In this document: in pieces, positions 1 through 59,116 of the stretch | Layout of the letters: the number at the start of each line of letters is the position of its first letter | Numbering within the stretch: the first letter of the stretch is position 1 | DNA from: Clostridia bacterium | Lineage (GTDB): Bacteria; Bacillota; Clostridia; Oscillospirales; Acutalibacteraceae | Assembly: GCA_030528905.1 (NCBI GenBank) | Contig: JAUMXZ010000001.1 | Span: 1-59,116, forward strand | Reading direction: 5' to 3' | Length of the DNA stretch: 59,116 nucleotides | The notes under the pieces: model-generated | Databases searched by the model: none | The model's input: only the letters and a program-made list of their open reading frames with translations | Told to the model about the DNA's origin: nothing | Made by a program: the position numbers and the translations under genes

Positions 1-2
1 TA

Positions 3-557
3 GAAAATGCTTCCTTTTATTCTTTATCAACCGATAAGTGTAAACGACCGCATGATGAGGTAGCAGAACTTATTAAATTGATGAAACAGTATCTTAAAAG
101 AACGATAAAAGAAGTTTCATCGCAAAATATAAAACTTAACTTTATTGGCGACTTATCAGTATTTGATGACGAAATAAAAGAACTCATAAACGAAACCAAA
201 GAACTTGCCAAACAGAAAACCGGAATGGTTCTTAATATTGCGGTAAACTATGGCGGACGAGATGAAATAGTAAATGCAGTCAGAAAAATTGCAAAAGATG
301 TAAAAGAGTCAAATATCAGCTTGGATGATATAAATCAGGATACTATAAGCCATAATCTATACACAAGCACTCAGCCTGATGTTGATCTGGTGATAAGAAC
401 AAGCGGTGAATATAGGACTTCAAACTTTTTGTTGTGGCAGTCAGCTTATGCTGAATATATATTCACTAAAACTTTATGGCCGGACTTTAATATCGACTGT
501 TTAAATAATGCTTTAAAGGAATATGCTATGCGCAACAGGCGTTATGGAGGAGTGTGA
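3..557 (+). CDS. uppS: Undecaprenyl-diphosphate synthase (cis-prenyltransferase), 5'-truncated by window edge
   Basis: Frame +3 is open from nt 3, so the ORF-track start at 78 is internal. The translation YSLSTDKCKRPHDEVAELIKLM...NIAVNYGGRDEIV...LVIRTSGEYRTSNFLLWQSAYAEY matches UPP synthase signatures. It is followed by cdsA, as in Firmicutes. Confidence 0.9.
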   Translation, partial: ENASFYSLSTDKCKRPHDEVAELIKLMKQYLKRTIKEVSSQNIKLNFIGDLSVFDDEIKELINETKELAKQKTGMVLNIAVNYGGRDEIVNAVRKIAKDVKESNISLDDINQDTISHNLYTSTQPDVDLVIRTSGEYRTSNFLLWQSAYAEYIFTKTLWPDFNIDCLNNALKEYAMRNRRYGGV

Positions 558-561
558 AACG

Positions 562-1392
562 ATGGCTAAAAGAATAATATCAGGTACCGTCGGAGCAGTA
601 TTCATTATTATGGTGGTGTTTTTTTCTTCAGTCTACCCTATTATTATTGATATCGGTATATCAGCTATATGTGCCTGCTCAATATTCGAGATATTTGCTG
701 CTGTTAATATAAAAAGATCTTTTTACCTTGTGGTGCCAAGCGTAGTCTTTTCTCTATTACTGCCGGTATCTATAGCAACACCGTATTGGTGGATTGCTTT
801 TTATCTTTATACTGTAGCATTATTCGGTATAATGATATGGAAAAGAGATGTGTTTAAATTTAAGGATGTTGCTGTCATATATGGTATGACAATTATGGTA
901 ACACTGTCTTTGGCAACATTATCGCTGCTTAGCAAAATGGACGAAAATATAGCAGTGTTCTTTATTATGTTTGTGCTTGTTGTAACCTGGATGTCTGATA
1001 CCGGTGCGTTTTTTATCGGCACAGCCTTTGGAAAACATAAATTAGCACCGACAATCAGTCCTAAAAAGACTGTGGAGGGCGCTTTAGGCGGTGTTGTGTT
1101 TGCGTTAGTGTCAGGTGTTCTTATAAGCTTACTTTTTGAGAAAGTTATACTGTCTCCGCACATATATATAAATTATATAGTTGTAACTGTTTTGTCTTTG
1201 GCAACTTCAGTAATATCAATACTGGGAGATTTGATTTTCTCGTACCTGAAAAGAGCCTGCAATATAAAAGATTTCGGAAATGTTATTCCGGGCCACGGAG
1301 GTATACTTGACAGATTCGACAGCGTTATCTTTGCAGCTCCGTTGATCTATTCTTGTACACTTATAATACCGTGGGCAACATATATAAAATAA
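562..1392 (+). CDS. cdsA: Phosphatidate cytidylyltransferase (CDP-diglyceride synthase)
   Basis: Polytopic membrane protein with the C-terminal signature SYLKRACNIKDFGNVIPGHGGILDRFDS. ATG 562 (GGAGG at 546-550) is preferred over ORF-track start 523, which overlaps uppS. Confidence 0.9.
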   Translation: MAKRIISGTVGAVFIIMVVFFSSVYPIIIDIGISAICACSIFEIFAAVNIKRSFYLVVPSVVFSLLLPVSIATPYWWIAFYLYTVALFGIMIWKRDVFKFKDVAVIYGMTIMVTLSLATLSLLSKMDENIAVFFIMFVLVVTWMSDTGAFFIGTAFGKHKLAPTISPKKTVEGALGGVVFALVSGVLISLLFEKVILSPHIYINYIVVTVLSLATSVISILGDLIFSYLKRACNIKDFGNVIPGHGGILDRFDSVIFAAPLIYSCTLIIPWATYIK

Positions 1393-1407
1393 TCTTAGGA
1401 GTAAAAA

Positions 1408-2562
1408 ATGATCAAGACTATTACTATATTAGGTTCAACCGGCTCAATAGGAACACAGGCATTAGAGGTCTGTAAAAAATTAGGAATACAGGTACAGGCC
1501 CTGACGGCGAAAAGTAATATAGCCTTGCTTGAAAAACAAATAAGAGAATATAAGCCGAAAGCCGCAGCTGTTTATGACAAAGAAAAAGCAAAGATACTAA
1601 AGGAAAATATTTCAGACCTTGATATACCTGTTTACAGCCAAATGGAAGGGCTTTGCAAGATAGCAGCTGATATAGAATCAGATATCGTACTTAATTCGGT
1701 TGTCGGTATGGTTGGACTTAAACCTACTCTTGAGGCAATAAATAATAAAAGACATATAGCTCTTGCGAATAAAGAAACCCTTGTGGCAGGCGGAGAACTT
1801 GTGACTCGGGCAGCAAGAGAAAATGGCGTAAAAATTATCCCTGTTGACAGTGAGCACAGTGCAATCTTTCAGTGTATGCAGGGAATGAACGACAAAAAAG
1901 AATTAAAAAAAATAATATTAACAGCATCAGGTGGTCCGTTTTTTGGCAAAAAAATGAAAGATTTAGAGAATATTACCAAGGAACAGGCGTTAAAACATCC
2001 TAATTGGAGTATGGGTGCGAAAATAACAATCGACAGCGCAACGATGATGAATAAAGGTCTTGAAATTGCTGAGGCAAAATGGCTTTTTGACATAGATGAG
2101 AAAGATATTGATGTCGTTATACATCGGGAAAGCATAATTCATTCGATGATAGAGTATAAAGACAATTCTGTAATCGCTCAAATGGGAGTTGCTGATATGA
2201 GAGTTCCGATACAGTACGCAATAACCTACCCGCAAAGATATCCGTCGTTAGCAGCTGAGCTTGATTTGACACAGATTTCGACCCTGACATTTTTCAAACC
2301 GGATTATGATACCTTTCTGTGCCTGAAAGCCTGTAAGCTTGCTTTGCAAAAAGGCGGACTTTATATGGCTGTAGCAAATGGCGCAAATGAGCAAGCGGTA
2401 GAATTATTTTTAAAGGATGAGATAAAATTCCTTGATATAGGAAATATAGTCCTCAAAGCGGTAAATACTATTGATGTGAGTGATGAAATTACCCTGGAGA
2501 ATATTTTAAAGGCAGATAATGATGCAAGGAATTTTGTGTTGTGTCATTTTAATAAAAAATAA
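1408..2562 (+). CDS. dxr: 1-deoxy-D-xylulose-5-phosphate reductoisomerase
   Basis: Motifs GSTGSIGTQAL, LANKE, DSEHSAIFQC and MNKGLEIAEA. AGGAG SD upstream. Confidence 0.95.
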   Translation: MIKTITILGSTGSIGTQALEVCKKLGIQVQALTAKSNIALLEKQIREYKPKAAAVYDKEKAKILKENISDLDIPVYSQMEGLCKIAADIESDIVLNSVVGMVGLKPTLEAINNKRHIALANKETLVAGGELVTRAARENGVKIIPVDSEHSAIFQCMQGMNDKKELKKIILTASGGPFFGKKMKDLENITKEQALKHPNWSMGAKITIDSATMMNKGLEIAEAKWLFDIDEKDIDVVIHRESIIHSMIEYKDNSVIAQMGVADMRVPIQYAITYPQRYPSLAAELDLTQISTLTFFKPDYDTFLCLKACKLALQKGGLYMAVANGANEQAVELFLKDEIKFLDIGNIVLKAVNTIDVSDEITLENILKADNDARNFVLCHFNKK

Positions 2563-2578
2563 TGAATATCATTTAAAG

Positions 2579-2622
2579 TCGGCTGTGAAGAGGTGTGGTA
2601 ATGTGTCTTCCCAGTCGGTTTT
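2579..2622 (+). terminator. Rho-independent terminator after dxr
   Basis: Arm TCGGCTGTGAAGA (2579-2591) pairs with TCTTCCCAGTCGG (2606-2618), with two G-U pairs and one mismatch. It is followed by TTTT. Confidence 0.6.
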
Positions 2623-2666
2623 AAATTTTGCTGTAAATTGTTAATATTCAAAGGAGTTGGGCTGTT

Positions 2667-3785
2667 ATGGGCTTTATTTTAAATCTGGCACTTATAATAA
2701 TAGGAGTATTATTATTTTGTGTCATTATATTAGTGCACGAATTTGGTCACTTTTCAATGGCAAAGCTTTTTTCTGTTAAAGTTAATGAGTTTTCTATAGG
2801 AATGGGTCCAAAACTTTTCAGAAAACAAAAGGGCGAAACTTTATATACAATAAGAGCGCTGCCCATAGGCGGATTTTGTGCTATGGAAGGCGAAGATGAA
2901 GAAAGTGATTCAGACAGGGCATTTGGAAATAAAAAAGCCTGGCAGAAAATTTTAATAGTGGCAATGGGCGGAATCTTAAATGTAATTCTTGGGTTTATAA
3001 TGATGTTTATAATACTTATTCCGCAAGAAGCTTATGCGACAACAACTGTTGCGCATTTCAGCGAAAATGCCTCAACTCAAAGCTCAGGCCTTATGCTCGA
3101 TGACCGGATAACATCTTTTGACGGTTACAAGATAAATTGCGACAGAGACTTGATGTTTGCGTTTTCAATATCGGAAAAAATAAGAGAAGCCATAAAGTCC
3201 GATTCTATAAACGAAACATATATAGATATGACGGTAAACAGAAACGGACAGCATACAGAATTAAAAAATGTAAGATTTGAAATAGCTACAGCAGAAGATG
3301 GAACAAGATATCTTAATCTTGATTTTAAAGTTTACGGTGAGCAGAAAACCTTCTTAAACACTATAGAAAAAGCCTTTAATTATACTGTTTCTACAGTAAG
3401 AATGGTTTGGGCAAGTTTAGTCGGAATTGTTATGGGGAAATTTGGTGTTAATGATATGGCAGGGCCTATCGGAACAGCATCAGTAATAAGTCAAAGTGCT
3501 GCAGCAGGTCTTGCACAGGGATTTTCAACAGCAGTTTTAAATATAGTGTATATTATGATAATTCTAACGGTTAATCTTGGAGTATTTAATTTATTACCAA
3601 TACCTGCTCTTGACGGAGGCAGATTAGTATTTTTGATATTTGAGTTGATTTTCAGAAAACCTGTAGCACCTAAATTTGAAAAATATGTTCACGCAATAGG
3701 CTTTGTAGCCCTGATTGCATTTATGATCTTCATAACTTGTAATGATATTCTAAGACTGATAACAGGAAACGGAGCATTCATATGA
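2667..3785 (+). CDS. rseP: RIP zinc metalloprotease (site-2 protease, M50 family)
   Basis: HEFGH in the first TM helix and C-terminal NLLPIPALDGG (NxxPxxxLDG). Conserved position between dxr and ispG. Confidence 0.9.
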   Translation: MGFILNLALIIIGVLLFCVIILVHEFGHFSMAKLFSVKVNEFSIGMGPKLFRKQKGETLYTIRALPIGGFCAMEGEDEESDSDRAFGNKKAWQKILIVAMGGILNVILGFIMMFIILIPQEAYATTTVAHFSENASTQSSGLMLDDRITSFDGYKINCDRDLMFAFSISEKIREAIKSDSINETYIDMTVNRNGQHTELKNVRFEIATAEDGTRYLNLDFKVYGEQKTFLNTIEKAFNYTVSTVRMVWASLVGIVMGKFGVNDMAGPIGTASVISQSAAAGLAQGFSTAVLNIVYIMIILTVNLGVFNLLPIPALDGGRLVFLIFELIFRKPVAPKFEKYVHAIGFVALIAFMIFITCNDILRLITGNGAFI

Positions 3786-4834
3786 TAAAAAGAAAGAAAA
3801 CCAAAAAAATAAAAGTGGGTAATATATATATAGGCGGAGATTATAAGATTACTGTGCAGTCTATGCTTAATGCGAAAAATAATGATGTTGATGAGAACAT
3901 CAGGCAGGCTCAAAAGCTTGAAAAAGCAGGCTGTGAGATTATAAGAGTAGCCATTGAAAATAAAGAGGCGGTAAGACTTATAGATGCGATAAAAAATAAG
4001 ATAGATATTCCGCTTGTGGCAGATATTCATTTTGATTATAAATTAGCACTTGAGTGTGCCTATGCAGGAGTTGACAAAATAAGAATAAACCCCGGTAATA
4101 TAGGCAGTGATGATAAAGTAAAAAAAGTAGCAGATATATGTAACAGAAAAAATATCCCGATAAGAATAGGAGTAAATTCCGGCTCATTGGAAAAAGAAAT
4201 TTTAAAAAAATATTCACACCCTTGCGCACAGGCTTTAAGAGACAGTGCTTTGTATCATACATCACTGCTTGAAAAATTTGATTTTGATAACATAATCTTA
4301 TCAATGAAATCATCAGATGTGAAAACTATGGTCAAAGCTTATGAGTTAGTCAGCCAAAGCTGTGATTATCCGCTGCACCTTGGAGTAACTGAGGCAGGAC
4401 TGAAAAGACAGGGCATAGTTAAATCTTCAATAGGAATAGGTGCTTTGTTACTAAAAGGTATTGGCGATACTATAAGAGTTTCACTAACCGATGACCCGGT
4501 AAATGAGGTTGTAGCAGGATTTGACATTTTAAATGCACTTGAGTTAAGAGAAAATAATGTAACTTTTATATCCTGTCCGACATGCGGAAGAACAAAGGTG
4601 GATTTAATATCACTTGCAAATGAGGTTTCAGAAAAATTAAAGGACTGCAAAAAGAAAATCAAAGTAGCCGTAATGGGCTGTGCTGTGAATGGGCCGGGCG
4701 AGGCAAAAGAGGCTGATATAGGTATAGCCGGCGGAGATGGCTGTGGATTGATTTTCAAAAAAGGCGAAATTATAAAAAAAGTAGATGAGTGTGAGCTCGT
4801 TTCAGAACTTGTAAAGGAAATAGAACGCTTATAA
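3782..4834 (+). CDS. ispG: 4-hydroxy-3-methylbut-2-enyl diphosphate synthase
   Basis: GcpE-family sequence with C-terminal Fe-S ligands CPTCGR...GCAVNGPGE. ATGA overlap with the rseP stop. Confidence 0.95.
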   Translation: MIKRKKTKKIKVGNIYIGGDYKITVQSMLNAKNNDVDENIRQAQKLEKAGCEIIRVAIENKEAVRLIDAIKNKIDIPLVADIHFDYKLALECAYAGVDKIRINPGNIGSDDKVKKVADICNRKNIPIRIGVNSGSLEKEILKKYSHPCAQALRDSALYHTSLLEKFDFDNIILSMKSSDVKTMVKAYELVSQSCDYPLHLGVTEAGLKRQGIVKSSIGIGALLLKGIGDTIRVSLTDDPVNEVVAGFDILNALELRENNVTFISCPTCGRTKVDLISLANEVSEKLKDCKKKIKVAVMGCAVNGPGEAKEADIGIAGGDGCGLIFKKGEIIKKVDECELVSELVKEIERL

Positions 4835-4852
4835 AATCAGGAGGTGAGGTAT

Positions 4853-7800
4853 TTGAACAGTTTTGTTGATGTCTTTGAAGACTATATAAAAAAAGAATGT
4901 GTGTCTGAGCAGATATTATCAGCAGAAATTCTTAATATGGAAATCTCAAAAACTAAAAGATGCCTTACCATTGAGCTCAAAACCGATAAATTGGTAAATT
5001 GCAAGTGTATCAGTGCAGTGCAGGAAATGTTAAAACGCTCAAAGTTAGCACTTTCTGATGTCAATATAATTACAGTCTTAAAAAAAGAGTTCTTTACAAA
5101 AGAGAATTTTCTGGAAATCTTAAAAAACTCAAGGCTTGAAAATAACGCGCTTAAAGGCTGTTTTGAAGACTGTGATGCTGTAATAAATAATAATATACTG
5201 ACAATTTACTTAAAACACGGCGGACTTAATCTGTTAAAAGCAAAAAAAGTTGATAACGAAATCTCAAAACTTGTAAGAAAACAATTCGGAGTATCAGTAA
5301 AAGTAAATTTTGAAAACCTTTTGACAGAAGAAGATTTTATAAAAAGAGAACAGGAATTTGAAAAAGTTGAGAACAAAGAAAAAATAAAAACAAAAAATAA
5401 ACCCGATGAAAATGTACCTGTGGAAAAGAATAAACCGAAAGCCAAAGAAATCTCTGTGAGAACACAGGAGAATTTACTCCCGGCAGCAGACCTGACAACA
5501 GTAGAAGCTTTAAGCGGAAAAAAGATAAACGAAAAACCGATTGAGATAAAAAGCTTAAATGCAGGAGATAAAAATGTTATAATATGGGGAGATGTGTTCT
5601 TTAAAGATTTGATAAAATCAAGAGATAATAAAAAGAATATATACACTTTCTATATAACTGACTATACAAGCTCAATCACAATAAAAGCTATATTGTCAGC
5701 TGATAAAAATGATTATCTGGAAAATGTATCAAAGGGTGATACAATAATAGCTAAAGGCCAGGTAAAATATGATGACTATTCAAGAAGCATAGCATTCTTT
5801 CCAAATAACATATGCAAGGTGCAAAAATTAAATGTAGTAGACAAAGCAAAAACGAAAAGAGTAGAACTTCATTTACATAGCAATATGTCAGCAATGGATG
5901 GCGTAAGCAATATATCAGCGTTTATAAACAGAGCGGCAAAATGGGGGCATAAAGCTATTGCTATAACAGACCACGGAGTAGTGCAAAGTTTTCCGGAGGC
6001 TATGTCTGCAATAGAAAAGATAAATAAAAGCGGAAACCCTATGAAGATGATATATGGAATAGAGGCCTACTTTGTAGATGACACTGATGTCTTTGATAAA
6101 AATGAACTAAAACGCTTAAAGTCGTATCATCAGGTTATATTAGTGCAAAATAAAACCGGTCTTAAAAATTTATATAAGCTTGTATCAAAAGCGCATCTTG
6201 AATATTTTTATAAAAGACCAAGAATACCAAAAAGTGAGTTAATAAAACATAGAGAAGGTCTTATAATAGGAAGTGCCTGCGAGGCAGGAGAATTATTCAG
6301 AGCAATGATTGAAGGTAAAACTACAGAGGAGCTTTGCGATATTGCTAAATTTTATGACTATCTTGAAATACAACCTATTGGCAATAACGACTTTATGCTC
6401 AGAAATGGATTAGCTTCATCAAAGGAAGATCTGATAGATTTTAATAAAAAAATAGTAAACATAGGTGATAAGCTGAAAAAACCTGTTGTTGCAACCTGCG
6501 ATGTTCATTTTTTAGACCCGCACGATAATGAATACAGAAAAATACTAATGGCAGGACAGGGTTATTCAGATGCGGACAGACAAGCCCCTCTTTATTTTCG
6601 TACTACAGAAGAAATGCTCGAAGAATTTTCATATTTGGGAAAGGAAAAGGCATATGAAGTTGTAGTGGAAAACACAAATAAAATTGCAGATATGATAACC
6701 CAGGTAAGACCGATACCAAAAGGAGTATATCCTCCGTTTATAGAGGGCGCAGAAAAACAACTGATTGATATAACCTGGGAAAGAACAAAGAGAATTTACG
6801 GAGATCCCCTGCCGGATATAGTGTATAAAAGAATAGACAAAGAACTAAGCTCTATTACAAAGCACGGGTTCTCAGTTCTATATATGACAGCTCAGAAACT
6901 TGTTGCCGATTCTGAAAAACACGGCTATCTTGTAGGATCAAGAGGGTCTGTAGGTTCATCATTTGTAGCAACAATGTCAGGTATATCAGAAGTTAACCCG
7001 TTAGAACCACATTATATATGTCCAAATTGTAAGCACAGTGAATTTTTTACAGACGGAAGTGTAGGCTCAGGTTTTGATTTACCGGCTAAAAATTGCCCGA
7101 AATGTAATACACCCTATAACAGAGATGGCCACGACATACCGTTTGAAACCTTCTTGGGCTTTGACGGAGATAAAACTCCGGATATAGACTTAAACTTCTC
7201 CGGAGAATATCAAAGCTATGCGCATAGATATACAGAAGAACTATTCGGGAAAGATAATGTTTTCAAGGCAGGTACAATTTCGACAATAGCTGAGAAAACA
7301 GGATTAGGCTTTGTAAAGAAATTTGAAGAAGAGAGAAATATCAGCTTAACTAAAGCGGAAGAAGAACGTTTAGCAAACGGCTGTACGGGAGTCAGAAGAA
7401 CAACAGGTCAGCATCCCGGAGGAATGGTAGTAGTCCCTAAAGGTATGGAGATATATGATTTCTGTCCGGTGCAAAGACCGGCAAACGATCAAAATTCTGA
7501 CAATATAACAACACACTTTGATTTTCACTCAATTCATGATACAATATGTAAATTAGATGAACTCGGACACGATGTGCCGTCTATGTACAGATATTTAGAG
7601 GACTTCACAGGAATTTCGGTTATGAATGTATCAATGAGCGACCCGGAGGTGATGTCGCTTTTTACATCAACAAAAGCTTTAGGGGTAACTTGTGAGGAAA
7701 TAGAATCAAAAACAGGAACCTTTTCACTGCCTGAGGTCGGCACAAGCTTTGTAAGAGAAATGCTGATAGAAGCACAGCCTAAAAATTTTTCGGATCTGCT

Positions 7801-8608
7801 TCAAATAGCCGGACTGTCACACGGAACAGATGTCTGGATATCAAACGCACAGGATCTGATAGCTAAAAAAATCTGCACGATATCCGAAGTTATAGGTACA
7901 AGAGATAGTATAATGACATATCTTATACACAAAGGACTTGAACCTAAAATGGCATTTGATATAATGGAAATAACAAGAAAAGGTAAGGCTAAGAAACTTT
8001 TAACGCCGGAACATCTGAAAGCTATGAAAGAACACGGAGTCGAACAATGGTATATAGATTCGTGTATGAAAATTAAATATATGTTCCCAAAAGCCCACGC
8101 AGCGGCTTATATGATAGCAACACTCAGACTTGGCTGGTATAAAGTTCATAGACCGATAGAATATTATGCTGCTTACTTTACTGTTAAAGGCGAGGATTTT
8201 GATGGTCTGTTAGTGATGAAAGGTAAAGAGGCAGTAAAAAACAAGATGAAAGATATAAAATCAAGATGGAACTTTGCTACACAAAAAGAACACGCGCTAT
8301 ATTCAACGCTTCAGATAATAAATGAGATGCTTGCAAGAAATATAGAAGTTCTTCCGGTAGATTTATATAAATCAGATGCAAAGAAGTATCTGATAGAAAA
8401 CGGGAAAATAAGACTTCCGTTTCAATCACTTGCCGGAGTAGGTGTGAATGCAGGCTATAGTCTGCAGCAGGCCAGAAAAGATGGGGAGTTTATTTCCGTA
8501 GAGGATATGCAAATAAGAGCATCTATTAACAAAATCGCTACAGATGCTTTGAAAGAAGCTCATGTTCTTGATGGAATACAAGAAAAAAGTCAAGTTATGT
8601 TTTTTTAA
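4853..8608 (+). CDS. polC: PolC-type DNA polymerase III alpha subunit, lacking the internal 3'-5' exonuclease domain
   Basis: Contains an N-terminal domain, an OB fold (IIWGDVFF...YTFYITDYTSSITIKA), a PHP domain (ELHLHSNMSAMDG, ITDHG, GIEAY, CDVHF), a Zn finger CPNC...CPKC, PDIDLNFSG and HPGG. No ETTG/DEDD motifs are present. TTG 4853 (AGGAGG at 4838-4843, 9-nt spacing) is preferred over GTG 4844, which abuts the SD. Confidence 0.9.
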   Translation: MNSFVDVFEDYIKKECVSEQILSAEILNMEISKTKRCLTIELKTDKLVNCKCISAVQEMLKRSKLALSDVNIITVLKKEFFTKENFLEILKNSRLENNALKGCFEDCDAVINNNILTIYLKHGGLNLLKAKKVDNEISKLVRKQFGVSVKVNFENLLTEEDFIKREQEFEKVENKEKIKTKNKPDENVPVEKNKPKAKEISVRTQENLLPAADLTTVEALSGKKINEKPIEIKSLNAGDKNVIIWGDVFFKDLIKSRDNKKNIYTFYITDYTSSITIKAILSADKNDYLENVSKGDTIIAKGQVKYDDYSRSIAFFPNNICKVQKLNVVDKAKTKRVELHLHSNMSAMDGVSNISAFINRAAKWGHKAIAITDHGVVQSFPEAMSAIEKINKSGNPMKMIYGIEAYFVDDTDVFDKNELKRLKSYHQVILVQNKTGLKNLYKLVSKAHLEYFYKRPRIPKSELIKHREGLIIGSACEAGELFRAMIEGKTTEELCDIAKFYDYLEIQPIGNNDFMLRNGLASSKEDLIDFNKKIVNIGDKLKKPVVATCDVHFLDPHDNEYRKILMAGQGYSDADRQAPLYFRTTEEMLEEFSYLGKEKAYEVVVENTNKIADMITQVRPIPKGVYPPFIEGAEKQLIDITWERTKRIYGDPLPDIVYKRIDKELSSITKHGFSVLYMTAQKLVADSEKHGYLVGSRGSVGSSFVATMSGISEVNPLEPHYICPNCKHSEFFTDGSVGSGFDLPAKNCPKCNTPYNRDGHDIPFETFLGFDGDKTPDIDLNFSGEYQSYAHRYTEELFGKDNVFKAGTISTIAEKTGLGFVKKFEEERNISLTKAEEERLANGCTGVRRTTGQHPGGMVVVPKGMEIYDFCPVQRPANDQNSDNITTHFDFHSIHDTICKLDELGHDVPSMYRYLEDFTGISVMNVSMSDPEVMSLFTSTKALGVTCEEIESKTGTFSLPEVGTSFVREMLIEAQPKNFSDLLQIAGLSHGTDVWISNAQDLIAKKICTISEVIGTRDSIMTYLIHKGLEPKMAFDIMEITRKGKAKKLLTPEHLKAMKEHGVEQWYIDSCMKIKYMFPKAHAAAYMIATLRLGWYKVHRPIEYYAAYFTVKGEDFDGLLVMKGKEAVKNKMKDIKSRWNFATQKEHALYSTLQIINEMLARNIEVLPVDLYKSDAKKYLIENGKIRLPFQSLAGVGVNAGYSLQQARKDGEFISVEDMQIRASINKIATDALKEAHVLDGIQEKSQVMFF

Positions 8609-8637
8609 AAAAATTCTAATATTAGTGAGGAAATTTA

Positions 8638-9843
8638 ATGAAAACAAATTATAATCGTAAATTATATAAAAATACACCGCAGGGAACAAAAGATCTATTG
8701 TTCGAAGAATGTACAGCGAGAAAATACATAGAAGATAAACTCGAAAGAATCTTTACACTCAGAGGTTATAACAGAGTGATGACTCCGGGAATTGAATATA
8801 TGGACTTGTTTTCTGTTGGAAATACCGGAATAAATGCAGAAGAAATGTATAAGTTCAGTGATCTAAACGGCAGACTCTTAGCATTAAGAGCAGATGCCAC
8901 ATTACCAATAGCAAGAGTAGCTTCAACAAGATTGCAAAATTTAACAGATCCTAAAAGACTTTACTACTTTCATAAGATATATAGAAACAACCCGTCTTTC
9001 TTAGGAAAGAGAAATGAAATGATGCAAGCAGGTATAGAAGTTTTGGGAATAGGCGGGGTTAAAAATGATCTCGAAATTTTGATAACTGCATTTGAAACCT
9101 TAAATGCATGCAGTCGTGATTTTCGCATAGAAATATCATATGCCGGACTTTTTAAAACGCTTATTGAACAATTAAAAGCAACAGATGAGGAAAAAGAGGA
9201 AATCCGTCTTTTGATAGAATCAAAAAATTACGGGTCGCTAAATAGTATACTTGATGAGCTGGAAGAATCAAATATTACAAAGGCAATAAAGCTATTACCA
9301 AGGTTGTTCGGCTCAGAGGAAGTTTTTGAACAGGCTTATAAAATATGTCCTGACTATAAATTCAAATCTCAGCTTGATTATCTTAAAAAAATATATATAA
9401 TACTAAAAGAAAGCGGCTATGCAAATGGACTTATAGTAGACTTAGGGCTTGTTCATAGAAATGATTACTATAGCGGAATAGTTTTCAGCGGTTATATAAG
9501 CGGAGTAGCAGATTCTGTATTAAAAGGCGGCAGATATGATAAACTTGCTGCAAGCTTTGGGATGTCTAAACCTGCAATAGGCTTTGGGGTCGATGTAGAT
9601 GCGTTAGCAATGCTTGCACTTGAAAACAATGAGATAAATACTGATGATGATACTGTCTTAATACATTGTGATAACGGCTATGAGATAAATATGATCTATT
9701 ATGCTGAAATGCTGCACGGCAGAGGCATAAGATGTGAGTACAGCATATTTTCTACTCTGGATGAAGCTAAAGAATATGCTAAGAAGAAAAATATGAAAAA
9801 AATATATTATGCAAAAGAAAATATAGAAGAAATTATTCTTTAA
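8638..9843 (+). CDS. hisZ: ATP phosphoribosyltransferase regulatory subunit (HisS paralog)
   Basis: Class II aaRS-like (HisRS catalytic core) sequence, lying immediately upstream of a short-form hisG. GAGGA SD. Confidence 0.85.
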   Translation: MKTNYNRKLYKNTPQGTKDLLFEECTARKYIEDKLERIFTLRGYNRVMTPGIEYMDLFSVGNTGINAEEMYKFSDLNGRLLALRADATLPIARVASTRLQNLTDPKRLYYFHKIYRNNPSFLGKRNEMMQAGIEVLGIGGVKNDLEILITAFETLNACSRDFRIEISYAGLFKTLIEQLKATDEEKEEIRLLIESKNYGSLNSILDELEESNITKAIKLLPRLFGSEEVFEQAYKICPDYKFKSQLDYLKKIYIILKESGYANGLIVDLGLVHRNDYYSGIVFSGYISGVADSVLKGGRYDKLAASFGMSKPAIGFGVDVDALAMLALENNEINTDDDTVLIHCDNGYEINMIYYAEMLHGRGIRCEYSIFSTLDEAKEYAKKKNMKKIYYAKENIEEIIL

Positions 9844-9862
9844 CTAAGTAGGAGAATTTTTG

Positions 9863-10504
9863 ATGAAACCAATAAGAATGGCACTGACTAAAGGTCGGCT
9901 TGAAAAAGATACACTAAAACTTTTTGAGAAAATCGGAATTGACTGTGAGCCTTTGAAAAATAAGGGAAGAAAACTTATTATACCGCTTGATAATAATAAA
10001 ATAGAAGTAATTTTAGCAAAATCACCGGATGTTATAACCTATATAGAAAACGGAGTTTGTGACCTGGGAGTAGTAGGAAGAGATACAATACTTGAAAAAG
10101 GCGGAAGCTTCTATGAAATATCAGACCTCGGCTTTGGCAGATGTAAATTTTGTCTTGCAACTAAAAAAGATTCTGATTTTTTTAAAGGGCATAGAAAGAA
10201 AACTATAGCAACAAAATATCCAAATGTGGCAAGGAATTATTTTGACAAGCAGGATATGGATGTAAGAATAATAAAAATAGAAGGGTCTGTGGAACTTGCT
10301 CCGCTTTTAGACCTTGCTGATGCTATAGTCGATATAGTAGAAACCGGCTCAACCTTAAAAGAAAACGGACTGGTGGTAATTAAAGAAGTTACTGATGTAT
10401 CAGCAAGACTTATTGCTAATACGGCAAGTTTAAAATTAAGAAAACAAGAGATAGAAGATTTAGTATACAGACTTGAAAAAGCTAAGGAGGAACTAAATGA
10501 TTAA
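9863..10504 (+). CDS. hisG: ATP phosphoribosyltransferase, short form
   Basis: About 213 aa, with LGVVGRDTILE and DIVETGSTLKENGL motifs. ATG 9863 lies 8 nt after AGGAG; the ORF-track TTG 9860 is less likely. Confidence 0.93.
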   Translation: MKPIRMALTKGRLEKDTLKLFEKIGIDCEPLKNKGRKLIIPLDNNKIEVILAKSPDVITYIENGVCDLGVVGRDTILEKGGSFYEISDLGFGRCKFCLATKKDSDFFKGHRKKTIATKYPNVARNYFDKQDMDVRIIKIEGSVELAPLLDLADAIVDIVETGSTLKENGLVVIKEVTDVSARLIANTASLKLRKQEIEDLVYRLEKAKEELND

Positions 10505-11789
10505 CCTGTTTAAAACAAATACAAACGAATTAAAAGAGTTTTTTGATACGCTTTCTTCAAGAAATTACAGTATATCAGGAGATATTGAGAAAAAAGTCAG
10601 AGATATAATAGAAGATGTGAGAATAAATAAAGATAAGGCTTTGTTTAAATACACTGAAATGTTTGACGGAGTTGTTCCTGAAGAATATGAAGTGAGTGAA
10701 GAAGAAAAACAGTATGCGATAGAAAATTGTGACAAGGACTTTTTAAAAGCAATAAAAAAATGCGCAGAAAATATATTCTCATTCCACCAAAAACAGCTTG
10801 AAAAAAGCTGGATCGACACAAATGAAAATGGAGTTATACTAGGGCAGAGAATAAGAGGTCTTGCCAAAGTCGGAATATATGTTCCGGGCGGTACAGCAGC
10901 TTATCCGTCTTCTGTATTGATGAATGCAATTCCTGCAAGGATAGCAGGGGTTAAAGAAATAATAATGGTTACACCGCCGTTTAAGGACGAGAACAGTAAA
11001 AATAATATCCTGGCAGCAGCAGTAGTAGCAAAGGTTGACAGGATTTTCACCTTCGGAGGTGCCCAGGCTGTAGCAGCATTAGCTTTTGGAACCGAAATAA
11101 TACCAAAGGTCGATAAAATTGTAGGACCGGGAAATATTTTTGTTGCAACAGCCAAAAAATTACTTTACGGCACTGTGGATATAGATATGGTTGCCGGCCC
11201 AAGTGAAATTTTGGTTATTGCAGATAAAACAGCAAATCCAAAATTCCTTGCAGCAGATTTATTATCTCAGGCAGAACACGACACAATGGCGTCCTCAGTT
11301 CTTCTTGTAACAGATGAAAATTTAGCCTATGAAACGATGAATCAGGTGAAAATACAGGCTGAAAAATTAGAGCGATATGAAATAATGAAAAAATCTTTAA
11401 AAGATTATTCAGCGATAATAATTTGCAAGAACATAGACACCGCAATAGATATTGCAAATGATATAGCTCCGGAACATCTTGAGGTTTGTGTTGAAGATCC
11501 AATGAGATATATAGGCAAGATAGATAACGCAGGCTCAGTCTTCTTAGGACACTATTCACCCGAAGCACTTGGAGATTATTATGCAGGCCCGAATCACGTT
11601 TTACCAACAGGTGCAACAGCCAGATTCTTCTCACCCTTAGGTGTTGATAGCTTCATTAAAAAATCAAGCTTCATTTATTACACTTTTGAAGCGTTAAAAG
11701 AGGCTAAAAATGATATTATAACAGTTGCAAATGAAGAAGGCTTAACAGCACACGCAAATTCTGTTAAGGTAAGATTTGAGGAAGATTAA
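10497..11789 (+). CDS. hisD: Histidinol dehydrogenase
   Basis: Motifs LLSQAEHD, IAPEHLEV and GDYYAGPNHVLPTGATARF. AAGGAGG SD. Overlaps the hisG end. Confidence 0.95.
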   Translation: MINLFKTNTNELKEFFDTLSSRNYSISGDIEKKVRDIIEDVRINKDKALFKYTEMFDGVVPEEYEVSEEEKQYAIENCDKDFLKAIKKCAENIFSFHQKQLEKSWIDTNENGVILGQRIRGLAKVGIYVPGGTAAYPSSVLMNAIPARIAGVKEIIMVTPPFKDENSKNNILAAAVVAKVDRIFTFGGAQAVAALAFGTEIIPKVDKIVGPGNIFVATAKKLLYGTVDIDMVAGPSEILVIADKTANPKFLAADLLSQAEHDTMASSVLLVTDENLAYETMNQVKIQAEKLERYEIMKKSLKDYSAIIICKNIDTAIDIANDIAPEHLEVCVEDPMRYIGKIDNAGSVFLGHYSPEALGDYYAGPNHVLPTGATARFFSPLGVDSFIKKSSFIYYTFEALKEAKNDIITVANEEGLTAHANSVKVRFEED

Positions 11790-11806
11790 CCCGGGAGGTG
11801 ATATAA

Positions 11807-12883
11807 TTGTCATATCAGCTTAACAGCAAAATAAGAACTCTTATTCCCTATGAGCCTATATGCGGCGATTTTGAGATAAGACTTGATGCGAATGAATCAT
11901 ATATTAACTTTCCTCGGTATATTACAGATAAGATACAAGAACAGATAAAAAGCATAGACTTCAACAGATACCCTGACCCTTATTGCAAAAACTTATGCAA
12001 AAGCGTAGCACAGTTTTATAATATAGATGAAAATTTGATAACTATAGGCGATGGATCTGATGAGTTAATAGGTGTTATTATAAATTCGTTTTTGCAAAAA
12101 GGTGATAATATCATCACTCTTTCACACGATTTCTCAATGTACGGGTTTTACGCCTTTTTATCGGAAATGAATAATATTGTTGTTGATAAGAATGAGGATT
12201 TAACCATAGATGTAGACAGGATGATAAAAACAGCTTGTGGAAATGATGTCAAAATGATAATATTTTCAAATCCCTGCAATCCAACATCTATAGGCCTTGA
12301 TAAACAAAGCGTAAGAAAACTTATAAATTCAGTAGAGTCGCTGGTTGTGTTAGACGAAGCTTATATGGACTTTTGGAATGAGTCTTTGCTTAGCGAAACT
12401 GCAGATTATGATAACCTGATAATTCTCAGAACCGCATCAAAAGCCTTTGGCGCTGCTGCTGTAAGACTCGGAATAGCTGTTGCCAATAATGTTATAACCC
12501 AAGCGTTAAAAGCGGTTAAAGCCCCCTATAATGTAAACTCTGTAACTCAGAAAATAGGAGAAATTATATATAAAGAAAAAAACTTTATAACAGGCAATAT
12601 AAAAGAGATAATCAAAAACAAGGAGTTTTTAGCTAATGGTTTGTTAAAAATTCAAAAAAATAGACCTGATGTGTTCACGGTTTATAAATCAGATACGAAT
12701 TTTGTATTTATGAAAATGGAGAATACAAATAAAAGTAAAGAGATTTTTGAATATCTGAAGGAAAATAAAATCGTGATAAGATGTATGGGAAGCTTTTTAA
12801 GAGTTACAGCAGGAAGTAAAGACCAATGCAAAAAGTTTCTTGCATTGTTTGAAAATAAACTTAGCAGTATGTATGGTGAATAG
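11807..12883 (+). CDS. hisC: Histidinol-phosphate aminotransferase
   Basis: Class II aminotransferase with NPCNPTS and LRTASKAFG (PLP lysine). TTG start after GGGAGGTG. Confidence 0.9.
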   Translation: MSYQLNSKIRTLIPYEPICGDFEIRLDANESYINFPRYITDKIQEQIKSIDFNRYPDPYCKNLCKSVAQFYNIDENLITIGDGSDELIGVIINSFLQKGDNIITLSHDFSMYGFYAFLSEMNNIVVDKNEDLTIDVDRMIKTACGNDVKMIIFSNPCNPTSIGLDKQSVRKLINSVESLVVLDEAYMDFWNESLLSETADYDNLIILRTASKAFGAAAVRLGIAVANNVITQALKAVKAPYNVNSVTQKIGEIIYKEKNFITGNIKEIIKNKEFLANGLLKIQKNRPDVFTVYKSDTNFVFMKMENTNKSKEIFEYLKENKIVIRCMGSFLRVTAGSKDQCKKFLALFENKLSSMYGE

Positions 12884-12885
12884 AA

Positions 12886-13497
12886 ATGGAAGAAAATATA
12901 AAAGATTTAACAAAATTTGAAAGAACAGCAACAATAACAAGAGAAACCAAAGAAACTTCAATAACCGTCAGCATAGATTTAGACGGCGGATTAACTCAGA
13001 TAGAAACCGGAGTAGGCTTTTTTGATCATATGCTCACTGCTTTTGCAACACATTCAGGGTTTTCTCTTAAAGTCAAAACAACAGGCGACCTGTTTGTCGA
13101 TTGTCACCACACAGTTGAAGATACGGGAATAGTCTTAGGACAAGCCTTCAAAAAAGCGTTAGGTACCGAACCTGTAAAAAGATTTGCAGATGCTTATATA
13201 CCAATGGACGAAAGTTTATCGTTTTGTGCTGTTGATATAAGCTCAAGACCGTATCTTGTATTTGATGCAAATTTCCCTCAAAGCCAAATAGGCGACTTTG
13301 ATGCGTGTATGGTAAAAGAGTTCTTTACAGCATTCGCCTTTAATGCAGGAATAACATTACATATGAAGAACTTATACGGAGATAATTCTCACCACATAGC
13401 AGAATCGCTTTTTAAAGCATTCGCCTACTGTATGAAGAAGGCAACAAGATTAAATGAAGATGGCAGACTTATGTCAACAAAGGGAATCTTAGGATAA
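12886..13497 (+). CDS. hisB: Imidazoleglycerol-phosphate dehydratase (monofunctional)
   Basis: IGPD metal motifs FFDHMLTAF, DCHHTVEDTGI and GDNSHHIAESLFKAF. No phosphatase domain. Confidence 0.95.
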   Translation: MEENIKDLTKFERTATITRETKETSITVSIDLDGGLTQIETGVGFFDHMLTAFATHSGFSLKVKTTGDLFVDCHHTVEDTGIVLGQAFKKALGTEPVKRFADAYIPMDESLSFCAVDISSRPYLVFDANFPQSQIGDFDACMVKEFFTAFAFNAGITLHMKNLYGDNSHHIAESLFKAFAYCMKKATRLNEDGRLMSTKGILG

Positions 13498-13526
13498 ACC
13501 TAATAAGAAAAAAGGTGGGATGAAAA

Positions 13527-14570
13527 ATGATAATTTTCCCGGCAATAGATTTAAAAGATAAAAACTGCGTAAGACTTAAAATGGGCGATTACAACACAGT
13601 CCATAAGGTAGCAAAAGATCCGGTTATGACCGCTTTGGAATTTAAAAAGAATGGTGCACAGTGGCTTCATATGGTCGACCTTGATGGGGCAAAAGATGCA
13701 ACAACTGCTAATTCACAGGTAGTTTTGGATGTCTTAAAAAACAGTGGACTAAAAATAGAAATCGGCGGCGGAATAAGAGATATGAAAACAGTAGAGTTCT
13801 ATCTTGAAAACGGTATATCAAGAGTCATACTCGGATCTGCAGCAGTTAAAAATCCGCAGTTTATAAAAGAAGCGGTAAAAAAATATCCTGATAACATAGC
13901 TGTTGGAATTGATGCTAAAGACGGTATGGTAGCAACAGACGGATGGATAGAAAAAACAGACATACATTATATAGAGCTTGCTAAAAGAATGGAGCAAATA
14001 GGCGTTAAATATATAATCTACACCGATATATCAAAAGACGGAATGTTGTGCGGAAGTAACATACAGCAGCTTTATGATCTAAGCAAAGCTGTAAGCTGTA
14101 ATATAACAGCAAGCGGCGGAGTATCGTGTCTTGATGATATAAAGGACATAGCCTCTTTAAACCTTTATGCAGCTATCTGCGGCAAAGCGATATACAGCGG
14201 AAATCTCGATTTAAGAGAGGCAATAAATTATACCAATAAACCAAATAACGAATATTCGGATATAAGAAAGTTTTTCAAAAAAGACAGTCTTATCCCGGCA
14301 ATAGTACAGGATTATAATAATGAAGAGGTTCTGATGCTTGCCTATGTAAATAAAGAGTCTTTTGAAAAAATGCTTTTGACCGGTTATACCTGGTTTTACA
14401 GCAGATCAAGACAGGAATTGTGGAATAAAGGTGCAACATCAGGACATTATCAAAAGGTTATAAGCATATCAGGAGATTGCGATAGCGATACGCTGCTTAT
14501 AAAAGTTTTACAAACAGGAAATGCGTGTCATACTGGTAAAAGAAGTTGTTTTTTTGAAAGGGTACTTTAG
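13527..14570 (+). CDS. hisA/hisI: Fusion protein: ProFAR isomerase (HisA) + phosphoribosyl-AMP cyclohydrolase (HisI)
   Basis: Residues 1-235 read as HisA ([36 protein letters not shown]). Residues ~255-347 read as HisI (LIPAIVQD...[49 protein letters not shown]). A ~20-aa linker joins them. Confidence 0.9.
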
Positions 14571-14580
14571 GTGACTTGTT

Positions 14581-14961
14581 ATGGATATGAGTTTAGGTGA
14601 GTTGTATTGTCAGATGTATTATGAGAACAAGAGAAAAGAAAAACCTCTTGGAGAAGATGATATATTAAGTAAGAATATACAGGAAATTTTAGATATAAAT
14701 CTTAATGAGATAAACAGCATTTCAGATGCCTGCGGAGAAGAAAGAAAAACAGATATACTTAACAATGTGGCAGATTTGTTTTACGATTTAATGGCATTGC
14801 TTGTAAAGCTTGATATACCTATTGAAAGATTTGATAAAGAGATTTTAAACAGACTGAAATATCGTCAGCATCTTTTAGAGAAAAACGGTTTTAGTAAATA
14901 TAAGTATGATGTCTGGGCGATGAATCGGTTTGAAAAGACTACAAAATATTTAAAAAAATAA
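14581..14961 (+). CDS. Divergent HisE/MazG-like all-alpha NTP-pyrophosphohydrolase-fold protein
   Basis: AGGTGA SD lies 7 nt upstream. The core NEINSISDACGEERKTDILNNVADLFYDLMALLVKLDIPIERF aligns by eye with GEECSETIIAAKNNDNKETVFEISDLIYHLTVLMVNQGIDIKDV of the adjacent hisE. Several acidic positions are replaced. Confidence 0.55.
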   Translation: MDMSLGELYCQMYYENKRKEKPLGEDDILSKNIQEILDINLNEINSISDACGEERKTDILNNVADLFYDLMALLVKLDIPIERFDKEILNRLKYRQHLLEKNGFSKYKYDVWAMNRFEKTTKYLKK

Positions 14962-14982
14962 AATGATATATGGAGAGATATT

Positions 14983-15309
14983 ATGAGCGGAGAACTTGAA
15001 ATTTTATATGAAACGATAAAAAAGAGAAAAGAGGAAAAACAAGAAGGGTCATATACCTGCTATCTGTTTGAACAGGGACTTGATAAAATACTGAAAAAAT
15101 GCGGCGAAGAGTGCAGCGAAACAATTATAGCCGCAAAAAACAACGATAATAAGGAAACAGTGTTTGAAATTTCTGACTTGATTTATCACCTTACAGTATT
15201 GATGGTTAACCAAGGTATAGATATAAAAGATGTAATGAAAGAGCTTGAAAAAAGAAGCGGAAAAACCGGCAACTTAAAGAAATTTCATAAAGTAGATAAA
15301 AACACTTAG
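14983..15309 (+). CDS. hisE: Phosphoribosyl-ATP pyrophosphatase
   Basis: 108 aa with SYTCYLFEQGLDKILKKCGEECSETIIAAK and EISDLIYHLTVLM, the canonical HisE pattern. Confidence 0.9.
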   Translation: MSGELEILYETIKKRKEEKQEGSYTCYLFEQGLDKILKKCGEECSETIIAAKNNDNKETVFEISDLIYHLTVLMVNQGIDIKDVMKELEKRSGKTGNLKKFHKVDKNT

Positions 15310-15332
15310 CCCATAAAAGGAAAAGCGATGTT

Positions 15333-16013
15333 ATGAACGAAGTACTTTTTATAGCAGCTATGTTCGGGATTTTTATATCTGTTATGATCATAGCAAAATT
15401 TTTCGGCAAGGAAGGGCTCATAGCTTTTGTCGCTATAGCTACGGTACTTGCAAATATCTTTGTTACAAAACAAGTCAATATATTGGGCTTTAATACAACA
15501 TTGGGAAGTATAACATTTTCAAGCATATTTCTATGCACAGATATAATAAGCGAAGTGTATGGCTTCAAAGAAAGCAAGAAGGCTGTTAAAATAGGTTTTA
15601 TGTTCGCTGTTATATTTATTATAGCAACACAGGTAGTAATAGCGTTTGAGCCGAACAGTATGGATTTAGTTCAGGATTCAATGATGTCTCTTTTTGGAAT
15701 TTCACTCAGAACAACGCTTGCAAGCTTAGTGATGTTTTTTGCATCAAATATATCTGATGTGTATTTGTTTGCGTTTTTGAAAAAGAAATTCCCAAATTCT
15801 TTGTGGCTCAGGAATAATATTTCCACAATCTTATGCAACGGAATTGAGAACTTTTTATTCGTATATGCAGCGTTTATAGGGATCTACTCAGCACAGGAAT
15901 GCCTTGAAATAGCGCTTACAACCTGTTTGTTCGAGGTGATTATCAGTATTTGTGATACACCGTTTGTATATTGGGGCAGAAAAATTGCAAAAGTAGATGA
16001 AAAGAGGGTTTGA
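15333..16013 (+). CDS. VUT/YhhQ-family (DUF165) membrane transporter, putative queuosine-precursor transporter
   Basis: Six predicted TM segments. The FSSIFLCTDIISEVYG motif and the length are typical of the YhhQ family. Confidence 0.7.
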   Translation: MNEVLFIAAMFGIFISVMIIAKFFGKEGLIAFVAIATVLANIFVTKQVNILGFNTTLGSITFSSIFLCTDIISEVYGFKESKKAVKIGFMFAVIFIIATQVVIAFEPNSMDLVQDSMMSLFGISLRTTLASLVMFFASNISDVYLFAFLKKKFPNSLWLRNNISTILCNGIENFLFVYAAFIGIYSAQECLEIALTTCLFEVIISICDTPFVYWGRKIAKVDEKRV

Positions 16014-16020
16014 TAAAATT

Positions 16021-16716
16021 ATGAAAGATGTAAAAGAATATTTATCAGGAAAAGTTTATCCGGGCAGAGGAATCGTATGTGGGTTGACAGCTGATGGACA
16101 GAATATATTTTTAGCATATTTTATAATGGGCAGAAGTGAAAACAGCAGAAACAGAATCTTTGAAAAAATAGAAAGCGATATCAGAACAAAGGCTTTTGAT
16201 GAGAATAAAATGAAGGACCCATCCCTTATCATATATAGACCGGTGTGTCATATGAAAGATAAAATAATAATAACAAACGGAGACCAAACAGAAACAATTT
16301 ATGAGTATTTTTGCAAGGACCAAAGCTTTGAAGATGCCTTGAAAACCAGAACCTATGAGCCGGATGATCCTAATTTTACTCCAAGAATATCACTGCTTTT
16401 AGATTATGAAAATGATCTAAAATACAAACTGTCTATAATAAAAAGAGACAGTGGCGAAAAACCAAAGCATTGTTTTTATGAATATAAGCCGCAAAGAGGA
16501 AAAGGCCATATTATTCATACATACTTTGATAATGCAGACCCACTTCCTGCGTTTGAAGGGGAGCCTGTTGAAATTTTCATACCGGAAAGTTTTGAAGAGT
16601 TTACAAACAGTATATGGGAAGGCCTTAATGAGGAAAATAAAATATCTCTGTTTACGGAATGTATAAATGTAAACAGCAAGAAGATAACAAGTATGATAAA
16701 AAATAAAAATGAATAG
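16021..16716 (+). CDS. PurO-like (archaeal-type) IMP cyclohydrolase family protein
   Basis: YPGRGIVCGLTADG...YFIMGRSENSRNR resembles the PurO family N-terminus. ATG 16021 (MKDVKEYL) was chosen; ATG 15997 would overlap the upstream gene. Confidence 0.65.
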   Translation: MKDVKEYLSGKVYPGRGIVCGLTADGQNIFLAYFIMGRSENSRNRIFEKIESDIRTKAFDENKMKDPSLIIYRPVCHMKDKIIITNGDQTETIYEYFCKDQSFEDALKTRTYEPDDPNFTPRISLLLDYENDLKYKLSIIKRDSGEKPKHCFYEYKPQRGKGHIIHTYFDNADPLPAFEGEPVEIFIPESFEEFTNSIWEGLNEENKISLFTECINVNSKKITSMIKNKNE

Positions 16717-16728
16717 CGGAGGATTAAA

Positions 16729-16998
16729 ATGAAAGCGGTTATTACTGTAATAGGAAAAGATATAGTGGGCATACTTGCAAAGGTTTCAACTATGTGTGCT
16801 AAGTATAATATAAATATTATGGATGTAACACAGTCAGTGCTTCAGGACTTGTTTGCAATGATAATGCTCGTTGATATGAAAACCTGTACAATAGATTTTA
16901 AAGAATTTGTTGATAAGATGGCACTACTCGGAGAAGATGAAAATTTAAAGATTCACGTTATGCACGAAGATATATTTAATTCTATGCACAAGATATAA
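16729..16998 (+). CDS. ACT domain protein (UPF0237 family)
   Basis: 89-aa single ACT fold (VITVIGKDIVGILAKVS). GGAGG SD. Conserved partner gene of UPF0210. Confidence 0.8.
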   Translation: MKAVITVIGKDIVGILAKVSTMCAKYNINIMDVTQSVLQDLFAMIMLVDMKTCTIDFKEFVDKMALLGEDENLKIHVMHEDIFNSMHKI

Positions 16999-17022
16999 CT
17001 TTTACGGAGGAATTTGAAATTT

Positions 17023-18381
17023 ATGTTGAATACAGGAGATGTACTTGAAACAATAGAAATGATACAGCAGGAGCATCTGGATATAAGAACAATAACAATG
17101 GGGATCTCGCTGTTTGATTGTGCTTGTGATGATATAGACAGATTATCTTATAAAATTTATGACAAAGTCTGCCGATATGCAAAAGATTTAGTCAAGACAG
17201 GCAACGATATAGGCAAGGAATATGGAATACCGATAGTAAACAAAAGAATAGCAGTAACACCTATTGCGATGATGGCGGCATCTTGCGGAGGAAAAAATCC
17301 TGTTAAAATAGCTAAGATGCTTGATAAGGCGGCTAACGAATTGGGTGTTGACTTCATAGGCGGATATTCAGCCTTAGTGCAAAAGGGTTTTTCTCCCGGT
17401 GATTATGCTTTAATAGAGAGTATTCCGGAGGCTCTGAGCCAAACACAGCGAGTTTGCTCATCTGTAAATATAGGCTCCACAAAAACCGGTATCAATATGG
17501 ATGCTGTTGCAAAAATGGGCAAGATAATAAAGAAATCAGCAAAGCTGACACAGGATAGAAATTGTATCGGGGCTGCAAAATTAGTTGTGTTTTGCAACGC
17601 ACCGGAAGATAATCCTTTTATGGCAGGAGCTTTTCACGGAGCCGGTGAGCCGGATTGTGTAATAAATGTCGGTATATCCGGTCCGGGAGTAGTCAGCGCA
17701 GCTATAGAAAGAGCAAAAGGCTGCGATATAACACAGATAGCAGAGGTTATAAAAAAGACAGCATTCAAGATAACAAGAGCCGGACAGCTTGTAGCCAGGG
17801 AAGCCTCAAAAAGATTATGTGTGCCGTTTGGAATTATAGATTTATCATTAGCACCAACGCCTGCTGTGGGAGATTCTGTTGCACAGATAATAGAAAATAT
17901 AGGCGTGGAAAATTGCGGAGCCTGTGGTACGACGGCTATTTTAGCTCTTCTTAATGATGCGGTGAAGAAAGGCGGAACAATGGCTTCTTCACATGTTGGA
18001 GGTTTATCAGGTTCATTTATCCCGGTAAGTGAAGACAGAGGTATGATAGAAGCGGTGAAAAAAGGCTGTCTGACGCTTAACAAGTTAGAGGCAATGACAG
18101 CAGTATGTTCAGTAGGCTTAGATATGATAGTAATACCGGGTGATACAAGCAGTGATGTAATTTCAGCAATGATTGCGGACGAAGCGGCAATAGGAATGGT
18201 AAACTCAAAGACAACCGCAGTACGCGTGATACCGGCAATAGGAAAAAATGTGGGCGATGAGCTCGACTTTGGCGGTCTTTTAGGCAAAGGACCTGTTATG
18301 CCGGTAAATACAAGTTCTCCTTCAGTGTTTATAAAACGAGGAGGAAGAATCCCTGCGCCAATACACAGCTTAAAGAATTAA
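17023..18381 (+). CDS. UPF0210 (DUF711) family protein
   Basis: The N-terminus [33 protein letters not shown] and a ~450-aa length are typical of UPF0210. The ATG 17023 choice over TTG 17014 rests mainly on this family N-terminus, not on SD spacing: GGAGG at 17006-17010 is only 3 nt from the TTG but a long 12 nt from the ATG. Confidence 0.8.
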
Positions 18382-18389
18382 AGACAAAA

Positions 18390-18433
18390 GCCATACCGAA
18401 TGAGTTTTCAAACGGTATGGCATCTTTATTTTT
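18390..18433 (+). terminator. Rho-independent terminator ending the polC-his-UPF0210 transcription unit
   Basis: GCCATACCG (18390-18398) pairs perfectly with CGGTATGGC (18413-18421). A T-rich tract, atcTTTaTTTTT, follows. Confidence 0.85.
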
Positions 18434-18524
18434 AGTTAATATGCACAAAACAAGGACAAAAATTACGGCTTATTGATAGAAAATAGAGAAAGTAAAAAAA
18501 AGTTTAAAAAAGTGAAAAAAATAC

Positions 18525-18553
18525 TTGAATTTGACGGTTATATGCTATATAAT
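18525..18553 (+). promoter_or_regulatory. Sigma-A promoter of the S10 operon
   Basis: TTGAAT (18525-18530), 17-nt spacer, TATAAT (18548-18553). An A-rich UP-like tract lies at 18491-18522. Confidence 0.75.
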
Positions 18554-18862
18554 GATGTTTGCAAGACTGCAAATGATATGCGAAGAAGCGGGAGGTTGCG
18601 GCTTTTAGTCGGTTTTTCCGTGGAGTATGTCCGATTTTAAACCGGGCGGATAAATAATGCAAAAGAAGTAAGGACTTAAACTGCGCACTAATGCGCTCTT
18701 TAGCTCTTGTGGGCTTCTTTTGCGTTAAAAACACTTATCTGACTAACTTCCCGGATTTGGCAAGTGCCTGATCCGGTTTTTATATGTATAAAAGTTTAAA
18801 CACCCGGAGCTGGGGTAAGAAAGTGTTGATACCGCTAACTAATTTTTAAGGAGGCGACGAGA
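18554..18862 (+). promoter_or_regulatory. Long structured 5' leader of rpsJ (candidate attenuator RNA)
   Basis: About 300 nt separate the promoter from the rpsJ ATG. Contents: a 10-bp perfect helix GCAAAAGAAG (18659-18668) / CTTCTTTTGC (18714-18723), an inner hairpin GCGCA-ctaa-TGCGC (18683-18696), a boxA-like CGCTCTTTA (18694-18702) and an intrinsic terminator (18751-18781). Confidence 0.6.
18751..18781 (+). terminator. Intrinsic terminator/attenuator inside the rpsJ leader
   Basis: CCGGAT-tt-GGC-aagt-GCC-tg-ATCCGG followed by TTTTT. It lies 82 nt upstream of the rpsJ start codon. Confidence 0.7.
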
Positions 18863-19174
18863 ATGGCAGTCAAAAATAAGATAAGGATAAGACTTAAGGG
18901 TTATGATCATCAAGTTGTTGATCAATCTGCTGAGAGAATAGTTCAAACAGCTAAACGTACAGGTGCTAAGGTTTCAGGTCCTGTGCCGCTGCCAACAGAA
19001 AAGCAGATTGTTACTATTCTAAGAGCTGTTCATAAATATAAAGACAGCAGAGAACAATTTGAGATGAGAACTCATAAGAGACTTATCGATGTATTAAGAC
19101 CATCAAGCAAAACTTTAGATGCTTTGATGAAACTTGACCTTCCTGCAGGCATTGAAATCGAGATTAAAGCTTAG
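18863..19174 (+). CDS. rpsJ: 30S ribosomal protein S10 (NusE)
   Basis: [10 protein letters not shown]...[16 protein letters not shown]...HKRLIDV. AAGGAGG SD. Confidence 0.98.
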
Positions 19175-19247
19175 TTTCAATCAACCTAACGCAGCAGGTA
19201 ATGTTGGGGAGTAAAACCCAACCAATAACCAAAAGGAGGAAAAAGGT

Positions 19248-19880
19248 ATGAAAAAAGGAATCATCGGTAAAAAAATCGGTATGGCTCAAATTTTTGATGA
19301 GAAGGGCAATGTAATACCGGTTACCGTTGTAGAAGCGGGACCTTGCGTGGTTTCGCAAAAGAAAACCGTCGAAACAGATGGTTACAATGCAATCCAGGTT
19401 GGCTTTGGTAATGTAAAACCACAAAGAGTCAACAAACCAATGAAGGGTCACTTTGATAAAGGTGATGTAGCTCCTAAGAAAATTCTTAAAGAGTTTCGTC
19501 TTGAAGATATCGAAAGCTATAATGTAGGCGATATCATTAAGGCAGAGATCTTCGAAGAGGGAGAAAAAGTTGATGTAATCGGCAGAAGTAAAGGTAAAGG
19601 TTATGCCGGTGTAATTAAGCGTTGGAATTTCCACAGACTTAAAGAATCTCACGGTACAGGCCCTAACGTAAGAAAAGGTGGCTCAATCGGAGCTTGTTCA
19701 GACCCATCAAGAGTATTTAAAGGTACAAAGATGAATGGACATATGGGCAGCCAAAGAGTAACAGTTCAAAATCTGCTCGTAGTTAAAGTGGATAATGAAA
19801 ATAACCTTATAGCTATCAAGGGTGCAATCCCCGGTCCAAAAGGATCAACGGTTGTTATCAAAAATTCCGTTAAGGCTTAG
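19248..19880 (+). CDS. rplC: 50S ribosomal protein L3
   Basis: [24 protein letters not shown]...[22 protein letters not shown]. Confidence 0.98.
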
Positions 19881-19897
19881 TGAAAGGAGGAAATACA

Positions 19898-20521
19898 ATG
19901 CCTAAGTTAGATGTAATAAATATGAGTGGCTCAAAAGTCGGAGATATAGAACTTTCAGATGAGATATTTGCTGTAGAACCAAATGTCGCTGCTATGCACC
20001 AAATGGTAGTAAACTATCTTGCAAGTCAGCGTCAGGGCACACAATCAGCACTCACCCGTTCAGAAGTATCCGGCGGCGGAAGAAAACCATGGCGTCAAAA
20101 AGGTACAGGCCATGCAAGACAAGGCTCTACTCGCGCACCACAATGGACACATGGTGGAGTTGTGTTTGCTCCAAAGCCAAGAAGCTACAGATTCAAGGTC
20201 AATAAAAAAGTAAAACGCCTTGCAATGAAATCAGCTTTCTCATCAAAAGTTATAGACAACGATTTAATCATTATAGATGAAATCAAAACAGATGAGTATA
20301 AAACCAAAACAATGGTAAAAATGCTTTCAGATATAAAAGCAGAGAAAAAACCACTTATCGTGCTTGACAGCGTAGATAAGAAAGTTATTAAATCTGTTTC
20401 AAATATACCAAAAGCTAAAACAACTCAAGTCAATACATTAAATGTATATGATATTATGAATGCAGATAAGCTTGTTATCACACAGGCAGCAATAAAGAAA
20501 ATTGAGGAGGTGTATGCATAA
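19898..20521 (+). CDS. rplD: 50S ribosomal protein L4
   Basis: [25 protein letters not shown] 19898 follows AAAGGAGGA; the ORF-track GTG 19880 overlaps the SD itself. Confidence 0.97.
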
Positions 20522-20811
20522 TGTTTGCACACGATATAATCCTAAAGCCAATAATCACAGAGAAATCTATGGCATGTATGCAAATGAAAAAATACACCTT
20601 TAAGGTAAAGAAATCCGCTAACAAAATAGAAATCGCAAAAGCGGTAGAAGAAATCTTTAAAGTAAAGGTAGCAAAAGTAAACACTTTGAATGTAAGAGGT
20701 CGTTTGCGTCGTCAGGGAAGAACTCAAGGCTATACTCCATCCTGGAAAAAAGCCATAGTTACATTAACAGAAGACAGCAAATCTATAGAATTTTTTGACG
20801 GCATGATGTAG
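20521..20811 (+). CDS. rplW: 50S ribosomal protein L23
   Basis: [12 protein letters not shown]...YTFKV...KKAIVTL. ATG overlaps the rplD stop. Confidence 0.97.
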
Positions 20812-20903
20812 TCCTTGCGAATATCTATAGATAAACGATAAGGATATGCACAGTATGGGGAAGGCATAACCCCGCAAAGCCATCATGAGGAGAGTGAAAC
20901 AAG

Positions 20904-21737
20904 ATGCCTATTAAAAATTATAAACCGACTACTCCGTCAAGACGTAATATGTCAGTAACAGACTATTCAGTTTTGTCAAAGGTAAAGCCGGAAAAGAGCT
21001 TGCTTGCACCACTTAGCAAAAAATCAGGTCGCAACAGCTACGGAAGAATAACAGTACGCCACAGAGGCGGCGGAAACCGCAGAAAATATCGTATGATTGA
21101 CTTCAAGCGTCAAAAATTCGATGTAGATGCAATAGTAAAAACAATCGAATACGATCCAAACCGTTCAGCTTTCATCGCACTCATAGAATATGAGGACGGA
21201 GAAAAAAGCTATATCATAGCACCAAACGGCTTAAAGGTCGGATACAAAATTCAGTCAGGTCCAAATGCAGATATTCTGCCGGGAAATGCATTACCATTGG
21301 AAAACATACCAACAGGTACATTCGTTCACAATGTTGAGCTTTATCCCGGAAAAGGTGCACAGCTTGCAAGATCAGCAGGAAATATGGCACAGCTTATGGC
21401 AAAAGAAAATAAACTTGCCCTTTTAAGACTGCCATCAGGAGAATTAAGAAATGTTCCAATCAAATGTATGGCAACAATCGGACAAGTATCAAACACTGAC
21501 CACGAGAATGTTAAAATCGGAAAAGCTGGCCGTAAAAGACATATGGGTATAAGACCAACCGTAAGAGGATCTGTTATGAACCCATGCGATCACCCGCACG
21601 GCGGTGGTGAGGGTAAATCACCAATCGGACGTCCGGGACCGGTTACACCTTGGGGTAAACCAACATTGGGCTACAAGACAAGAAAGAAACATCATAGAAC
21701 AGATAAATTTATAGTAAAACGCAGAAACGGTAAATAA
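20904..21737 (+). CDS. rplB: 50S ribosomal protein L2
   Basis: [16 protein letters not shown]...[14 protein letters not shown]. Confidence 0.98.
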
Positions 21738-21765
21738 TACGGAACGGAAAGGAGTTTGATAAAAA

Positions 21766-22038
21766 ATGGGCAGAAGTGTTAAGAAAGGACCTTTCGTGCA
21801 ACCGAAGTTGCTTGAGAGAGTAGAAAAAATGAACGAATCTGGCGAAAAGAAAATTCTTAAAACCTGGAGCAGAGCATCAACAATCTTCCCGGATTTTGTA
21901 GGTCATACCTTTGCGGTTCACGATGGACGCAAACACGTTCCGGTATATGTAACCGAAGATATGGTAGGTCACAAATTGGGAGAATTTGCTCCGACAAGAA
22001 CTTTTAAAGGACATGCCGGATCCAAAACAAGCAAGTAA
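21766..22038 (+). CDS. rpsS: 30S ribosomal protein S19
   Basis: [10 protein letters not shown]...[29 protein letters not shown]. Confidence 0.98.
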
Positions 22039-22059
22039 GACCGAAAGGAGTGCATTTAA

Positions 22060-22398
22060 ATGGAAGCAAGAGCACAGTTAAAATATGTAAGAATTGCTCC
22101 TCGCAAGGTCGGCATAGTATTAGACTTGATAAGAGGCAAAAATGTAAACTATGCAATGGCAGTATTAAAGAATACACCAAAGGCAGCTTGTGAGGATTTA
22201 CAAAAATTATTAAAATCTGCAATAGCAAATGCAGAAAATAATCACGATATGGATACATCAAGATTATATATTGCCCAGTGTTTTGTTTGTCAGGGACCAA
22301 TGCTTAAGCGTATTCGTCCAAGAGCACAGGGTCGTGCGTTCAGAATAAATAAGAAAACATCGCACATAACAATGGTGCTTAAGGAAGAAGAAATTTAA
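22060..22398 (+). CDS. rplV: 50S ribosomal protein L22
   Basis: [19 protein letters not shown]...[21 protein letters not shown]. Confidence 0.98.
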
Positions 22399-22419
22399 GA
22401 TAGGAGGGAAAGCAATAAT

Positions 22420-23097
22420 ATGGGTCAGAAAGTAAATCCCCATGGACTTCGTGTGGGAATAATCAAAGATTGGGATTCACGCTGGTATGCAAACAGTAAA
22501 GATTTCGGAGATTTATTGGTAGAAGACTATAATCTCAGAAAGATGTTAAAGAAAAAAATCCAATCAGCAGGCGTTCCCAAGATCGAAATTGAAAGAAGAG
22601 CTAACAGAGTAAGAATTCACATTCACTGCGCAAAACCCGGTATGGTTATCGGTAAGGGCGGCGCAGAAATAGAGAAGCTTCGTTTAGAGTGTGAAAAGAT
22701 GATAAATAAGCCCGTTTCAATAAATATAATTGAAGTAAAATCACCTGATATGGACGCTCAGCTTATAGCAGAAAATATAGCAGTACAGCTTGAGAAGAGA
22801 ATTTCATTCAGAAGAGCAATGAAACAAAGCATCGGAAGAGCAATGAAATTCGGAGCAAAAGGTATCAAAGTTCAGGTATCAGGTCGTTTGGGCGGCGCAG
22901 AAATCGCCAGAGCTGAACAATATCACGAGGGAACAATCCCGCTTCAGACATTAAGAGCAGATATTGATTACGGTTTTGCAGAGGCAGATACAACCTACGG
23001 AAAAATCGGAGTAAAAGTATGGCTCTACAAAGGCGAAGTGTTACAGCAAAGCGCAAAGAAAACCCCTAAAAAAAATGAGGAAGGGGGCAAACAATAA
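22420..23097 (+). CDS. rpsC: 30S ribosomal protein S3
   Basis: [14 protein letters not shown]...KH domain...[10 protein letters not shown]. Confidence 0.98.
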
Positions 23098-23525
23098 TGT
23101 TAATGCCAAAACGCGTTAAGTTTCGCAGAGTACACAGAGGACGTTTAAAAGGTAAGGCTTTGAGAGGAAATAAAGTCACATACGGTGATTTTGGACTCCA
23201 GGCATTACAACCATCTTGGATAACATCAAACCAAATAGAAGCTGCTCGTATAGCAATGACACGTTATACAAAAAGATATGGTAAAGTCTGGATCAAAATA
23301 TTCCCGGATAAGCCAATCACAGAAAAGCCAGCCGAAACACGCATGGGTTCCGGTAAAGGATCACCGGAATATTGGGTAGCAGTTGTTAAACCGGGAAGAA
23401 TTATGTTTGAAATAGGCGGCGTAGATGAGAAGGTCGCTCGTGAGGCTATGAGACTTGCAGCAAACAAACTCCCGATAAAATGCAAGTTTGTAAAGAAAGA
23501 AGAAAAAACGGAGGGTGATAGTTAA
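23097..23525 (+). CDS. rplP: 50S ribosomal protein L16
   Basis: [19 protein letters not shown]...[23 protein letters not shown]. Confidence 0.98.
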
Positions 23526-23740
23526 TGAAAGCTTCAGAGATTAGAGAATTATCAAAAGCTGAATTACAAGAAAAGCTTAAAGATCTTAAAGCAGAACTTT
23601 TCAACCTGCGTTTCCAGCTTGCAATTAATCAGTTAGACAACCCGAAGAGAATAAATACTGTTAGAAAAGATATAGCAAGAGTAAATACAATAATCAGAGA
23701 AAACGAAATAAACGACAGTATTGCTAATGAGGAGGATTAA
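23525..23740 (+). CDS. rpmC: 50S ribosomal protein L29
   Basis: [26 protein letters not shown]. Confidence 0.95.
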
Positions 23741-23742
23741 TC

Positions 23743-24000
23743 GTGAGCGAAAGGAATATGAGAAAAACTCAGATTGGAAAAGTAACTAGCAATAAGATGG
23801 ATAAAACAGCTGTTGTATCAATTCAAGACAGCGTAAAACATCCAAAATATAAGAAAATAATGAAGCGTACAATAAAATTCAAGGTGCACGATGAGAATAA
23901 TGAGTGCAATATCGGAGATAAAGTACGCATAATGGAAACCAGACCATTATCAAAAGATAAAAGATGGCGTTTGGTAGAAATCTTAGAGAAAGCAAAATAA
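23743..24000 (+). CDS. rpsQ: 30S ribosomal protein S17
   Basis: [14 protein letters not shown]...HPKYKKI...[30 protein letters not shown] start after GAGGAGG. Confidence 0.97.
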
Positions 24001-24040
24001 TAAGCGGTTAGAAAATGCAGCCGGTCAGGAGGGAAAGACT

Positions 24041-24409
24041 GTGATACAACAACAAACCTGCCTTAGAGTAGCCGATAATACCGGAGCAAAAGAAATAATG
24101 TGTATCCGAGTATTAGGAGGAACAGGAAGAAGGTATGCAAACATCGGTGATGTAATAGTAGCATCAGTAAAAAAAGTTTCACCGGGTGGAGTTGTAAAAA
24201 AAGGTGAAGTAGTTAGAGCGGTAGTTGTACGCTCAGCTAAAGGCGTTCGTCGCAGCGATGGAACGTATATTCGTTTTGATGAAAATGCTGCGGTTATTAT
24301 CAAAGAAGATAAAAATCCGAGAGGCACACGTATTTTCGGACCAGTAGCAAGAGAGCTTCGTGAAAAGGATTATCTGAAAATATTAAGCTTGGCTCCGGAA
24401 GTTTTATAG
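24041..24409 (+). CDS. rplN: 50S ribosomal protein L14
   Basis: [18 protein letters not shown]...[15 protein letters not shown] start after AGGAGGG. Confidence 0.98.
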
Positions 24410-24425
24410 GAGGTGTTACAACAGT

Positions 24426-24746
24426 ATGACAAAAAAAGTTCATGTTAAAACGGGTGACACCGTAATGGTAATAAGCGGAAAAGATCGTGGCAAAAAAGGA
24501 AAAGTATTGGCAGTAAGCCCAAAAGAGGGAAAAGTTATTGTTGAGAAAATAAACGTAGTAAGCAAACACGTCAAGCCACGCAAGATGGGCGACCCAAGCG
24601 GAATAATCAAAACCGAAGGCGCTATGTACGCAAGTAAAGTACAAATCGTATGTCCGCGTTGCGGAAAACCAACCCGTATAGGACACAAAATATATGAAGA
24701 CGGAAGTAAAGAGCGCATTTGTAAGAAATGCAATGAAACACTTTAA
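24426..24746 (+). CDS. rplX: 50S ribosomal protein L24 (with C-terminal CxxC...CxxC)
   Basis: KOW motif VKTGDTVMVISGKDRGKKGKV. The C-terminus carries CPRCG...CKKCN. Confidence 0.97.
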   Translation: MTKKVHVKTGDTVMVISGKDRGKKGKVLAVSPKEGKVIVEKINVVSKHVKPRKMGDPSGIIKTEGAMYASKVQIVCPRCGKPTRIGHKIYEDGSKERICKKCNETL

Positions 24747-24761
24747 GGAGGATGACACCAT

Positions 24762-25301
24762 ATGGCAAGATTGAGAAAATTCTATGCTGAGGAAGTTGCT
24801 CCTGCAATGATGAAAAAGTTTTCATATAAAAATGTGATGCAAATTCCGAAGATGGAAAAAGTAGTAATAAATGTAGCAGCAGGCGAAGCAAAAGATAACG
24901 GAAAAATGATAGAGGCAATAATGAGAGATTTAAGCCAAATCACCGGTCAAAAGCCTGTAGTATGCAAAGCAAAGAAATCTGTTGCTAACTTTAAATTAAG
25001 AGAAGGTATGAATATCGGAGCAAAAGTAACCTTAAGAGGCGACAAGATGTACGAGTTCATCGACAGATTATTCAATGTTGCTTTGCCAAGAGTTCGTGAC
25101 TTCAGAGGAATAAACGGAAATTCCTTTGACGGAAGAGGTAACTATAATATGGGAATCAAAGAACAGTTGATATTCCCGGAAATAGATTACGATAAGATCG
25201 ACAAAATTCGCGGAATGGATATATGCTTTGTAACATCCGCAAAAACAGATGAAGAAGCTAAAGAGTTATTAAGTCTCTTAGGCGCTCCATTTAAGAAGTA
25301 G
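24762..25301 (+). CDS. rplE: 50S ribosomal protein L5
   Basis: [11 protein letters not shown]...[24 protein letters not shown]. Confidence 0.98.
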
Positions 25302-25313
25302 GAGGTAAGGCAA

Positions 25314-25499
25314 GTGGCAAAAACAGCGATGAAAGAAAAGCAGAAAAGACCTGCTAAATATTCAACACGTAAATATAACAGATGCAAAATTTGCGGCAGA
25401 CCGCACGCCTATCTTCGCAAGTTCGGAATATGCCGTATATGCTTTAGAGAATTAGCTTATAAAGGTCAAATTCCAGGTGTAAAGAAAGCAAGCTGGTAA
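25314..25499 (+). CDS. rpsN: 30S ribosomal protein S14, type Z (zinc-binding, 61 aa)
   Basis: [41 protein letters not shown] start after AGGAGG. Confidence 0.97.
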
Positions 25500-25516
25500 T
25501 AAGGGAGGAAAAAGGA

Positions 25517-25915
25517 ATGCAAATTACAGATTCAATAGCAGATTTACTAACAAGAATCCGCAATGCAAGCTCAGCAAAACATGAAGTTGTTGATGTACCC
25601 GCCTCCAATATGAAAAAGGCTATCGTGCAAATTCTTGTAGATGAAGGATATATCAAGAACTTTATAGTAATAGAAGATGGTAAGCAGGGAATCATCAGAG
25701 CAATGTTAAAATACGACGAGAACAAGAAGCCTGCGATAACAGGACTCAGAAGAGTATCTAAACCGGGACTTCGTGTTTACAGCAGTGCTGAGGAAATGCC
25801 GAAAGTTATAAAAGGCTTAGGAGTTGCAATCGTATCAACTTCAAAAGGTGTTATGACAGACCGTAAGGCTCGCAAAGAGAATGTCGGCGGCGAAGTCCTT
25901 GCATTTGTATGGTAA
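25517..25915 (+). CDS. rpsH: 30S ribosomal protein S8
   Basis: [13 protein letters not shown]...[14 protein letters not shown]...GGEVLAFVW. Confidence 0.98.
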
Positions 25916-25932
25916 GGAGGTAGGCAAAGAAA

Positions 25933-26472
25933 ATGTCTCGAATTGGAAAGAAACCTATAGAGATTCCAGCGGGAGTTGAGGTAAAACTTGACAATGGCGT
26001 TATAACAGTCAAAGGTCCCAAAGGAACATTAACACAAGCAATCAGTCCAAGAATTACAGTAAGCATAGAGGGTAACATAATAACATTTACCCGTGCAAGC
26101 GATGTAAAAACAGATAGAAGCCTACACGGTTTATCAAGAAGTTTAGTCGCAAATATGATAGAGGGCGTATCAAAAGGGTTCAAAAAAGAACTCGAAGTAA
26201 ATGGTGTAGGTTACCGTGTTCAAAAGCAAGGCAAGAAACTTGTCTTAAACCTTGGCTATTCACATCAGGTATTTATAGATGATACAGATGATGTAACAAC
26301 AGAGGTTAAAGGTAATGTGGTAACAGTTTTGGGAATTGACAAACAAAAAGTAGGTCAATTTGCAGCAGAACTAAGAGAGAAACGCCCACCGGAGCCATAT
26401 AAGGGCAAAGGTATTAAGTATGTTGGCGAGTTTATCCGTCGTAAAGAAGGAAAGGCCGGCAAAGGTAAATAA
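25933..26472 (+). CDS. rplF: 50S ribosomal protein L6
   Basis: [17 protein letters not shown]...VNGVGYRV...[11 protein letters not shown]. Confidence 0.98.
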
Positions 26473-26492
26473 TTAAGGAGGGAAAATAAGAA

Positions 26493-26852
26493 ATGATAAA
26501 AAAGATTGATAAAAACATCTCAAGACTTAAACGTCATAAAAGAGTAAGACATAATATCAAGTCAAAAGCAAATTATCCAAGACTAAATGTTTTCCGCTCC
26601 AACACAAATATCTATGCACAAATAATAGATGATGAGAAAGCTGTAACATTAGTTTCAGCCTCATCTTTAGACAAAGAGATAAGCGCAAACGGCGGAAATA
26701 AAGAAGGAGCTTTTGAGGTAGGTAAGCTTATAGCACAACGCGCAAAAGATAAAGGAATAGAAGCAGTTGTATTTGATCGCGGCGGCTATCTTTATCACGG
26801 AAGAGTACAAAAGCTTGCTGAAGGCGCCAGAGAAGGCGGACTTAAGTTTTAA
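26493..26852 (+). CDS. rplR: 50S ribosomal protein L18
   Basis: RLKRHKRVR...[18 protein letters not shown]...[28 protein letters not shown]. Confidence 0.98.
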
Positions 26853-26872
26853 AGTAAGGAGGAGAACAACCT

Positions 26873-27370
26873 TTGGTTAAAACAAATTCAATAGCAACCG
26901 AATATGAAGAGCGTGTTGTAGCAATAAACCGTGTTTCAAAGACCGTAAAAGGCGGAAGAATCTTCAAATTTGCAGCATTGGTAGTTGTAGGAGATGGAAA
27001 AGGAACAGTAGGTTTTGGCATCGGAAAATCAGGCGAGGTTCCGGATGCAATACGCAAAGGAATAGAAGATGCAAAGAAAAACATGGTAAAAATTTCTTTG
27101 AGAGGCACAACAATTCCACACGAAACAGTAGGAGCTTTTGGAGCAGGCAGAGTTTTGCTAAAGCCGGCTGCTCCCGGTACAGGCGTTATCGCAGGCGGAC
27201 CTGTAAGAGCTGTTGTTGAAGTGGCAGGAATAAAAGATATTAGAACAAAAGCTTTAAGATCAAACAATCCGTGCAACGTAGTTCGTGCAACAATGCAAGG
27301 TCTTACAAGCTTGCGTACAGCTGAAGAAGTAGCAAAAGTACGCGGAAAAAGCGTAAAAGAGATAATATAA
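26873..27370 (+). CDS. rpsE: 30S ribosomal protein S5
   Basis: [42 protein letters not shown] start after AAGGAGGAG. Confidence 0.97.
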
Positions 27371-27389
27371 GAGGGGGTAGTTGTATATT

Positions 27390-27569
27390 ATGGCAGATTT
27401 AAAAGTAACATTGACAAAAAGCCTGATAGGCAGCAAAAAAGACCAGATTGCTACTGCCCACGCTTTGGGTCTGAAAAAAATCGGCGATAGCAGAATTCAA
27501 CCCGATAATGCACAAACAAAAGGTAAGATTTTCAAAATCAAGCATCTTGTAGAAGTAACAGAAGCTTAA
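27390..27569 (+). CDS. rpmD: 50S ribosomal protein L30
   Basis: [35 protein letters not shown] 27390 is preferred over ORF-track TTG 27381, which abuts the GAGGGGG SD. Confidence 0.95.
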
Positions 27570-27585
27570 AGGAGGTGTAGTGCGA

Positions 27586-28026
27586 ATGAAACTGCATGAA
27601 CTTTCTCCTGTACCGGGTTCAAAGAAAGCTCCGAAAAGAGTAGGAAGAGGCCACGGTTCAGGTTGGGGAAAAACAGCAGGAAAGGGTCATAAAGGTCAAA
27701 AAGCAAGATCCGGCGGATCAATAAGACCAGGCTTTGAAGGCGGTCAAATGCCTTTACAAAGAAGAGTCCCTAAAAGAGGATTTAATAATATTTTCAAGAA
27801 AGATATTATTGGAATAGATATTTCCAAACTCAACATTTTTGAGGATGGCGCAACAGTAGATACACAGGCTATCTTAGATGCAGGCATCACAAAAGAAGCA
27901 AGAGATGGAATAAAGATTCTTGGCAACGGCAACTTGGAAAAGAAGCTTAATGTTAAAGTAACAGCATATTCGAAGTCAGCAAAAGAAAAAATCGAAGCTG
28001 CCGGAGGGAAGGCAGAGGTGATTTAG
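27586..28026 (+). CDS. rplO: 50S ribosomal protein L15
   Basis: [46 protein letters not shown] 27586 follows AAGGAGGTG. Confidence 0.97.
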
Positions 28027-29352
28027 TTGCTGCAAACAATAAGAAATGCTTGGAAAATACCGGATTTAAGAAAGAAAATACTGTTTACACTGCTAATCGT
28101 CGTAGTATTCAGAATAGGAGCAGCTTTACCGGCACCGTTTCTTGATATGACAGCTTTAGCAGGCGCTATGGGAGCTATAGACGAAGGCGGAACAATGCTT
28201 GCATATATAAACACCTTATCTGGTGGAGCATTTGCTAATGCAACGCTGTTTGCAATGTCAGTAACACCTTATATCAATGCACAAATCATTATGCAGCTTT
28301 TAGCTGTTGCAATACCACCTCTTGAGCGAATGGCAAAAGAGGGTGCGGAAGGCAGAAAGAAATTAAGTTCAATCACAAGATATGTGGCAGTAGGCTTAGG
28401 TCTTGTACAGGGTACAGCCTATTATATGTATCTTAGAAACACCTCATTTGAGGGTTTGCCAATAGTTAAGTACACATCAGGCTTTGAGGGCGTATTTGCA
28501 GCAATCGCAATTATCTTAGTGTTTACAGCAGGTACAGCACTTATGATGTGGCTTGGCGAACAAATAAACCAACACGGTATAGGAAACGGAATTTCTATAC
28601 TGTTGTTTGCAGGTATCGTAGCAAGAATGCCTTATACAATAAGCCAGCTTGTAACATACTGGGGCGCAGCAAATGAAAGTCCAGAGGCATTTGGACAGTA
28701 TTACTTCTTAGTTCCGATTTTTGTACTGATATTCCTGGCAACAGTTTGGTTAATCGTATTTATGAACGATGCAGAAAGAAGAATACCGGTACAGTATGCA
28801 AAAAGAGTTGTAGGAAGAAAAATGTATGGAGGCCAAAGTACACATATTCCGATAAAGGTAAATTTATCAGGAGTTATGCCAATTATCTTTGCAAGCTCAA
28901 TACTTTCAATACCAAGCACAATAAATCTTTTTGTAACACCAACAGGCTTTTGGAAAGGATTTTTAGATGCTTTCTCAACAACAGGTTGGTTCTATCCAAT
29001 ATTATACTTTTTGTTTATCATTTTGTTTGCATATTTTTATGTTGCAATACAATACAATCCAATAGAGATGGCAAACAATCTTCGCCAGAACAATGGAACA
29101 ATTCCGGGATTAAGACCGGGAAAACCAACATCAGATTTCATATCAAAGATTCTCTCAAAGGTCACTTTGATAGGCGCATTATTCCTTGCTTTTATAGCAA
29201 TATTCCCGATAATATTCGGAAATGCAGCTTCTATGTCAAACTTATCTTTGGGCGGAACATCAGTTATAATCTTAGTTGGTGTAGCACTTGATACAATGAA
29301 ACAAATGGAATCACAAATGATGATGCGTCATTATAAAGGATTTTTAGATTAA
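28027..29352 (+). CDS. secY: Preprotein translocase subunit SecY
   Basis: 10-TM protein with IPDLRKKILFTLL, TPYINAQIIMQLL and GISILLFAGIVA. TTG start 7 nt after GAGGTGA. Confidence 0.97.
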   Translation: MLQTIRNAWKIPDLRKKILFTLLIVVVFRIGAALPAPFLDMTALAGAMGAIDEGGTMLAYINTLSGGAFANATLFAMSVTPYINAQIIMQLLAVAIPPLERMAKEGAEGRKKLSSITRYVAVGLGLVQGTAYYMYLRNTSFEGLPIVKYTSGFEGVFAAIAIILVFTAGTALMMWLGEQINQHGIGNGISILLFAGIVARMPYTISQLVTYWGAANESPEAFGQYYFLVPIFVLIFLATVWLIVFMNDAERRIPVQYAKRVVGRKMYGGQSTHIPIKVNLSGVMPIIFASSILSIPSTINLFVTPTGFWKGFLDAFSTTGWFYPILYFLFIILFAYFYVAIQYNPIEMANNLRQNNGTIPGLRPGKPTSDFISKILSKVTLIGALFLAFIAIFPIIFGNAASMSNLSLGGTSVIILVGVALDTMKQMESQMMMRHYKGFLD

Positions 29353-29369
29353 GAAAGGATATTGCAGTT

Positions 29370-30008
29370 ATGAAAATTATATTATTGGGAACACCTGGTT
29401 CAGGTAAAGGTACTCAGGCAAAGAAGATATGTGAGAAATTTTCAATAGTATCAATATCCACAGGAGAAATAATAAGAAACGCGTTGAAAAGCGGCACAAA
29501 GCAAGGCTTGGAAGCAAAAAAATATATAGACAAGGGAGCACTTGTTCCTGATGACGTTGTAATCGGAATAGTATGGGAAAGAATCCAACAGGACGATTGC
29601 AAAAACGGATTTATATTAGACGGTTTTCCAAGAACAATTCCTCAAGCCGAGGCACTCGAAAGAATGAATGTTGGTATTGATGCTGTGGTATGCTTGAATG
29701 TACCGGATGAGGCAATAGTAACAAGAATGTCGGGTCGCCGTGTTTGCACAAACTGTGGAACAGGATATCATATGATGTTTAACAGACCTATACAAGAAGG
29801 TATATGTGATGTTTGTGGAAATACCCTTTCTCAGCGTGACGACGATAAGCCGGAAACAGTACAGGAGCGTTTAAAGGTTTATCACGAGAATACAGAACCT
29901 TTAATAGATTTCTATAAGAATAAGGGCCTATTAGTTGAGATAGAAGCTCTTAAAGAGATCGATCTTGTAACAGAAGATATAGTAAAAGCATTAGAGGCAG
30001 TAAAATGA
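29370..30008 (+). CDS. adk: Adenylate kinase (zinc-lid type)
   Basis: GTPGSGKGTQA P-loop, GFILDGFPRT, and lid CTNCG...CDVCG. Confidence 0.97.
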   Translation: MKIILLGTPGSGKGTQAKKICEKFSIVSISTGEIIRNALKSGTKQGLEAKKYIDKGALVPDDVVIGIVWERIQQDDCKNGFILDGFPRTIPQAEALERMNVGIDAVVCLNVPDEAIVTRMSGRRVCTNCGTGYHMMFNRPIQEGICDVCGNTLSQRDDDKPETVQERLKVYHENTEPLIDFYKNKGLLVEIEALKEIDLVTEDIVKALEAVK

Positions 30009-30757
30009 TAATTCTTAAAACTGAACGCGAACTGTCATATATGAGGTCCGCAGGAAGAATTGCCGCAAATGCACTGCAGCTTGCCGGGGAAAACATAAAG
30101 CCGGGTATATCTACACTTGAACTTGATGAAATTGTAGAGAAGTATATAAGAAAGAATGGTGCTACACCTTCTTTCTTAAACTACGGCGGCTTTCCGGCAT
30201 CTGCTTGTATATCACCAAACAATGTCGTCGTACACGGCATACCAAGTAAGAACTGCATCCTCAAAGAGGGCGATATAGTAACTATAGATGTGGGCGCCTG
30301 CTATAAGGGCTATCACGGAGATACAGCATATACCTTTGCCTGCGGCGAAATTTCCAAAGAAGCACAAAAACTTTTGGAAGTCACTAAGGAAAGCAGAAAA
30401 AGAGGTATAGAAAAAGCTAAAAAAGGCTTCAGAATAGGAGATATATCCAGTGCAGTCCAGGAGTATGTCGAGTCGCACAACTACTCGGTGGTACGGGATT
30501 TTGTCGGCCATGGAGTAGGTGCTCGACTACACGAAGAACCAAGTGTTCCGAATTTTGGAAAAAAGGGACGCGGAGTTCGCCTAATCCCCCATATGACCAT
30601 AGCAATAGAACCTATGGTGAATATCGGGAGCTATTATGTTGATGTGCTTGAAGATGAATGGACAACAGTTACACGAGACGGAAGCTTGTCAGCACAGTTT
30701 GAACATACTGTCGCAATAACAGAAGATGAACCTGTTATATTAACACTTCCGGGTTGA
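30005..30757 (+). CDS. map: Type I methionine aminopeptidase
   Basis: Metal ligand contexts DIVTIDVG, GYHGDTAYTF, FVGHGVG, TIAIEPM and QFEHTV. Confidence 0.96.
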   Translation: MIILKTERELSYMRSAGRIAANALQLAGENIKPGISTLELDEIVEKYIRKNGATPSFLNYGGFPASACISPNNVVVHGIPSKNCILKEGDIVTIDVGACYKGYHGDTAYTFACGEISKEAQKLLEVTKESRKRGIEKAKKGFRIGDISSAVQEYVESHNYSVVRDFVGHGVGARLHEEPSVPNFGKKGRGVRLIPHMTIAIEPMVNIGSYYVDVLEDEWTTVTRDGSLSAQFEHTVAITEDEPVILTLPG

Positions 30758-30769
30758 TGAGGTGAAACA

Positions 30770-31012
30770 GTGGATTATATAAGAGGCTTGGTCGTTAATA
30801 ATAAAGCCGGACGAGATAAAGGAAGATTTTTCGTCGTGATAAGCTGCGATGAAAAATATGCGGATATTTGCGATGGAAAATATCGCAGGCTGGAAAAACC
30901 AAAGCATAAAAATATAAAACATCTATCAGCAACAAAAACAGTTTTAAATGAGGAAGATTTAAAATCGAACAGAAGCGTAAGAAAAGCTCTCGCAGCTTTC
31001 AATAATAAGTAA
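30770..31012 (+). CDS. KOW-domain RNA-binding protein (small conserved gene between map and infA in Clostridia)
   Basis: GLVVNNKAGRDKGRFFVV KOW-like motif. GTG start after TGAGGTGA. Conserved position. Confidence 0.7.
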   Translation: MDYIRGLVVNNKAGRDKGRFFVVISCDEKYADICDGKYRRLEKPKHKNIKHLSATKTVLNEEDLKSNRSVRKALAAFNNK

Positions 31013-31039
31013 GTGCTTTTTGAGTCAGGGGGAATAAAA

Positions 31040-31258
31040 TTGTCAAAACAAGATGTAATTGAGATAGAGGGCATAGTAAAAGAAGCTCTACCAAATGCAA
31101 TGTTTAAAGTGGAAATTCCAAACGGACATGTAATACTTGCACATATATCCGGTAAGCTAAGAATGAACTTCATTAGAATTCTGCCGGGCGATAAAGTGAC
31201 AATGGAAATGTCACCTTACGATTTGACAAGAGGCCGTATTACATGGCGTTCAAAATAA
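31040..31258 (+). CDS. infA: Translation initiation factor IF-1
   Basis: [72 protein letters not shown] 31040 follows GGGGGA; the ORF-track start 31013 adds 9 non-homologous residues. Confidence 0.95.
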
Positions 31259-31274
31259 TGAGGAGGTATGTAAA

Positions 31275-31388
31275 ATGAAAGTAAGACCTTCCGTAAAAAA
31301 AATATGCGAGAAATGTAAGGTTATAAAACGTAAAGGTAAGATTATGGTTATCTGCGAAAACCCAAAGCATAAACAACGCCAAGGATAG
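31275..31388 (+). CDS. rpmJ: 50S ribosomal protein L36 (37 aa; below ORF-track size cut-off)
   Basis: AGGAGG at 31261-31266. Translation: [37 protein letters not shown]. Confidence 0.97.
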
Positions 31389-31413
31389 CAGATAAAAAGG
31401 GAGGTACAAATAT

Positions 31414-31782
31414 ATGGCACGTATAGCCGGTATCGATTTACCGAGAGATAAAAGAATTGAAATCGGATTATCATATATTTACGGAATAGGCCGTAAAACA
31501 GCTACTAAAATTATACAGGCAACAGGTGTTAATCCTGATATAAGAGTAAGAGATTTAAGCGAAGACGATGCAAATAAATTAAGAGACTATATCGACAAGA
31601 ACTGCGTTGTAGAAGGTGACTTGAGAAGAAATATAGCCTTTGATATCAAAAGACTAATCGAAATTGGTTGCTACAGAGGAGTTCGTCATCGCAAAGGTCT
31701 GCCTGTAAGAGGACAGCGTTCAAAGACAAATGCCAGAACCCGTAAAGGTCCAAGAAAGACTATGGCAAATAAAAAGAAATAA
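31414..31782 (+). CDS. rpsM: 30S ribosomal protein S13
   Basis: [26 protein letters not shown]...[18 protein letters not shown]. Confidence 0.98.
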
Positions 31783-31800
31783 GCTGTGAGGAGGTAAAAC

Positions 31801-32202
31801 ATGGCAGCACAAAAAGGAAAAAAGACAGTAGTGCGCAGACGTCGTGAACGCAAAAATATAGAGCGTGGAGCTGCACATATACAGTCAACTTTCAATAATA
31901 CAATCGTTACAATAACAGATACAAAAGGAAATGCAGTATCTTGGGCAAGTGCAGGAGAATTAGGCTTCAGAGGTTCAAGAAAATCAACTCCGTTCGCAGC
32001 TCAAAGCGCAGCCGAAACAGCAGCAAAAGCAGCTATGGAACACGGAATGAAAACAGTTGAAGTTTATGTAAAAGGCCCGGGAGCCGGAAGAGAAGCTGCA
32101 ATCAGAGCATTGCAGGCAACAGGACTTGATGTAAGCTTGATTAAAGACGTTACACCAATTCCACATAACGGTTGTCGTCCACCAAAGAGAAGACGTGTGT
32201 AA
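31801..32202 (+). CDS. rpsK: 30S ribosomal protein S11
   Basis: [18 protein letters not shown]...[14 protein letters not shown]...[17 protein letters not shown]. Confidence 0.98.
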
Positions 32203-32227
32203 TTTTTAAGGGAGGTGCAAATATAGT

Positions 32228-32854
32228 ATGGCAAGATATACAGGAGCGGTTTGCAGACTTTGCCGTCGTGAAGGCAAGAAACTTTTCTTAAAAGGTGATA
32301 GATGTTACACAGGCAAATGCGCACTAAGCCGCAGAGCTTATGCTCCGGGACAACACGGACAAGGAAGAAAGAAACTTTCAGAGTACGGTATGCAGTTAAG
32401 AGCAAAGCAAATGACAAGAAGATATTACGGAGTTTTAGAAGGTCAATTCAGACACTACTATGAGTTGGCAGAGAAAAAACCGGGCAAAACAGGTGAAGAG
32501 TTACTCTCAATCTTAGAAAGCCGCCTTGATAACGTAGTATATAGATTAGGTTTTGCATCATCAAGAGCAGAAGCAAGACAGTTGGTAGTTCACGGACATT
32601 TTACAGTAAACGGAAAAAGAGTTGATATCCCATCTTTCTTGGTAAAACCGGGAGATGTAGTTGCTATATCAGAAAAAGCAAAGAAAAATGCAAAATTCAA
32701 ATCATTGCTTGAAAATGGAAACTCTAAAACAATAGTAAAATGGTTAGAACTCAACCGCGAGCTTTGTGAGGCAAAAGTTTTAGATAAGGCTAAGAGAGAG
32801 GATATCGATCTCGAAGTTGAAGAAACACTTATCGTTGAGTTGTACTCCAAATAA
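32228..32854 (+). CDS. rpsD: 30S ribosomal protein S4
   Basis: [31 protein letters not shown]...S4 domain [29 protein letters not shown]. Confidence 0.98.
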
Positions 32855-32925
32855 TAGTATTTAAGTAGCTTAATTTATCGGGAAGAAAATAAGCAAGTTT
32901 TGCTCAAGCAAGGAGGAACATACTA

Positions 32926-33873
32926 ATGTTAGAGATAGAGAAGCCAAATATTACTACAGAAAAGCTGTCTACCGATGGCAAGTACGGAAGATTTGTAATT
33001 GAACCTCTTGAAAGAGGCTTTGGAGCAACATTGGGAAATAGCTTAAGAAGAGTTTTGCTTTCTTCTTTGCCGGGAGTTGCCGTAACATCAATAAAAATTG
33101 ATGGAGTATTACACGAGTTTTCAACTATTCCCGGAGTTAAAGAGGATGTTACTCAAATTGTGTTAAATATAAAAGGACTTACCGCAAAGCTTGAAAATAA
33201 TGAGCCTAAAACAGTAAGAATAGATGCGGTAGGACCGGGAGTTGTTACAGCTGCAGATATACAGTGTGACAGCGAAGTGTGTATATTAAATGAGGATATG
33301 CACATAGCAACATTGGCTGATGACGGAGAACTCTCAATGGAGATAACTCTGGACAGAGGTAGAGGGTATGTTCCGGCGGAAAAGAATAAACAGCTTATGG
33401 AGGAGAATATAATAGGAGTCTTGCCAATAGACTCAATTTATACCCCGGTGCTGAAAGTAAACTTTTTCGTGGAGAATACGCGTGTAGGTCAAATTACCGA
33501 TTTTGATAAGCTTACAATAGATATTTGGACAAATGGCGTTATAAATGCACAGGAAGCAGTTTCCTATGGTGCAAAAATTTTGATAGAACATTTCTCATTG
33601 TTTGCAAACCTTTCACAAGAAGATTTCGGAACAGAAATAATGGTAGAAAGAGAAGAGCAAAGCAAGGGACTTCTTGATGTAACTATCGAAGAATTGGATC
33701 TCTCTGTAAGATCATTTAACTGTCTGAAACGAGCAGGTATAGATACTATAGAAGATCTTATAGCGAAAACAGAGGGAGATATGATGAGAGTCAGAAACTT
33801 AGGTCGTAAATCTCTTGAAGAAGTTCAGAATAAGCTTAAAGAATTAGGATTTGAGCTAAAAGAAGAAGAATAG
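32926..33873 (+). CDS. rpoA: DNA-directed RNA polymerase subunit alpha
   Basis: [30 protein letters not shown], with the C-terminal domain [17 protein letters not shown]. Confidence 0.98.
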
Positions 33874-33901
33874 AGAAAAAATAGGGTAAGGAGTGAAATA
33901 A

Positions 33902-34291
33902 ATGGCCGTAAGAAGAAAGCTTGGAAGAGATGCAGCTCATAGAACTGCAATGCTCAGAGCATTGGTAACATTCCTTTTGGAAAACGGAAAGATCGAAACA
34001 ACATTACCAAGAGCAAAAGAGGTAAGAGGACTTGCAGAAAAAATGATAACAATGGCAAAAGTAAATAATCTGCACAATAAACGTTTAGCTCTTTCTTTCA
34101 TTACAAAAGAGGCTGTTGTTAAAGATTTGTTTGATACAATAGCACCTAAATATGCGGACATTAACGGTGGATATACAAGAATTACCAAATTAGGACCTCG
34201 CAGAGGAGATGCTGCTGAAATGGCTATTCTTGAGTTGATTGATGTGAAATCCGATGCACCAGAAGCAGAGGATAAAAAAAGCAATAAATAA
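33902..34291 (+). CDS. rplQ: 50S ribosomal protein L17
   Basis: [36 protein letters not shown]...[15 protein letters not shown]. Confidence 0.98.
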
Positions 34292-34318
34292 GAAAAAGCT
34301 GAATGCTTTTAAAATATA

Positions 34319-34354
34319 GGGTATACGGATTTTTCTGTATGCCCTTTTGTTTTA
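34319..34354 (+). terminator. Rho-independent terminator after rplQ
   Basis: GGGTATAC (34319-34326) pairs with GTATGCCC (34337-34344). TTTTgTTTT follows. Confidence 0.75.
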
Positions 34355-34384
34355 TCATTTAATCGATTTGAAAGGAAAATTTTT

Positions 34385-35545
34385 ATGAATTATAATGAGG
34401 AAGCCTTAAAATTACACGAAGAAAAAAAAGGTAAAATTGAAGTATGTTCTAAAATAAAACTTGAGAATAAAGATGATTTAAGTATCGCATATACACCGGG
34501 AGTAGCAAAACCCTGCAGATGTATAGCAGAAAATCAAGATGATGTATATAAATATACGGCAAAGGGGAATTTAGTAGCAGTAGTATCAGACGGAACAGCG
34601 GTCTTAGGACTTGGAGATATAGGCCCAAAGGCTGCAATGCCGGTAATGGAAGGAAAGTCAATACTCTTTAAGGAATTTGCAAATATAGATGCGTTTCCAA
34701 TCTGCCTTGATACAAAAGATACAGAGGAAATTATAAAAACAGTTAAATACTTAGCTCCGACTTTTGGCGGCATAAATCTTGAGGATATAGCAGCTCCGCG
34801 TTGTTTTGAAATAGAGGAAAGATTAAAAAAAGAACTCGATATCCCGGTTTTCCACGACGACCAGCACGGAACAGCAATAGTCGTCTTAGCTGGACTTATA
34901 AATGCTGTAAAACTTGTGGGCAAGAAATGGGAAGATTTAACTGCAGTAATAAACGGAGCAGGAGCAGCAGGTATAGCAATTTGCAAACTTCTTATGGATT
35001 ACGGAATAGGTAATGTGATACTCTTAGACAGAAAAGGCAGCCTTGTGCCGGGAAGAGAAGCGATGAATCCGGCAAAAGAAGAAATTGCAAAAGTAACTAA
35101 TAAAAACAGGGAGTCAGGCGTACTTTCAGAAATCGTAAAGGGTAAGGATATATTTATAGGAGTGTCTTCAGCGAATGTTCTGACAAAGGATATGGTGAAG
35201 ACTATGGCAGACGACAGCATAATTTTTGCTATGGCAAACCCTGTTCCGGAGATTATGCCGGAAGATGCAAAAGAAGCCGGAGCAAGAATAATAGCTACAG
35301 GCCGTTCTGATTATGCAAATCAGATAAATAATGTTTTAGTGTTCCCCGGAATATTCAGAGGAGCATTGGACTCAAGAGCTAAAGCTATAACGCAGGAAAT
35401 GAAAATCGCAGCAGCAAAAGCTATAGCAAATATAATACAGGAAGATGAAATATCAGAAGAATATATAGTACCTAACCCACTTGATAAACGAGTAGCTAAA
35501 ATGGTATCAAAAGCAGTGTATGAAATAGGAATTACACAGAGGTAA
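34385..35545 (+). CDS. NAD(P)-dependent malic enzyme (short form)
   Basis: YTPGVA, VVSDGTAVLGLGDIGP, FGGINLEDI, FHDDQHGTA, NGAGAAG and MANPVPEI motifs. Confidence 0.92.
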   Translation: MNYNEEALKLHEEKKGKIEVCSKIKLENKDDLSIAYTPGVAKPCRCIAENQDDVYKYTAKGNLVAVVSDGTAVLGLGDIGPKAAMPVMEGKSILFKEFANIDAFPICLDTKDTEEIIKTVKYLAPTFGGINLEDIAAPRCFEIEERLKKELDIPVFHDDQHGTAIVVLAGLINAVKLVGKKWEDLTAVINGAGAAGIAICKLLMDYGIGNVILLDRKGSLVPGREAMNPAKEEIAKVTNKNRESGVLSEIVKGKDIFIGVSSANVLTKDMVKTMADDSIIFAMANPVPEIMPEDAKEAGARIIATGRSDYANQINNVLVFPGIFRGALDSRAKAITQEMKIAAAKAIANIIQEDEISEEYIVPNPLDKRVAKMVSKAVYEIGITQR

Positions 35546-35567
35546 AATGAAATAAATGTAAAGTAAA

Positions 35568-35602
35568 ACGGCAGCAGTAATTATTACTTGCTGCCGTTTT
35601 TG
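35568..35602 (+). terminator. Rho-independent terminator after malic enzyme gene
   Basis: AACGGCAGCAGTAAT pairs with ATTACTTGCTGCCGTT (one bulge). TTTTT follows. Confidence 0.85.
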
Positions 35603-35628
35603 ATGTGCTTAATTCCTAATAAAAACTT

Positions 35629-35646
35629 TGCAAAATTATTTGCAAT
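35629..35646. promoter_or_regulatory. 18-bp palindromic operator candidate (7-4-7)
   Basis: TTGCAAA-ATTA-TTTGCAA with perfect 7-bp arms, covering the -35 hexamer and the upstream part of the spacer. Confidence 0.45.
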
Positions 35647-35657
35647 ATGGTACTATA
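35629..35657 (+). promoter_or_regulatory. Candidate sigma-A promoter of the hydrogenase-sensor operon
   Basis: TTGCAA (35629-35634), 17-nt spacer, extended -10 TGgTACTAT (35649-35657). About 40 nt upstream of the DRTGG gene. Confidence 0.5.
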
Positions 35658-35698
35658 ATATGTGTTGAAAAATAAATTTTATAGCGGAGGTTTTTAGA

Positions 35699-36049
35699 AT
35701 GACGGTACGAGAAATTGCTGAAATTCTTCACGCAGAGATCATTTTTGAGGGAGATCTTGATGCAGAAGTAAAAAATGCGTGTGGCTGTGACTTAATGAGT
35801 GATGTGTTAGCGTTTGTAAAAGAACAATCTGTTTTACTGACAGGACTTCTTAATCCGCAGGTTATCAGAACAGCTGAAATGATGGATATGCATTGTGTAA
35901 TATTCGTCAGAGGGAAAACAGTAGCACCTAATATTGTAGCATTGGCAAAACAAATGGGTATAACAGTATTATCAACAAGCTTACGCTTGTTTACAGCCTG
36001 CGGCAAACTTTATCAGGCCGGGCTGCAAGGGGGTTATGAAAACGAATGA
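35699..36049 (+). CDS. DRTGG domain protein
   Basis: 116 aa. ACGCDLMSDVLAFV...VLLTGLLNPQVIRTAEMMD...IFVRGK matches the DRTGG-domain pattern. GGAGG SD. Confidence 0.7.
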   Translation: MTVREIAEILHAEIIFEGDLDAEVKNACGCDLMSDVLAFVKEQSVLLTGLLNPQVIRTAEMMDMHCVIFVRGKTVAPNIVALAKQMGITVLSTSLRLFTACGKLYQAGLQGGYENE

Positions 36050-36470
36050 TTCTTTAAAGTTGCACTACGAGGTGTCCGGAGATGACTTTATTTCAGCCGG
36101 TATAGCATCAAGTCGTGTAAAGAATAAACTAAAACAAATAGGCTACCCCCCTATTGCTATAAGAAAAGTTGCGGTTGCGATGTATGAAGCGGAAATAAAT
36201 ATGGTAATACACGCAAACGGAGGAACTATAGATGTAGATATAAATTCGGAAAGAATAAAGGTTATACTAAAAGATATAGGTCCCGGTATTCCGGATATAG
36301 AAAAGGCAATGCAGGAGGGATTTTCAACAGCTACAGACGAAATAAGAGAGTTAGGCTTCGGTGCCGGTATGGGACTTCCTAACATAAAATCTTATACTGA
36401 TGAGTTGAAAATTGATACAGTATTAGGTCAAGGTACGACCATAGAAATAACGGTATACTGTAAAAGTTAA
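36036..36470 (+). CDS. Anti-sigma-factor-type Ser/Thr protein kinase (HATPase_c, SpoIIAB/RsbW-like)
   Basis: N-box EAEINMVIHAN, G1 DIGPGIPD, G2 GFGAGMGLPN. 144 aa. Overlaps the upstream gene by 14 nt. Confidence 0.75.
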   Translation: MKTNDSLKLHYEVSGDDFISAGIASSRVKNKLKQIGYPPIAIRKVAVAMYEAEINMVIHANGGTIDVDINSERIKVILKDIGPGIPDIEKAMQEGFSTATDEIRELGFGAGMGLPNIKSYTDELKIDTVLGQGTTIEITVYCKS

Positions 36471-36493
36471 TAGTAAAATGGGAGTTGAAAAAA

Positions 36494-37804
36494 ATGACTA
36501 AATTTTTCCATTCCGTTATGTTAGAAAAAAATAAATGTGTTGGGTGTACAAACTGTGTTAAACGTTGTCCGACTCAAGCAATAAGAGTAAGAAATGGAAA
36601 AGCAGTTATACATTCAAAAAGATGTATTGACTGTGGCGAATGTATAAGAGTGTGTCCGCATAAAGCTAAAAAAGCAGCAACTAAAAAGATATCAATAATA
36701 AAAGATTTTGAATATACCGTTGCAATTCCAGACCCTTCGCTTTTTGGACAATTTAATAATTTAAAAGATATAAATGTGGTACTTACAGCAATTAAAAAAT
36801 TAGGTTTTAATTTTGTGTATGAGGCTTCAAGAGGAGCAGAATTGATAATGGATTCAATAAAAAAGCTCCTTGAGGAAAACAGGATAAGAACTCCTATTAT
36901 AAGCTCAGCTTGTCCTGCTATAGTAAGACTTATAAGACTTAGGTTTCCTGATTTATGCGATAATGTTCTTGAACTTGAAGCGCCGATGGAAGTAACAGCA
37001 AAGCTTGCAAAGGATGAGATTTCAGAAAAATATGGGATACCATTTGAGAAAATAAAGGCAGTCTTTATAGCACCTTGTCCTGCTAAAGTCAGCGCTGTGG
37101 CAGCACCGCTTGCAAAAGATAAATCTTGGGTGGATGCGGTTATTTCAATAGGCGATGTATATCCACTTTTGATAAGCGAGATGTCAAAGCTTTCAAAAGA
37201 TGATATAGAAGATATAGCAAAGTCCGGCTCTGAAGGTATCGGCTGGGGGGTAAGCTCAGCAGCCGCTCGTACATTTTTTAACGAGAAATATCTTGCGGCT
37301 GACGGAATAGAAAACGCAATAAGAATACTTGAGGAGTTAGAAGAATTCAGAATAAGAGGAATAGACTTCATAGAACTCTCAGCCTGTTCAGCCGGCTGTG
37401 TGGGCGGAGTTATGTGTGTTGAGAATGCGTATGTAGCAAAGGCTAAAATACACAAGCTAATGAAGGACCTGCCGCTGTTTAAAAATAGTGTAGACGGCGA
37501 AATACCTGACTTTTTAAGATGGGAAAAGGAACTTGAGTTTGAACCTGTTTTAAAGCTGTCAGAAGATGTGGGAGAAGCGATAGCTCTTATGGACAAGATG
37601 GATAAACTGTATGAGTCGCTGCCGGGTATGGATTGCGGATCGTGCGGAGCACCAACCTGCAGAGCTTTTGCAGAAGATGTCGTAATGGGCAGAGCTAAGC
37701 AAAATAATTGTATATATATTTTAAAAGATCATATAGAATATGTCATAGATACGCTTGAAGATACTTTGAAAAAACTCAAGGGGGTTACATTTGATGACTC
37801 TTAA
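36494..37804 (+). CDS. [FeFe]-hydrogenase-like (H-domain) putative sensory iron-sulfur protein
   Basis: N-terminal 2x[4Fe-4S] ferredoxin motifs (CVGCTNCVKRCP, CIDCGECIRVCP). Modified H-cluster motifs SSACPA (36902-36919), APCPAK (37070-37087) and ELSACSAGCVGGV (37373-37411). C-terminal CGSCGAPTCRAF Fe-S motif. ATG 36494 is preferred over the ORF-track TTG 36485. Confidence 0.75.
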   Translation: MTKFFHSVMLEKNKCVGCTNCVKRCPTQAIRVRNGKAVIHSKRCIDCGECIRVCPHKAKKAATKKISIIKDFEYTVAIPDPSLFGQFNNLKDINVVLTAIKKLGFNFVYEASRGAELIMDSIKKLLEENRIRTPIISSACPAIVRLIRLRFPDLCDNVLELEAPMEVTAKLAKDEISEKYGIPFEKIKAVFIAPCPAKVSAVAAPLAKDKSWVDAVISIGDVYPLLISEMSKLSKDDIEDIAKSGSEGIGWGVSSAAARTFFNEKYLAADGIENAIRILEELEEFRIRGIDFIELSACSAGCVGGVMCVENAYVAKAKIHKLMKDLPLFKNSVDGEIPDFLRWEKELEFEPVLKLSEDVGEAIALMDKMDKLYESLPGMDCGSCGAPTCRAFAEDVVMGRAKQNNCIYILKDHIEYVIDTLEDTLKKLKGVTFDDS

Positions 37805-38129
37805 TGATATAAAAGAAAAATTATCACTTGAAGTAATAGCAGGAGAAGATGGCCTGTCAAATGAAGTAAGCGGCTGTTATATTGGGGACTTACTAAGCTG
37901 GGTGCTGGGAAAGGCAAACTCAGGCGATGTTTTAGTAAGCGTTATGGGAAATTCAAATGCAGTAGCAGTCTGTTCAATGATAGATTTAGCGGGATTGATA
38001 TTAACAGAGAATTCACCGCTTGATGAAGATGCAAGAAAAAAAGCCGATGCATTTTCAATACCGGTTCTGACAACACCGCTTAATCATTACCAATTTGCAA
38101 ATGCTTTTTCAAAAATTTTCAATCAATAA
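37794..38129 (+). CDS. DRTGG domain protein (second copy)
   Basis: 111 aa, with the same overall pattern as 35699-36049 (GCYIGDLLSWVL...VLVSVMGNSNAV...LILTEN). Overlaps the upstream stop. TTG 37791 is an alternative start. Confidence 0.6.
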   Translation: MTLNDIKEKLSLEVIAGEDGLSNEVSGCYIGDLLSWVLGKANSGDVLVSVMGNSNAVAVCSMIDLAGLILTENSPLDEDARKKADAFSIPVLTTPLNHYQFANAFSKIFNQ

Positions 38130-38180
38130 GCTGATGATATCAAGGTTTTAATTTAAAAAGTTTATAAAATTGGTGGTAAT

Positions 38181-39173
38181 ATGGAAAAAAGTTATGTGTT
38201 GGATTGTGTTATGGGGTTTATAACGGGAGATTGCTTCGGGGCACAGCTTGACGGAGTGGATGTAAGAAAAACAGGAACAGGCCCGATTTATAAGCCGCAG
38301 GAGAAGAATGTTTATGGATTTCCGTTTGGAACTTTTACATCTGTTTCTTCTCTTATGCTGTGTTGCGCAAAGAGCCTTGCAAATGGTGTAGACTGCGATG
38401 ATATAATGGAGAATTTTTCAAAGTGGTATACTTTTGGTTATATGAGTCCTGCTAAAAGAGCTTTTGCTGTTGATAATGTGATATTAAGGTCAATTATAAA
38501 TTACAAAAAGGGTATTCGTCCGGCTGTAGAATGTGGAAAGACTAATGATTATGACAGTATAAACTCCGTTTTAAACTATATTTTACCGCTTGCCTTTGTA
38601 GTAAAAGATCTGTCGCAAAAGGATAAATTTGATACTATAAAGGAAGTCTGCAGGCTTACAAGCAGCAAAAAAGATTCACATATTGCAGCATCGCTGTTTG
38701 TGTTGTTTATCATAAACCTGCTTGAAAATAGAGATAAAAATAAAGTAAAAATCTTTAACGATACGCTAAAAGAGATATATATGTATTTTTTAAAAGATGA
38801 GGAGTATAAATACAGTTTATCTAAATGCGCAAAAATATTTTATGCAGCGGTAGAAAACAAGAACAAAGATATACTATATGAATTAGATACGCTAAGAGAC
38901 GCACTTGAAGTGGCGCTTAAATCCTTTTTTGAGCGTGATGGCGCATTTTTATCTATAGTTGACTGTGCAGGTTACGGCGGAGATTCAGCCTTAGCAACGG
39001 CTCTTGTAGGAGCTATGTGTGCAGCGTACAATGATGAAGATATGGATATGATTATTGATTGGCAGGAATATATAAATAAGATTCCGGAGATAGATGAAAT
39101 TTGCAACACCATTTACAGTAAATATATAGACAAGAATGACAAGCAGAACAAAGAACAAGAGGCACAGATATGA
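38181..39173 (+). CDS. ADP-ribosylglycohydrolase-fold protein with degenerate metal-binding motifs
   Basis: N-terminal GFITGDCFG (GDALG-like). GTFTSVSSL occupies the place of GxxTDDTxM, and GGDSALATALVGAM the place of GGDxDTxxAxxGA. The stop overlaps the next gene's ATG (ATGA). Confidence 0.6.
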   Translation: MEKSYVLDCVMGFITGDCFGAQLDGVDVRKTGTGPIYKPQEKNVYGFPFGTFTSVSSLMLCCAKSLANGVDCDDIMENFSKWYTFGYMSPAKRAFAVDNVILRSIINYKKGIRPAVECGKTNDYDSINSVLNYILPLAFVVKDLSQKDKFDTIKEVCRLTSSKKDSHIAASLFVLFIINLLENRDKNKVKIFNDTLKEIYMYFLKDEEYKYSLSKCAKIFYAAVENKNKDILYELDTLRDALEVALKSFFERDGAFLSIVDCAGYGGDSALATALVGAMCAAYNDEDMDMIIDWQEYINKIPEIDEICNTIYSKYIDKNDKQNKEQEAQI

Positions 39174-39892
39174 AGCTTTTTTACGATTTTCATATACATT
39201 CAGCACTTTCTCCGTGTGCAGAAAATGATATGACACCGAGCAATATTATAAATATGTCAATTATAAATGAACTTGATGTGATAGCCTTAACAGACCATAA
39301 TTGTTCTAAGAACTGTAAAACACTTATGAATCTTGGCAGAGAAAACGATATTCTTGTAATTGCGGGAATGGAGCTTACAACACAGGAAGAAGTACATATG
39401 GTTATGCTGTTTAAAGAGTTATATTCAGCCGAAAAATTTTCAGAATTTGTACAAAGCAGAATAATGAAAGTTCCAAACAGACCTGAAATTTTCGGAGATC
39501 AGCTGATAATGGACGAAAAAGACAACATAATCGGAGTACAGGAAAACTGGCTTGTGCCGGCAACAGATATATCAATAGACAAAGCTTATGATTTAGCCAA
39601 AGAATATGACGCAGCAATATTCCCGGCACATATCAACAGGGCTTCCCACAGTATTATATCAAACCTTGGTGTGTTTCCTGATCAGCCTGATTTTAGCTGT
39701 GTCGAGGTGAGTAAAACAGCAGACGTAAACAGCTTGATAAAAAGTTATCCGCTGCTTTCAAAAAAGTTAATCCTGCACGACTCTGATGCTCATAGATTAG
39801 AAGATATGCTACTTGATTTTCATAGTATAGAAGTTGAAGAAAAAAATGAAAAATCTGTTATAGATGCTATAAACAGGGGCCTTGGTTTGTAA
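39170..39892 (+). CDS. PHP-domain metal-dependent phosphoesterase
   Basis: FYDFHIHSALSPCA, IALTDHN, GMELT, PAHINR and LHDSDAH are PHP motif contexts. Confidence 0.8.
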   Translation: MKLFYDFHIHSALSPCAENDMTPSNIINMSIINELDVIALTDHNCSKNCKTLMNLGRENDILVIAGMELTTQEEVHMVMLFKELYSAEKFSEFVQSRIMKVPNRPEIFGDQLIMDEKDNIIGVQENWLVPATDISIDKAYDLAKEYDAAIFPAHINRASHSIISNLGVFPDQPDFSCVEVSKTADVNSLIKSYPLLSKKLILHDSDAHRLEDMLLDFHSIEVEEKNEKSVIDAINRGLGL

Positions 39893-40079
39893 AGTGCAGA
39901 CGAATTTAAAAAAATGTGGGTTTATTATATTTTATTGTGGATCTTGGCGTGAATATAATGTATAATATATGTGTAAAGTAGCGGATATGTTCAATATTAA
40001 CAGTTAAATATCTTATGTGTATATTGCCTGTATTGTTATTTTACGAATTTAAAAATCCTTAATCAGAGGGGGAGAAATA

Positions 40080-40577
40080 ATGTTAAAACGTATCAGTAAG
40101 ATTGCGTTTAAGCAGACTGAAGAACAAAAAAAAGAACTTTTAGATTACATCAATGCCCAAAAAGGTAAGCCGGGAGCTTTGATGCCGATTATGCAAAAAG
40201 CTCAGGATATTTATGGATATTTACCGGAAGAAGTACAGCGTATAATAGCTGATGAGTTAGGGATATCAACAGAGGAAGTTTTTGGCGTATCAACTTTCTA
40301 TTCCCAATTTGCACTTTCTCCAAAGGGTAAGTATAATATCTCAATTTGCCTTGGTACAGCTTGTTATGTAAAAGGCTCAGGAGATATTTTAAATAAAGTC
40401 CAGGAAATCTTGAAAATTATGCCGGAAGAATGTAGTGAAGACGGCCAATTCTCACTCACAGCCTGCCGCTGCGTGGGAGCTTGTGGTCTTGCTCCGGTCT
40501 TGATGGTTAATGACGAAGTTTATGGACGCTTAACAGTAAATGATGTTGAGGGTATTTTAAATAAATATAAGAATTAG
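40080..40577 (+). CDS. hydC: NuoE-like [2Fe-2S] subunit of NAD(H)-dependent [FeFe] hydrogenase
   Basis: ALMPIMQKAQDIYGYL...ISICLGTACYVKG...LTACRCVGACGLAPV. GGGGGAG SD. Confidence 0.9.
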   Translation: MLKRISKIAFKQTEEQKKELLDYINAQKGKPGALMPIMQKAQDIYGYLPEEVQRIIADELGISTEEVFGVSTFYSQFALSPKGKYNISICLGTACYVKGSGDILNKVQEILKIMPEECSEDGQFSLTACRCVGACGLAPVLMVNDEVYGRLTVNDVEGILNKYKN

Positions 40578-40579
40578 CT

Positions 40580-41107
40580 ATGAGAGAATTGTCGCTTAAT
40601 GTTTTAGATATCGTTCAAAACAGCATCAGCGCAAAGTCAACTATCGTTAATATTGAAGTGAACTTTTATGATAAAAATAAAATGCGAATATCAATAACCG
40701 ATGATGGCTGCGGAATGAATCAAGAACAGGTAATGAAAGTTATAGACCCATTTTACACAACAAGAAAAACAAGAAAAGTAGGCTTGGGAATACCTCTTTT
40801 TAAAATGGCAGCTGAGCTTACAGGCGGAAGTCTTGTGATACGATCGTTACCCGAAAAAGGTACACATATAAGTGCTGAGTTCGTAACAGACAGCATAGAT
40901 ATGACGCCTTTGGGAGATATGAATTCAACAATATTGCTCTTGGTTCGTTGTAATCCTGATGTAGACTTTGTTTACTCATTAACAAAAGATAATGATAAAA
41001 GAGAATTTAATACAAAAGAAATAAGAGAAATTTTGGGAGAAGTTCCTCTTGATCATCCCGATGTTCTTGAATGGATAGACGGATATCTGAAAGAACAATT
41101 TGCTTAA
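40580..41107 (+). CDS. Histidine-kinase-like ATPase (HATPase_c only) encoded inside the hydrogenase operon
   Basis: N-box LNVLDIVQNSISA, G1 DDGCGM, G2 VGLGIPLF. No DHp/His box or TM segments seen. Confidence 0.75.
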   Translation: MRELSLNVLDIVQNSISAKSTIVNIEVNFYDKNKMRISITDDGCGMNQEQVMKVIDPFYTTRKTRKVGLGIPLFKMAAELTGGSLVIRSLPEKGTHISAEFVTDSIDMTPLGDMNSTILLLVRCNPDVDFVYSLTKDNDKREFNTKEIREILGEVPLDHPDVLEWIDGYLKEQFA

Positions 41108-41141
41108 AGCAAAATATGTAAAGAAACAGGGGGTAAAATTT

Positions 41142-41510
41142 ATGAAATCATTGGAAGAACTCAGAGCAATAAGAGATAGAGCCCGTGCAGGAGTAGACTT
41201 GAGAAAAGAACATCAAAACGATGTAAGAGTCCTCGTAGGTATGGCAACCTGTGGAATAGCTGCAGGAGCAAGACCGGTACTCAACGCTTTTGTAGAGGAA
41301 ATAAACAAGAGAAATCTGAAAAATGTAGTTGTAACTCAAACAGGATGTATTGGTATATGCCAGTTTGAACCGGTAGTAGAAATAATAGAGCCGGGAAAAG
41401 AAAAAGTGACATATGTGCATATGACTCCGGAAAAGGCAGTCAGAATAGTAAACGATCACTTAGTTAATGCAAATGTTGTAGCCGAATTTACAATCGGTGC
41501 AAATTCATAA
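41142..41510 (+). CDS. Thioredoxin-like [2Fe-2S] ferredoxin
   Basis: MATCGIAAGA...TGCIGICQFEP pattern. ATG 41142 follows GGGGG; the ORF-track start 41100 overlaps the upstream gene. Confidence 0.8.
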   Translation: MKSLEELRAIRDRARAGVDLRKEHQNDVRVLVGMATCGIAAGARPVLNAFVEEINKRNLKNVVVTQTGCIGICQFEPVVEIIEPGKEKVTYVHMTPEKAVRIVNDHLVNANVVAEFTIGANS

Positions 41511-41522
41511 GGAGGAAGTTTA

Positions 41523-43310
41523 ATGTTTCGTTCCAATGTTTTGGTTTGCGGAGGTACAGGCTGTACATCCTCACACAGTGATAAAATAGCAGATAAATTA
41601 GAAGAAGAGATTAAGGCTAATGGCCTTGAGTTTGAAGTCAATGTTATAAGAACAGGCTGCTTTGGCTTGTGCGAATTAGGCCCTATAGTAGTTGTATACC
41701 CGGAGGGAAGCTTCTACAGTCGCGTTACAGTCGAGGATATTCCTGAACTGGTAAGTGAGCATCTTTTAAAAGGCCGTATCCTGAAAAGATTATTATTCCA
41801 GGAAACTTTAGCAGAAGATACAATAAAATCTTTAGCAGAAACAGACTTTTATAAAAAACAAAAGAGAATTGCACTTCATAACTGCGGCGTTATCAACCCG
41901 GAAGTTATCGAAGAATATATAGCAATGGACGGCTATCAGGCCTTAGGTAAGGTTTTAACAGAAATGACACCTGAGCAGGTAATCCAGGTTATAAAAGACT
42001 CAGGACTCAGAGGCCGTGGCGGCGGCGGATTCCCAACAGGAGTAAAATGGGAGCTTGCAGCTAAACCTCAGTCTGACCAAAAATATGTATGCTGTAATGC
42101 TGACGAAGGCGACCCGGGCGCATTTATGGACAGATCTCTGCTCGAAGGCGACCCACACTCAATCTTAGAGGCTATGGCTATAGCAGGATATGCAATCGGA
42201 GCTTCACAAGGATATATCTATGTAAGAGCTGAATATCCAATAGCTGTAAAGAGATTGGAAATAGCAATTAAACAAGCCAGAGAATATGGCTTGTTAGGCG
42301 AAAATATCTTTGATACAGGCTTTAATTTTGATATAGATTTAAGACTCGGAGCAGGCGCATTTGTTTGCGGCGAGGAAACAGCATTGTTGACTTCAATCGA
42401 GGGCAAAAGAGGTGAGCCGCATCCAAGACCACCATTCCCGGCAATCAAGGGCTTGTTCGGCAAACCAACTATCTTAAACAATGTTGAAACTTATGCTAAT
42501 ATTACCCAGATTATCTTAAACGGTGCAGATTGGTTCAAATCAATGGGTACTGAAAAATCAAAAGGTACAAAAGTTTTCGCACTCGGCGGAAAAATTAAAC
42601 ATACAGGTCTTGTTGAAGTACCAATGGGTACAACACTTCGCGAGATCGTCGAGGAAATAGGTGGAGGTATTCCAAACGGAAAGAAATTTAAGGCTGCTCA
42701 AACAGGTGGTCCTTCCGGCGGATGTATCTCATATGAAAACTTTGATATTCCGATAGATTATAATAACCTTATAGATATAGGCTCTATGATGGGCTCAGGC
42801 GGACTTATCGTAATGGATGAAACTTCCTGTATGGTAGATATCGCTAAGTTCTTCCTTGAGTTTACAGTCGATGAATCCTGCGGTAAATGTACACCTTGCC
42901 GCGTAGGTACAAAACGTTTGCTTGAAATACTCACAAAAATTACCGAAGGTAAAGCAACAATGGAAGACTTAGATAAATTAGAGTCACTTTGCTACTATAT
43001 CAAAGAAAATTCACTCTGCGGATTAGGCCAAACTGCTCCAAACCCTGTGTTGTCAACACTGAAATGCTTTAAAGATGAATATCTTGCACATATCGTTGAC
43101 AAGAAATGTCCGGCAGGTGTATGTAAATCACTGTTAAGCTATGTAATCGATCCAGCAAAATGTAAAGGTTGCTCACTCTGTTCAAGAGTTTGTCCGGTTT
43201 CCGCAATATCCGGTGAAATTAAAAAGCCCTTTGTTATTGATCAGTCAAAATGTATTAAGTGCGGTACTTGTATGGATAAATGTAAGTTTAATGCAATAGA
43301 AAAGAAATAG
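41523..43310 (+). CDS. hydB: NuoF-like flavoprotein subunit of [FeFe] hydrogenase (NAD(H)/FMN, Fe-S)
   Basis: N-terminal 2Fe-2S domain (CGGTGCTSS...TGCFGLCELGP), GLRGRGGGGFPTG, CNADEGDPGAF, SCGKCTPCR, and C-terminal 2x CxxCxxCxxxCP. Confidence 0.93.
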   Translation: MFRSNVLVCGGTGCTSSHSDKIADKLEEEIKANGLEFEVNVIRTGCFGLCELGPIVVVYPEGSFYSRVTVEDIPELVSEHLLKGRILKRLLFQETLAEDTIKSLAETDFYKKQKRIALHNCGVINPEVIEEYIAMDGYQALGKVLTEMTPEQVIQVIKDSGLRGRGGGGFPTGVKWELAAKPQSDQKYVCCNADEGDPGAFMDRSLLEGDPHSILEAMAIAGYAIGASQGYIYVRAEYPIAVKRLEIAIKQAREYGLLGENIFDTGFNFDIDLRLGAGAFVCGEETALLTSIEGKRGEPHPRPPFPAIKGLFGKPTILNNVETYANITQIILNGADWFKSMGTEKSKGTKVFALGGKIKHTGLVEVPMGTTLREIVEEIGGGIPNGKKFKAAQTGGPSGGCISYENFDIPIDYNNLIDIGSMMGSGGLIVMDETSCMVDIAKFFLEFTVDESCGKCTPCRVGTKRLLEILTKITEGKATMEDLDKLESLCYYIKENSLCGLGQTAPNPVLSTLKCFKDEYLAHIVDKKCPAGVCKSLLSYVIDPAKCKGCSLCSRVCPVSAISGEIKKPFVIDQSKCIKCGTCMDKCKFNAIEKK

Positions 43311-43399
43311 TTTAAAACTTATAAATAAGGGAAAATATAACTATAAAATTATAACAAAAGGGGGATAAAAAGCACGAGTGCTAAATTTTAAGCAGTGCT

Positions 43400-45148
43400 A
43401 TGAATGATATGGAAAAAGTTAATATAAAAATTAACGGTATGGAGTTGTCAGTTCCCGCAGGCGTTACAATTCTTGAGGCTGCAAGAATGGCAAATATAGA
43501 GATACCAACTCTTTGCTATATGAAAGAGAAAAATGAAATAGGCGCTTGCCGTATGTGTGTTGTTGAAGTGATAGGAGCAAGAGCTTTAGTCGCAGCTTGT
43601 GTTTATCCGGTCTTTGAGGGAATGCAGGTGTTTACAAATACCGAGAAAGTTCGTAAATCAAGAAAAACTACATTACAACTGTTGCTTTCAAATCACGATA
43701 AAAAATGCTTATCGTGTACAAGAAGCGGAAACTGTGAACTGCAAAAGCTGTGTAATGATTACGGAGTGGATGATGAGAACTACTTTGATGGCGAACAGCC
43801 AAAGTATGAGCTTGACTTGTCAACACCACACCTTGTAAGAGATAATAATAAATGTATTCTATGCCGCAGATGCGTTGCTGCTTGTAAAGAGCAATTTGTA
43901 GCAGTTATAGGTACAAATAACCGCGGCTTTGATTCAAGTATCGGCTGTGCATTTGAGAAAGACTTAAACGATGTACCGTGTATATCCTGCGGACAGTGTA
44001 TAGTAAACTGCCCAACAGGAGCATTAAGAGAAAAAGATCAATGCGATGAGGTTTTAGCAGCTATTGCAGATCCTGAAAAATTTGTTATAGTACAAACAGC
44101 ACCGTCAATAAAAGCAACATTAGGCGAGTGTTTCGGTATGCCGATAGGAACAAATGTAGAAGGTAAGATGGTAGCAGCATTAAAACGCCTTAACTTTGAC
44201 AAAGTGTTTAACACAGACTTCTCAGCTGACTTGACAATAGTCGAGGAAGCAAATGAGTTAGTAGAAAGAGTTCAAAACGGCGGAGTGTTACCGATGATTA
44301 CTTCGTGTTCACCGGGCTGGGTAAAATTCTGCGAGTTTTATTATCCGGAGCTAATACCACACTTATCAAGCTGTAAATCTCCACAGCAAATGGCCGGAGC
44401 AATATTTAAAACCTGGTATGCTCAAAAGAACAATATCGATCCAAAAAATATTGTATCAGTAAGTATTATGCCGTGTACAGCAAAGAAATTTGAGATAGGA
44501 AGAGATGACCAGAGTGCTGCAGGTCTTCCTGATGTTGATATAGTTCTCACAACAAGAGAGCTTGCAAGACTTATAAAACGTGCAGGATTAGACTTTGTAA
44601 ATCTTCCGGACGAGGATTTTGATCCGACATTAGGACTTGGCACAGGCGCCGGTACAATCTTCGGAGCTACAGGTGGAGTTATGGAGGCAGCATTAAGAAC
44701 TGCTGTAGATACTCTTACAGGCGAAGATGTAAAAGAAGTAGTTTACAATGAAGTAAGAGGTACTGATGGCATTAAAGAGGCAGTTTATAAGGGCGTTGGC
44801 GGCTTGGATGTAAAGGTAGCAGTTGCAAGCGGACTTAGCAATGCAAAAGTTTTAATGGATAAAATCAAAGACGGAACAGCAGATTATCAGTTTATCGAGA
44901 TTATGTGCTGTCCGGGCGGCTGCGTAAACGGCGGCGGACAACCAATTCAACCGGCAAGTGTGAGAAGCTTTACAGACCTCAAGGCTCTAAGAGCAAAGGC
45001 TCTTTATGACCAGGATGCTGCTAAAGAATTAAGAAAATCACATCAAAGCCCAATTATGGAAAGACTTTACAAAGAGTTTTTAGGTAAGCCCGGAAGCGAA
45101 AAGGCTCACCATATTCTGCACACATCCTATGTAAAGAGAGAAAAATAA
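43400..45148 (+). CDS. hydA: [FeFe] hydrogenase catalytic subunit (HydABC/group A3-type architecture)
   Basis: N-terminal 2Fe-2S, HxxxCxxCxxxxxC and 2x[4Fe-4S] motifs. H-cluster motifs TSCSPGW, MPCTAKKFE and EIMCCPGGCVNGGGQP. C-terminal small-subunit-like tail. Confidence 0.93.
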   Translation: MNDMEKVNIKINGMELSVPAGVTILEAARMANIEIPTLCYMKEKNEIGACRMCVVEVIGARALVAACVYPVFEGMQVFTNTEKVRKSRKTTLQLLLSNHDKKCLSCTRSGNCELQKLCNDYGVDDENYFDGEQPKYELDLSTPHLVRDNNKCILCRRCVAACKEQFVAVIGTNNRGFDSSIGCAFEKDLNDVPCISCGQCIVNCPTGALREKDQCDEVLAAIADPEKFVIVQTAPSIKATLGECFGMPIGTNVEGKMVAALKRLNFDKVFNTDFSADLTIVEEANELVERVQNGGVLPMITSCSPGWVKFCEFYYPELIPHLSSCKSPQQMAGAIFKTWYAQKNNIDPKNIVSVSIMPCTAKKFEIGRDDQSAAGLPDVDIVLTTRELARLIKRAGLDFVNLPDEDFDPTLGLGTGAGTIFGATGGVMEAALRTAVDTLTGEDVKEVVYNEVRGTDGIKEAVYKGVGGLDVKVAVASGLSNAKVLMDKIKDGTADYQFIEIMCCPGGCVNGGGQPIQPASVRSFTDLKALRAKALYDQDAAKELRKSHQSPIMERLYKEFLGKPGSEKAHHILHTSYVKREK

Positions 45149-45167
45149 AATATAATATATTCAAAAT

Positions 45168-45202
45168 AAGTCATTAGCTGTATAGCTGATGACTTGTTTT
45201 TT
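45168..45202 (+). terminator. Rho-independent terminator after hydA
   Basis: 12-bp stem AAGTCATTAGCT / AGCTGATGACTT with loop gtat, followed by gTTTTTT. Confidence 0.85.
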
Positions 45203-45263
45203 GCGCAAAAATAGGAATAAATGTTAAAATATTGTAACTTTTGATAAAAATGAGGTAATTTAT

Positions 45264-45292
45264 TTGACAATCAGATGTAATTATTGTATAAT
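45264..45292 (+). promoter_or_regulatory. Consensus sigma-A promoter for rpoBC
   Basis: TTGACA (45264-45269), 17-nt spacer, TATAAT (45287-45292). Confidence 0.8.
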
Positions 45293-45451
45293 AAATTGCT
45301 ATTTGTAATAATAGGGTATTATACGCTTTTTATATCCTGTGTTATAAATACTGTTAGTTAACAGTTAAGTACAGCATTGTTTAAACATTGTCTTTGTTGT
45401 GTTTGCGATAAATGCTGTACGGATAAATAAATTGAGGAGTTGATAAAGCTT

Positions 45452-48400
45452 ATGGTGAATGTCAAACCGGTAAGATTGGGCGAGACCGAAAGAATGAGTT
45501 TTTCTAAAATAAACGAAGTTTTAGATATGCCTAATTTGCTTGAAATTCAAAAAAATTCATACGATTGGTTTGTTAAAAAGGGGCTTAAAGAGGTCTTTGA
45601 TGACGTTTCCGGAATCATAGACTATACAGAAAATTTAGTTCTGGATTTTGTCGATTATAAGCTGGATTTGGATAAGCCTAATTATACCATAGCTCAATGT
45701 AAGGAACGCGATACAACATATGCAGCAGCAATAAGAGCAACTGTAAGACTGATAAACAAGGAAACCGGAGAAATTAAGGAATCAGAAGTCTTTATGGGAG
45801 ATTTCCCACTGATGACCGAAAGCGGTACATTCGTAATAAATGGAGCCGAAAGAGTTATCGTTTCACAGCTTGTTCGTTCACCCGGCGTCTACTACAAAAT
45901 GGAACACGATAAAACCGGTAAGGAAATGTTTACTGCTACTGTTATTCCTAACAGGGGAGCTTGGCTTGAGTATGAAAATGACTTAAATGATGTGTTCTAT
46001 GTAAGAATAGACAAAAACCGTAAGTTGCCTGTTACAACATTCATAAGAGCTCTCGGCCTTGGTACAGATGAGGAAATATTTGACTATTTTGGCAAGGATG
46101 AAAGAATAATAGCTACAATAGAAAAAGACCCCTGCCATACAACAGAAGAAGCACTTTTGGAAGTTTACAGAAAATTAAGACCAACAGAACCTCCAACAAT
46201 AGAAAGCTCTAAAAGTCATATCAATAACCTCTTCTTTGACCCGAGAAGATATGATATATCAAAGGTCGGAAGATATAAGTATAATAAAAAACTCGGAATA
46301 TCTTCAAGAATTGCAGGCAGAGTTTTAGCAGATGTCGTTGTCAATCCTTTAACAGGTGAGGTAATGGCTCAGGCCGGCGAAGAAGTAAGTAAAGAGCTTG
46401 CCTTGCAAATTGAAAATGCAGGAGTAAGTGTAGCTTATGTCAAGGTGGAAAACCGTGAAAAACCGGTAAAGGTAATATCTAACGGAATGGTCGATTTGGG
46501 CTGTTATGTCAATTTTGACTATGAAGAAGAATGTGAAATCAGTGAGAAAGTCAGATTTGATATCCTTTCTGAAATTCTGGAAAATGCTCAGAATGAAGAT
46601 GAGTTAAAACAGCAGCTCAAAGAAAGAAAAGATGAGCTTGTACCTAAACACATAATAATTGATGATATATTTTCATCAATCAATTACTTTAACTGTCTTG
46701 CCTGCGGAGTCGGCGAAAAAGATGATATTGACCATTTAGGCAATAGAAGAATAAGATCCGTAGGAGAACTTTTACAAAATCAGTTCAGAATAGGATTTGC
46801 AAGACTTGAAAGAGTAATAAAAGAAAGAATGACCCTTCAGGCTAAAGATCTCGAAATTTTAACTCCGCAATCACTGATAAATATAAGACCTGTAGTTTCA
46901 GCAATCAGAGAATTTTTTGGTTCATCACCGCTTTCACAGTTTATGGATCAGAATAATCCGCTTGCAGAACTTACACATAAAAGAAGACTTTCATCCTTAG
47001 GACCCGGAGGCTTGACAAGAGACAGAGCGGGCTTTGAAGTTCGTGACGTACACTACACACACTATGGCCGAATGTGTCCTATAGAAACCCCTGAAGGACC
47101 AAACATCGGACTTATTTCTTACCTTGCAACATACGCAAAAATAAACAAGTACGGCTTTATTGAGGCACCGTTTAGAAAAGTAAATAAAATATACGACGAG
47201 AACAATAAAGTTATTGATGCAGTAGTGTCTGATGAGGTCGTATATATGACAGCGGATGTAGAAGACGATTTCATAGTAATTCAGGCTAACGAACCATTGG
47301 ATGAAAATAACAGATTTAAAAACACAAAGGTAAACGGCAGATATAAAGATGAGTTTGTTGAAGTCGAAAGAGAAAAAGCAGATTATATGGACGTAGTGCC
47401 GAAAATGGTTCTATCAGTCGCTACATCTATGATCCCATTCCTTGAAAACGATGACGCAAACAGAGCATTGATGGGAGCGAACATGCAAAGACAGGCAGTG
47501 CCGCTCTTGACAACAGAAGCTCCGATAGTAGCAACAGGTATGGAATATAAAGCAGGAGTTGACTCCGGAGTATGTATAGTTGCTAAAACCGATGGTGTTG
47601 TAAAATATGTATCTGCTGACAGAATTATATTAGACACGCAAAATGGTGAAGCAGTTTATAATGTAACTAAGTTTTTGCGTTCAAACCAGGGAACTTGTAT
47701 CAATCAGAATCCCATTGTCAAAGTTGGCCAGGAAGTGAAAAAAGGCGATGTTATAGCTGATGGCCCGGCAACAGATAAGGGTGAGATAAGTCTTGGAAAG
47801 AATGCACTTATCGGCTTTATGACCTGGGAAGGTTATAACTATGAAGATGCTGTTTTACTCAGTGAGAAAATAGTAAGAGATGATGTATATACATCAATTC
47901 ATATAGAAGAGTATGAAACAGAAGCAAGAGATACAAAATTAGGACCTGAGGATATAACAAGAGATATACCAAATGTGGGTGAAGACTTGCTCAAGGACTT
48001 AGACGAAGAAGGTATAATAAGAGTAGGTGCAGAGGTTTCCGCAGGAGATATTCTTGTAGGTAAGGTTACACCTAAGGGAGAATCTGAGCTTACAGCTGAA
48101 GAAAGACTGCTTCGTGCAATCTTTGGAGAAAAGGCAAGAGAAGTAAGAGATACTTCGTTAAGAGTGCCGCACGGAGAATATGGAATCATAGTAGATGTAA
48201 AAGTATTCACCCGAAAAGATCACAAAGAGGAGTTAGCACCGGGAGTAAACAAGGTTGTAAGATGTTATGTCGCTCAGAAACGCAAGATCTCTGTAGGAGA
48301 TAAAATGGCAGGTCGTCACGGAAATAAAGGTGTTGTATCAAGAATATTACCTGTTGAAGATATGCCGTTTTTACCAGACGGTACACCGCTTGATATAGTG

Positions 48401-49270
48401 CTCAACCCATTGGGTGTTCCATCCCGTATGAATATCGGACAGGTTTTGGAAGTTCACCTTGGATATGCAGCTAAAACACTTGGCTGGAAAATAATGACTC
48501 CTGTTTTTGATGGAGCAAGTGAGGAAGATATATTTGAGTGCTTCAGACAGGCAGGACTTGATGACAGCGGTAAGATATGGCTAAAAGACGGCAGAACAGG
48601 TGAATATTTTGATAACCCTGTAACCGTAGGATATATGTATTATCTGAAACTGCACCACCTTGTAGACGATAAGATTCACGCCCGTTCAACAGGACCCTAT
48701 TCTCTTGTTACACAGCAGCCATTAGGCGGAAAAGCTCAATTTGGCGGTCAGCGTTTCGGAGAAATGGAAGTATGGGCACTTGAAGCTTATGGTGCAGCAT
48801 ATACATTACAAGAAATATTAACCGTAAAATCAGACGATATTGTCGGAAGAGTCAAGGCATATGAAGCTATTGTAAAGGGAGAAAATATACCAAAACCAGG
48901 CGCTCCCGAAGCATTCAGAGTATTGATAAAAGAGCTGCAGTCATTAGGTCTTGATGTCAATATATTAGATAAAAATAATGACGAGATAGACCTGAAACAG
49001 AATTTTGACGAAGATTTAGGACTACAGCCGGTTGCAGAGCCTCAGGATGAACTTGAGGAGGATTTGGAAGATGCTCAGGATGATAAGCAAGATGCTTTTG
49101 ATGCTGAATATAAAGTAGATACATTAGAGGGTTTGAGTTTAGATGAAAGTCAGGACGATAGTCAGGTTATGTATGATGAATCATCTATAGTAGCAAGCTA
49201 TGATGATCCTGAAGAGGACTTTCAAAGTGAGGATATAAATGTTTATGAACTAAATTCTGATGAAGAATAG
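45452..49270 (+). CDS. rpoB: DNA-directed RNA polymerase subunit beta
   Basis: RMSFSKI..., [40 protein letters not shown] 45452 was chosen because MVNVKPV...RMSF fits clostridial RpoB N-termini; the ORF-track TTG 45440 lies 1 nt after the GAGGAG SD. Confidence 0.97.
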
Positions 49271-49285
49271 GGAGGTTTATAATAT

Positions 49286-52200
49286 ATGGAATTTGAGTCT
49301 ATAAAAATTGCTCTTGCCTCTCCTGAGAAAATAAGAGAATGGTCATATGGCGAAGTAACAAAGGCGGAAACTATAAATTACCGAACATTGAAACCGGAAA
49401 GTGAAGGTCTTTTCTGCGAAAGAATATTCGGACCGCAAAAAGATTGGGAATGTCATTGTGGTAAATATAAAAGAATTCGTTATAAAGGTAAAATATGCGA
49501 AAAGTGTGGAGTAGAAGTAACGCGTTCAAAGGTCAGAAGAGAAAGATTAGGCCATATAGAATTAGTTGCACCTGTTTCACATATATGGTATTTCAAGGGA
49601 ATCCCATCAAGAATGGGCGTGCTGCTTGATATATCTCCGAGATCACTTGAAAAGGTACTTTATTTTGCTTCATATATAGTAACAGACCCAGGTACTGTTA
49701 CAGAATTACAAAAAGGCGATCTGCTCGATGAGAGAGATTACCGTGATTATCGCGAGAAATATGAAGATGACTTCAAAGCTGAAATGGGTGCTGAGGCAGT
49801 ACAGAAGCTTTTAGCTGATTTAGACCTTGATAAGCTTTCAGTAGAGCTAAAAGAAGAACTTGTAAATGCTACAGGACAGAAGAAATTAAGAATAATAAAA
49901 AGACTTGAAGTTGTTGAAGCATTCAGAATGTCAGGAAATAAGCCGGAGTGGATGATTCTGAATGTACTGCCGGTTATCCCGCCGGATATCCGTCCTATGG
50001 TTCAGCTTGACGGCGGTCGTTTTGCTACATCAGACTTAAACGATCTTTACAGAAGAGTCATCAATAGAAACAATCGCTTAAAAAGACTTTTAGAACTAAG
50101 CGCTCCGGATATAATCGTAAGAAATGAAAAAAGAATGCTCCAGGAAGCAGTAGATGCTTTGATTGATAACGGAAGAAGAGGCAGACCTGTTACCGGACCT
50201 AATAACAGACCGCTTAAATCATTATCAGATATGCTAAAAGGTAAACAAGGTCGTTTCAGACAAAACCTGCTTGGTAAGCGTGTTGACTACTCAGGACGTT
50301 CGGTTATAGTTGTAGGACCGGAATTAAAGATGTATCAGTGCGGTCTGCCAAAGGAAATGGCACTTGAATTGTTTAAACCGTTTGTAATGAAAAGACTTGT
50401 TGAAACAGGAGCTGTAAATAACATTAAAGCGGCAAGAAAAGGAGTAGACAGGGGAAGACCGGAAGTTTGGGATGCATTAGAAGTTGTAATCAAGGGACAT
50501 CCGGTACTGCTTAACCGTGCGCCCACACTTCACCGTCTGGGAATACAGGCTTTTGAACCGGTATTGGTAGAAGGCCGCGCACTAAAACTTCACCCGCTTT
50601 GCTGTACTGCTTATAACGCTGACTTTGACGGCGACCAAATGGCTGTCCACGTTCCGCTATCAGCAGAAGCCCAGGCAGAAGCAAGATTTTTGATGCTCTC
50701 TGTTGGCAACCTTCTGAAACCATCAGACGGAAAACCTGTTGCCGTACCATCACAGGATATGGTTCTTGGCTCATATTATCTGACCTTAGACAAAGATAAT
50801 GAGCCCGGCGAAGGCAAAGTGTTCAGAGATTTCAATGAGGCTTTGATGGCTTATGATGCAAAGGTTATAAGCTTACACGCTAAAATTAAAGTAAGAAGAA
50901 CAGCAGTTATAAACGGAAAAGAAGTATCAGCAATAATAGATACAACAGTCGGAAAAATCATATTTAACCAGCCTATACCTCAGGATTTAGGTTTCTGCGA
51001 CAGAACGAAAGAAGAAAATCTGTTAAAACTTGAAGTCGATTTCCTCGCAGGTAAAAAAATGCTTGGTAAAATTATAGATAGATGTATAAAGGTACACGGT
51101 GTTGAAAAAACAGCAGAGCTTTTGGATAATATTAAGGCTCAGGGCTATAGATATTCAACACAAAGCGCTATTACGGTAGCTGTTTGTGATGCGGTTATAC
51201 CACCGGCTAAAAAAGATATATTAGAAGATGCAGAAAAACAAGTTGATAGGGCAACAGCATTATACAGACGAGGACTTATATCTAATAAGGAGCGTTCTGA
51301 CTCTGTTTTGAAAATTTGGGAGAAGGCTACAAATGATGTAACCGATGCGCTGCAGTCAAATTTAGAGCGCTATAACCCTATATATATGATGGCCGACTCC
51401 GGAGCTCGTGGATCTATGAGCCAGATAAGACAGCTTGCCGGAATGAGAGGTCTTATCGCAAATACATCCGGTAAGGTTATTGAAATTCCAATTAGAGCAA
51501 ACTATCGTGAAGGTCTTAACATTTTGGAATACTTTATATCATCTCGTGGCGCAAGAAAAGGTCTTGCCGATACAGCTTTGAGAACGGCTGACTCAGGATA
51601 TTTGACAAGACGCCTTGTAGATGTATCTCAGGAAGTTATAATAAGACAAGATGACTGTCAGGCCCAGGAAGGTCTTGAAATCTTTGATATATGCGACGGC
51701 AAGGAGTCTATTGAAGGCTTGCACGAGAGATTACAGGGCAGATATTTGTGTAAAGACTATATAGACGAAAAAACCGGCAGAGTGCTTGTGTCAAAAGATA
51801 AGATGATGACAGAAGAAGATGCCGATCTGTTAATAGCAAACGGCGTAGAAAAAATAGAGATAAGATCTGTTCTTAACTGTAAGACCAGAAACGGTGTCTG
51901 CAGCAAATGTTATGGAGCTAACCTTGCAACAGGCCTGCCTGTTACACAGGGTGAATCAGTAGGTATTATAGCAGCTCAGTCAATCGGTGAGCCGGGTACT
52001 CAGCTTACAATGAGAACCTTCCATACCGGCGGTGTTGCAAGTGCTGAGGATATTACACAGGGTCTGCCTCGTGTAGAAGAACTTTTTGAGGGCAGAAAAC
52101 CAAAGCATTTAGCTATAATCAGTGAAATTGACGGTGAAGTGTTCTTTGAAGAAATCAAGAGAAATATGCACGCTGTTATAAGAAATAGCGAAACAGGAGA

Positions 52201-52828
52201 TGAAAGAGCATATCTTATACCGTTTGGATCACGAACCAGAGTTAAAGAAGGCGATGTGATAGAGGCCGGCGATCTGATAACAGAAGGTTATATAAACCCA
52301 CACGATGTATTAGCTATCAAGGGAGTAAAGGCTGTTCAAAACTATCTTATCCAAGAAGTACAAAGAGTTTACCGTATGCAGGGTGTTGATATCAACGATA
52401 AGCATATTGAGGTTATCGTAAGACAGATGCTCAGAAAAGTAAAAGTTGATGATGCAGGTGATACAGGCTTAACACCTGATGTTCTTACAAATAAGAGCGA
52501 TGTGGAAGAGGCAAACGAGCAAATTGAGAACAGAATCAAAGCAGGAGAGATAGATTTAAGAAAAGCAACATATATACCGGTACTTCTCGGTATTACAAAA
52601 GCTTCTCTTGCAACAGATTCATTCCTATCAGCAGCTTCATTCCAGGAGACTACAAAAGTTCTGACCGATGCATCAATCAAAGGTAAGGTCGATCCGCTGA
52701 TCGGACTTAAAGAAAATGTACTTATAGGTAAATTAGTGCCTGCAGGTACAGGTTTGGATATGTATAACAATGTAATAGTAAAAGAGAAGACTGAAACTGA
52801 AAATCTGTTTAACAGTATCAGATATTAG
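49286..52828 (+). CDS. rpoC: DNA-directed RNA polymerase subunit beta'
   Basis: Zn finger [29 protein letters not shown], and trigger-loop/bridge helix regions. Confidence 0.98.
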
Positions 52829-52831
52829 ATG

Positions 52832-52871
52832 AAAATCCTCACAGGGGTAGATAAACCTGTGAGGATTTTTT
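52832..52871. terminator. Bidirectional intrinsic terminator between convergent rpoC and DUF378 gene
   Basis: 14-bp perfect stem AAAATCCTCACAGG / CCTGTGAGGATTTT. A T-run follows on the + strand and a shorter T-run on the - strand. Confidence 0.85.
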
Positions 52872-52885
52872 GGTTATTTAAAGTT

Positions 52886-53095
52886 TCAGATAACAGACGG
52901 TGCCCGTTCAGTATCTCTGAAGAGTAGAGAAACGCACCATATAGCAGCTAAAGCTACAAGACAATAGACAACTCTGCTAAGAACCGCAGCTTGTCCGCCG
53001 AAAATAGCACCAACTAAGTCATACTGGAATATTCCAATAGCACCCCAGTTAATGCCGCCTATAATTAAAATTGTCAAGGCTACTTTGTCTATCAT
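52886..53095 (-). CDS. DUF378 small membrane protein
   Basis: LIIGGINWGAIGIFQYDLVGAIFGG is the typical DUF378 signature. GGAGTGAG SD. Confidence 0.8.
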   Translation of the reverse strand: MIDKVALTILIIGGINWGAIGIFQYDLVGAIFGGQAAVLSRVVYCLVALAAIWCVSLLFRDTERAPSVI

Positions 53096-53109
53096 AAAAT
53101 CTCACTCCT

Positions 53110-53167
53110 AAAAAATAAAAGAAGCAATAAAGCATATAATAAGATTAAAATATGATTTATTGCTTTC
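53110..53167 (-). terminator. Candidate intrinsic terminator after nth
   Basis: AAGCAATAAA (53122-53131) pairs with TTTATTGCTT (53156-65), with an inner CATAT/ATATG extension. A T-rich run follows on the - strand (the plus-strand A-run at 53111-53120). Confidence 0.55.
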
Positions 53168-53217
53168 AAAGATATTTTTTACAAGAATAAAAGATTTATA
53201 CATCAAAAAAATTTGGT

Positions 53218-53844
53218 TTATTTTGAATTTTCACATATTTGTTTAAGACAGCATAGGTCGCATTTGGGGTTTCTTGCAGAACAAACAGCCCGGCCGTGTA
53301 AGACAAGTCTATGACAAAAATCGTTTGATTCTTCCGGAGGAAGAAGATCTTTTAATATAAGCTCGATTTTATAAGCATCTTTAGTGTTATGAAAGCCAAG
53401 CTTAGAGGTGATTCTGATGCAGTGGGTATCGACAACAACAGCAGGCTTTGAAAAGACATCACCCATAATAAGATTAGCAGTTTTTCTTCCCACACCCGGC
53501 AGGCTTGTAAGATCTTCTAAATTATCAGGGACTTCAGCGTTGAATTTTTCGCAAATCATTTTACACATATTCACAATATCTTTTGCCTTTGTTTTATAAA
53601 GTCCACAGGATTTTATGTAAGAGCCGACTTCTTCAATATCAGCATCTGCAAAGTCATAGACAGTTTTATACCTGTCAAACAAAGAGGGGGTAACAAGATT
53701 AACTCTTGCATCAGTACATTGGGCAGAAAGTCTGGTTGCTATAAGAAGCTGTAAAGGGTTACTATGAACAAGCATACAGACAGCATCGGGATATTGTTTT
53801 TTAAGAGCTTTTACAGCAAACAGAGCTTTTTCTTTAGTATTCAT
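53218..53844 (-). CDS. nth: Endonuclease III
   Basis: HhH-GPD motif LTSLPGVGRKTANLIM and the C-terminal 4Fe-4S loop CSARNPKCDLCCLKQIC. Confidence 0.93.
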   Translation of the reverse strand: MNTKEKALFAVKALKKQYPDAVCMLVHSNPLQLLIATRLSAQCTDARVNLVTPSLFDRYKTVYDFADADIEEVGSYIKSCGLYKTKAKDIVNMCKMICEKFNAEVPDNLEDLTSLPGVGRKTANLIMGDVFSKPAVVVDTHCIRITSKLGFHNTKDAYKIELILKDLLPPEESNDFCHRLVLHGRAVCSARNPKCDLCCLKQICENSK

Positions 53845-53871
53845 TTATTATATCTCTTTTCGTTTTTGCTT

Positions 53872-56304
53872 TTAAGTTATACCGGCCTCACCGGAAGGGT
53901 TTTCATTTGGGACTAACTGGACCAAAGAAGAATCAGAGGAAGGAGCAGAAGACGGCTCAACAGAAGGTGTAGAAGACGGCTCGATAGGAGGAGCGGAGGA
54001 AGGTTCAACAGAAGGCTCAACAGAAGAAGGTTCCTCTATTGACGGCTCAGGTTCAGTTGAGGGTTCAACAGACGGTTCTCTTGATAAGATCTCAGAAGAA
54101 CTTTGATTTTCAGAAGATGAACCAGAGCTTGTGTCATCGGAAGAAGAGTCTTCAGAAGAATCTATAGATTGATTTCGGGCACCGCCGCCGTGAGTAGTGC
54201 AAAGAGAGGGCATATTATCTTTAGAGTAATAACCGACTTCGACTGATGGACAACCGCTTGCGGCTAAAAGGCCGGAGGTTGTGCAGAAATTAGCTGTGGT
54301 TACAGAAGTATCATCAACAAAAGATTTATAAGAACGAGTTGAAATATAAGAGCTCATAACATAGTTCCAGATTTTAGCAGCAAAAGAAGCCTCATAGTCG
54401 CTCATAGGAGTTGGGTTTTCATAGCCTGTCCAGATACCGGCAACTGCGTAGGGTGTACCGCCGACAAACCAGCTGTTTTCGTTATCGTCTGTAGTACCTG
54501 TTTTGCCGAATACATAGGTTCCGGGAATATTAGCAGCTTTACCTGTACCTTCAGGACCGGTTATTACTCCGTTGAGGAGTTTTCTCATTATAGTAGAATT
54601 TTGGCTCGAAATTGCATAAGAACCCACATTATCTCTATTGTCTAAAATAACTTTTCCTGTGTTATCTTCTACATAGTAGTAAGAGAACGGTTTATTATAA
54701 ACTCCGCCATTACCGAATATTTGGAAGGCTGCGGTCATTTCTTTAACGGTAACACCGTTGTAGCTTCCGCCTGTAGCCATACCGGAGTAAGTGCAGTCAA
54801 CAGCTTCGTTGAAAGTTGTGAAACCTAATTTTTCGGTTACAAAGGCATAGCTACCCTCCGGTGTGAGTTTTTTGACTATCTGTGCAGCAGGAGCATTAGC
54901 AGATATTTCCAAAGCTTTCTTGACGGTCATATAGCCTCTGTAGGACTTATACCAGTTTGGCGGCCACGGACCGGTTGTACCGGGGATATTATGAAGAGGG
55001 GCATCCTGGATTAAAGATGAGAAATTGATGATCTTATTTTCCAAAGCCGGAGCATAAACGCCTAAAGGTTTGAAGCTTGAACCGGGCTGTCTTGTAGCTG
55101 TTGTAGCACAGTTCCAAAGAAGGTTAGCTTCTTTAGAACCTCTTCTGCCGATGACTGCAAGGATTCTTCCGTCGTAGTCCATCATAACATAGCCTGTTTG
55201 TATAGACTTATTAGAGGGCATTACAGAAGAATTGGTAAAGGCATCTTCAGCGATTTTTTGCGCATCTAAATCCATAGCAGAATATATTTTATAGCCGTTG
55301 TGCATCAGCATATACATTGCGGTATCTTCATCTATTTTCATACTTACGGCTAAATCTGCAGCAATTTCCTGAAGCATAGATTCCATATACCAGTTGTTTA
55401 TAGTAGAGCTGATTTCGTCCTCGTCCTCATCAAGTGTGACAAACTGCATATTTTCGCTTTCAGCCATTGCAGTATCATATTCTTCTTTTGTTATCATACC
55501 TTGATTGAACATCTCAGATAAAACGGTCTGTTGTCTTTGTTTGTTTGAATCAGGATATACAAGCGGAGTATATCTTGATGGGTTTTGAGTAATACCTGCT
55601 ATAGAGGCACACTCTGCGATACTGCACTGAGCGATATCTTTGCCGAAATACTTATTAGCAGCAGCCTGGACTCCATTACAACCGCTGCCGAAGTTTACGA
55701 TATTAAGATAAGTTTCAAGAATCTCATCTTTAGTGTATTTACGCTCGAACATAAGAGCGTTTATAATTTCTGAGAGTTTTCTTGTGATACTTACTTCTGA
55801 CTTTTGAGTAAGGTTTTTGATAAGCTGCTGAGTCAAAGTTGAGCCGCCATAAGTATCAGTACCGGTGACAAAAGATTTAACAGCGCCCAAAGTACGAATC
55901 CAGTCCACACCGGAATGTTCATAGAATCGTTTATCTTCTATTGCTATTATTGCGTTTTTCATAGCATCGGGGATTTCAGCATAATCGACCCAAACCCGAC
56001 TTTCACCGGAATAAACAGGCTGATATTCAACGGGGTTTCCGTTTTTATCATTGACATAAATAAAGCTGGTTAAGTCGACCTTTAGAGATCTCAAATCAAG
56101 ATTTATAGCCTTGTTTGCATTTGTTGCCATATAGACAAATACACTGCCTGCGACTATGGTAAGAGAGATGCCTAATATTAAAAAAATCATAAGTATATAC
56201 TTCAAAGCCATTCTTATTCTGGTTTTTGCTGTTGGGGAGGATGTACTGATGGAGTCTTTGATATAAGCATTCTTAGTGTATTGGTTAATATCCGTTTTCT
56301 TCAT
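53872..56304 (-). CDS. Class A penicillin-binding protein (transglycosylase + transpeptidase) with S/E/P-rich C-terminal tail
   Basis: GT51 motifs AIIAIEDKRFYEHSGVD, GGSTLTQQL and RKLSE. Transpeptidase motifs SSFKP, and KTGTT. N-terminal TM anchor. Confidence 0.93.
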   Translation of the reverse strand: MKKTDINQYTKNAYIKDSISTSSPTAKTRIRMALKYILMIFLILGISLTIVAGSVFVYMATNANKAINLDLRSLKVDLTSFIYVNDKNGNPVEYQPVYSGESRVWVDYAEIPDAMKNAIIAIEDKRFYEHSGVDWIRTLGAVKSFVTGTDTYGGSTLTQQLIKNLTQKSEVSITRKLSEIINALMFERKYTKDEILETYLNIVNFGSGCNGVQAAANKYFGKDIAQCSIAECASIAGITQNPSRYTPLVYPDSNKQRQQTVLSEMFNQGMITKEEYDTAMAESENMQFVTLDEDEDEISSTINNWYMESMLQEIAADLAVSMKIDEDTAMYMLMHNGYKIYSAMDLDAQKIAEDAFTNSSVMPSNKSIQTGYVMMDYDGRILAVIGRRGSKEANLLWNCATTATRQPGSSFKPLGVYAPALENKIINFSSLIQDAPLHNIPGTTGPWPPNWYKSYRGYMTVKKALEISANAPAAQIVKKLTPEGSYAFVTEKLGFTTFNEAVDCTYSGMATGGSYNGVTVKEMTAAFQIFGNGGVYNKPFSYYYVEDNTGKVILDNRDNVGSYAISSQNSTIMRKLLNGVITGPEGTGKAANIPGTYVFGKTGTTDDNENSWFVGGTPYAVAGIWTGYENPTPMSDYEASFAAKIWNYVMSSYISTRSYKSFVDDTSVTTANFCTTSGLLAASGCPSVEVGYYSKDNMPSLCTTHGGGARNQSIDSSEDSSSDDTSSGSSSENQSSSEILSREPSVEPSTEPEPSIEEPSSVEPSVEPSSAPPIEPSSTPSVEPSSAPSSDSSLVQLVPNENPSGEAGIT
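53890..54130 (-). repeat. Imperfect tandem coding repeats (xEPSx units) in the PBP tail
   Basis: Recurrent GAAGG(T/C)TCAACAGA(A/C)GG-like units on the plus strand encode EPSVEPSTEPEPSIEEPSSVEPSVEPSSAPPIEPSSTPSVEPSSAPS. Confidence 0.7.
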
Positions 56305-56427
56305 ATCGCTGATATCCTTTCAATATAAAAATAAAAACAAATAAAATTTACTACATTATAACATAAAAATATGTTAAAGTATATCTTGTAGAAAAAAATT
56401 TTACAATTTAATAGGGTGTGATCGGAT

Positions 56428-59116
56428 TTGTTAAGTATTATTACATCAACAACAGATAAAATTTTAACAGAGTACATAAAAGATAAGCTTAAAAGCTTGG
56501 AAAGAGATAAAACAATACTTATTGTTCCCGAACAATGTTCATTTCAAACAGAACAAACAATGCTTAATCTGCTTTCAGAGCAGGAGGCAAATAAATTAAC
56601 AGTAGTCAGCTTTAAAAGATTAACTAATCTTGTTTTTGAAAAAACAGGATTTCCAAAGGGAGAGAGAATAGACGATATTACGCAGAATATAATGATTCAT
56701 ATGTGTTTTAAAAAGCTTAGCGGAAGGCTTAATGTTTACTCAAAATATGCTGATAATATAGAATTTATAAATATGACAAGAGATATTATATCTGAGTTTA
56801 AAAAATCGAATATAACAGCTGATGAGCTTATAGATGCGGCAAATGAGCTTTATGGTACTGAGCTTGGAGATAAAACAGAAGAAATAGCGCTTATCTATGA
56901 AACTTACCGGGCACTTCTTGAGAATAAATATACAGATGCGCTTGATGATTTGAGTATAGTTTATAATAAGCTTCTAAACTACAATTTTTTTAGTAAGAAA
57001 AATGTCATAATAAATTCTTTTTCAGGCTTTACAATACAGGAACTTAACATTATAAAACTGATAATAAAGCAGGCAAAAGATGTCTTTATTACATTGCCGT
57101 CAGATAAGAAAAATAAAAACAACTACAGCAGTCTTTTCAGGGCAGTAGAAAGCACTAAAAAAAGGCTTAAAAAATTTGCTGAAGATGAGGGTGTTGAAAG
57201 TGAAGAAATTTTCATAGAAGACAGTAAAATTGAAGTATCAGAAAATTTGAGTTTCTTAACAGAAAATGTTTTCAGAAATAACGCTGTTTACAGCCTTGAT
57301 ACACCTGAAAACATAAAAATATATAAAGCACAGGATATATATGATGAAATAAATTATGTCGCAATGATGATATGCAGCGAGATAGAAAGCGGATTAAGAT
57401 ATAAGGATATATCCGTGCTTTTGAGAAATGAAGAAGACTATAGCGGAATAATAGAAAATATATTTGATAAATACGATATTCCATATTTTATGGATAAAAG
57501 AAAACATATAAACACTAATCCGCTTATGAGTATGGTGTTGTCGCTTTTTGATATCGTTACTAAAAGATACAAAACAGACGACATAATGAAGTATTTAAAA
57601 ACAGGTTTAGCGGGGATAAGCACTCAGGATATTGCGCTTCTTGAGAATTATGTGTTTGTCTGGAGTATGGATAATGAAAATTGGTTTTACGATTTTTCTA
57701 ATAATCCGGCAGGATTCTCAGATAAATTTACAGATAGGCAAAAGGAAAATTTAGAAAAAATAAACCGGATAAGAAGACAGGTTATAGAACCGGTAAAGGA
57801 GTTTGAAAGGGCGATAAAAAAGGCGCCTGACGGTGCTGAAATGACGAAAATATTATACCGTTTTTTAGAAGAAATAAATGTTACAGGCAGTATAGCAGCT
57901 TGTGCTGAAAATCTTTATAGTACGGGCTTTGAGATGAAAGCAGAAGAGGATTTACGGCTATGGGAAATATTTTTGCAGATTTTAGATAAATTATATGAAT
58001 TGTTAAAAGATGTAAAGGTGAGCATAGAGGAGTTTTATAAAATTCTGAATATAGCAATTTCTACTCAGGAAATATCATTTATCCCGCAAAATATAGACAG
58101 AGTAGATGTTATATCCGTTCAAAGAATGGGTATGTCTGACAGAAAGGCTGCTTTTATTATAGGCGCTAATGAATCAGAGTTTCCGAAAGATATGAACAAC
58201 AACGGCTTGCTTTCAAACTTTCAAAGAGAAAAACTCATAGCTTTAGGGTTATCTATAAACAATCTTGACAAGCTTTGTGCTGAAGAAGAACTTTTGGTAT
58301 ATAAAACTTTGTGCGTTCCAAGAGAAAAATTATATGTATCATATACAACAGAGGACTTAAAAGGTGAGGAAAAAACAGAATCTGTTATTGTAAGAGAAAT
58401 AAAAAGAATTTTCCCAAAATCAGAAGTTATAAAAATAAATGATATAGATTATAAAACATTCATAAGGAAGAAAAAACCTGCTTTTGAGCTTTTAGCACGA
58501 AATTGGCACAAAAAAGATAAGATTTTTAACAGCTTAAAGGAATTTTATAAAAATGATGAGGAATATAAAGATAAGTTTGATAAGCTTAACAGGTTAATAA
58601 AAGGCAGAAATTTAACATTTATTGATAGTAAGAATTCAAAAGACTTTTTTGGGAATAATTTTAAACTCTCAGCATCTCAGATAGAATTGTATCACAGATG
58701 CAGATTTGCTTATTTTTGTAAATATGGCTTGAAGATCAAGAAAAGAAAAAAGGCCGAAGTGGACGCTTTAGAATACGGAAGCTTGATACACTATGTTTTA
58801 GAACAAATGCTTAAAAATAATGATGTCGAAGAAATTACAACAATGGGCTACAAAAAACTCGAAGCCAAAGTTGAAAAAGTAATGATGAATTATGTTAATA
58901 CTAATCTTATCGGAATTGACAGAGAAGATAAACAAATACTGTTTTATTTTAAAAGATGGATTTATACAGCAACTTTACTTGTTTTGAATGTGGCAAGAGA
59001 TTTATGTGATAATGATTTTACTGCAGTTGATTTTGAACTTGCAATAGCTAAAGGTCAGGACATTGAGGCTTTTGAACTAAAAGGAGAAAATGATGAGAAA
59101 ATAATAGTAGAGGGTA
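56428..59116 (+). CDS. addB: Helicase-exonuclease AddAB subunit AddB/RexB (3' end beyond window; not in ORF track)
   Basis: The frame stays open from TTG 56428 (stop TGA at 56419-56421 just upstream, AGGGTG SD at 56413-56418) to the window end. It contains ILIVPEQCSFQTEQ and LSASQIELYHRCRFAYFCKYGL...EYGSLIHYVLE, which are AddB N-terminal and nuclease/Fe-S domain patterns. Confidence 0.85.
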   Translation, partial: MLSIITSTTDKILTEYIKDKLKSLERDKTILIVPEQCSFQTEQTMLNLLSEQEANKLTVVSFKRLTNLVFEKTGFPKGERIDDITQNIMIHMCFKKLSGRLNVYSKYADNIEFINMTRDIISEFKKSNITADELIDAANELYGTELGDKTEEIALIYETYRALLENKYTDALDDLSIVYNKLLNYNFFSKKNVIINSFSGFTIQELNIIKLIIKQAKDVFITLPSDKKNKNNYSSLFRAVESTKKRLKKFAEDEGVESEEIFIEDSKIEVSENLSFLTENVFRNNAVYSLDTPENIKIYKAQDIYDEINYVAMMICSEIESGLRYKDISVLLRNEEDYSGIIENIFDKYDIPYFMDKRKHINTNPLMSMVLSLFDIVTKRYKTDDIMKYLKTGLAGISTQDIALLENYVFVWSMDNENWFYDFSNNPAGFSDKFTDRQKENLEKINRIRRQVIEPVKEFERAIKKAPDGAEMTKILYRFLEEINVTGSIAACAENLYSTGFEMKAEEDLRLWEIFLQILDKLYELLKDVKVSIEEFYKILNIAISTQEISFIPQNIDRVDVISVQRMGMSDRKAAFIIGANESEFPKDMNNNGLLSNFQREKLIALGLSINNLDKLCAEEELLVYKTLCVPREKLYVSYTTEDLKGEEKTESVIVREIKRIFPKSEVIKINDIDYKTFIRKKKPAFELLARNWHKKDKIFNSLKEFYKNDEEYKDKFDKLNRLIKGRNLTFIDSKNSKDFFGNNFKLSASQIELYHRCRFAYFCKYGLKIKKRKKAEVDALEYGSLIHYVLEQMLKNNDVEEITTMGYKKLEAKVEKVMMNYVNTNLIGIDREDKQILFYFKRWIYTATLLVLNVARDLCDNDFTAVDFELAIAKGQDIEAFELKGENDEKIIVEG

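Follow-up and report, generated by a model that had tools for sequence, protein, structure and literature searches.

A chromosomal PolC of gut Clostridia without its built-in proofreading exonuclease

The window, a 59-kb stretch of DNA (59,116 nt) from a Clostridia bacterium, carries on its forward strand a gene for a PolC-type DNA polymerase III alpha subunit, preceded by a set of conserved neighbours. Its features are given below, with residue numbers counted from GTG 4844 (for a TTG start, 3 is to be subtracted).

523..4834, + strand: upstream neighbours of polC, comprising a uppS/cdsA-like ORF (523-1392), a dxr-like gene, rseP and ispG
4853..8608, + strand: polC, an exonuclease-less PolC-type DNA polymerase III alpha, in an ORF (4844..8608) that begins with GTG 4844
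4862..5425, + strand: PolC-specific N-terminal domain (Pfam NI at residues 7-65, NII at residues 91-194)
5612..5779, + strand: OB fold, residues 257-312 (weak Pfam match, E=0.001; strands seen in the structural model)
5864..6082, + strand: N-terminal part of the PHP domain, ending at the GIEAYFVDD strand (ligands H343, H345, D352, H377 and E407)
6083..6124, + strand: 14-aa linker TDVFDKNELKRLKS (residues 414-427) at the site of the exonuclease insert of orthologues
6125..6643, + strand: C-terminal part of the PHP domain, beginning YHQVILV (ligands H429, C479, D553 and H555)
6758..8011, + strand: polymerase core (palm/thumb/fingers), with PDIDLNF (catalytic; residue 779) and HPGG (residue 857)
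7019..7105, + strand: Zn-finger cysteines CPNC...CPKC (C726-C754), read in the sequence and falling in invariant alignment columns
8339..8584, + strand: tandem helix-hairpin-helix domain (HHH_6, Pfam)
8588..8605, + strand: C-terminal motif SQVMFF, of the sliding-clamp-binding type as classed in the supplement to PMC3919608

Translation of polC likely starts at TTG 4853, judging by an AGGAGG sequence at 4840-4845 and by the start assigned to the gene in an independent assembly. The product is then 1251 aa long, as a preliminary description of this DNA had stated, or 1254 aa if counted from GTG 4844. Pfam domains recovered in the ORF were NI, NII, OB, PHP (341-504), DNA_pol3_alpha, finger and HHH_6. 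The two N-terminal matches (NI, E=7e-4, below the gathering threshold; NII, E=9e-8) and the OB fold (a weak match, E=1e-3) all precede the PHP domain, and the CPNC/CPKC segment spans residues 724-756. The PolC-specific layout that had been claimed, with the N-terminal domain and OB fold before PHP, the Zn finger, PDIDLNF and HPGG, was therefore found in full. The ORF also scored above the cut-offs of both PolC family profiles used, namely the NCBIfam PolC equivalog NF001688 (1508.7 bits, cut-off 873) and TIGR01405 (1366.8 bits, curated equivalog threshold 1043.45). For the best NCBIfam DnaE model the score was 231 bits, its cut-off being 1260, and the layout typical of DnaE, with the OB fold and CTD located C-terminal to the polymerase, is absent, the OB fold being N-terminal in the window's PolC. 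Counterparts of the clamp-type motif in relatives read SQMTLF, NQISLF and similar.

Domain order, Zn finger, catalytic motifs and helix-hairpin-helix region are those of canonical PolC (Bacillus subtilis, Staphylococcus aureus, Enterococcus faecium 9QPC), but the protein lacks the DEDDh domain of ~190-210 aa that in canonical PolC separates the third PHP strand from the fourth. At the junction the protein runs from MIYGIEAYFVDD (ending at residue 413) through TDVFDKNELKRLKS (414-427, nt 6083-6124) into YHQVILVQNKTGLKNLYKLVS, such that the PHP strand GIEAYFVDD is connected to YHQVILV by only 14 aa, precisely the join first described. Exonuclease-containing relatives have ~192 more residues at this position in the alignment, with the FDxETTG, HNAxFD and HxAxxD motifs intact, in agreement with the earlier estimate of ~190 missing residues. 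A Pfam search of the polC ORF yielded no match to the exonuclease profile PF00929 even at E<=1, and the same profile was detected at E=6e-38 in an exonuclease-containing orthologue used as positive control (locus L021), bearing out the absence that had been noted from the sequence. The NF001688 profile matched in two stretches, the better of which placed residues 417-1254 on profile positions 604-1444, with nothing aligned to the profile's exonuclease section. A custom exonuclease HMM found nothing in the 59-kb window at E<=10.

An AF2 model of residues 231-1254 was of moderate quality (pLDDT 71, pTM 0.54); it served only to read the local fold around the junction, where the flanking PHP strands are predicted to be bridged by a short loop and a one-turn helix. 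The best structural matches of the model were the engineered exonuclease-deleted Geobacillus PolC structures 3f2c/3f2b. Such PolC-deltaN-deltaExo constructs (Geobacillus kaustophilus 3F2B/3F2C/3F2D; S. aureus PolC with 415-609 removed) lack the exonuclease at the same structural position, carry a short linker there, and, across the junction, match the window's protein best in both sequence and fold. They are, however, deletions made in the laboratory, with the N-terminal domain removed too, whereas the window's PolC is natural, selected and full-length. This chromosomal PolC of gut Clostridia is truly devoid of a built-in proofreading exonuclease and is otherwise intact.

It is very improbable that the gap arose by deletion during assembly or sequencing, that the gene is a pseudogene, or that it is a secondary paralogue residing beside a full-length polC. 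The sequence in view covers only 59 kb of the genome, leaving some room for such a reading, but the reading frame is uninterrupted across the junction, and an independent assembly (strain SRR13390164; 98.4% nucleotide identity, 1241/1251 residues identical) has the identical junction with the same linker. Comparing the two yielded dN/dS = 0.06 for polC, indicating an intact gene under strong purifying selection. The exonuclease-less architecture was moreover found in 36 of 80 species genomes, one isolate among them; artefact and pseudogene were ruled out on these grounds, and the assembly deletion that would have undone the preliminary description was not what we observed. The gene also occupies the canonical locus: the order uppS-dxr-rseP-ispG-polC is common to exonuclease-less loci and to more than 40 exonuclease-containing ones, and these conserved neighbours indicate positional orthology with exonuclease-containing polC, which shares the same chromosomal position. 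This canonical synteny speaks against a paralogue, as does the fact that no assembly among the best 80 has two polC loci. Fission of the gene, with the exonuclease encoded nearby, was ruled out by searching ORFs of >=60 aa in the window and in 80 loci with a PolC-exonuclease HMM, which revealed no separate exonuclease ORF either in the window or in the DNA flanking exonuclease-less polC genes.

Exonuclease-less PolC is a known variant that is common in public data, and its occurrence here is a real and largely ordinary finding. Timinskas et al. 2014 (PMC3919608) report that 6% of PolCs have no Exo insertion, all of them in Clostridia or Negativicutes, where PolC pairs with DnaE1; PolCs that lack the exonuclease but retain an intact PHP site have been on record since that year. 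The window's protein shares with those variants (e.g., Acidaminococcus fermentans YP_003399045.1, 1191 aa), the NTD+OB+PHP+Pol3+HhH order without Exo, the PHP signature HHDHEHCDH (9/9), a Qxx[LM]F-type C-terminal clamp motif and a host in class Clostridia. It differs in its own 14-aa linker and in its lineage, which is one of gut Acutalibacteraceae/Yeguiaceae-like Eubacteriales rather than Negativicutes. In the passages of that paper that we consulted, we saw no mention of repeated independent loss inside a single family-level group.

Examining relatives, whose sharing of the gap the preliminary description had left to be checked, revealed the same architecture in 36/80 related species genomes (the best 80 loci), including the cultured Yeguia hominis, and in 35 of the 142 junction-spanning proteins among the nearest 50%-identity cluster representatives. 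The nearest genomes were Eubacteriales/Acutalibacteraceae MAGs and Y. hominis, and the C-terminal two-thirds of polC are 74-78% identical to exonuclease-containing orthologues. The exonuclease-less sequences were never monophyletic in 100 bootstraps, in the PolC tree and in the Dxr+RseP+IspG tree alike, with at least 4 Fitch steps required in each replicate, and linker lengths and remnants vary between the exonuclease-less groups. A single ancestral loss was thus ruled out by the bootstrapped trees and the differing linkers, which show at least four, and probably five, independent losses of the exonuclease among related gut Clostridia. The DEDDh residues are invariant in all 43 exonuclease-containing relatives (43/43), so that no decay intermediates were seen and gradual decay preceding loss was not supported. 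Repeated loss also marks the exonuclease domain as dispensable in these bacteria.

All PHP metal ligands listed in the preliminary description were present, the full set of nine being HHDHEHCDH (H343, H345, D352, H377, E407, H429, C479, D553 and H555). These nine were invariant in the 78/78 proteins compared, 35 exonuclease-less and 43 exonuclease-containing. The suggestion that proofreading had moved to the PHP domain is not upheld by this pattern, since conservation that is equal in exonuclease-containing relatives is not specific to the loss, and a PHP activity, if present, would be older than the loss. Among 50%-identity representatives, the nine ligands were kept in 21/22 full-length exonuclease-less PolCs, and in 30/35 exonuclease-less versus 67/107 exonuclease-containing proteins (Fisher p=0.012), an enrichment that is confounded by phylogeny because losses arise only where PHP is already intact. 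In Clostridium thermocellum PolC, C669Y is a mutator mutation; C479 of the present protein probably corresponds to C669, and the effect of C669Y could be structural rather than catalytic. To our knowledge, PHP exonuclease activity has been directly demonstrated in no PolC. An intact nine-residue PHP site without a covalent DnaQ is also what the window's protein shares with the PHP-proofreading DnaE1 enzymes of Thermus thermophilus and Mycobacterium tuberculosis, from which it differs in being PolC-type, with DnaE models far below their cut-offs. The M. tuberculosis DnaE1 was reportedly established as a PHP-proofreading polymerase by Rock et al. 2015.

We consider the best explanation, with a probability of roughly 55%, to be that this is an orthologous, functional PolC from which a DnaQ-like domain redundant with PHP-based proofreading was excised, with fidelity kept. 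In a clostridial replisome combining PolC and DnaE1, the DnaQ domain would have been one among several redundant proofreaders, and its clean excision from the replicase would have left 3'-5' editing to PolC's own metal-dependent PHP exonuclease site, predicted to act in cis, and to the PHP site of the partner DnaE1, which is predicted to edit as well; fidelity would thereby be retained despite the loss. The invariance of the PHP ligands with or without the exonuclease points to a DnaQ domain that was probably redundant. Three 'active' proofreaders are usual in Clostridia (PMC12926913), and the engineered S. aureus PolC without residues 415-609 is a fast polymerase, polymerising at 330 s-1 (PMC3656037). 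Conceivably, though we hold this only tentatively, the clean removal of the domain at least 4-5 times inside one gut family, with all nine PHP ligands kept and with GC content and flanking-protein divergence unchanged relative to exonuclease-containing relatives, might mean that the PHP site and not the DnaQ domain is the principal replicative proofreader of PolC in Clostridia with PolC and DnaE1, in which case Y. hominis would offer a natural system for a first demonstration of PHP proofreading by a PolC.

Proofreading might instead be supplied in trans, as in E. coli, by a separate DnaQ-like (epsilon-type) exonuclease docking on PolC or DnaE1, which we regard as unlikely. Related gut Oscillospiraceae commonly encode stand-alone PF00929 exonucleases of ~190 aa, and proteomes contain on average more than 3 stand-alone DnaQ homologues, most of which are nevertheless not replisome subunits (PMC12926913). 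One such gene lies 6-7 kb upstream of polC at locus L033; that genome is, however, exonuclease-containing, so its stand-alone exonuclease is not a replacement. Searching with this protein retrieved 1040 database relatives at E<=1e-5, many of them Oscillospiraceae proteins, but these gave no usable link to exonuclease-less genomes, and neither the 59-kb window nor the stretches within 10 kb of the exonuclease-less polC loci contained such a gene.

Another reading, to which we give a similarly low probability, is that PolC has been demoted, with DnaE1 replicating the bulk of the genome under its own PHP proofreader and the exonuclease-less PolC doing limited, unproofread synthesis in which fidelity matters little. 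The idea was raised in the discussion of Timinskas et al., with exonuclease-less PolCs cited in its support (PMC3919608), and it is consistent with the dispensability implied by repeated loss. Every bacterium has a DnaE-type subunit (PMC12926913), and no DnaE-type ORF was found in the window or in 81 loci. The strong constraint on polC (dN/dS 0.06), its 74-78% identity to exonuclease-containing orthologues over the C-terminal two-thirds and the retained catalytic and clamp motifs all argue against a minor role, and nine PHP ligands invariant in 35/35 exonuclease-less proteins are hard to square with irrelevant editing.

A mutator footprint was sought in GC content and in the rates of Dxr+RseP+IspG, and neither a shift in GC nor accelerated evolution of these proteins was detected. 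GC was 0.429 in exonuclease-less and 0.418 in exonuclease-containing lineages, and the distance of the flanking proteins to the outgroup was 0.680 and 0.689, respectively, which we read as no difference in either measure. The only difference was in the polymerase core itself, which was ~5% more diverged in exonuclease-less lineages (0.468 versus 0.445); it is small and counts against the favoured explanation, in a comparison that ignores shared ancestry.

These natural proteins indicate that the textbook proofreading domain of PolC is dispensable in the clostridial setting of PolC plus DnaE1. The basic observation dates back a decade, which makes the value of the present analysis incremental: it adds at least four, probably five, independent losses, the invariance of the PHP ligands, and the absence of a GC or flanking-divergence difference. 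Exonuclease-less PolCs are abundant in gut Clostridia, with at least one cultured isolate, and PHP-domain proofreading could readily be tested in them. They may also matter for antibiotics directed at PolC, which are intended for Gram-positive pathogens but encounter gut commensals as well. Separately, 'mini-PolC' representatives of ~900 aa were present in a phage collection.

The polC ORF of the window encodes a PolC without the DnaQ-like DEDDh exonuclease insert of the PHP domain (hereafter exonuclease-less, as opposed to exonuclease-containing). The gene and its upstream neighbours are as follows:

4844..8608, + strand: polC ORF, exonuclease-less PolC, 1254 aa if counted from GTG
523-1392, upstream of polC: putative uppS/cdsA-like ORF
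After the 523-1392 ORF, upstream of polC: dxr-like gene, rseP and ispG

An AGGAGG box (4840-4845) and the gene call of an independent assembly point to a TTG start at 4853, in agreement with the 1251-aa length given in the preliminary description; residue numbers here are counted from 4844. The junction reads MIYGIEAYFVDD413, TDVFDKNELKRLKS (414-427, nt 6083-6124), Y428-H429-QVILVQNKTGLKNLYKLVS. Pfam recognized the N-terminal subdomains, OB fold, PHP domain (341-504), polymerase core, fingers and HhH, and detected no RNase_T/DnaQ domain (PF00929) in the protein with the cut-off relaxed to E<=1. Both NCBIfam PolC equivalog cut-offs were exceeded (1508.7 bits vs 873; 1366.8 vs 1043) by a match in two pieces, the larger of which pairs residues 417-1254 with profile positions 604-1444, so that the exonuclease part of the profile has no match. 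Aligned close relatives that contain the exonuclease carry ~192 additional residues at the junction, among them FDxETTG, HNAxFD and HxAxxD. As a positive control, one such orthologue (locus L021) matched PF00929 at E=6e-38, and the same Pfam test returned no match in three exonuclease-less relatives. The protein keeps its PDIDLNF catalytic motif, the cysteines of the Zn finger and the HhH domain, and has a clamp-type motif (SQVMFF) at the C-terminus. The earlier claim of a PolC without internal proofreading exonuclease was thus borne out in every detail.

The same gene occurs in the Logan assembly of run SRR13390164 (98.4% nucleotide identity, 1241/1251 residues), with a junction identical to that in the window, ruling out that the gap is an assembly deletion or other artefact. 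The two copies differ by 47.5 synonymous and 11.5 non-synonymous changes (dN/dS 0.06), indicating strong purifying selection on polC. Related genomes have the uppS/cdsA-like, dxr-like, rseP and ispG genes in the same order whether or not their polC encodes the exonuclease, and the window gene therefore holds the canonical polC position. This gene order opposes a secondary paralogue, as does the finding that no two of the best 80 polC loci, drawn from one-genome-per-species assemblies, came from one assembly.

Proteins of this kind have been described before. Timinskas et al. (NAR 2014, PMC3919608) reported that the Exo insertion is missing from 6% of PolC sequences, all from Clostridia and Negativicutes, where PolC pairs with DnaE1, save for an extra copy in Thermotogae. 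Their supplement lists, among others, the Acidaminococcus fermentans PolC (1191 aa; NTD+OB+PHP+Pol3+HhH), which is exonuclease-less and has the PHP signature HHDHEHCDH, like the window PolC. We found no paper on exonuclease-less PolCs in the literature after that study. The domain is absent from 31 of the best 120 90%-identity clusters and from 36/80 related species genomes, one of them that of Yeguia hominis NSJ-40, a cultured isolate. Among the best 142 50%-identity representatives spanning the junction, 35 have linkers of 1-58 aa, and the remaining 107 have at least 135 aa (median 207). The window PolC is therefore a member of the variant described in 2014, which is abundant in metagenomes; to this we add its presence in a cultured isolate, its repeated independent origin within one gut Clostridia group, and the lack of a difference in GC or flanking-protein divergence between the two classes.

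In neighbour-joining trees of PolC (exonuclease columns taken out; 78 sequences, 1199 columns) and of concatenated flanking Dxr+RseP+IspG (64 taxa, 1074 columns), exonuclease-less sequences fell in several distinct places among exonuclease-containing ones: 19 sequences in a deep clade; a rumen group (loci L009-L015); Yeguia hominis, which tends to join three exonuclease-containing species (~40% bootstrap); loci L001-L008; and the window sequence, joined to L001-L008 without bootstrap support. Monophyly of exonuclease-less sequences was recovered in 0/100 bootstraps of either tree. Every replicate required at least 4 state changes, and 95% of flank-tree replicates required 5, a count that depends on the simple distance method used for both trees. 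The exonuclease domain has been lost repeatedly and independently in this group. Linkers measure 11-18 aa in relatives of the window PolC, ~33 aa (SKPFEGEDxICENCS...) in the rumen group and ~24 aa (..LPEGEDLV-KKL) in Yeguia; the latter two each retain a different remnant of the sequence leading into the exonuclease domain. DEDDh was intact in 43/43 exonuclease-containing relatives, so the sample included no intermediate stage of decay. The 33-aa rumen linker is conserved in six loci (L009-L012, L014, L015) as SKPFEGED(A/V)IC(E/Q)NCS(Q/M)L..EELKK, and its CxNC pair is absent from exonuclease-containing relatives.

In an AlphaFold model covering residues 231-1254 (moderate quality; pLDDT 71, pTM 0.54), the linker forms a loop and one-turn helix between strands MIYGIEAYFVD and SYHQVILV. 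This is the site at which the exonuclease domain sits, between the third and fourth PHP strands, in the cryo-EM structure of E. faecium PolC (PMC12592400). The top sequence and fold matches were the Geobacillus PolC structures 3F2B and 3F2C, engineered with the exonuclease deleted.

All nine PHP metal ligands are present, the candidate ligands having earlier been noted as looking intact (H343, H345, D352, H377, E407, H429, C479, D553, H555). They form the signature HHDHEHCDH, by which a PHP domain is called 'active' (PMC12926913) and which was invariant in the sequences compared (35/35 exonuclease-less, 43/43 exonuclease-containing). The ~190-residue offset and alignment to the Geobacillus GSxC motif suggest that C479 corresponds to C669 of C. 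thermocellum PolC, the site of the mutator mutation C669Y. Across the 50%-identity representatives the signature was kept by 30/35 exonuclease-less vs 67/107 exonuclease-containing proteins (Fisher p=0.012, confounded by phylogeny), and by 21/22 of the full-length exonuclease-less ones. The apparent exception is P0322 (1178 aa), with the degenerate signature HRSLENSDQ. Six further PolC-like representatives of 850-980 aa (P0280, P0303, P0343, P0376, P0380, P0348) begin at the PHP domain and have neither the exonuclease nor the OB fold and N-terminal domain. In four of them the PHP ligands are degenerate, both proofreaders being apparently missing. These short proteins may be fragments or element-encoded.

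The window gene is thus a constrained, orthologous PolC that has no DnaQ domain and an intact PHP metal site. Clostridia usually have three proofreaders (PMC12926913), and S. aureus PolC minus residues 415-609 is still a fast polymerase (330 s-1; PMC3656037). The DnaQ domain would then be one among several redundant proofreaders, its loss being tolerated because the PHP sites of PolC and DnaE1, putatively active, would edit mismatches. For DnaE1 this draws on the literature: every bacterium has a DnaE-type subunit (PMC12926913), and the Clostridia member Ethanoligenens harbinense has an exonuclease-containing PolC and a DnaE1 with PHP 9/9, suggesting by analogy a PolC-DnaE1 pairing in the window organism. 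No dnaE occurs in the window or the related polC loci. The idea, raised by Timinskas et al. (PMC3919608), that PolC is demoted and DnaE1 is the main replicase is made less likely by how tightly the enzyme and its PHP ligands are conserved.

Proofreading could possibly be supplied by a trans-acting DnaQ-like subunit, but nothing near polC supports this: an HMM made from the relatives' exonuclease domains (ORFs of at least 60 aa, E<=10) had no match in the 59-kb window or within 10 kb of any exonuclease-less polC. The sole stand-alone DnaQ-like gene seen, at 2910-3527 (+) of locus L033 (206 aa; PF00929 E=4e-22), is found 6-7 kb upstream of a polC that does encode the exonuclease. The family of this gene numbers 1040 relatives in the databases (E<=1e-5), mostly gut Oscillospiraceae proteins of ~190 aa, a few being ~340 aa or fused to PF01396; it is widespread in Oscillospiraceae MAGs, and we found no tie to exonuclease-less genomes.

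Neither GC nor the flanking proteins gave a sign of reduced fidelity. Locus GC does not differ (0.429 exonuclease-less vs 0.418 exonuclease-containing), and flanking-protein distances to the outgroup are no greater in exonuclease-less lineages (0.680 vs 0.689). Only their PolC polymerase core showed a small excess (0.468 vs 0.445), in a comparison that ignores kinship.

Database coverage of the species seems poor: in GTDB assemblies (one genome per species) the closest PolC is only 64-66% identical, and just one Logan contig (SRR13390164) reaches 99% identity. The other genes of the window are housekeeping ones: the his operon, ribosomal protein operons, secY, adk, map, rpoA, rpoB, rpoC, an electron-bifurcating-type hydrogenase cluster, nth and a class A PBP. 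Three ORFs adjoin the hydrogenase genes:

36485-37804, + strand: sensory-type [FeFe]-hydrogenase-like protein, adjoins hydrogenase genes
38181-39173, + strand: ADP-ribosylglycohydrolase, adjoins hydrogenase genes
39170-39892, + strand: small stand-alone PHP-domain protein (PF02811 E=2e-7)

Apart from PolC, this last protein has the window's sole PHP domain; its role is probably regulatory, with no connection to replication. All substantial genes between 78 and 52828 lie on the + strand, with a GC skew of +0.13 to +0.24 and a steadily positive AT skew, indicating a chromosomal region with strong leading-strand bias, a typical trait of Firmicutes that use PolC.

Follow-up and report, generated by a model that had tools for sequence, protein, structure and literature searches.

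An S10 operon leader in Clostridia joins the known RF03136 motif to a conserved, probably regulatory terminator

About a dozen ribosomal proteins are encoded in the S10 operon, which stands at the head of the S10-spc-alpha cluster of roughly 15 kb. In E. coli, the operon's leader combines L4-mediated, NusA-dependent transcription attenuation with translational repression, L4 and NusA stabilising the polymerase that pauses at the attenuator hairpin. The L4 leader is given as restricted to Gammaproteobacteria (PMC7247131, Table S1; PMC3616713). An S10 leader of Firmicutes was predicted by Yao et al. 2007 (PMC1913097) and was extended with many Clostridial examples by Eckert & Weinberg 2020, from whom the S10-Clostridia motif RF03136 also comes and who called it fundamentally the same as the Firmicutes leader (PMC7247131). 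The name 'S10' refers to the first gene of the operon and not to a determined ligand (supplementary Table S1, note f), and the published alignment ends at the GGCGA that closes the second hairpin, P2 (PMC7247131). A candidate structured RNA, an rpsJ motif named RLC-47-1, has been described in the S10 5' UTR of Peptostreptococcaceae (PMC11109978). For ribosomal-protein-dependent attenuation in Firmicutes, an experimentally shown precedent is the infC-rpmI-rplT leader of B. subtilis (RF00558), for which PMC1865079 gives a leader of roughly 200 nt that is bound by L20, with control of transcription attenuation. Finally, the rimP-leader contains a premature terminator with a conserved GGGc...gCCC (Naville & Gautheret 2010, PMC2965389).

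We analysed the region upstream of rpsJ in a stretch of 59,116 nt from a Clostridia bacterium, hereafter the window. We found that this leader is an ordinary member of the known candidate RNA family RF03136, with the same two hairpins at the same position upstream of rpsJ and with the strings GCGAnGAAGCGGGAGGUUGC, UUUCCGUGGAGUAUGUCC and GGCG common to the family and the window. The family model lacks a variable hairpin, a terminator, a ACACCCGG box and a Shine-Dalgarno hairpin, which make up two thirds of the leader (Table 1). With the E. coli S10 leader it has in common the operon controlled and a terminator shortly before rpsJ, and feedback by an operon-encoded ribosomal protein, the logic of the E. 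coli leader, is what we propose here. A scan of positions 18380-18900 with Rfam, listing matches with E up to 10, returned nothing relevant to the E. coli-type leader, to which Table S1 of PMC7247131 gives no Rfam accession. The infC-rpmI-rplT leader is an unrelated RNA with another ligand and another operon, and no Rfam match to RF00558 was found here. RLC-47-1, which was compared by description only, is like the window's leader a candidate structured RNA in a Clostridia S10 5' UTR; a Peptostreptococcaceae locus in our set (L049) has RF03136 and a ACACACCCGG box without a terminator. The rimP-leader resembles the window in having a premature terminator with an unusually conserved stem, a pattern that suggests recognition by a protein or alternative pairing, but it belongs to another operon, has another motif and has no upstream aptamer-like domain.

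Table 1. Features of the S10 leader and its surroundings, in window coordinates.
Feature	Position	Strand	Description
A-rich tract	18490-18524		Just 5' of the -35 box
Sigma-70-type promoter	18525-18553	+	-35 TTGAAT 18525-18530, 17-nt spacer, -10 TATAAT 18548-18553
5'-terminal small hairpin, UGCAAGACUGCA	18560 to about 18571-18573	+	Predicted fold
RF03136, S10-Clostridia ribosomal protein leader	18574-18653	+	46.4 bits (gathering score 35.1)
RF03136 P1, lower stem	18588-18595 with 18614-18621		
RF03136 P1, tip	18599-18603 with 18607-18611		
RF03136 P2	18629-18633 with 18643-18647		GUCCG with CGGGC
Proposed antiterminator, 5' strand	18642-18652	+	CCGGG 18642-18646 with CCCGG 18750-18754; GCGGAU 18647-18652 with 18736-18741
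Variable spacer hairpin	18655-18727	+	-29.3 kcal/mol, z = -5.2, 0/200 shuffles as good
10-bp helix of the spacer hairpin	18659-18668 with 18714-18723		GCAAAAGAAG, exact reverse complement of CTTCTTTTGC
Inner hairpin within the 10-bp helix	18683-18696		GCGCA 18683-18687, TGCGC 18692-18696
Long-range outer helix	18730-18827	+	AACACUU + UCU (18730-18740) with AGA + AAGUGUU (18818-18827), predicted
Intrinsic-terminator-like hairpin and U5	18751-18781	+	Hairpin 18751-18776, U5 18777-18781
Conserved ACACCCGG box	18800-18807	+	23 nt downstream of the U-tract's first base
Weak hairpin CGCU/GGCG, partly covering the Shine-Dalgarno	18833-18856	+	Predicted fold
Shine-Dalgarno	18848-18854		AAGGAGG
rpsJ (S10), first gene of the operon	18863-19174	+	Pfam PF00338, 129.5 bits

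The assignment of the region to the S10 operon, made in a first-pass annotation from the sequence alone, agrees with the RF03136 match and with the Pfam gene order that follows the leader (S10, L3, L4, L23, L2, S19, L22, S3). Reading the sequence, we also found the promoter, the 10-bp helix with its GCGCA/TGCGC hairpin and the hairpin with its U5 tract where that annotation had placed them. The rpsJ ATG lies 82 nt past the U-run of the terminator and 310 nt past the -10 box. The hexamers of the promoter have 10 of 12 matches in a promoter scan, which gave 2 sites in the kilobase where shuffles lead one to expect 2.5, so that the hexamers alone are not significant. The placement of the promoter upstream of rpsJ nevertheless gains from the relatives: in about 30 of 42 of them, the best promoter-like site has a -10 box that ends 16-23 nt 5' of the RF03136 start, as against 20 nt in the window. 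By this comparison of sites the promoter position is conserved among relatives, and it supports, but does not prove, a transcription start near 18560. The small hairpin predicted at this 5' end contains GACUGC, which is kept at the 5' end of the leaders of relatives (as GUGACUGCAC or ACGACUGCGAC) and, in relatives L001-L066, in a hairpin some 20 nt upstream of where RF03136 begins. The GACUGC hairpin thus sits between the predicted start and RF03136, outside the Rfam model; in Bacilli, GACUGCGAUGAAG itself opens the motif.

The RF03136 match is full-length (model positions 1-81 of 81), with E = 2.8e-06 in the scan of the whole window and 2.4e-08 in the local scan, and is the single match above gathering score in the whole-window scan with Rfam 15. 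It ends 210 nt 5' of the rpsJ ATG, on the same strand, in comparison with about 175-200 nt in relatives. The first-pass annotation had seen no described ribosomal leader in this RNA, and the above-gathering match takes away that novelty: the claim of a new RNA cannot stand. What the leader offers is that, in gut Oscillospiraceae and Ruminococcaceae, a known motif is coupled to a terminator and, downstream, a box, both of them conserved. The 10-bp helix and the terminator both lie downstream of the published 81-nt motif, and the conserved terminator module is not covered by the Rfam model. Within the motif, P1 and a 5-bp P2 are present in both the minimum-free-energy and the centroid folds. The Rfam alignment places two non-standard pairs in the window's inner P2, and the shifted 5-bp P2 (GUCCG/CGGGC) fits better. 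The folding energy of the RF03136 domain alone is not unusual (z = -0.4). Matches to mir-578 and NrrF in the leader are far below their gathering scores and were put down to chance. Open reading frames of 55 and 76 aa that overlap the leader were treated as spurious, the region being a conserved RNA motif.

To compare leaders, we searched with the S10 protein and retrieved 80 rpsJ loci from representative genomes, the best relatives being Ruminococcus, Oscillospiraceae and Acutalibacteraceae genomes with up to 88% identity. RF03136 matches were found in 50 of the 60 related rpsJ loci scanned. Scanning metagenomes for a 16-mer conserved in the motif gave 120 further loci, and 152 unique leaders were analysed after removal of duplicates. 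Cultivated relatives in the set with the window's architecture include Merdimmobilis hominis NSJ-153 (L018), Harryflintia acetispora DSM 100433 (L038) and Acetivibrio straminisolvens (L022). The window sequence itself is held by nine sequencing runs, all gut, faecal or unlabelled runs of metagenome type (contigs) and none of them an RNA run.

The terminator hairpin, CCGGAUU.GGC-AAGU-GCC.GAUCCGG, has a 7-bp and a 3-bp stretch separated by a U-U internal loop, with AAGU as its loop, and folds with -15.9 kcal/mol (z = -4.5, 0/200 shuffles as good). A simple consensus terminator scan made no call at this position because it disallows the 1x1 internal loop of the stem. The sites that it did report in the leader, 18599-18611 and 18702-18715, are sub-hairpins of P1 and of the spacer hairpin and are unlikely terminators. 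Among the 152 leaders, 114 bear the box, 45-110 nt 5' of the start codon. For these we asked for a hairpin with an energy of at most -6 kcal/mol that abuts a U-run of 3-7, the run beginning 20-24 nt 5' of the box. This test was passed by 107 of the 114 leaders, and by 33% of the controls made by shuffling and 21% of those made by shifting. The 107 hairpins have a mean energy of -13.4 kcal/mol and 83 distinct sequences. The box follows the U-run at a fixed register, the distance from the first U being 22 or 23 nt in 84 of the 107 leaders. An ungapped test, in which the 8 nt before the U-run had to find a complement of at least 7/8 bases within the preceding 52 nt, was passed by 68% of the leaders and by 22% when the arms were shuffled.

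The hairpin that had been read from one sequence is therefore kept in relatives together with its U-run (107/114), and it is kept with compensatory changes. An alignment of the whole platform with MAFFT misaligned the terminator 5' arms, and covariation was therefore counted on an alignment of the terminators only, comprising 48 distinct sequences. Standard pairs fill 82.4% of the stem cells (65.1% in shuffles), double-sided changes number 72 (32.8 in shuffles) and the covariation score is 0.374 (0.149 in shuffles), and for each of these measures none of 500 shuffles was as high. The count of pairs with any double-sided change (7/9) was equalled by 146 of the 500 shuffles. Slid registers of the stem all scored lower than the tested one, which is somewhat favoured in that the 5' ends were set from the fold of each sequence. 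From these comparisons, the terminator is real and conserved in related gut Clostridia, and it is probably regulatory. Since a hairpin with a U-run is conserved with compensatory changes between the promoter and rpsJ, attenuation is a reasonable reading. In the predicted fold of the window, the U-tract also pairs with the A-run that follows it (UUUUUAU/AUAAAAG), giving a small second hairpin at 18777-18794.

The segment between P2 and the terminator has another character. It varies from 39 to 231 nt, with about 50% pairwise identity, among 76 distinct relatives, and its folding has a median z of -1.7, with values below -2 in 32 of the 76; by these predicted folds it is usually, not always, strongly structured. 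The 10-bp helix that the first-pass annotation had singled out is present and folds beyond chance, but it is not conserved: on comparison with relatives, it is the window's version of a lineage-variable spacer hairpin and not a conserved element. This bears on the idea that Nus factors control the operon (S10 being NusE, which acts with NusB) through the boxA-like GCGCUCUUUAGC at 18692-18703, which resembles the E. coli boxA GCUCUUUA. The window has an 8-nt match to boxA, and a putative boxA has been noted upstream of rpsJ in three gammaproteobacterial genera (PMC5725501), but the match falls inside the non-conserved spacer hairpin, GCTCTTTA occurs in only one of the 152 related leaders and the variant TTCTTTGA in none of them. 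With its motif not conserved, we consider this idea effectively refuted and give it next to no credit.

Behind the terminator, the columns of the ACACCCGG box are invariant or nearly so among relatives, and the variants in the 114 box-bearing leaders are ACACCCGG, ACACACGG and ACGCACGG. In the window, possible partner strands of the box are a local GGGGU (18812-18816) and GUGUU (18823-18827). In some Clostridial leaders the box pairs with a downstream GGUGU and in others with an upstream GGGUG, in different registers. RNAalifold found no consensus structure from the U-run to the box because the side and register of the partner differ among leaders, which suggests that what is conserved is the duplex of the box and not its connectivity. 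The Bacilli offer a parallel. Their RF03136 has an insertion of roughly 20-35 nt at the tip of P1, and in Halalkalibacter this insertion, of 31 nt, reads ACACACCCGG...GGGUGU. As the insertion carries a helix of the box type, we infer from the sequences that the ACACC/GGUGU helix behind the terminator in the window's lineage is the element that caps P1 in Bacilli. The box could possibly serve as a second operator, for translational control. At a larger scale, the outer helix is predicted to enclose both the terminator and the box (region 18727-18830, -29.8 kcal/mol, z = -3.1), and 42 of 68 relatives have a predicted equivalent with 5 bp or more.

The region past the U-run bears on two further explanations. 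According to the first, the operon is attenuated through a leader peptide that would start at the AUG at 18783 and run for 21 codons to a stop that overlaps the Shine-Dalgarno. An AUG does occur 7-8 nt after the U-run start in 56 of 94 leaders, but 25 of the 94 have none there, the frames range from 2 to more than 60 codons with unrelated peptides, the AUG at 18783 is not preceded by a Shine-Dalgarno, and the frame begins past the terminator. As the frame is not conserved among the 94 leaders, the peptide is refuted and its probability is negligible. Relatives show a conserved nAAUG 6-9 nt after the U-run start, which is not a conserved start codon. According to the second explanation, the terminator is a constitutive leaky element, e.g., a transcription brake or an RNA-stabilising hairpin, and feedback acts on translation only. 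This would fit the compact RF03136 of Bacilli, which abuts the Shine-Dalgarno, stops 13-18 nt short of the start codon and is not accompanied by a terminator. It would also fit the partly paired Shine-Dalgarno of the window, where relatives have GCCCGCC...AAGGAGGCGA with conserved GCCCGCC and GGAGGCGA columns. Yet the hairpin over the Shine-Dalgarno is weak (z = -0.46 for 18782-18865), and the fixed register of the terminator, its conserved stem and its complementarity to P2 would be hard to explain in a passive element. We judge the leaky element to be quite improbable.

The complementarity to P2 is the observation that could connect the known motif with the terminator. The CCGGG that ends in the P2 3' arm matches the terminator 5' arm CCCGG as its exact complement, and P2 and the proposed antiterminator share bases 18643-18646. 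When the nascent transcript of the window is cut before the terminator 3' arm, the antiterminator becomes the minimum-free-energy fold, with P2 dissolved and the variable hairpin enclosed by the new pairing; when the 3' arm and the U-run are added, the terminator state is more stable by 6.3 kcal/mol. The same truncated folds of 81 distinct leaders of the window's type contain the antiterminator in 58 cases and P2 in 15, with a median gain of 6.8 kcal/mol for the terminator state. The P2 3' segment forms its best duplex with the terminator 5' arm in 54 of 78 leaders, on average at -11.0 kcal/mol, in comparison with -8.5 kcal/mol at the best alternative site. Among leaders of the window's type that bear the terminator, the C that gives rise to CCGGG does not vary. 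It sits in the P2 loop; a U takes its place in the terminator-less L029, L046 and L049, and Bacilli have other sequences at this position. In L024, three compensatory changes occur together: C becomes U in P2, G becomes A in the terminator 5' arm and C becomes U in the terminator 3' arm. This is the one lineage with compensatory evidence: the antiterminator bases are nearly invariant, and covariation therefore cannot confirm the pairing between P2 and the terminator. Moreover, CCGG is palindromic, so that some complementarity of this kind is automatic. On the modelled folds, it is plausible that the P2 3' arm and the terminator 5' arm form an antiterminator.

We thus think it rather probable, from sequence comparison and folding, that the leader is a ribosomal-protein-dependent transcription attenuator composed of the RF03136 domain and a lineage-specific expression platform. 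The platform would consist of the variable hairpin, the terminator at 18751-18781 and the helix of the ACACCCGG box 22-23 nt behind the tail. An excess of an operon-encoded ribosomal protein would bind the RF03136 domain and lock P2; with P2 locked, the terminator 5' arm would be left free, the terminator would form and transcription would stop near 18781. When the protein is scarce, the CCGGG of the P2 3' arm would instead pair with the CCCGG of the terminator arm around the variable hairpin, allowing read-through into rpsJ. The box helix and the partly paired Shine-Dalgarno might add a second, translational level. By analogy, such a shutdown by excess protein fits the usual logic of ribosomal leaders. 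Two further points count against the switch: P2 forms first during transcription and would need to be displaced, and neither the box nor its fixed spacing from the U-run is explained by it. The model gives the search for the ligand something definite to measure, namely termination at the U-run, and definite targets for mutation, the CCGGG in P2 and the CCCGG in the terminator arm.

The pairing of P2 with the terminator is not found in every lineage. A second group of leaders, in which the box reads ACGCACGG and lies exactly 24 nt after the U-run start, has a P2 that ends in AAUCGGGCGG, often with a long insertion, and a terminator ACCGGC...GCCGG ahead of UUUGUUUU. When the arms were inspected, no complementarity between P2 and the terminator was seen in this group, and the pairing is also absent in L031 and L057. 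These leaders therefore make termination assisted by a protein and NusA a serious rival, in which no RNA switch would operate, as in the leader of the E. coli S10 type, and a protein would read the CCGG base of the stem and perhaps the ACACCCGG box. The stem base (CCGG/CCGG), unlike the freely varying inner pairs, is conserved in sequence, its pairs being CG, CG, GC and GC in 34-41 of the 48 rows, which is unusual for intrinsic terminators and recalls the GGGc...gCCC of the rimP leader (PMC2965389). In addition, the terminator 5' arm repeats the box ACACCCGG in L006, L011 and L012. On the other hand, the box lies downstream of the termination point, too late to influence the decision through the nascent RNA, and most leaders of the window's type are predicted to form the antiterminator pairing. 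We regard protein-assisted termination without a switch as unlikely on the whole, if less so than a leaky element.

A more specific form of the attenuator can be put forward tentatively. The Oscillospiraceae-type leader may be a two-module regulator beyond what the Rfam model captures, in which the 5' domain gates the conserved terminator by competition between P2 and the antiterminator, and in which the box helix, the P1 tip of Bacilli, has been relocated to 22-23 nt behind the terminator tail, where it may be a second protein-binding operator. If true, this would mean that a protein-binding helix was relocated within a leader during evolution.

The members of the second leader group include L082, L087, L103, L108, L111, L118, L130, L134, L137, L155, L163, L180 and L184, among others. 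Four further leaders, from Intestinimonas- or Pseudoflavonifractor-like genomes (L041, L061, L064 and L066), combine RF03136 with a terminator that lies about 110-225 nt 5' of rpsJ, and carry GAUACGCACGA in place of the ACACCCGG box.

Directly upstream of the S10 operon, Pfam identifies a small ACT-domain gene followed by a DUF711 gene (together 16729-18381, the latter at 17014-18381). A hairpin, CCATACCG...CGGTATGG with a T-rich tail, lies directly 3' of the DUF711 gene at 18393-18433 and is overlain on the minus strand by the weak NrrF match. This hairpin is probably the terminator of the DUF711 gene, and the S10 leader would therefore belong to a separate transcription unit. Within the operon, L4 has a weak Pfam match to NTPase_1, which is probably spurious. 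The rplD (L4) start can be read in two ways: the listed open reading frame begins at a GTG at 19880, directly after the rplC stop, and the ATG at 19898 (MPKLDV...) gives a more typical L4 N-terminus.

What the first reader, a model, noticed from the sequence alone, without database searches (positions are those of the whole stretch)
35699..39892. Six-gene putative H2-sensing partner-switch-like operon upstream of the HydABC hydrogenase
The genes are tightly packed or overlapping, which indicates one operon:
- DRTGG protein
- SpoIIAB/RsbW-type kinase (14-nt overlap with the preceding gene)
- H-cluster-like Fe-S protein
- second DRTGG protein (overlap)
- ARH-fold protein
- PHP phosphoesterase (ATGA overlap)

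The operon lies directly 5' of hydC-HATPase-Fd-hydB-hydA.

The parts list resembles a partner-switching module. It has a sensor (the hydrogenase-like protein), a Ser/Thr kinase of the anti-sigma type, small single-domain proteins that could be the phospho-acceptors (DRTGG in place of STAS), and a phosphoesterase (PHP in place of PP2C).

I know of no characterised mechanism for this gene set. Similar DRTGG/HATPase/hydrogenase-like/PHP neighbourhoods exist next to bifurcating hydrogenases in thermophilic Clostridia but are only annotated by domain.
Basis: inference. Interest (0 to 1): 0.68.

Follow-up and report, generated by a model that had tools for sequence, protein, structure and literature searches.

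The report
Hydrogen-sensor kinase cassette beside HydABC hydrogenase
Next to a hydrogen-producing enzyme operon sits a widely conserved five-gene set in which a hydrogenase-like sensor, a small protein kinase-like ATPase and a DRTGG protein evidently work as one unit, which points to the long-sought signalling partners of the "group D" sensory hydrogenases.

Summary
The six tightly packed genes are real, and all the domain calls are correct. The conserved unit, however, has five genes: DRTGG1, a SpoIIAB-type GHKL kinase, a Group D (M2e, TamHydS-like) [FeFe]-hydrogenase "HydS", DRTGG2, and a PHP phosphoesterase.

- **ARH gene:** it is a lineage-specific insertion, absent from all 80 related genomes examined. 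It has lost most metal-binding residues and evolves under relaxed constraint.
- **Linkage to the hydrogenase operon:** the cassette lies beside hydC-HATPase-Fd-hydB-hydA in about 90% of decidable loci, either co-directional or divergent. It occurs in Bacillota, Planctomycetota and Hydrogenedentes.
- **New evidence from gene fusions:** 23 metagenome contigs encode DRTGG1 and the kinase as one protein. More than 100 protein clusters encode the kinase and HydS as one protein. So DRTGG1, the kinase and HydS act as one physical sensor-kinase unit. This bears on a question the hydrogenase literature still called open in 2026, namely what HydS's interaction partners are.
  - No STAS, PP2C or sigma-factor gene is present.
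  - The nearest solved relatives of the PHP protein are nucleotide and nucleic-acid phosphoesterases, not protein phosphatases.
  - DRTGG is known only as a dimerisation module.
  - An invariant D-x-x-S motif in both DRTGG paralogues is a candidate phospho-site, but this is untested.

The parts
35574..35594 (+). Terminator-like hairpin after the malic-enzyme gene. It marks the upstream boundary of the cassette.
   Evidence: Consensus scan and sequence. This is a pattern match only.
35628..35659 (+). Probable cassette promoter: TTGCAA (35628-33), 17 nt, TACTAT (35651-56), with TATAAT at 35654-59. A perfect palindrome TTGCAAA-ATTA-TTTGCAA (35628-45) overlaps it.
   Evidence: Sequence. The palindrome is an exact match, and near-matches number 6 against 1.07 expected. 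It is not conserved in relatives. Its function is inferred.
35699..36049 (+). DRTGG1, a 116-aa single-domain DRTGG protein. Invariant residues include D31, S34, D35, T48, R57, T58, R71 and K73.
   Evidence: - Pfam PF07085.
- Conserved in 79/80 genomes.
- Invariant columns also hold across 133 representatives clustered at 50% identity.
- Fused to the kinase in 23 contigs and in P0184.
36036..36470 (+). SpoIIAB/RsbW-type GHKL ATPase/Ser-kinase-like protein (HATP_A, 144 aa), with intact N, G1, G2 and G3 boxes.
   Evidence: - Pfam HATPase_c_2.
- NCBIfam SpoIIAB hit at 4e-15, below that model's cut-off.
- PDB profile search: SpoIIAB 1til 6e-11 and RsbW 6m36.
- Motif conservation across 162 sequences.
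- The homologous domain in a modelled fusion superposes on SpoIIAB with TM 0.84.
36494..37804 (+). Group D (M2e) [FeFe]-hydrogenase HydS, 436 aa (the ORF is open from TTG 36485).
- Two N-terminal [4Fe-4S] motifs.
- H-domain with all four H-cluster Cys (C143, C198, C301, C305, in 439-aa numbering).
- C299->A, M353->A and M497->S (CpI numbering).
- C-terminal Cx2Cx4Cx16C motif.
- No PAS domain.
   Evidence: Pfam, alignment A1, alignment to a group A hydrogenase, and literature definitions.
37794..38129 (+). DRTGG2, 111 aa, a paralogue of DRTGG1. It keeps the D-L-L-S motif (D33, S36), overlaps the HydS stop codon, and evolves about twice as fast as DRTGG1.
   Evidence: Pfam. hhalign of DRTGG1 against DRTGG2 gives 97.8% probability. 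Conservation is shown, and evolutionary rates.
38181..39173 (+). ARH-fold protein (330 aa). It is a lineage-specific insertion between DRTGG2 and PHP. Its binuclear metal site is degenerate (SDD->TSV; GGDTDT->GGDSAL). It is probably not part of the conserved mechanism.
   Evidence: - Pfam PF03747.
- 0/80 genomes carry it.
- The only relative found is 96% identical, in the same layout.
- Alignment to Lmo0067 (8za7) and 2cwc.
- dN/dS is 0.24, against 0-0.03 for the neighbouring genes.
39170..39892 (+). PHP-family metal-dependent phosphoesterase (240 aa). All PHP metal ligands are conserved, plus a subfamily motif c-L-S-P-C after the HxH motif.
   Evidence: Pfam and conservation. Nearest solved relatives are RNase AM 7ug9, 3e0f, Cv1693 2yb1, EndoQ, TM0559 and PolC PHP.
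39893..40079 (+). 187-nt spacer between PHP and hydC. It contains no terminator-like hairpin. A promoter-like site lies at 39997-40025.
   Evidence: Scan and sequence. In 18/54 relatives this spacer carries a Rex-like box; the window has none.
40080..45148 (+). Adjacent presumed target operon: hydC (NuoE-like), HATP_B (orphan histidine-kinase-type CA domain), Fd2 (thioredoxin-like 2Fe-2S), hydB (NuoF-like) and hydA (group A [FeFe]-hydrogenase).
   Evidence: ORFs, Pfam and NCBIfam, HATP_B against KinB 3d36, and linkage statistics.

Best explanation
The locus encodes a conserved H2 (or H2-linked redox) sensing module built around a Group D [FeFe]-hydrogenase.

**Shown**
- DRTGG1, a SpoIIAB-type GHKL ATPase/kinase and HydS belong together as one physical unit. 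In other lineages they are encoded as DRTGG1~kinase or kinase~HydS single polypeptides.
- The set almost always travels with DRTGG2 and a catalytically intact PHP phosphoesterase, and lies next to a HydABC-type operon.

**Inferred**
- H2 oxidation at the H-cluster reduces the N-terminal [4Fe-4S] clusters of HydS. TamHydS work shows that these clusters respond to H2 and that the C-terminal cluster does not.
- In the fusions the GHKL domain is attached directly to this N-terminal ferredoxin domain by a linker of about 10-15 residues. The redox or conformational state of that domain would therefore gate the kinase's ATP-dependent activity.
- DRTGG1 sits N-terminal to the ATPase domain, as a DHp domain does in a histidine kinase. 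It would act as the kinase's dimerisation or acceptor module.
- The invariant Ser in the D-x-x-S motif shared by DRTGG1 and DRTGG2 is the most likely phospho-acceptor, and DRTGG2 would be the releasable paralogue.
- PHP would reset the system.
- The output adjusts HydABC, in trans, through its expression or its activity. No DNA-binding or sigma-factor gene is linked to the cassette.
- The ARH gene is a recent add-on, probably enzymatically dead, and not required for the mechanism.
For: **Architecture and Group D features**
- Described.
- TamHydS is a low-activity, CO-tolerant hydrogenase encoded upstream of a bifurcating hydrogenase. Its signal path is unknown. Its N-terminal cluster, not its C-terminal cluster, is reduced by H2, and its partners are still sought.

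**Conservation of the cassette**
- The five-gene order holds in about 80 GTDB species, out of at least 590 matching genomes.
- hydABC is adjacent in 56 of 61 decidable loci: 37 downstream on the same strand, 16 upstream and divergent, and 3 in other arrangements.
- In the metagenome set, about 40 of 43 decidable loci show the same linkage.

**Fusions**
- P0184 is a DRTGG1~HATPase_c_2 fusion.
- DRTGG1~kinase occurs as one ORF in 23 contigs. Kinase~HydS occurs as one ORF in 10-19 contigs.
- The best 120 protein clusters (all that were listed), mostly 513-570 aa, combine HATPase_c_2, Fer4, Fe_hyd_lg_C and FeS domains. They come from Planctomycetota/Phycisphaerae, Hydrogenedentes and others. They sit in the same cassette context.
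- An AlphaFold2 model of one fusion has pLDDT 89 and pTM 0.74. Its N-domain superposes on SpoIIAB with TM 0.84 and rmsd 2.1 Å.

**Sequence conservation**
- Kinase ATP-binding boxes and PHP metal ligands are conserved across about 126-162 sequences.
- The D-x-x-S Ser is invariant in 80/80 DRTGG1 and 80/80 DRTGG2 sequences, and in 130/132 diverse representatives.
- DRTGG1 and the kinase evolve as slowly as the structural hydrogenase subunits.

**Action in trans**
Five loci carry the cassette without a hyd operon nearby, among unrelated housekeeping genes.
Against: - There are no experimental data for any step beyond TamHydS biochemistry.
- No output domain (HTH, sigma factor or receiver) is linked in the window or in the 80 genomes.
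- DRTGG is known only as a dimerisation module. No phosphorylated DRTGG has been reported in the 18 papers that mention the domain.
- PHP's nearest solved relatives act on nucleotides or nucleic acids, not phosphoproteins.
- Rex-like operators upstream of hydC in a third of relatives show that hydABC transcription already has another redox input.
- One lineage (L164) lacks DRTGG2 altogether.
- pTM 0.74 does not prove a fixed kinase-HydS interface. The model gave no contact information.
Confidence: 0.5

Rival explanations
1. This is the classical partner-switch. The GHKL protein is an anti-sigma factor that holds an unlinked sigma factor. Free DRTGG proteins act as anti-anti-sigma antagonists that the kinase phosphorylates. 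PHP is the phosphoprotein phosphatase. H2 sensed by HydS shifts the balance and so switches hydABC transcription.
For: - The kinase is closest to SpoIIAB and RsbW by sequence and by fold.
- There are two small single-domain paralogues with an invariant Ser.
- A metal phosphoesterase is always present.
- Group C sensory hydrogenases are proposed to signal through Ser/Thr kinase and phosphatase pairs.
Against: - No STAS, PP2C or sigma-factor gene lies in or near the cassette in 160 loci.
- DRTGG1 is covalently fused to the kinase in many lineages, and the kinase to HydS. This is awkward for proteins that must exchange partners.
- PHP is not detectably related to the PHP-type protein phosphatases CpsB and YwqE.
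Confidence: 0.15
2. This is a nucleotide-based rather than a phosphoprotein-based module. The GHKL domain acts as an H2-gated ATP-binding or ATP-hydrolysing switch. The DRTGG proteins are dimerising or nucleotide-responsive adaptors, as in CBS-pyrophosphatases. PHP hydrolyses a small nucleotide (such as pAp, a dinucleoside polyphosphate or a cyclic or oligonucleotide) or an RNA, for instance the hyd mRNA. Under this model, regulation is metabolic or post-transcriptional.
For: - PHP's best solved relatives are RNase AM (a 5'-3' exoribonuclease), the 3',5'-bisphosphate nucleotidase Cv1693, EndoQ and PolC-PHP.
- Its best NCBIfam hit is the nuclease-associated TrlF PHP domain.
- Among CBS-PPases, only those that contain a DRTGG domain respond to diadenosine polyphosphates.
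- This lineage tolerated the insertion of an ADP-ribose-type (ARH) fold next to PHP.
Against: - The PDB matches cover mainly the N-terminal 80-100 residues of PHP, which are generic metal motifs.
- No nucleotide cyclase or synthetase is linked to the cassette.
- The conserved polar residues of DRTGG1 are compatible with either phosphate-ligand or phospho-acceptor roles.
Confidence: 0.2
3. The cassette is not a signalling system. Its proteins are accessory or alternative subunits of the HydABC complex, or assembly and repair factors for it. HydS would serve as a low-rate catalytic or electron-entry module, and the GHKL protein as an Hsp90/MutL-like ATPase chaperone.
For: - The cassette is tightly linked to hydABC, and the window has no terminator before hydC.
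- Maturase genes (hydE/G/F) lie directly upstream in L163.
- GHKL proteins include chaperones (general knowledge).
Against: - The cassette is divergently transcribed in 16 loci and unlinked in 5.
- HydS lacks the proton-transfer Cys and the flanking Met residues. Its characterised homologue has sensor-like kinetics.
- The GHKL domain is specifically SpoIIAB-like, not Hsp90- or MutL-like.
Confidence: 0.1

Closest known systems
TamHydS, the Group D (M2e) putative sensory [FeFe]-hydrogenase of Thermoanaerobacter mathranii
   Same: - Same domain plan: 2x[4Fe-4S], H-domain, C-terminal Cx2Cx4Cx16C cluster, no PAS.
- The proton-transfer Cys is lost and M353/M497 are replaced.
[quoted passage not shown]
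   Different: - The active-site substitutions differ. The window has M353->A and M497->S; TamHydS has S and L.
- The papers describe only the isolated enzyme. They name the neighbours as an 'HK-like ATPase and AraC regulator' and do not mention DRTGG, PHP or the fusions.
- I could not align the sequence directly to TamHydS.
Group C sensory [FeFe]-hydrogenases (TmHydS; R. albus HydS; Thermoanaerobacterium HfsB) with Ser/Thr kinase and PP2C partners
   Same: - An H-cluster sensor carrying the same extra C-terminal FeS domain.
- Encoded with a kinase and a phosphatase next to catalytic hydrogenase genes.
- Genetic evidence for a regulatory role.
   Different: Group C proteins carry a fused PAS domain and use a PP2C/SpoIIE-type phosphatase. 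Here there is no PAS. A separately encoded DRTGG2 follows the FeS domain, and the phosphoesterase is of the PHP type.
Partner-switching modules (SpoIIAB-SpoIIAA-SpoIIE; RsbW-RsbV-RsbU/P)
   Same: A small GHKL Ser-kinase of the anti-sigma type, small single-domain partner proteins, and a dedicated phosphoesterase.
   Different: There is no STAS domain, no PP2C and no linked sigma factor. The kinase is fused to its sensor or to DRTGG1 in many lineages.
Histidine-kinase-linked H2 sensors (HydS-HisKA-HATPase fusions, Group C1-like; the regulatory [NiFe] HoxBC-HoxJ-HoxA system)
   Same: A hydrogenase-type sensor is coupled directly to a GHKL ATPase domain. Such HydS-HisKA-HATPase genes sit beside the Group D cassette in L163 and L164.
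   Different: - Those systems have a DHp/HisKA domain with a phospho-His, and cognate receivers.
- The window's kinase has no HisKA and there is no receiver.
- The domain order is reversed: the kinase is N-terminal to HydS, and DRTGG1 occupies the position of DHp.
DRTGG domains of CBS-pyrophosphatase, Pta and AF1212; the N-terminal domain of HPr kinase
   Same: Same Pfam family above threshold, with weak profile matches to 3l2b and 2ioj. In HprK/P, a related domain also precedes a Ser kinase (weak Hpr_kinase_N hits).
   Different: - Here the domains are stand-alone proteins or fused to a GHKL kinase.
- They carry their own invariant polar set (D31, S34, D35, R57, R71, K73).
- They lack the eponymous D-R motif.
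- The known role elsewhere is dimer contacts.

Membership tests
Group D / M2e [FeFe]-hydrogenase (HydS) | H-domain with the four H-cluster-binding cysteines (motifs L1-L3) | tested here: met
   C143 (SSACP), C198 (APCPAK), and C301 and C305 (ELSACSAGCVGG). These are invariant in alignment A1 and align to CbA5H.
Group D / M2e [FeFe]-hydrogenase (HydS) | The proton-transfer Cys (C299) and the flanking M353/M497 are not conserved | tested here: met
   A142 replaces the first Cys of TSCCP, A196 replaces M353, and S299 replaces M497. This matches the criterion stated in Land 2020.
Group D / M2e [FeFe]-hydrogenase (HydS) | Two N-terminal [4Fe-4S] motifs and an extra C-terminal four-Cys cluster, with no PAS domain | tested here: met
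   Fer4 x2 and PF04060 FeS at residues 379-411, with no PAS hit. The C-terminal motif is C384-x2-C387-x4-C392-x16-C409.
Group D / M2e [FeFe]-hydrogenase (HydS) | Phylogenetic placement with TamHydS | not tested
The assignment rests on architecture, motifs and gene context.
Group C sensory [FeFe]-hydrogenase | C-terminal PAS domain fused to HydS | tested here: not met
   No PAS hit was found in the 439-aa protein or in any cassette gene.
Partner-switching module (SpoIIAB/RsbW type) | GHKL anti-sigma-type Ser kinase | tested here: met
   HATPase_c_2. SpoIIAB 1til at 6e-11 and RsbW 6m36 at 7e-5. Fold TM 0.84 to SpoIIAB for the homologous domain. N, G1 and G2 boxes are conserved. Kinase activity itself was not tested.
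Partner-switching module (SpoIIAB/RsbW type) | STAS-domain antagonist with a phosphorylatable Ser | tested here: not met
   No STAS domain is present. The small proteins are DRTGG. They do carry an invariant Ser, but its phosphorylation is unknown.
Partner-switching module (SpoIIAB/RsbW type) | PP2C (SpoIIE/RsbU) phosphatase | tested here: not met
   The phosphoesterase is PHP (PF02811), not PP2C.
Partner-switching module (SpoIIAB/RsbW type) | Cognate sigma factor or other switched target encoded with the module | tested here: not met
   No conserved additional gene family occurs in 10-kb flanks of the 80 genomes. There is none in the window between rplQ and rpoB.
Two-component histidine kinase | DHp/HisKA domain with a phospho-His, plus a receiver domain | tested here: not met
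   Neither GHKL protein has a HisKA domain, and the locus has no Response_reg. A receiver gene is found only in Planctomycete-type loci.
PHP metal-dependent phosphoesterase | Conserved His/Asp/Glu metal ligands (HxH, DH, E, H, H, DxH) | tested here: met
   H8, H10, D42/H43, E68, H76, H154, D206 and H208 are invariant or nearly so in 126 sequences.
PHP-type protein phosphatase (CpsB/YwqE) | Detectable sequence relationship to CpsB/YwqE | tested here: not met
   A profile search of the PDB at E<=10 lists RNase AM, Cv1693, EndoQ, TM0559 and PolC PHP, but no CpsB or YwqE entry. This says nothing direct about the substrate.
Active ADP-ribosylhydrolase (ARH/DraG) | ARH fold | tested here: met
   PF03747 at E=1e-23. 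Lmo0067 (8za7) at E=3.5e-27 over residues 4-312.
Active ADP-ribosylhydrolase (ARH/DraG) | Asp pair (xDDx) and C-terminal D-x-D-T that bind the two metal ions | tested here: not met
   The query has T-S-V where Lmo0067 and 2cwc have S/T-D-D. It has GGD-S-A-L where they have GGD-T-D-T. The role of these residues is from general knowledge of ARH1, ARH3 and DraG.
DRTGG domain family (PF07085) | Match above the Pfam gathering threshold | tested here: met
   DRTGG1 scores 32.8 bits and DRTGG2 31.3 bits against a cut-off of 25.2. The two are paralogues.

The most novel reading that the evidence does not exclude
The cassette is a previously undescribed class of signal transducer. A SpoIIAB-like GHKL Ser kinase is wired directly to the N-terminal FeS domain of an H-cluster sensor. 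DRTGG domains serve as a new kind of phospho-acceptor and dimerisation module, playing the role that DHp or STAS plays elsewhere. A PHP enzyme acts as the eraser. The system would report H2 partial pressure to the electron-bifurcating hydrogenase in gut Clostridia, Planctomycetota, Hydrogenedentes and others.
Probability: 0.3. Interest if true: 0.85.

Novelty: new variant of a known kind. Interest (0 to 1): 0.66.

Why it matters
H2 partial pressure controls how fermenting anaerobes split their electrons between H2, ethanol, lactate and acids. These include abundant gut Oscillospirales and biofuel strains. How cells sense H2 through [FeFe]-type sensors is still unsolved.

For Group D sensors, the field's latest paper (2026) ends by calling for identification of the interaction partners. 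The conserved cassette supplies named candidates: the GHKL kinase, DRTGG1, DRTGG2 and PHP. The natural DRTGG1~kinase and kinase~HydS fusions add ready-made single-chain constructs for biochemistry and cryo-EM.

If DRTGG domains prove to be phospho-acceptors, a widespread domain of unknown function would gain a role. The locus could also provide parts for engineered H2 biosensors and for redirecting fermentation, as hfsB deletions already do for ethanol yield.

Tried and rejected
- **Fe-S or redox-thiol site in DRTGG1.** Cys28, Cys66 and Cys101 are invariant in the 80 Oscillospirales genomes. Across 133 diverse representatives they are only 42-67% conserved, so I rejected this as a general feature.
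- **Mirror-tree co-evolution among the ten proteins.** All pairs correlate similarly (partial r 0.37-0.66), so it does not show who binds whom.
- **A conserved operator upstream of DRTGG1.** No shared palindrome was found in 76 relatives. The window's perfect TTGCAAA-ATTA-TTTGCAA is unique to it.
- **Rex control of the window's operons.** There is no Rex-like box with 3 or fewer mismatches upstream of DRTGG1 or hydC in the window, although relatives have them before hydC.
- **A linked transcription factor or sigma factor.** All-against-all clustering of flank ORFs found none. The recurrent flank genes are serA/serC-like. A stand-alone receiver occurs only in Planctomycete-type loci.
- **AlphaFold2 of the window's PHP without an alignment.** It failed (pLDDT 32.8), so I made no fold comparison. 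Alignments built from fetched loci are not accepted by the structure tool.
- **Homologues of ARH.** The word-indexed search found only a 96%-identical sequence, and no literature exists on its best PDB match, Lmo0067.
- **RNA elements.** Rfam found nothing in the region and there are no tRNAs.
- **Reading Zheng et al. 2014.** The paper is not held in the library.
- **ARH-PHP as a functional pair.** I considered this because of the ATGA overlap and rejected it as conserved biology. PHP follows DRTGG2 directly everywhere else.

Full report

Yes.

| Gene | Coordinates | Domain evidence |
|---|---|---|
| DRTGG1 | 35699-36049 | PF07085 |
| Kinase (HATP_A) | 36036-36470 | HATPase_c_2; best NCBIfam hit is anti-sigma F factor SpoIIAB |
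| Hydrogenase-like protein | to 37804 | two Fer4 motifs, Fe_hyd_lg_C, C-terminal PF04060 FeS |
| DRTGG2 | to 38129 | PF07085 |
| ARH | 38181-39173 | ADP_ribosyl_GH |
| PHP | 39170-39892 | PF02811 |

- The 14-nt overlap between DRTGG1 and the kinase, and the ATGA overlap between ARH and PHP, are correct.
- Ribosome-binding sites, and the gene calls in a 98-99% identical contig, place the HydS start at ATG 36494 and the DRTGG2 start at ATG 37794.
- A terminator-like hairpin (35574-35594) follows the upstream malic-enzyme gene. A promoter-like TTGCAA-17-TACTAT lies at 35628-35656.
- No terminator-like structure separates PHP from hydC.
- hydC, an orphan HATPase, a 2Fe-2S ferredoxin, hydB and hydA follow at 40080-45148.

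**2. What is the central protein?**

It is a Group D (M2e) [FeFe]-hydrogenase of the TamHydS type, not merely "H-cluster-like".

- All four H-cluster cysteines are present.
- The proton-relay Cys of TSCCP is Ala, M353 is Ala and M497 is Ser.
- There are two N-terminal [4Fe-4S] motifs and a C-terminal Cx2Cx4Cx16C motif, and no PAS domain.
- These are the features Land et al. used to define the putative sensory M2e/Group D class. [quoted passage not shown]
- The 2026 follow-up shows that H2 reduces an N-terminal cluster but not the C-terminal one. It closes by saying the interaction partners must be identified.
- Older genome papers list the neighbourhood only by annotation, for Thermoanaerobacter and Halanaerobium.
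- Only 18 papers in the searchable library mention DRTGG. Just two of them also contain the word hydrogenase, and only in passing.

**3. Conservation of the gene set.**

A scan of GTDB species genomes found at least 590 genomes with a relative. I analysed the best 80, mostly gut and rumen Oscillospirales at 49-57% HydS identity.

- Profile searches on their ORFs recover DRTGG1-kinase-HydS-DRTGG2-PHP in that order in essentially every locus the contig allows.
- Among 61 decidable loci, the position of the hydC-HATPase-Fd-hydB-hydA operon is as follows:

| Position of the hyd operon | Loci |
|---|---|
| Directly downstream, same strand | 37 |
| Directly upstream, divergent | 16 |
| Nearby, in other arrangements | 3 |
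| Absent within 3-9 kb | 5 |

- In the five loci without it, the neighbours are unrelated housekeeping genes.
- No other gene family is conserved in the flanks. In particular there is no transcription factor or sigma factor.
- The cassette is therefore a separable unit that usually, but not always, sits beside hydABC.

**4. The ARH gene is not part of the conserved system.**

- It has no counterpart in any of the 80 genomes.
- Elsewhere PHP follows DRTGG2 directly. The stop-to-stop distance has a median of 724 nt, against 1763 nt here.
- The only relative found among 5.8 billion proteins by the word-indexed search is 96% identical. It sits in the same layout in two contigs of what is evidently the same species.
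- Aligned to its best solved relatives (Lmo0067 8za7, E=3.5e-27; T. thermophilus 2cwc), the Asp-Asp pair is replaced by Ser-Val and the C-terminal GGD-T-D-T by GGD-S-A-L. From general knowledge of ARH1, ARH3 and DraG, these residues bind the two catalytic metal ions.
- Between the window and the sister contig, its dN/dS is 0.24 (13 synonymous and 13 non-synonymous changes). Every neighbouring gene scores 0-0.03.
- I conclude it is a recent insertion, probably catalytically inactive and under relaxed constraint.

**5. New evidence: natural fusions.**

- An exhaustive HMMER search with DRTGG1 found 643 cluster representatives at E<=1e-10. Among them is P0184, a 270-aa protein with DRTGG1 followed by HATPase_c_2.
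- I used P0184 to fetch metagenome contigs from sediments, wetlands and bioreactors. That gave 80 further loci with the same cassette and, where the flank allows, hyd genes downstream in about 40 of 43.
- In 23 of these loci, DRTGG1 and the kinase lie in a single stop-free ORF. In 10 (strict score thresholds) to 19 (domain co-occurrence), the kinase and HydS lie in a single ORF.
- Searching the protein database with one kinase~HydS fusion (L138) returned 120 listed clusters, mostly 513-570 aa, nearly all of which carry HATPase_c_2, Fer4, Fe_hyd_lg_C and FeS domains.
  - NCBI assigns them to Planctomycetota/Phycisphaerae and Candidatus Hydrogenedentes, among others.
  - JGI describes them as [quoted passage not shown].
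- Their genomic contexts keep the cassette: DRTGG1, kinase~HydS, a 116-aa DRTGG2-position gene, PHP, HATP_B, hydC, Fd, hydB, hydA. One lineage has a minimal DRTGG1, kinase~HydS, PHP set.
- An AlphaFold2 model of a fusion, built with a 58-sequence alignment, has mean pLDDT 89 and pTM 0.74, with a short low-confidence linker at residues 140-150.
- Its N-terminal domain superposes on SpoIIAB (1til, 1l0o; TM 0.84, rmsd about 2 Å) and the rest on [FeFe]-hydrogenases.
- Recurrent fusions of neighbours are strong evidence that DRTGG1, the kinase and HydS act as one physical unit.
- I saw no fusion involving DRTGG2 or PHP in 160 loci.

**6. What the sequences say about each step.**

- *Kinase.* The N box (E..N), G1 (DxGxG), G2 (GFGAGMGLPN) and G3 (GxGT) are conserved across 162 sequences. 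So is an N-terminal DF..AG.AS motif. ATP binding is therefore very likely retained.
- *DRTGG1.*
  - It is as conserved as the structural hydrogenase subunits (mean distance 0.41). DRTGG2 and PHP evolve about twice as fast (0.77-0.79).
  - DRTGG1 and DRTGG2 are paralogues (hhalign 97.8%).
  - They share an invariant D-[LM]-[LM]-S motif: 80/80 each and 130/132 in diverse DRTGG1 representatives.
  - DRTGG1 additionally keeps T48, R57, T58, R71 and K73.
  - This Ser is the obvious candidate phospho-acceptor, but part of the motif may be a generic DRTGG feature.
  - The only documented role of DRTGG domains is DRTGG-DRTGG' dimer contacts.
- *PHP.*
  - All metal ligands are conserved, so it should be an active phosphoesterase.
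  - Its closest solved relatives are RNase AM, a Bifidobacterium PHP esterase, the 3',5'-bisphosphate nucleotidase Cv1693, EndoQ, TM0559 and PolC PHP domains.
  - The PHP-type protein tyrosine phosphatases do not appear even at E<=10.
  - A structure-based check failed because the single-sequence model was unusable.

**7. Most likely mechanism.**

*Shown:* a Group D sensor-type hydrogenase, a SpoIIAB-type GHKL protein and DRTGG1 form one functional unit. That unit is accompanied by DRTGG2 and an intact PHP esterase and is genomically tied to HydABC.

*Inferred:*
- In the fusions the kinase is joined by only 10-15 residues to the N-terminal ferredoxin domain of HydS. That is the part of TamHydS that H2 reduces. 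I therefore propose that the redox or conformational state of this domain gates the kinase.
- DRTGG1 precedes the ATPase domain as DHp does in histidine kinases. I propose it is the kinase's dimerisation or acceptor module.
- DRTGG2 would be the related, releasable partner, and PHP the reset enzyme.
- The output acts in trans on HydABC expression or activity.

I put about 0.5 on this overall picture. Within it, I put about 0.3 on Ser phosphorylation of DRTGG and about 0.25 on PHP being a phosphoprotein phosphatase.

*Rivals:*
- a true partner-switch with an unlinked sigma factor (0.15);
- a nucleotide- or RNA-directed role for PHP, with DRTGG proteins as adaptors (0.2);
- a non-signalling accessory or assembly role (0.1).

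Rex-like operators lie immediately upstream of hydC in 18 of 54 relatives (2.1 expected by shuffling). The window has none. They show that hydABC has its own promoter and a separate NADH input. This is compatible with the cassette supplying the H2 input or acting post-translationally.

**8. Comparison with known systems, and novelty.**

- The protein is a member of Group D HydS by every feature I could test. Phylogenetic placement against TamHydS was not tested.
- The cassette works like the Group C systems, which combine HydS-PAS with a Ser/Thr kinase and PP2C. It also works like histidine-kinase-linked H2 sensors, examples of which sit beside the cassette in L163 and L164.
- It is not a member of the partner-switching family (STAS, PP2C and sigma factor are absent). 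It is not a two-component system either (no HisKA, no receiver).
- I class it as a new variant of a known kind. H2-sensing by sensory hydrogenases is an existing concept, and the neighbourhood had been seen. The five-gene module, its breadth, the fusions and the DRTGG/PHP transducer set are not described in the literature I could search.

**9. Verdict.**

It is right about a sensor-kinase module tied to hydABC. It is wrong to include ARH. It is unproven, and somewhat weakened, on "DRTGG = STAS" and "PHP = PP2C".
- Interest is moderately high because the finding turns an explicitly stated open question into concrete experiments.

Noticed in passing
window 35628-35645: A perfect 7-4-7 palindrome, TTGCAAA-ATTA-TTTGCAA, overlaps the -35 element of the probable cassette promoter. 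It has Rex-box geometry but 4 mismatches to the clostridial Rex consensus. Near-matches in the window number 6 against 1.07 expected. It is not conserved upstream of DRTGG1 in relatives.
   Followed up: partly
window 40580-41510: A second orphan GHKL gene lies inside the hyd operon, next to a thioredoxin-like 2Fe-2S ferredoxin. It is of the histidine-kinase CA type (best PDB match KinB 3d36) and is unrelated in sequence to the cassette kinase. It is conserved in 54 related genomes. In Planctomycetota loci (L163, L165) its start overlaps the PHP stop by 8 nt, so it may belong to the regulatory set.
   Followed up: partly
L002, L005, L012, L050, L052 and others, 30-235 nt upstream of hydC: Rex-like boxes (TTGTKAWNNNNWTMACAA, up to 2 mismatches) occur upstream of hydC in 18 of 54 relatives, against 2.1 expected. 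Several are perfect or one-off. None is present in the window.
   Followed up: partly
L163 55-3643; L164 11836-15738: HydS-HisKA-HATPase_c fusion proteins (667-671 aa) are followed by receiver and hybrid-kinase genes. They sit in the same gene clusters as the Group D cassette. These organisms therefore carry a canonical two-component H2 sensor alongside it.
   Followed up: no
L129 and L131 (metagenome contigs): Two cassettes lie in tandem. One has the DRTGG1~kinase fusion and the other has separate genes.
   Followed up: no
L138 12708-15821; L163 14427-17480; L165 14528-17566: HydB (NuoF-like) is fused to a GltD-like Pyr_redox_2 domain (1012-1037 aa) in the lineages that carry the kinase~HydS fusion.
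   Followed up: no
window 32926-35545 and 45440-49270: The malic-enzyme gene, the cassette and the hyd operon are wedged between rpoA-rplQ (the end of the ribosomal alpha operon) and rpoB. This is an unusual placement for rpoB relative to the S10-spc-alpha region. An S10 leader RNA lies at 18574-18653.
   Followed up: no
window 38181-39173: The ARH-fold protein is close to an orphan. The only relative found in the word-indexed 5.8-billion-protein search is 96% identical. The best solved match is the uncharacterised Listeria Lmo0067 (8za7), for which no paper was found.
   Followed up: partly
L163 19473-19889; L164 4849-5229; L165 19678-20082: A stand-alone receiver-domain gene (126-138 aa) flanks the hyd operon in the Planctomycete-type loci. 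It is absent from the window, from the 80 Oscillospirales genomes, and from nearly all other metagenome loci.
   Followed up: yes

Follow-up and report, generated by a model that had tools for sequence, protein, structure and literature searches.

Introduction

Several proteins sharing the ADP-ribosylglycohydrolase (ARH) fold have been studied in detail. DraG is a dimanganese enzyme in which E28, D60 and D97 are essential, D97 being the proposed proton-transfer residue (PMC8120803). In human ARH3, activity has been shown by alanine replacement to depend critically on D77, D78, D314 and D316: it is lost completely with D77A, and D314A removes MgB and lowers the affinity for ADP-ribose 44-fold (PMC8141533). 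Lmo0067 and Tri1 are the immunity halves of toxin-immunity pairs in which the toxin is an ADP-ribosyltransferase (ART); the protection afforded by Tri1 is due in part to binding alone, which occludes the toxin (PMC8120803). Vertebrate ARH2 (ADPRHL1) has the ARH fold with substituted metal motifs of the SDDT and DxDS type and has no detected hydrolase activity (PMC9738213). It has been retained and is biologically required (PMC9738213, PMC7390403, PMC10601310).

The locus analysed here also resembles the loci of group D sensory [FeFe] hydrogenases (HydS). In loci of the TamHydS type (Thermoanaerobacter mathranii, PMC8163306), as at the present locus, the HydS gene precedes the genes of a multimeric group A hydrogenase and has a gene for a histidine-kinase-like ATPase beside it. 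Signal transmission by group D HydS has been stated to be an open question, and the two descriptions cited here mention neither an ARH gene nor DRTGG or PHP partners (PMC8163306, PMC13104023).

The ARH-fold gene and its structural relatives

The gene (38181..39173, + strand, 330 aa), which we read as encoding a pseudoenzyme with a degenerate active site, lies in a 59-kb window (the whole stretch of DNA that was analysed). The initial annotation had recognized in this ORF the ADP-ribosylglycohydrolase pattern and the N-terminal sequence GFITGDCFG (G16-D17...G20), and its coordinates and residues were confirmed. The protein is a full-length member of family PF03747 (E 1e-23; 84.9 bits, where the cut-off is 26.2), matched over positions 2-279 of the 287-position model, and has an ARH/DraG-like fold. 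For relatives the PF03747 E-value reaches 3e-106, one listed example scoring 246 bits. The AF2 model is an all-alpha ARH fold of 17 helices (pLDDT 91.4, pTM 0.92), the confidence of which is owed partly to the family alignment supplied. The top Foldseek matches were 8za7 (Listeria Lmo0067), Tri1, DraG, MJ1187 and ARH3, and all 50 of the 50 PDB matches listed were ARH-family or ARH-containing proteins.

Lmo0067 was the best match by sequence (phmmer E 3.5e-27) as well as by structure (TM 0.83), and Tri1 (6dre/6drh) gave TM scores of 0.70-0.73. The three proteins have in common an all-alpha ARH core of about 300 residues. However, Lmo0067 and Tri1 keep the E, (S/T)DD, FDIG, NGNG..MR-type, THxH and D(T/A)D(T/S) motifs, which the protein studied here has lost. 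In the alignments the core begins at residue 4, as against residue 66 in Tri1, and the occluding N-terminal extension of the Tri1 type was not found. The genomic setting differs as well: the gene is situated between DRTGG and PHP genes with no adjoining ART gene. DraG (2woc, 3o5t) belongs to the same superfamily and fold (TM about 0.7), and each of the two is encoded beside genes for a redox metalloenzyme system. However, DraG is paired with DraT, whereas the present gene has no ART partner among the scanned ORFs of the window and does not accompany its supposed target system in the related loci examined.

Loss of catalytic and cleft residues

Active-site positions were mapped by alignment to Lmo0067, to 149 relatives and, via the family profile, to DraG, Tri1 and 2CWC. 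All three alignments placed T53-S54-V55-S56 (38337..38348, +) on (T/S)-D-D-(T/S), and D268-S269-A270-L271 (38982..38993, +) on D-T-D-T. The initial annotation had singled out TSVS and GGDSALATALVGAM (residues 266-279, where GGDxDTxxAxxGA is expected) as substituted metal motifs, and this was borne out in every alignment. At the first motif both MgA-ligand aspartates are lost; among the 149 relatives 143 have Asp at position 54, and 137 at position 55. At the second, D268 (ARH3 D314) is the only residue kept, the Asp that bridges the metals (ARH3 D316) and the Thr (T317) being lost. The corresponding columns contain Asp at 270 in 134 and Thr or Ser at 271 in 140 of the relatives. By the ligand list of ARH3 (PMC8141533), MgA would keep only T53 and MgB only D268.

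At the position of DraG E28 and ARH3 E41, Glu is replaced by D24 (38250..38252, +). This column has Glu in 86% of the relatives and Asp in 1/146 in alignment A1; a second, faster alignment was less clear-cut (55 Glu and 21 Asp among 149). The Asp of the FDIG motif (DraG D97) is replaced by A96 (38466..38468, +), as seen in the profile alignment and by comparison of 2woc with the D97N variant 2woe; 117 of 148 relatives have Asp in this column. Overall, DraG E28 / T59-D60-D61 / D97 / D243-D245-T246 correspond to D24 / T53-S54-V55 / A96 / D268-A270-L271, and in place of the essential DraG triad E28/D60/D97 there is D24/S54/A96.

Two further motifs, NGNGxxMR and THxH, form the lining of the ADP-ribose cleft in the structures of ARH3 and DraG. 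In the alignment with the relatives, S126-I-N-S-V-L-N-Y133 (38556..38579, +) replaces N-G-N-G-x-L-M-R, and T160-S-S-K163 (38658..38669, +) replaces T-H-x-H. N126, G127, G129, M132 and R133, each at least 92% conserved in the relatives, are all replaced. H161 and H163 are 98% and 91% conserved, and the residue present here at either site does not occur in any of the relatives. When all columns conserved to at least 80% were considered, the protein kept 25 of 70, whereas the median for the relatives was 65 and the minimum 46. The metal site is degenerate after proper alignment, as initially described, and the degeneracy had even been understated, since NGNGxxMR, THxH and the FDIG Asp are replaced too. 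Of the features of active ARHs (binuclear metal site, FDIG Asp, NGNGxxMR and THxH) the protein possesses none.

Judged by these alignments, the ORF product must be unable to build either metal site. Since neither metal site can be built and the cleft motifs are gone, it would be neither a DraG-type eraser nor a canonical ADP-ribose binder. The initial annotation had also considered an ADP-ribose-binding module; for a canonical one, the lost cleft motifs argue against this suggestion, D314A alone being sufficient to cause the large drop in the affinity of ARH3 (PMC8141533).

The operon and the hydrogenase-sensor cassette

The ARH gene is embedded in a cassette of co-directional genes. The first of these (35699..36049, +), whose order is conserved in related loci, encodes a DRTGG-domain protein (PF07085), and the second (36036..36470, +) a SpoIIAB/RsbW-like HATPase_c_2 protein, a putative Ser kinase (PF13581, PF02518), which matched TIGR01925 with E 4e-15, below the cut-off. 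The third gene (36485..37804, +) encodes a putative sensory [FeFe] hydrogenase of the group D (M2e) type with two N-terminal 4Fe-4S motifs, an H-domain and PF04060. This HydS-like protein matches TamHydS in domain plan, contains the C-terminal sequence Cx2Cx4Cx16C from residue 384 and SSACP in place of TSCCP, and has no PAS domain. Its domain plan, the lack of the proton-transfer Cys and the adjoining gene for an HK-like ATPase are the features by which group D HydS has been defined (PMC8163306). The fourth gene (37791..38129, +) codes for a second DRTGG-domain protein (PF07085) and is followed by a 51-nt spacer (38130..38180, +) with an SD-like GGTGG (38172-38176) located 4 nt before the ATG of the ARH gene. 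The stop codon of the ARH gene (TGA, 39171-39173) and the start codon of the fifth cassette gene (ATG, 39170-39172) overlap in an ATGA sequence (39170..39173, +). The fifth gene (39170..39892, +) encodes a PHP-family phosphoesterase (PF02811) with an intact HxH motif and at least 2278 homologues at E <= 1e-10. Downstream are the structural genes of a multimeric group A [FeFe] hydrogenase (40080..45148, +), coding for NuoE-like, HATPase, 2Fe-2S ferredoxin, NuoF-like and HydA proteins. The ATGA overlap, the co-directional operon membership and the neighbours (group D/M2e-type HydS upstream, PHP downstream, then hydrogenase genes) agree with the initial description. From its position, the ARH gene presumably shares a transcript with the cassette, and its translation is presumably coupled to that of the PHP gene.

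The terminator scan revealed no terminator-like site at either boundary of the ARH gene; the only regional site was internal to the ARH gene, and the number of sites was not above shuffle expectation. The promoter scan likewise did not exceed shuffle expectation. The only two suggestive sites were a terminator-like hairpin (35574-35594) after the malic enzyme gene and a promoter-like site (10/12, 39997-40025) before the NuoE-like gene. The region 34-46 kb contained no matches to Rfam families, and PADLOC, used to look for a link to defence systems, gave no matches for the ARH, PHP, DRTGG and HATPase genes.

A cognate ADP-ribosyltransferase, which the initial annotation had proposed to look for, was not found among the Pfam-scanned ORFs of the 59-kb window (a set without the smaller ribosomal-protein ORFs at 19.9-34.3 kb and the one running off the 3' end); all scanned ORFs were housekeeping, hydrogenase or cassette genes. 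Recent transfer or a mobile-element origin of the ARH gene was considered and rejected: GC, GC3 and skew match those of the neighbours, and the flanking repeats are only short chance repeats.

Distribution of the ARH gene

The related HydS/PHP loci examined (n=93) comprised L004-L016 and 80 metagenome loci. None of the 93 contained an ARH gene. The distance between the HydS and PHP genes was 323-627 nt in 76 of 79 loci, as against 1368 nt here, and the gap in these 76 loci can accommodate only the small DRTGG gene. The initial annotation had suggested a DraG-like layer of hydrogenase control by ADP-ribosylation, and had named absence of the gene from related hydrogenase clusters as the first half of what would speak against it; such absence is what the survey revealed, and the suggestion was not upheld.

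In other lineages the cassette occasionally contains inserted genes of unrelated kinds, namely an ABC exporter (L069), a NUDIX gene (L093) and a lipoprotein-like ORF (L099).

A word-index search with the ARH protein retrieved only a cluster of 96% identity, which is its own allele. When 1.84 billion representative proteins were searched with HMMER, the next-best full-length match was 26% identical, and among the matches listed nothing exceeded 32% identity besides the same allele. The arrangement including the ARH gene is common to three independent metagenome contigs. The nearest sequenced relatives have only 84% RpoB identity and about 55% PHP identity, and the lineage restriction of the gene is in part due to sampling. 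In the nearest organisms (RpoB 83-84%) rpoB and the hydrogenase cluster are not adjacent, and the nearest relatives of the ARH protein (P0002 and P0004) are encoded on short contigs from which the hydrogenase context is absent. Fusion partners of the ARH domain in relatives included DUF6508, the RNA polymerase alpha CTD, Macro, NADAR and one CpsB/PHP-type phosphatase; as evidence for a functional link between ARH and PHP, a single ARH-PHP-type fusion among 50 was judged too thin.

On this gene-content evidence, the ARH gene is not a general component of hydrogenase regulation. Because it is confined to one bacterial lineage, it is to be seen as a local addition and not as a layer of control that hydrogenases have in general. 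As a one-lineage addition it carries little weight for hydrogenase regulation in general, and it cannot explain signalling by the group D sensory hydrogenases.

Selection on the ARH gene

At the composition of the ARH gene, the probability that 330 codons contain no stop by chance is 6e-13, and the other five frames contain 10-32 stops. Comparison with the allele L001 (96% identical) yielded a pN/pS of 0.25, which is below neutrality (p = 6e-4); this estimate is derived from two alleles with 26 differences lying in recombination-like tracts. Outside two variable patches there were one nonsynonymous and four synonymous differences. One variable patch, identified by comparing the two known alleles, covers residues 251-264 (38931..38972, +) just before the GGD loop and contains seven nonsynonymous and two synonymous differences (ratio about 1.0). 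Positive selection on this patch was considered and not adopted, since nine changes are too few to tell neutrality from diversifying selection. The intact frame, the confident predicted fold and the purifying selection over most of the length show that the gene is kept as a protein. The nonsynonymous rate of the ARH gene was about 9 times that of its neighbours (Fisher p = 6e-5). This fast rate and the neutral-looking 14-residue patch would fit a gene whose constraint is weakening.

Possible roles of the ARH-fold protein

The ORF product is probably a catalytically dead, lineage-restricted ARH-fold pseudoenzyme, which would act by non-enzymatic binding if it acts at all. Fold, substituted residues and selection place it among the ARH-fold pseudoenzymes, which are a functional class and not an orthologous family. 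As an example of a non-catalytic role on an enzyme scaffold, ARH2 is the best analogy. The two proteins are not orthologues: ARH2 shares 47% identity with ARH1 and functions in cardiac myofibril assembly, whereas the present protein is an isolated offshoot (at most 32% identity) of the bacterial Lmo0067-like clade, and it has lost the NGNG and THxH motifs in addition, unlike what is seen with ARH2. Binding without catalysis is the most likely mode of action; the PHP phosphoesterase or one of the DRTGG proteins, for example, might have the pseudoenzyme as an accessory partner specific to this lineage. Such a binding role would reuse the protein-binding scaffold of the ARH-type immunity proteins Tri1 and Lmo0067, the nearest relatives that have been characterised. 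The gene is a clean natural case of a scaffold that is devoid of nearly all functional residues and is nevertheless selected within a signalling operon, and it could serve as a bacterial counterpart of ARH2/ADPRHL1 for studying pseudoenzyme evolution.

A more specific proposal, which we regard as rather unlikely, is that the HydS cassette of this lineage has recruited the dead ARH as a regulatory subunit, which might bind and modulate the PHP protein or might sense an NAD-derived metabolite via a re-made pocket. If true, this would make it the first ARH pseudoenzyme of bacteria with a role in signalling.

The gene might instead be a passenger that does not take part in hydrogen sensing. It could, for example, be what is left, orphaned and inactivated, of an ART-ARH toxin-immunity pair inserted into the operon, and could persist because it is harmless, because it drives translation of the PHP gene via the ATGA overlap, or because it neutralises a toxin by binding. 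Its closest relatives in structure and sequence are indeed immunity proteins (8za7 and Tri1), cassettes elsewhere take up unrelated genes at times (L069, L093, L099), all related cassettes examined lack the gene, and the raised nonsynonymous rate, with one neutral or variable patch near the former active-site loops, points in the same direction. However, no ART gene adjoins it or was found among the scanned ORFs of the window, the Tri1-like N-terminal extension is lacking, and the composition is fully ameliorated with no traces of mobile elements. Moreover, outside the variable patches most of the protein is constrained as strongly as the neighbours, and the frame has remained open although about two thirds of the residues conserved in the family have been lost. 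The passenger reading is rather unlikely.

The initial annotation had left the choice between an inactive and a mechanistically divergent enzyme. With the metal ligands lost the former is favoured, and an active enzyme that uses a non-canonical mechanism or another substrate in a re-made pocket on the ARH scaffold seems improbable. The remaining D17, D24, T53 and D268, the purifying selection on the gene and the caution in reviews that the inactivity of ARH2 could reflect the model substrates used (PMC9738213) would be consistent with such activity. However, of the seven metal-site residues of ARH3 (T76, D77, D78, D314, D316, T317 and E41, the last of which lies near the metals) the equivalents of four (D77, D78, D316 and T317) are replaced. 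Replacements, mostly by S, V, A, L and I, extend to the equivalent of DraG D97 and to both cleft motifs, and the searches yielded no orthologues from which an alternative conserved polar cluster could be read.

Control of the hydrogenase or its regulators by this protein, whether through reversible ADP-ribosylation in the manner of DraG or through sensing of NAD metabolites, is very improbable. The location in a regulatory operon could be cited in its favour, as could the NudC-like NUDIX gene (NAD/ADP-ribose chemistry) that the L093 cassette carries independently. Against it are the lost catalytic and ligand-binding residues, the lack of an ART among the scanned ORFs of the window, and the absence of the gene from all 93 related loci and of orthologues from the proteins searched; the NUDIX gene of L093, moreover, is one instance among 79.

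The more useful by-product of the analysis is the surrounding cassette, which names concrete candidate partners for group D HydS signalling. The gene order DRTGG, SpoIIAB-like ATPase, group D HydS, DRTGG and PHP is stereotyped over dozens of loci, and in L016 the genes of a multimeric group A hydrogenase likewise follow the cassette. The NUDIX gene in L093 is intact and represents an independent insertion; it gives a weak hint that NAD/ADP-ribose chemistry may touch the cassette.

Fold and active site of the ARH protein

The product of the ARH gene (38181-39173, + strand; 330 aa) matched the ADP-ribosylglycohydrolase family PF03747 over model positions 2-279 of 287 (Pfam, E 1e-23, 84.9 bits; gathering score 26.2). 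The AlphaFold2 model, built from an alignment of 150 sequences, was all-helical with a mean pLDDT of 91.4 and a pTM of 0.92. When compared with the PDB by Foldseek, it gave TM scores of 0.83 with 8za7_A, from a Listeria toxin-immunity pair of an ADP-ribosyltransferase (ART) and an ARH, 0.70-0.73 with Tri1 (6dre/6drh), and about 0.7 with DraG (3o5t, 2woc), MJ1187 and ARH3. Since all PDB entries listed were ARH-family or ARH-containing, the predicted ARH/DraG-like fold, already proposed in the initial annotation, can be regarded as secure. By sequence and fold the protein belongs to the ARH superfamily and is closest to the Lmo0067/Tri1-like bacterial clade.

The sequence motifs cited in the initial annotation were all found where it had placed them. 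Active-site positions were mapped by three independent alignments: phmmer alignment to Lmo0067, MAFFT alignment with the 149 nearest relatives, and a family-profile alignment including DraG, its D97N variant, Tri1 and 2CWC. The results were concordant. DraG E28 (ARH3 E41) corresponds to D24 of the query, DraG T59-D60-D61 (ARH3 T76-D77-D78) to T53-S54-V55, DraG D97, for which no ARH3 residue was assigned, to A96, and DraG D243-(A)-D245-T246 (ARH3 D314-T315-D316-T317) to D268-S269-A270-L271. The proposed degeneration of the metal site was thus upheld by all three alignments and had even been understated, since the family motifs N-G-N-G-x-L-M-R and T-H-x-H are also lost (S-I-N-S-V-L-N-Y and T-S-S-K in the query).

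In ARH3, MgA is liganded by T76, D77, D78 and D316, and MgB by D314, D316 and T317; alanine substitutions showed D77, D78, D314 and D316 to be critical for activity, D77A causing complete loss and D314A lowering the affinity for ADP-ribose 44-fold (PMC8141533). Judged by this list, the query would retain T53 alone for MgA and D268 alone for MgB. Loss of all four ligand positions (54, 55, 270 and 271) does not occur in any of the 149 relatives; three are lost in two of them and two in nine. Of the 70 columns with a conservation of 80% or more in the relatives, 25 are retained by the query and its allele, compared with a median of 65 and a minimum of 46 in the relatives. By canonical criteria the protein is a predicted dead enzyme, and none of the defining features tested for active ARHs was found in it. 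Activity was not detected with vertebrate ARH2, which is without the same motifs (PMC9738213); the query would work like an ARH2/ADPRHL1-type pseudoenzyme, to which it is not orthologous. It is a degenerate ARH-family member in a new genomic setting.

Operon and chromosomal setting

The ARH gene sits in a co-directional gene run. It is preceded by genes for a DRTGG protein (35699-36049), a SpoIIAB/RsbW-like HATPase_c_2 protein (36036-36470), a HydS-like [FeFe] hydrogenase (36485-37804) and a second DRTGG protein (DRTGG2, 37791-38129), and followed by a PHP phosphoesterase gene (39170-39892), all on the (+) strand. Its proposed operon membership holds, and so does the ATGA overlap of its stop with the PHP start (39170-39173). 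After a 187-nt gap 3' of PHP come genes for NuoE-like, HATPase, 2Fe-2S ferredoxin, NuoF-like and HydA proteins. The HATPase_c protein (40580-41107, 175 aa), located inside this structural operon between the NuoE-like and ferredoxin genes, is a histidine-kinase-like ATPase without recognisable DHp or sensor domain; the same arrangement is present in L016, one of the related loci.

The HydS-like protein has two 4Fe-4S motifs at its N-terminus, SSACP replacing TSCCP in the H-domain, a C-terminal Cx2Cx4Cx16C motif (PF04060) and no PAS domain. The same architecture characterises TamHydS and other putative sensory hydrogenases of group D/M2e.

The rest of the window carries core chromosomal genes (isoprenoid genes, polC, his operon, S10-spc-alpha ribosomal block, rpoA, rplQ, malic enzyme, rpoB, rpoC). 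Both the regulatory and the structural genes of the hydrogenase are located in the interval bounded by rpoA-rplQ-malic enzyme and rpoB-rpoC (32926-52828). This location is not conserved, since in the nearest relatives (RpoB 83-84%) rpoB adjoins the S10 ribosomal operon or a contig end. A 126-aa ORF (14581-14961) directly 5' of a clear hisE gene (14983-15309) weakly matches PRA-PH (HisE-like; E 1e-4) and may be a diverged hisE duplicate. From about 56420 to 59116 (+) an open frame of ~898 codons continues past the 3' end of the window; no Rfam family matched there.

Distribution of the ARH gene and of the cassette

A search of 5.8 billion clusters for ARH orthologues returned one cluster only, 96% identical. 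Beyond that cluster, the best hit of full HMMER against 1.84 billion representatives (50% identity level) had an E of 6e-25 and was 26% identical, and none of the further matches listed exceeded 32% identity. No orthologue thus emerged from these searches. The protein is lineage-restricted; the gene was carried by three contigs (L001-L003) of one species, with identical gene order.

PHP homologues numbered at least 2278 at E <= 1e-10. The initial annotation had called for a survey of orthologous hydrogenase clusters, and the ARH gene was found in none of the 93 related HydS/PHP loci examined. In nine GTDB genomes, found via HydS, PHP directly follows DRTGG2 with a gap of at most 27 nt or an overlap. 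Four loci found via PHP homologues have the five-gene order in Pfam-annotated gene lists, and PF03747 is absent. The 80 metagenome loci collected with a PHP profile likewise gave no tblastn match to the window ARH or to 39 canonical ARHs. The full order DRTGG, HATPase, HydS, DRTGG, PHP was present in 48 of the 54 loci with sufficient upstream sequence, and the HydS-to-PHP distance was 323-627 nt in 76 of the 79 loci holding both genes (1368 nt in the window). The ARH gene is not part of the conserved HydS/PHP system; the cassette itself is common and stereotyped.

The three exceptions to this spacing were unrelated insertions between HydS and DRTGG2. L069 carries an opposite-strand ABC exporter pair (PF16962, PF00005; 1383-3877, - strand). 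L099 has a lipoprotein-like 198-aa ORF (911-1507, + strand) without Pfam or NCBIfam matches; its N-terminus resembles a signal peptide/lipobox, TDEIP repeats are present, and DRTGG2 of this locus appears fragmented. L093 has a same-strand gene (1292-1783, +) for a 163-aa NudC-like NUDIX protein, in which the Nudix box is intact and the N-terminus carries a zinc-ribbon-like CxxC...CxxC motif; its best NCBIfam match, NAD(+) diphosphatase (E 1.7e-19), was below the cut-off. This would be a second independent accessory of NAD/ADP-ribose chemistry in the cassette; as a single case in 79 it may be coincidence.

Selection and age of the ARH gene

Although roughly two in three family-conserved residues have been replaced, the ARH frame is intact. 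The probability of 330 stop-free codons by chance at the gene's base composition is 6e-13, and the other five frames contain 10-32 stops. Compared with the L001 allele there were 13 nonsynonymous and 13 synonymous differences (pN/pS 0.25), below the neutral expectation (p = 6e-4). The reading frame is kept under selection, and the gene is probably not entirely a decaying remnant.

Relative to the pooled neighbours (6 nonsynonymous, 58 synonymous) the nonsynonymous excess was ~9-fold (Fisher p = 6e-5). It was localised in two patches, residues 154-187 (5 nonsynonymous, 7 synonymous; 0.19) and 251-264, just before the GGD loop (7 and 2; about 1.0); outside them the counts were 1 and 4 (0.06). 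The former THxH histidine positions 161 and 163 are among the variable sites. Between L001 and window 34385-41510, 91 nucleotide differences were grouped in short tracts, a pattern typical of recombination imports and unlike evenly spread mutation; few independent events therefore underlie these counts. The tracts include 34486-34630, 36809-36873, 37249-37606, 38642-38739 and 38933-38972.

GC, GC3 and skew of the ARH gene match those of its neighbours and no flanking repeats were found, indicating that the insertion is not recent. It could be as old as a genus, because the lineage is sparsely sampled (nearest RpoB 84% identical, [Clostridium] leptum RpoB 78%, nearest PHP about 55%).

Possible role of the ARH protein

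Most likely the ARH protein is a lineage-specific accessory partner inside the cassette. It would share a transcript with the cassette and be translated together with PHP, which is the first candidate partner because of this coupling; any action would be by binding, without catalysis. Next in likelihood is a passenger descended from an immunity gene of an ART-ARH pair, the origin of 8za7_A. Every defining feature tested for these pairs was lacking in the query. The canonical machinery for catalysis and ligand binding is absent from the protein. It is unlikely to be a non-canonical enzyme. Regulation of the hydrogenase by analogy with DraG, suggested in the initial annotation, was not upheld, as ARH is missing from related cassettes and no ART was found among the window ORFs submitted to Pfam; the query also failed every tested feature of DraT/DraG systems, and a DraG-like switch is very unlikely.

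The five-gene cassette is a more promising lead than the ARH gene on how group D HydS signals. The make-up of the cassette suggests that the output of HydS resembles a kinase/phosphoesterase partner switch. The DRTGG and PHP partners are unmentioned in two TamHydS papers (PMC8163306, PMC13104023), and in a full-text literature search on DRTGG and hydrogenase no publication, by title and abstract, concerned this cassette.

The ARH protein has long relatives in which its domain is fused to others; in a set of 50 (P0005-P0150, alignment A2) the partner was DUF6508 in seven, the RNA polymerase alpha C-terminal domain in four, and Macro, NADAR, CpsB/CapC (PHP-type) phosphatase, DnaB_C or MarR in single cases. 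At locus L018 a separate DUF6508 gene lies directly 3' of the ARH gene.
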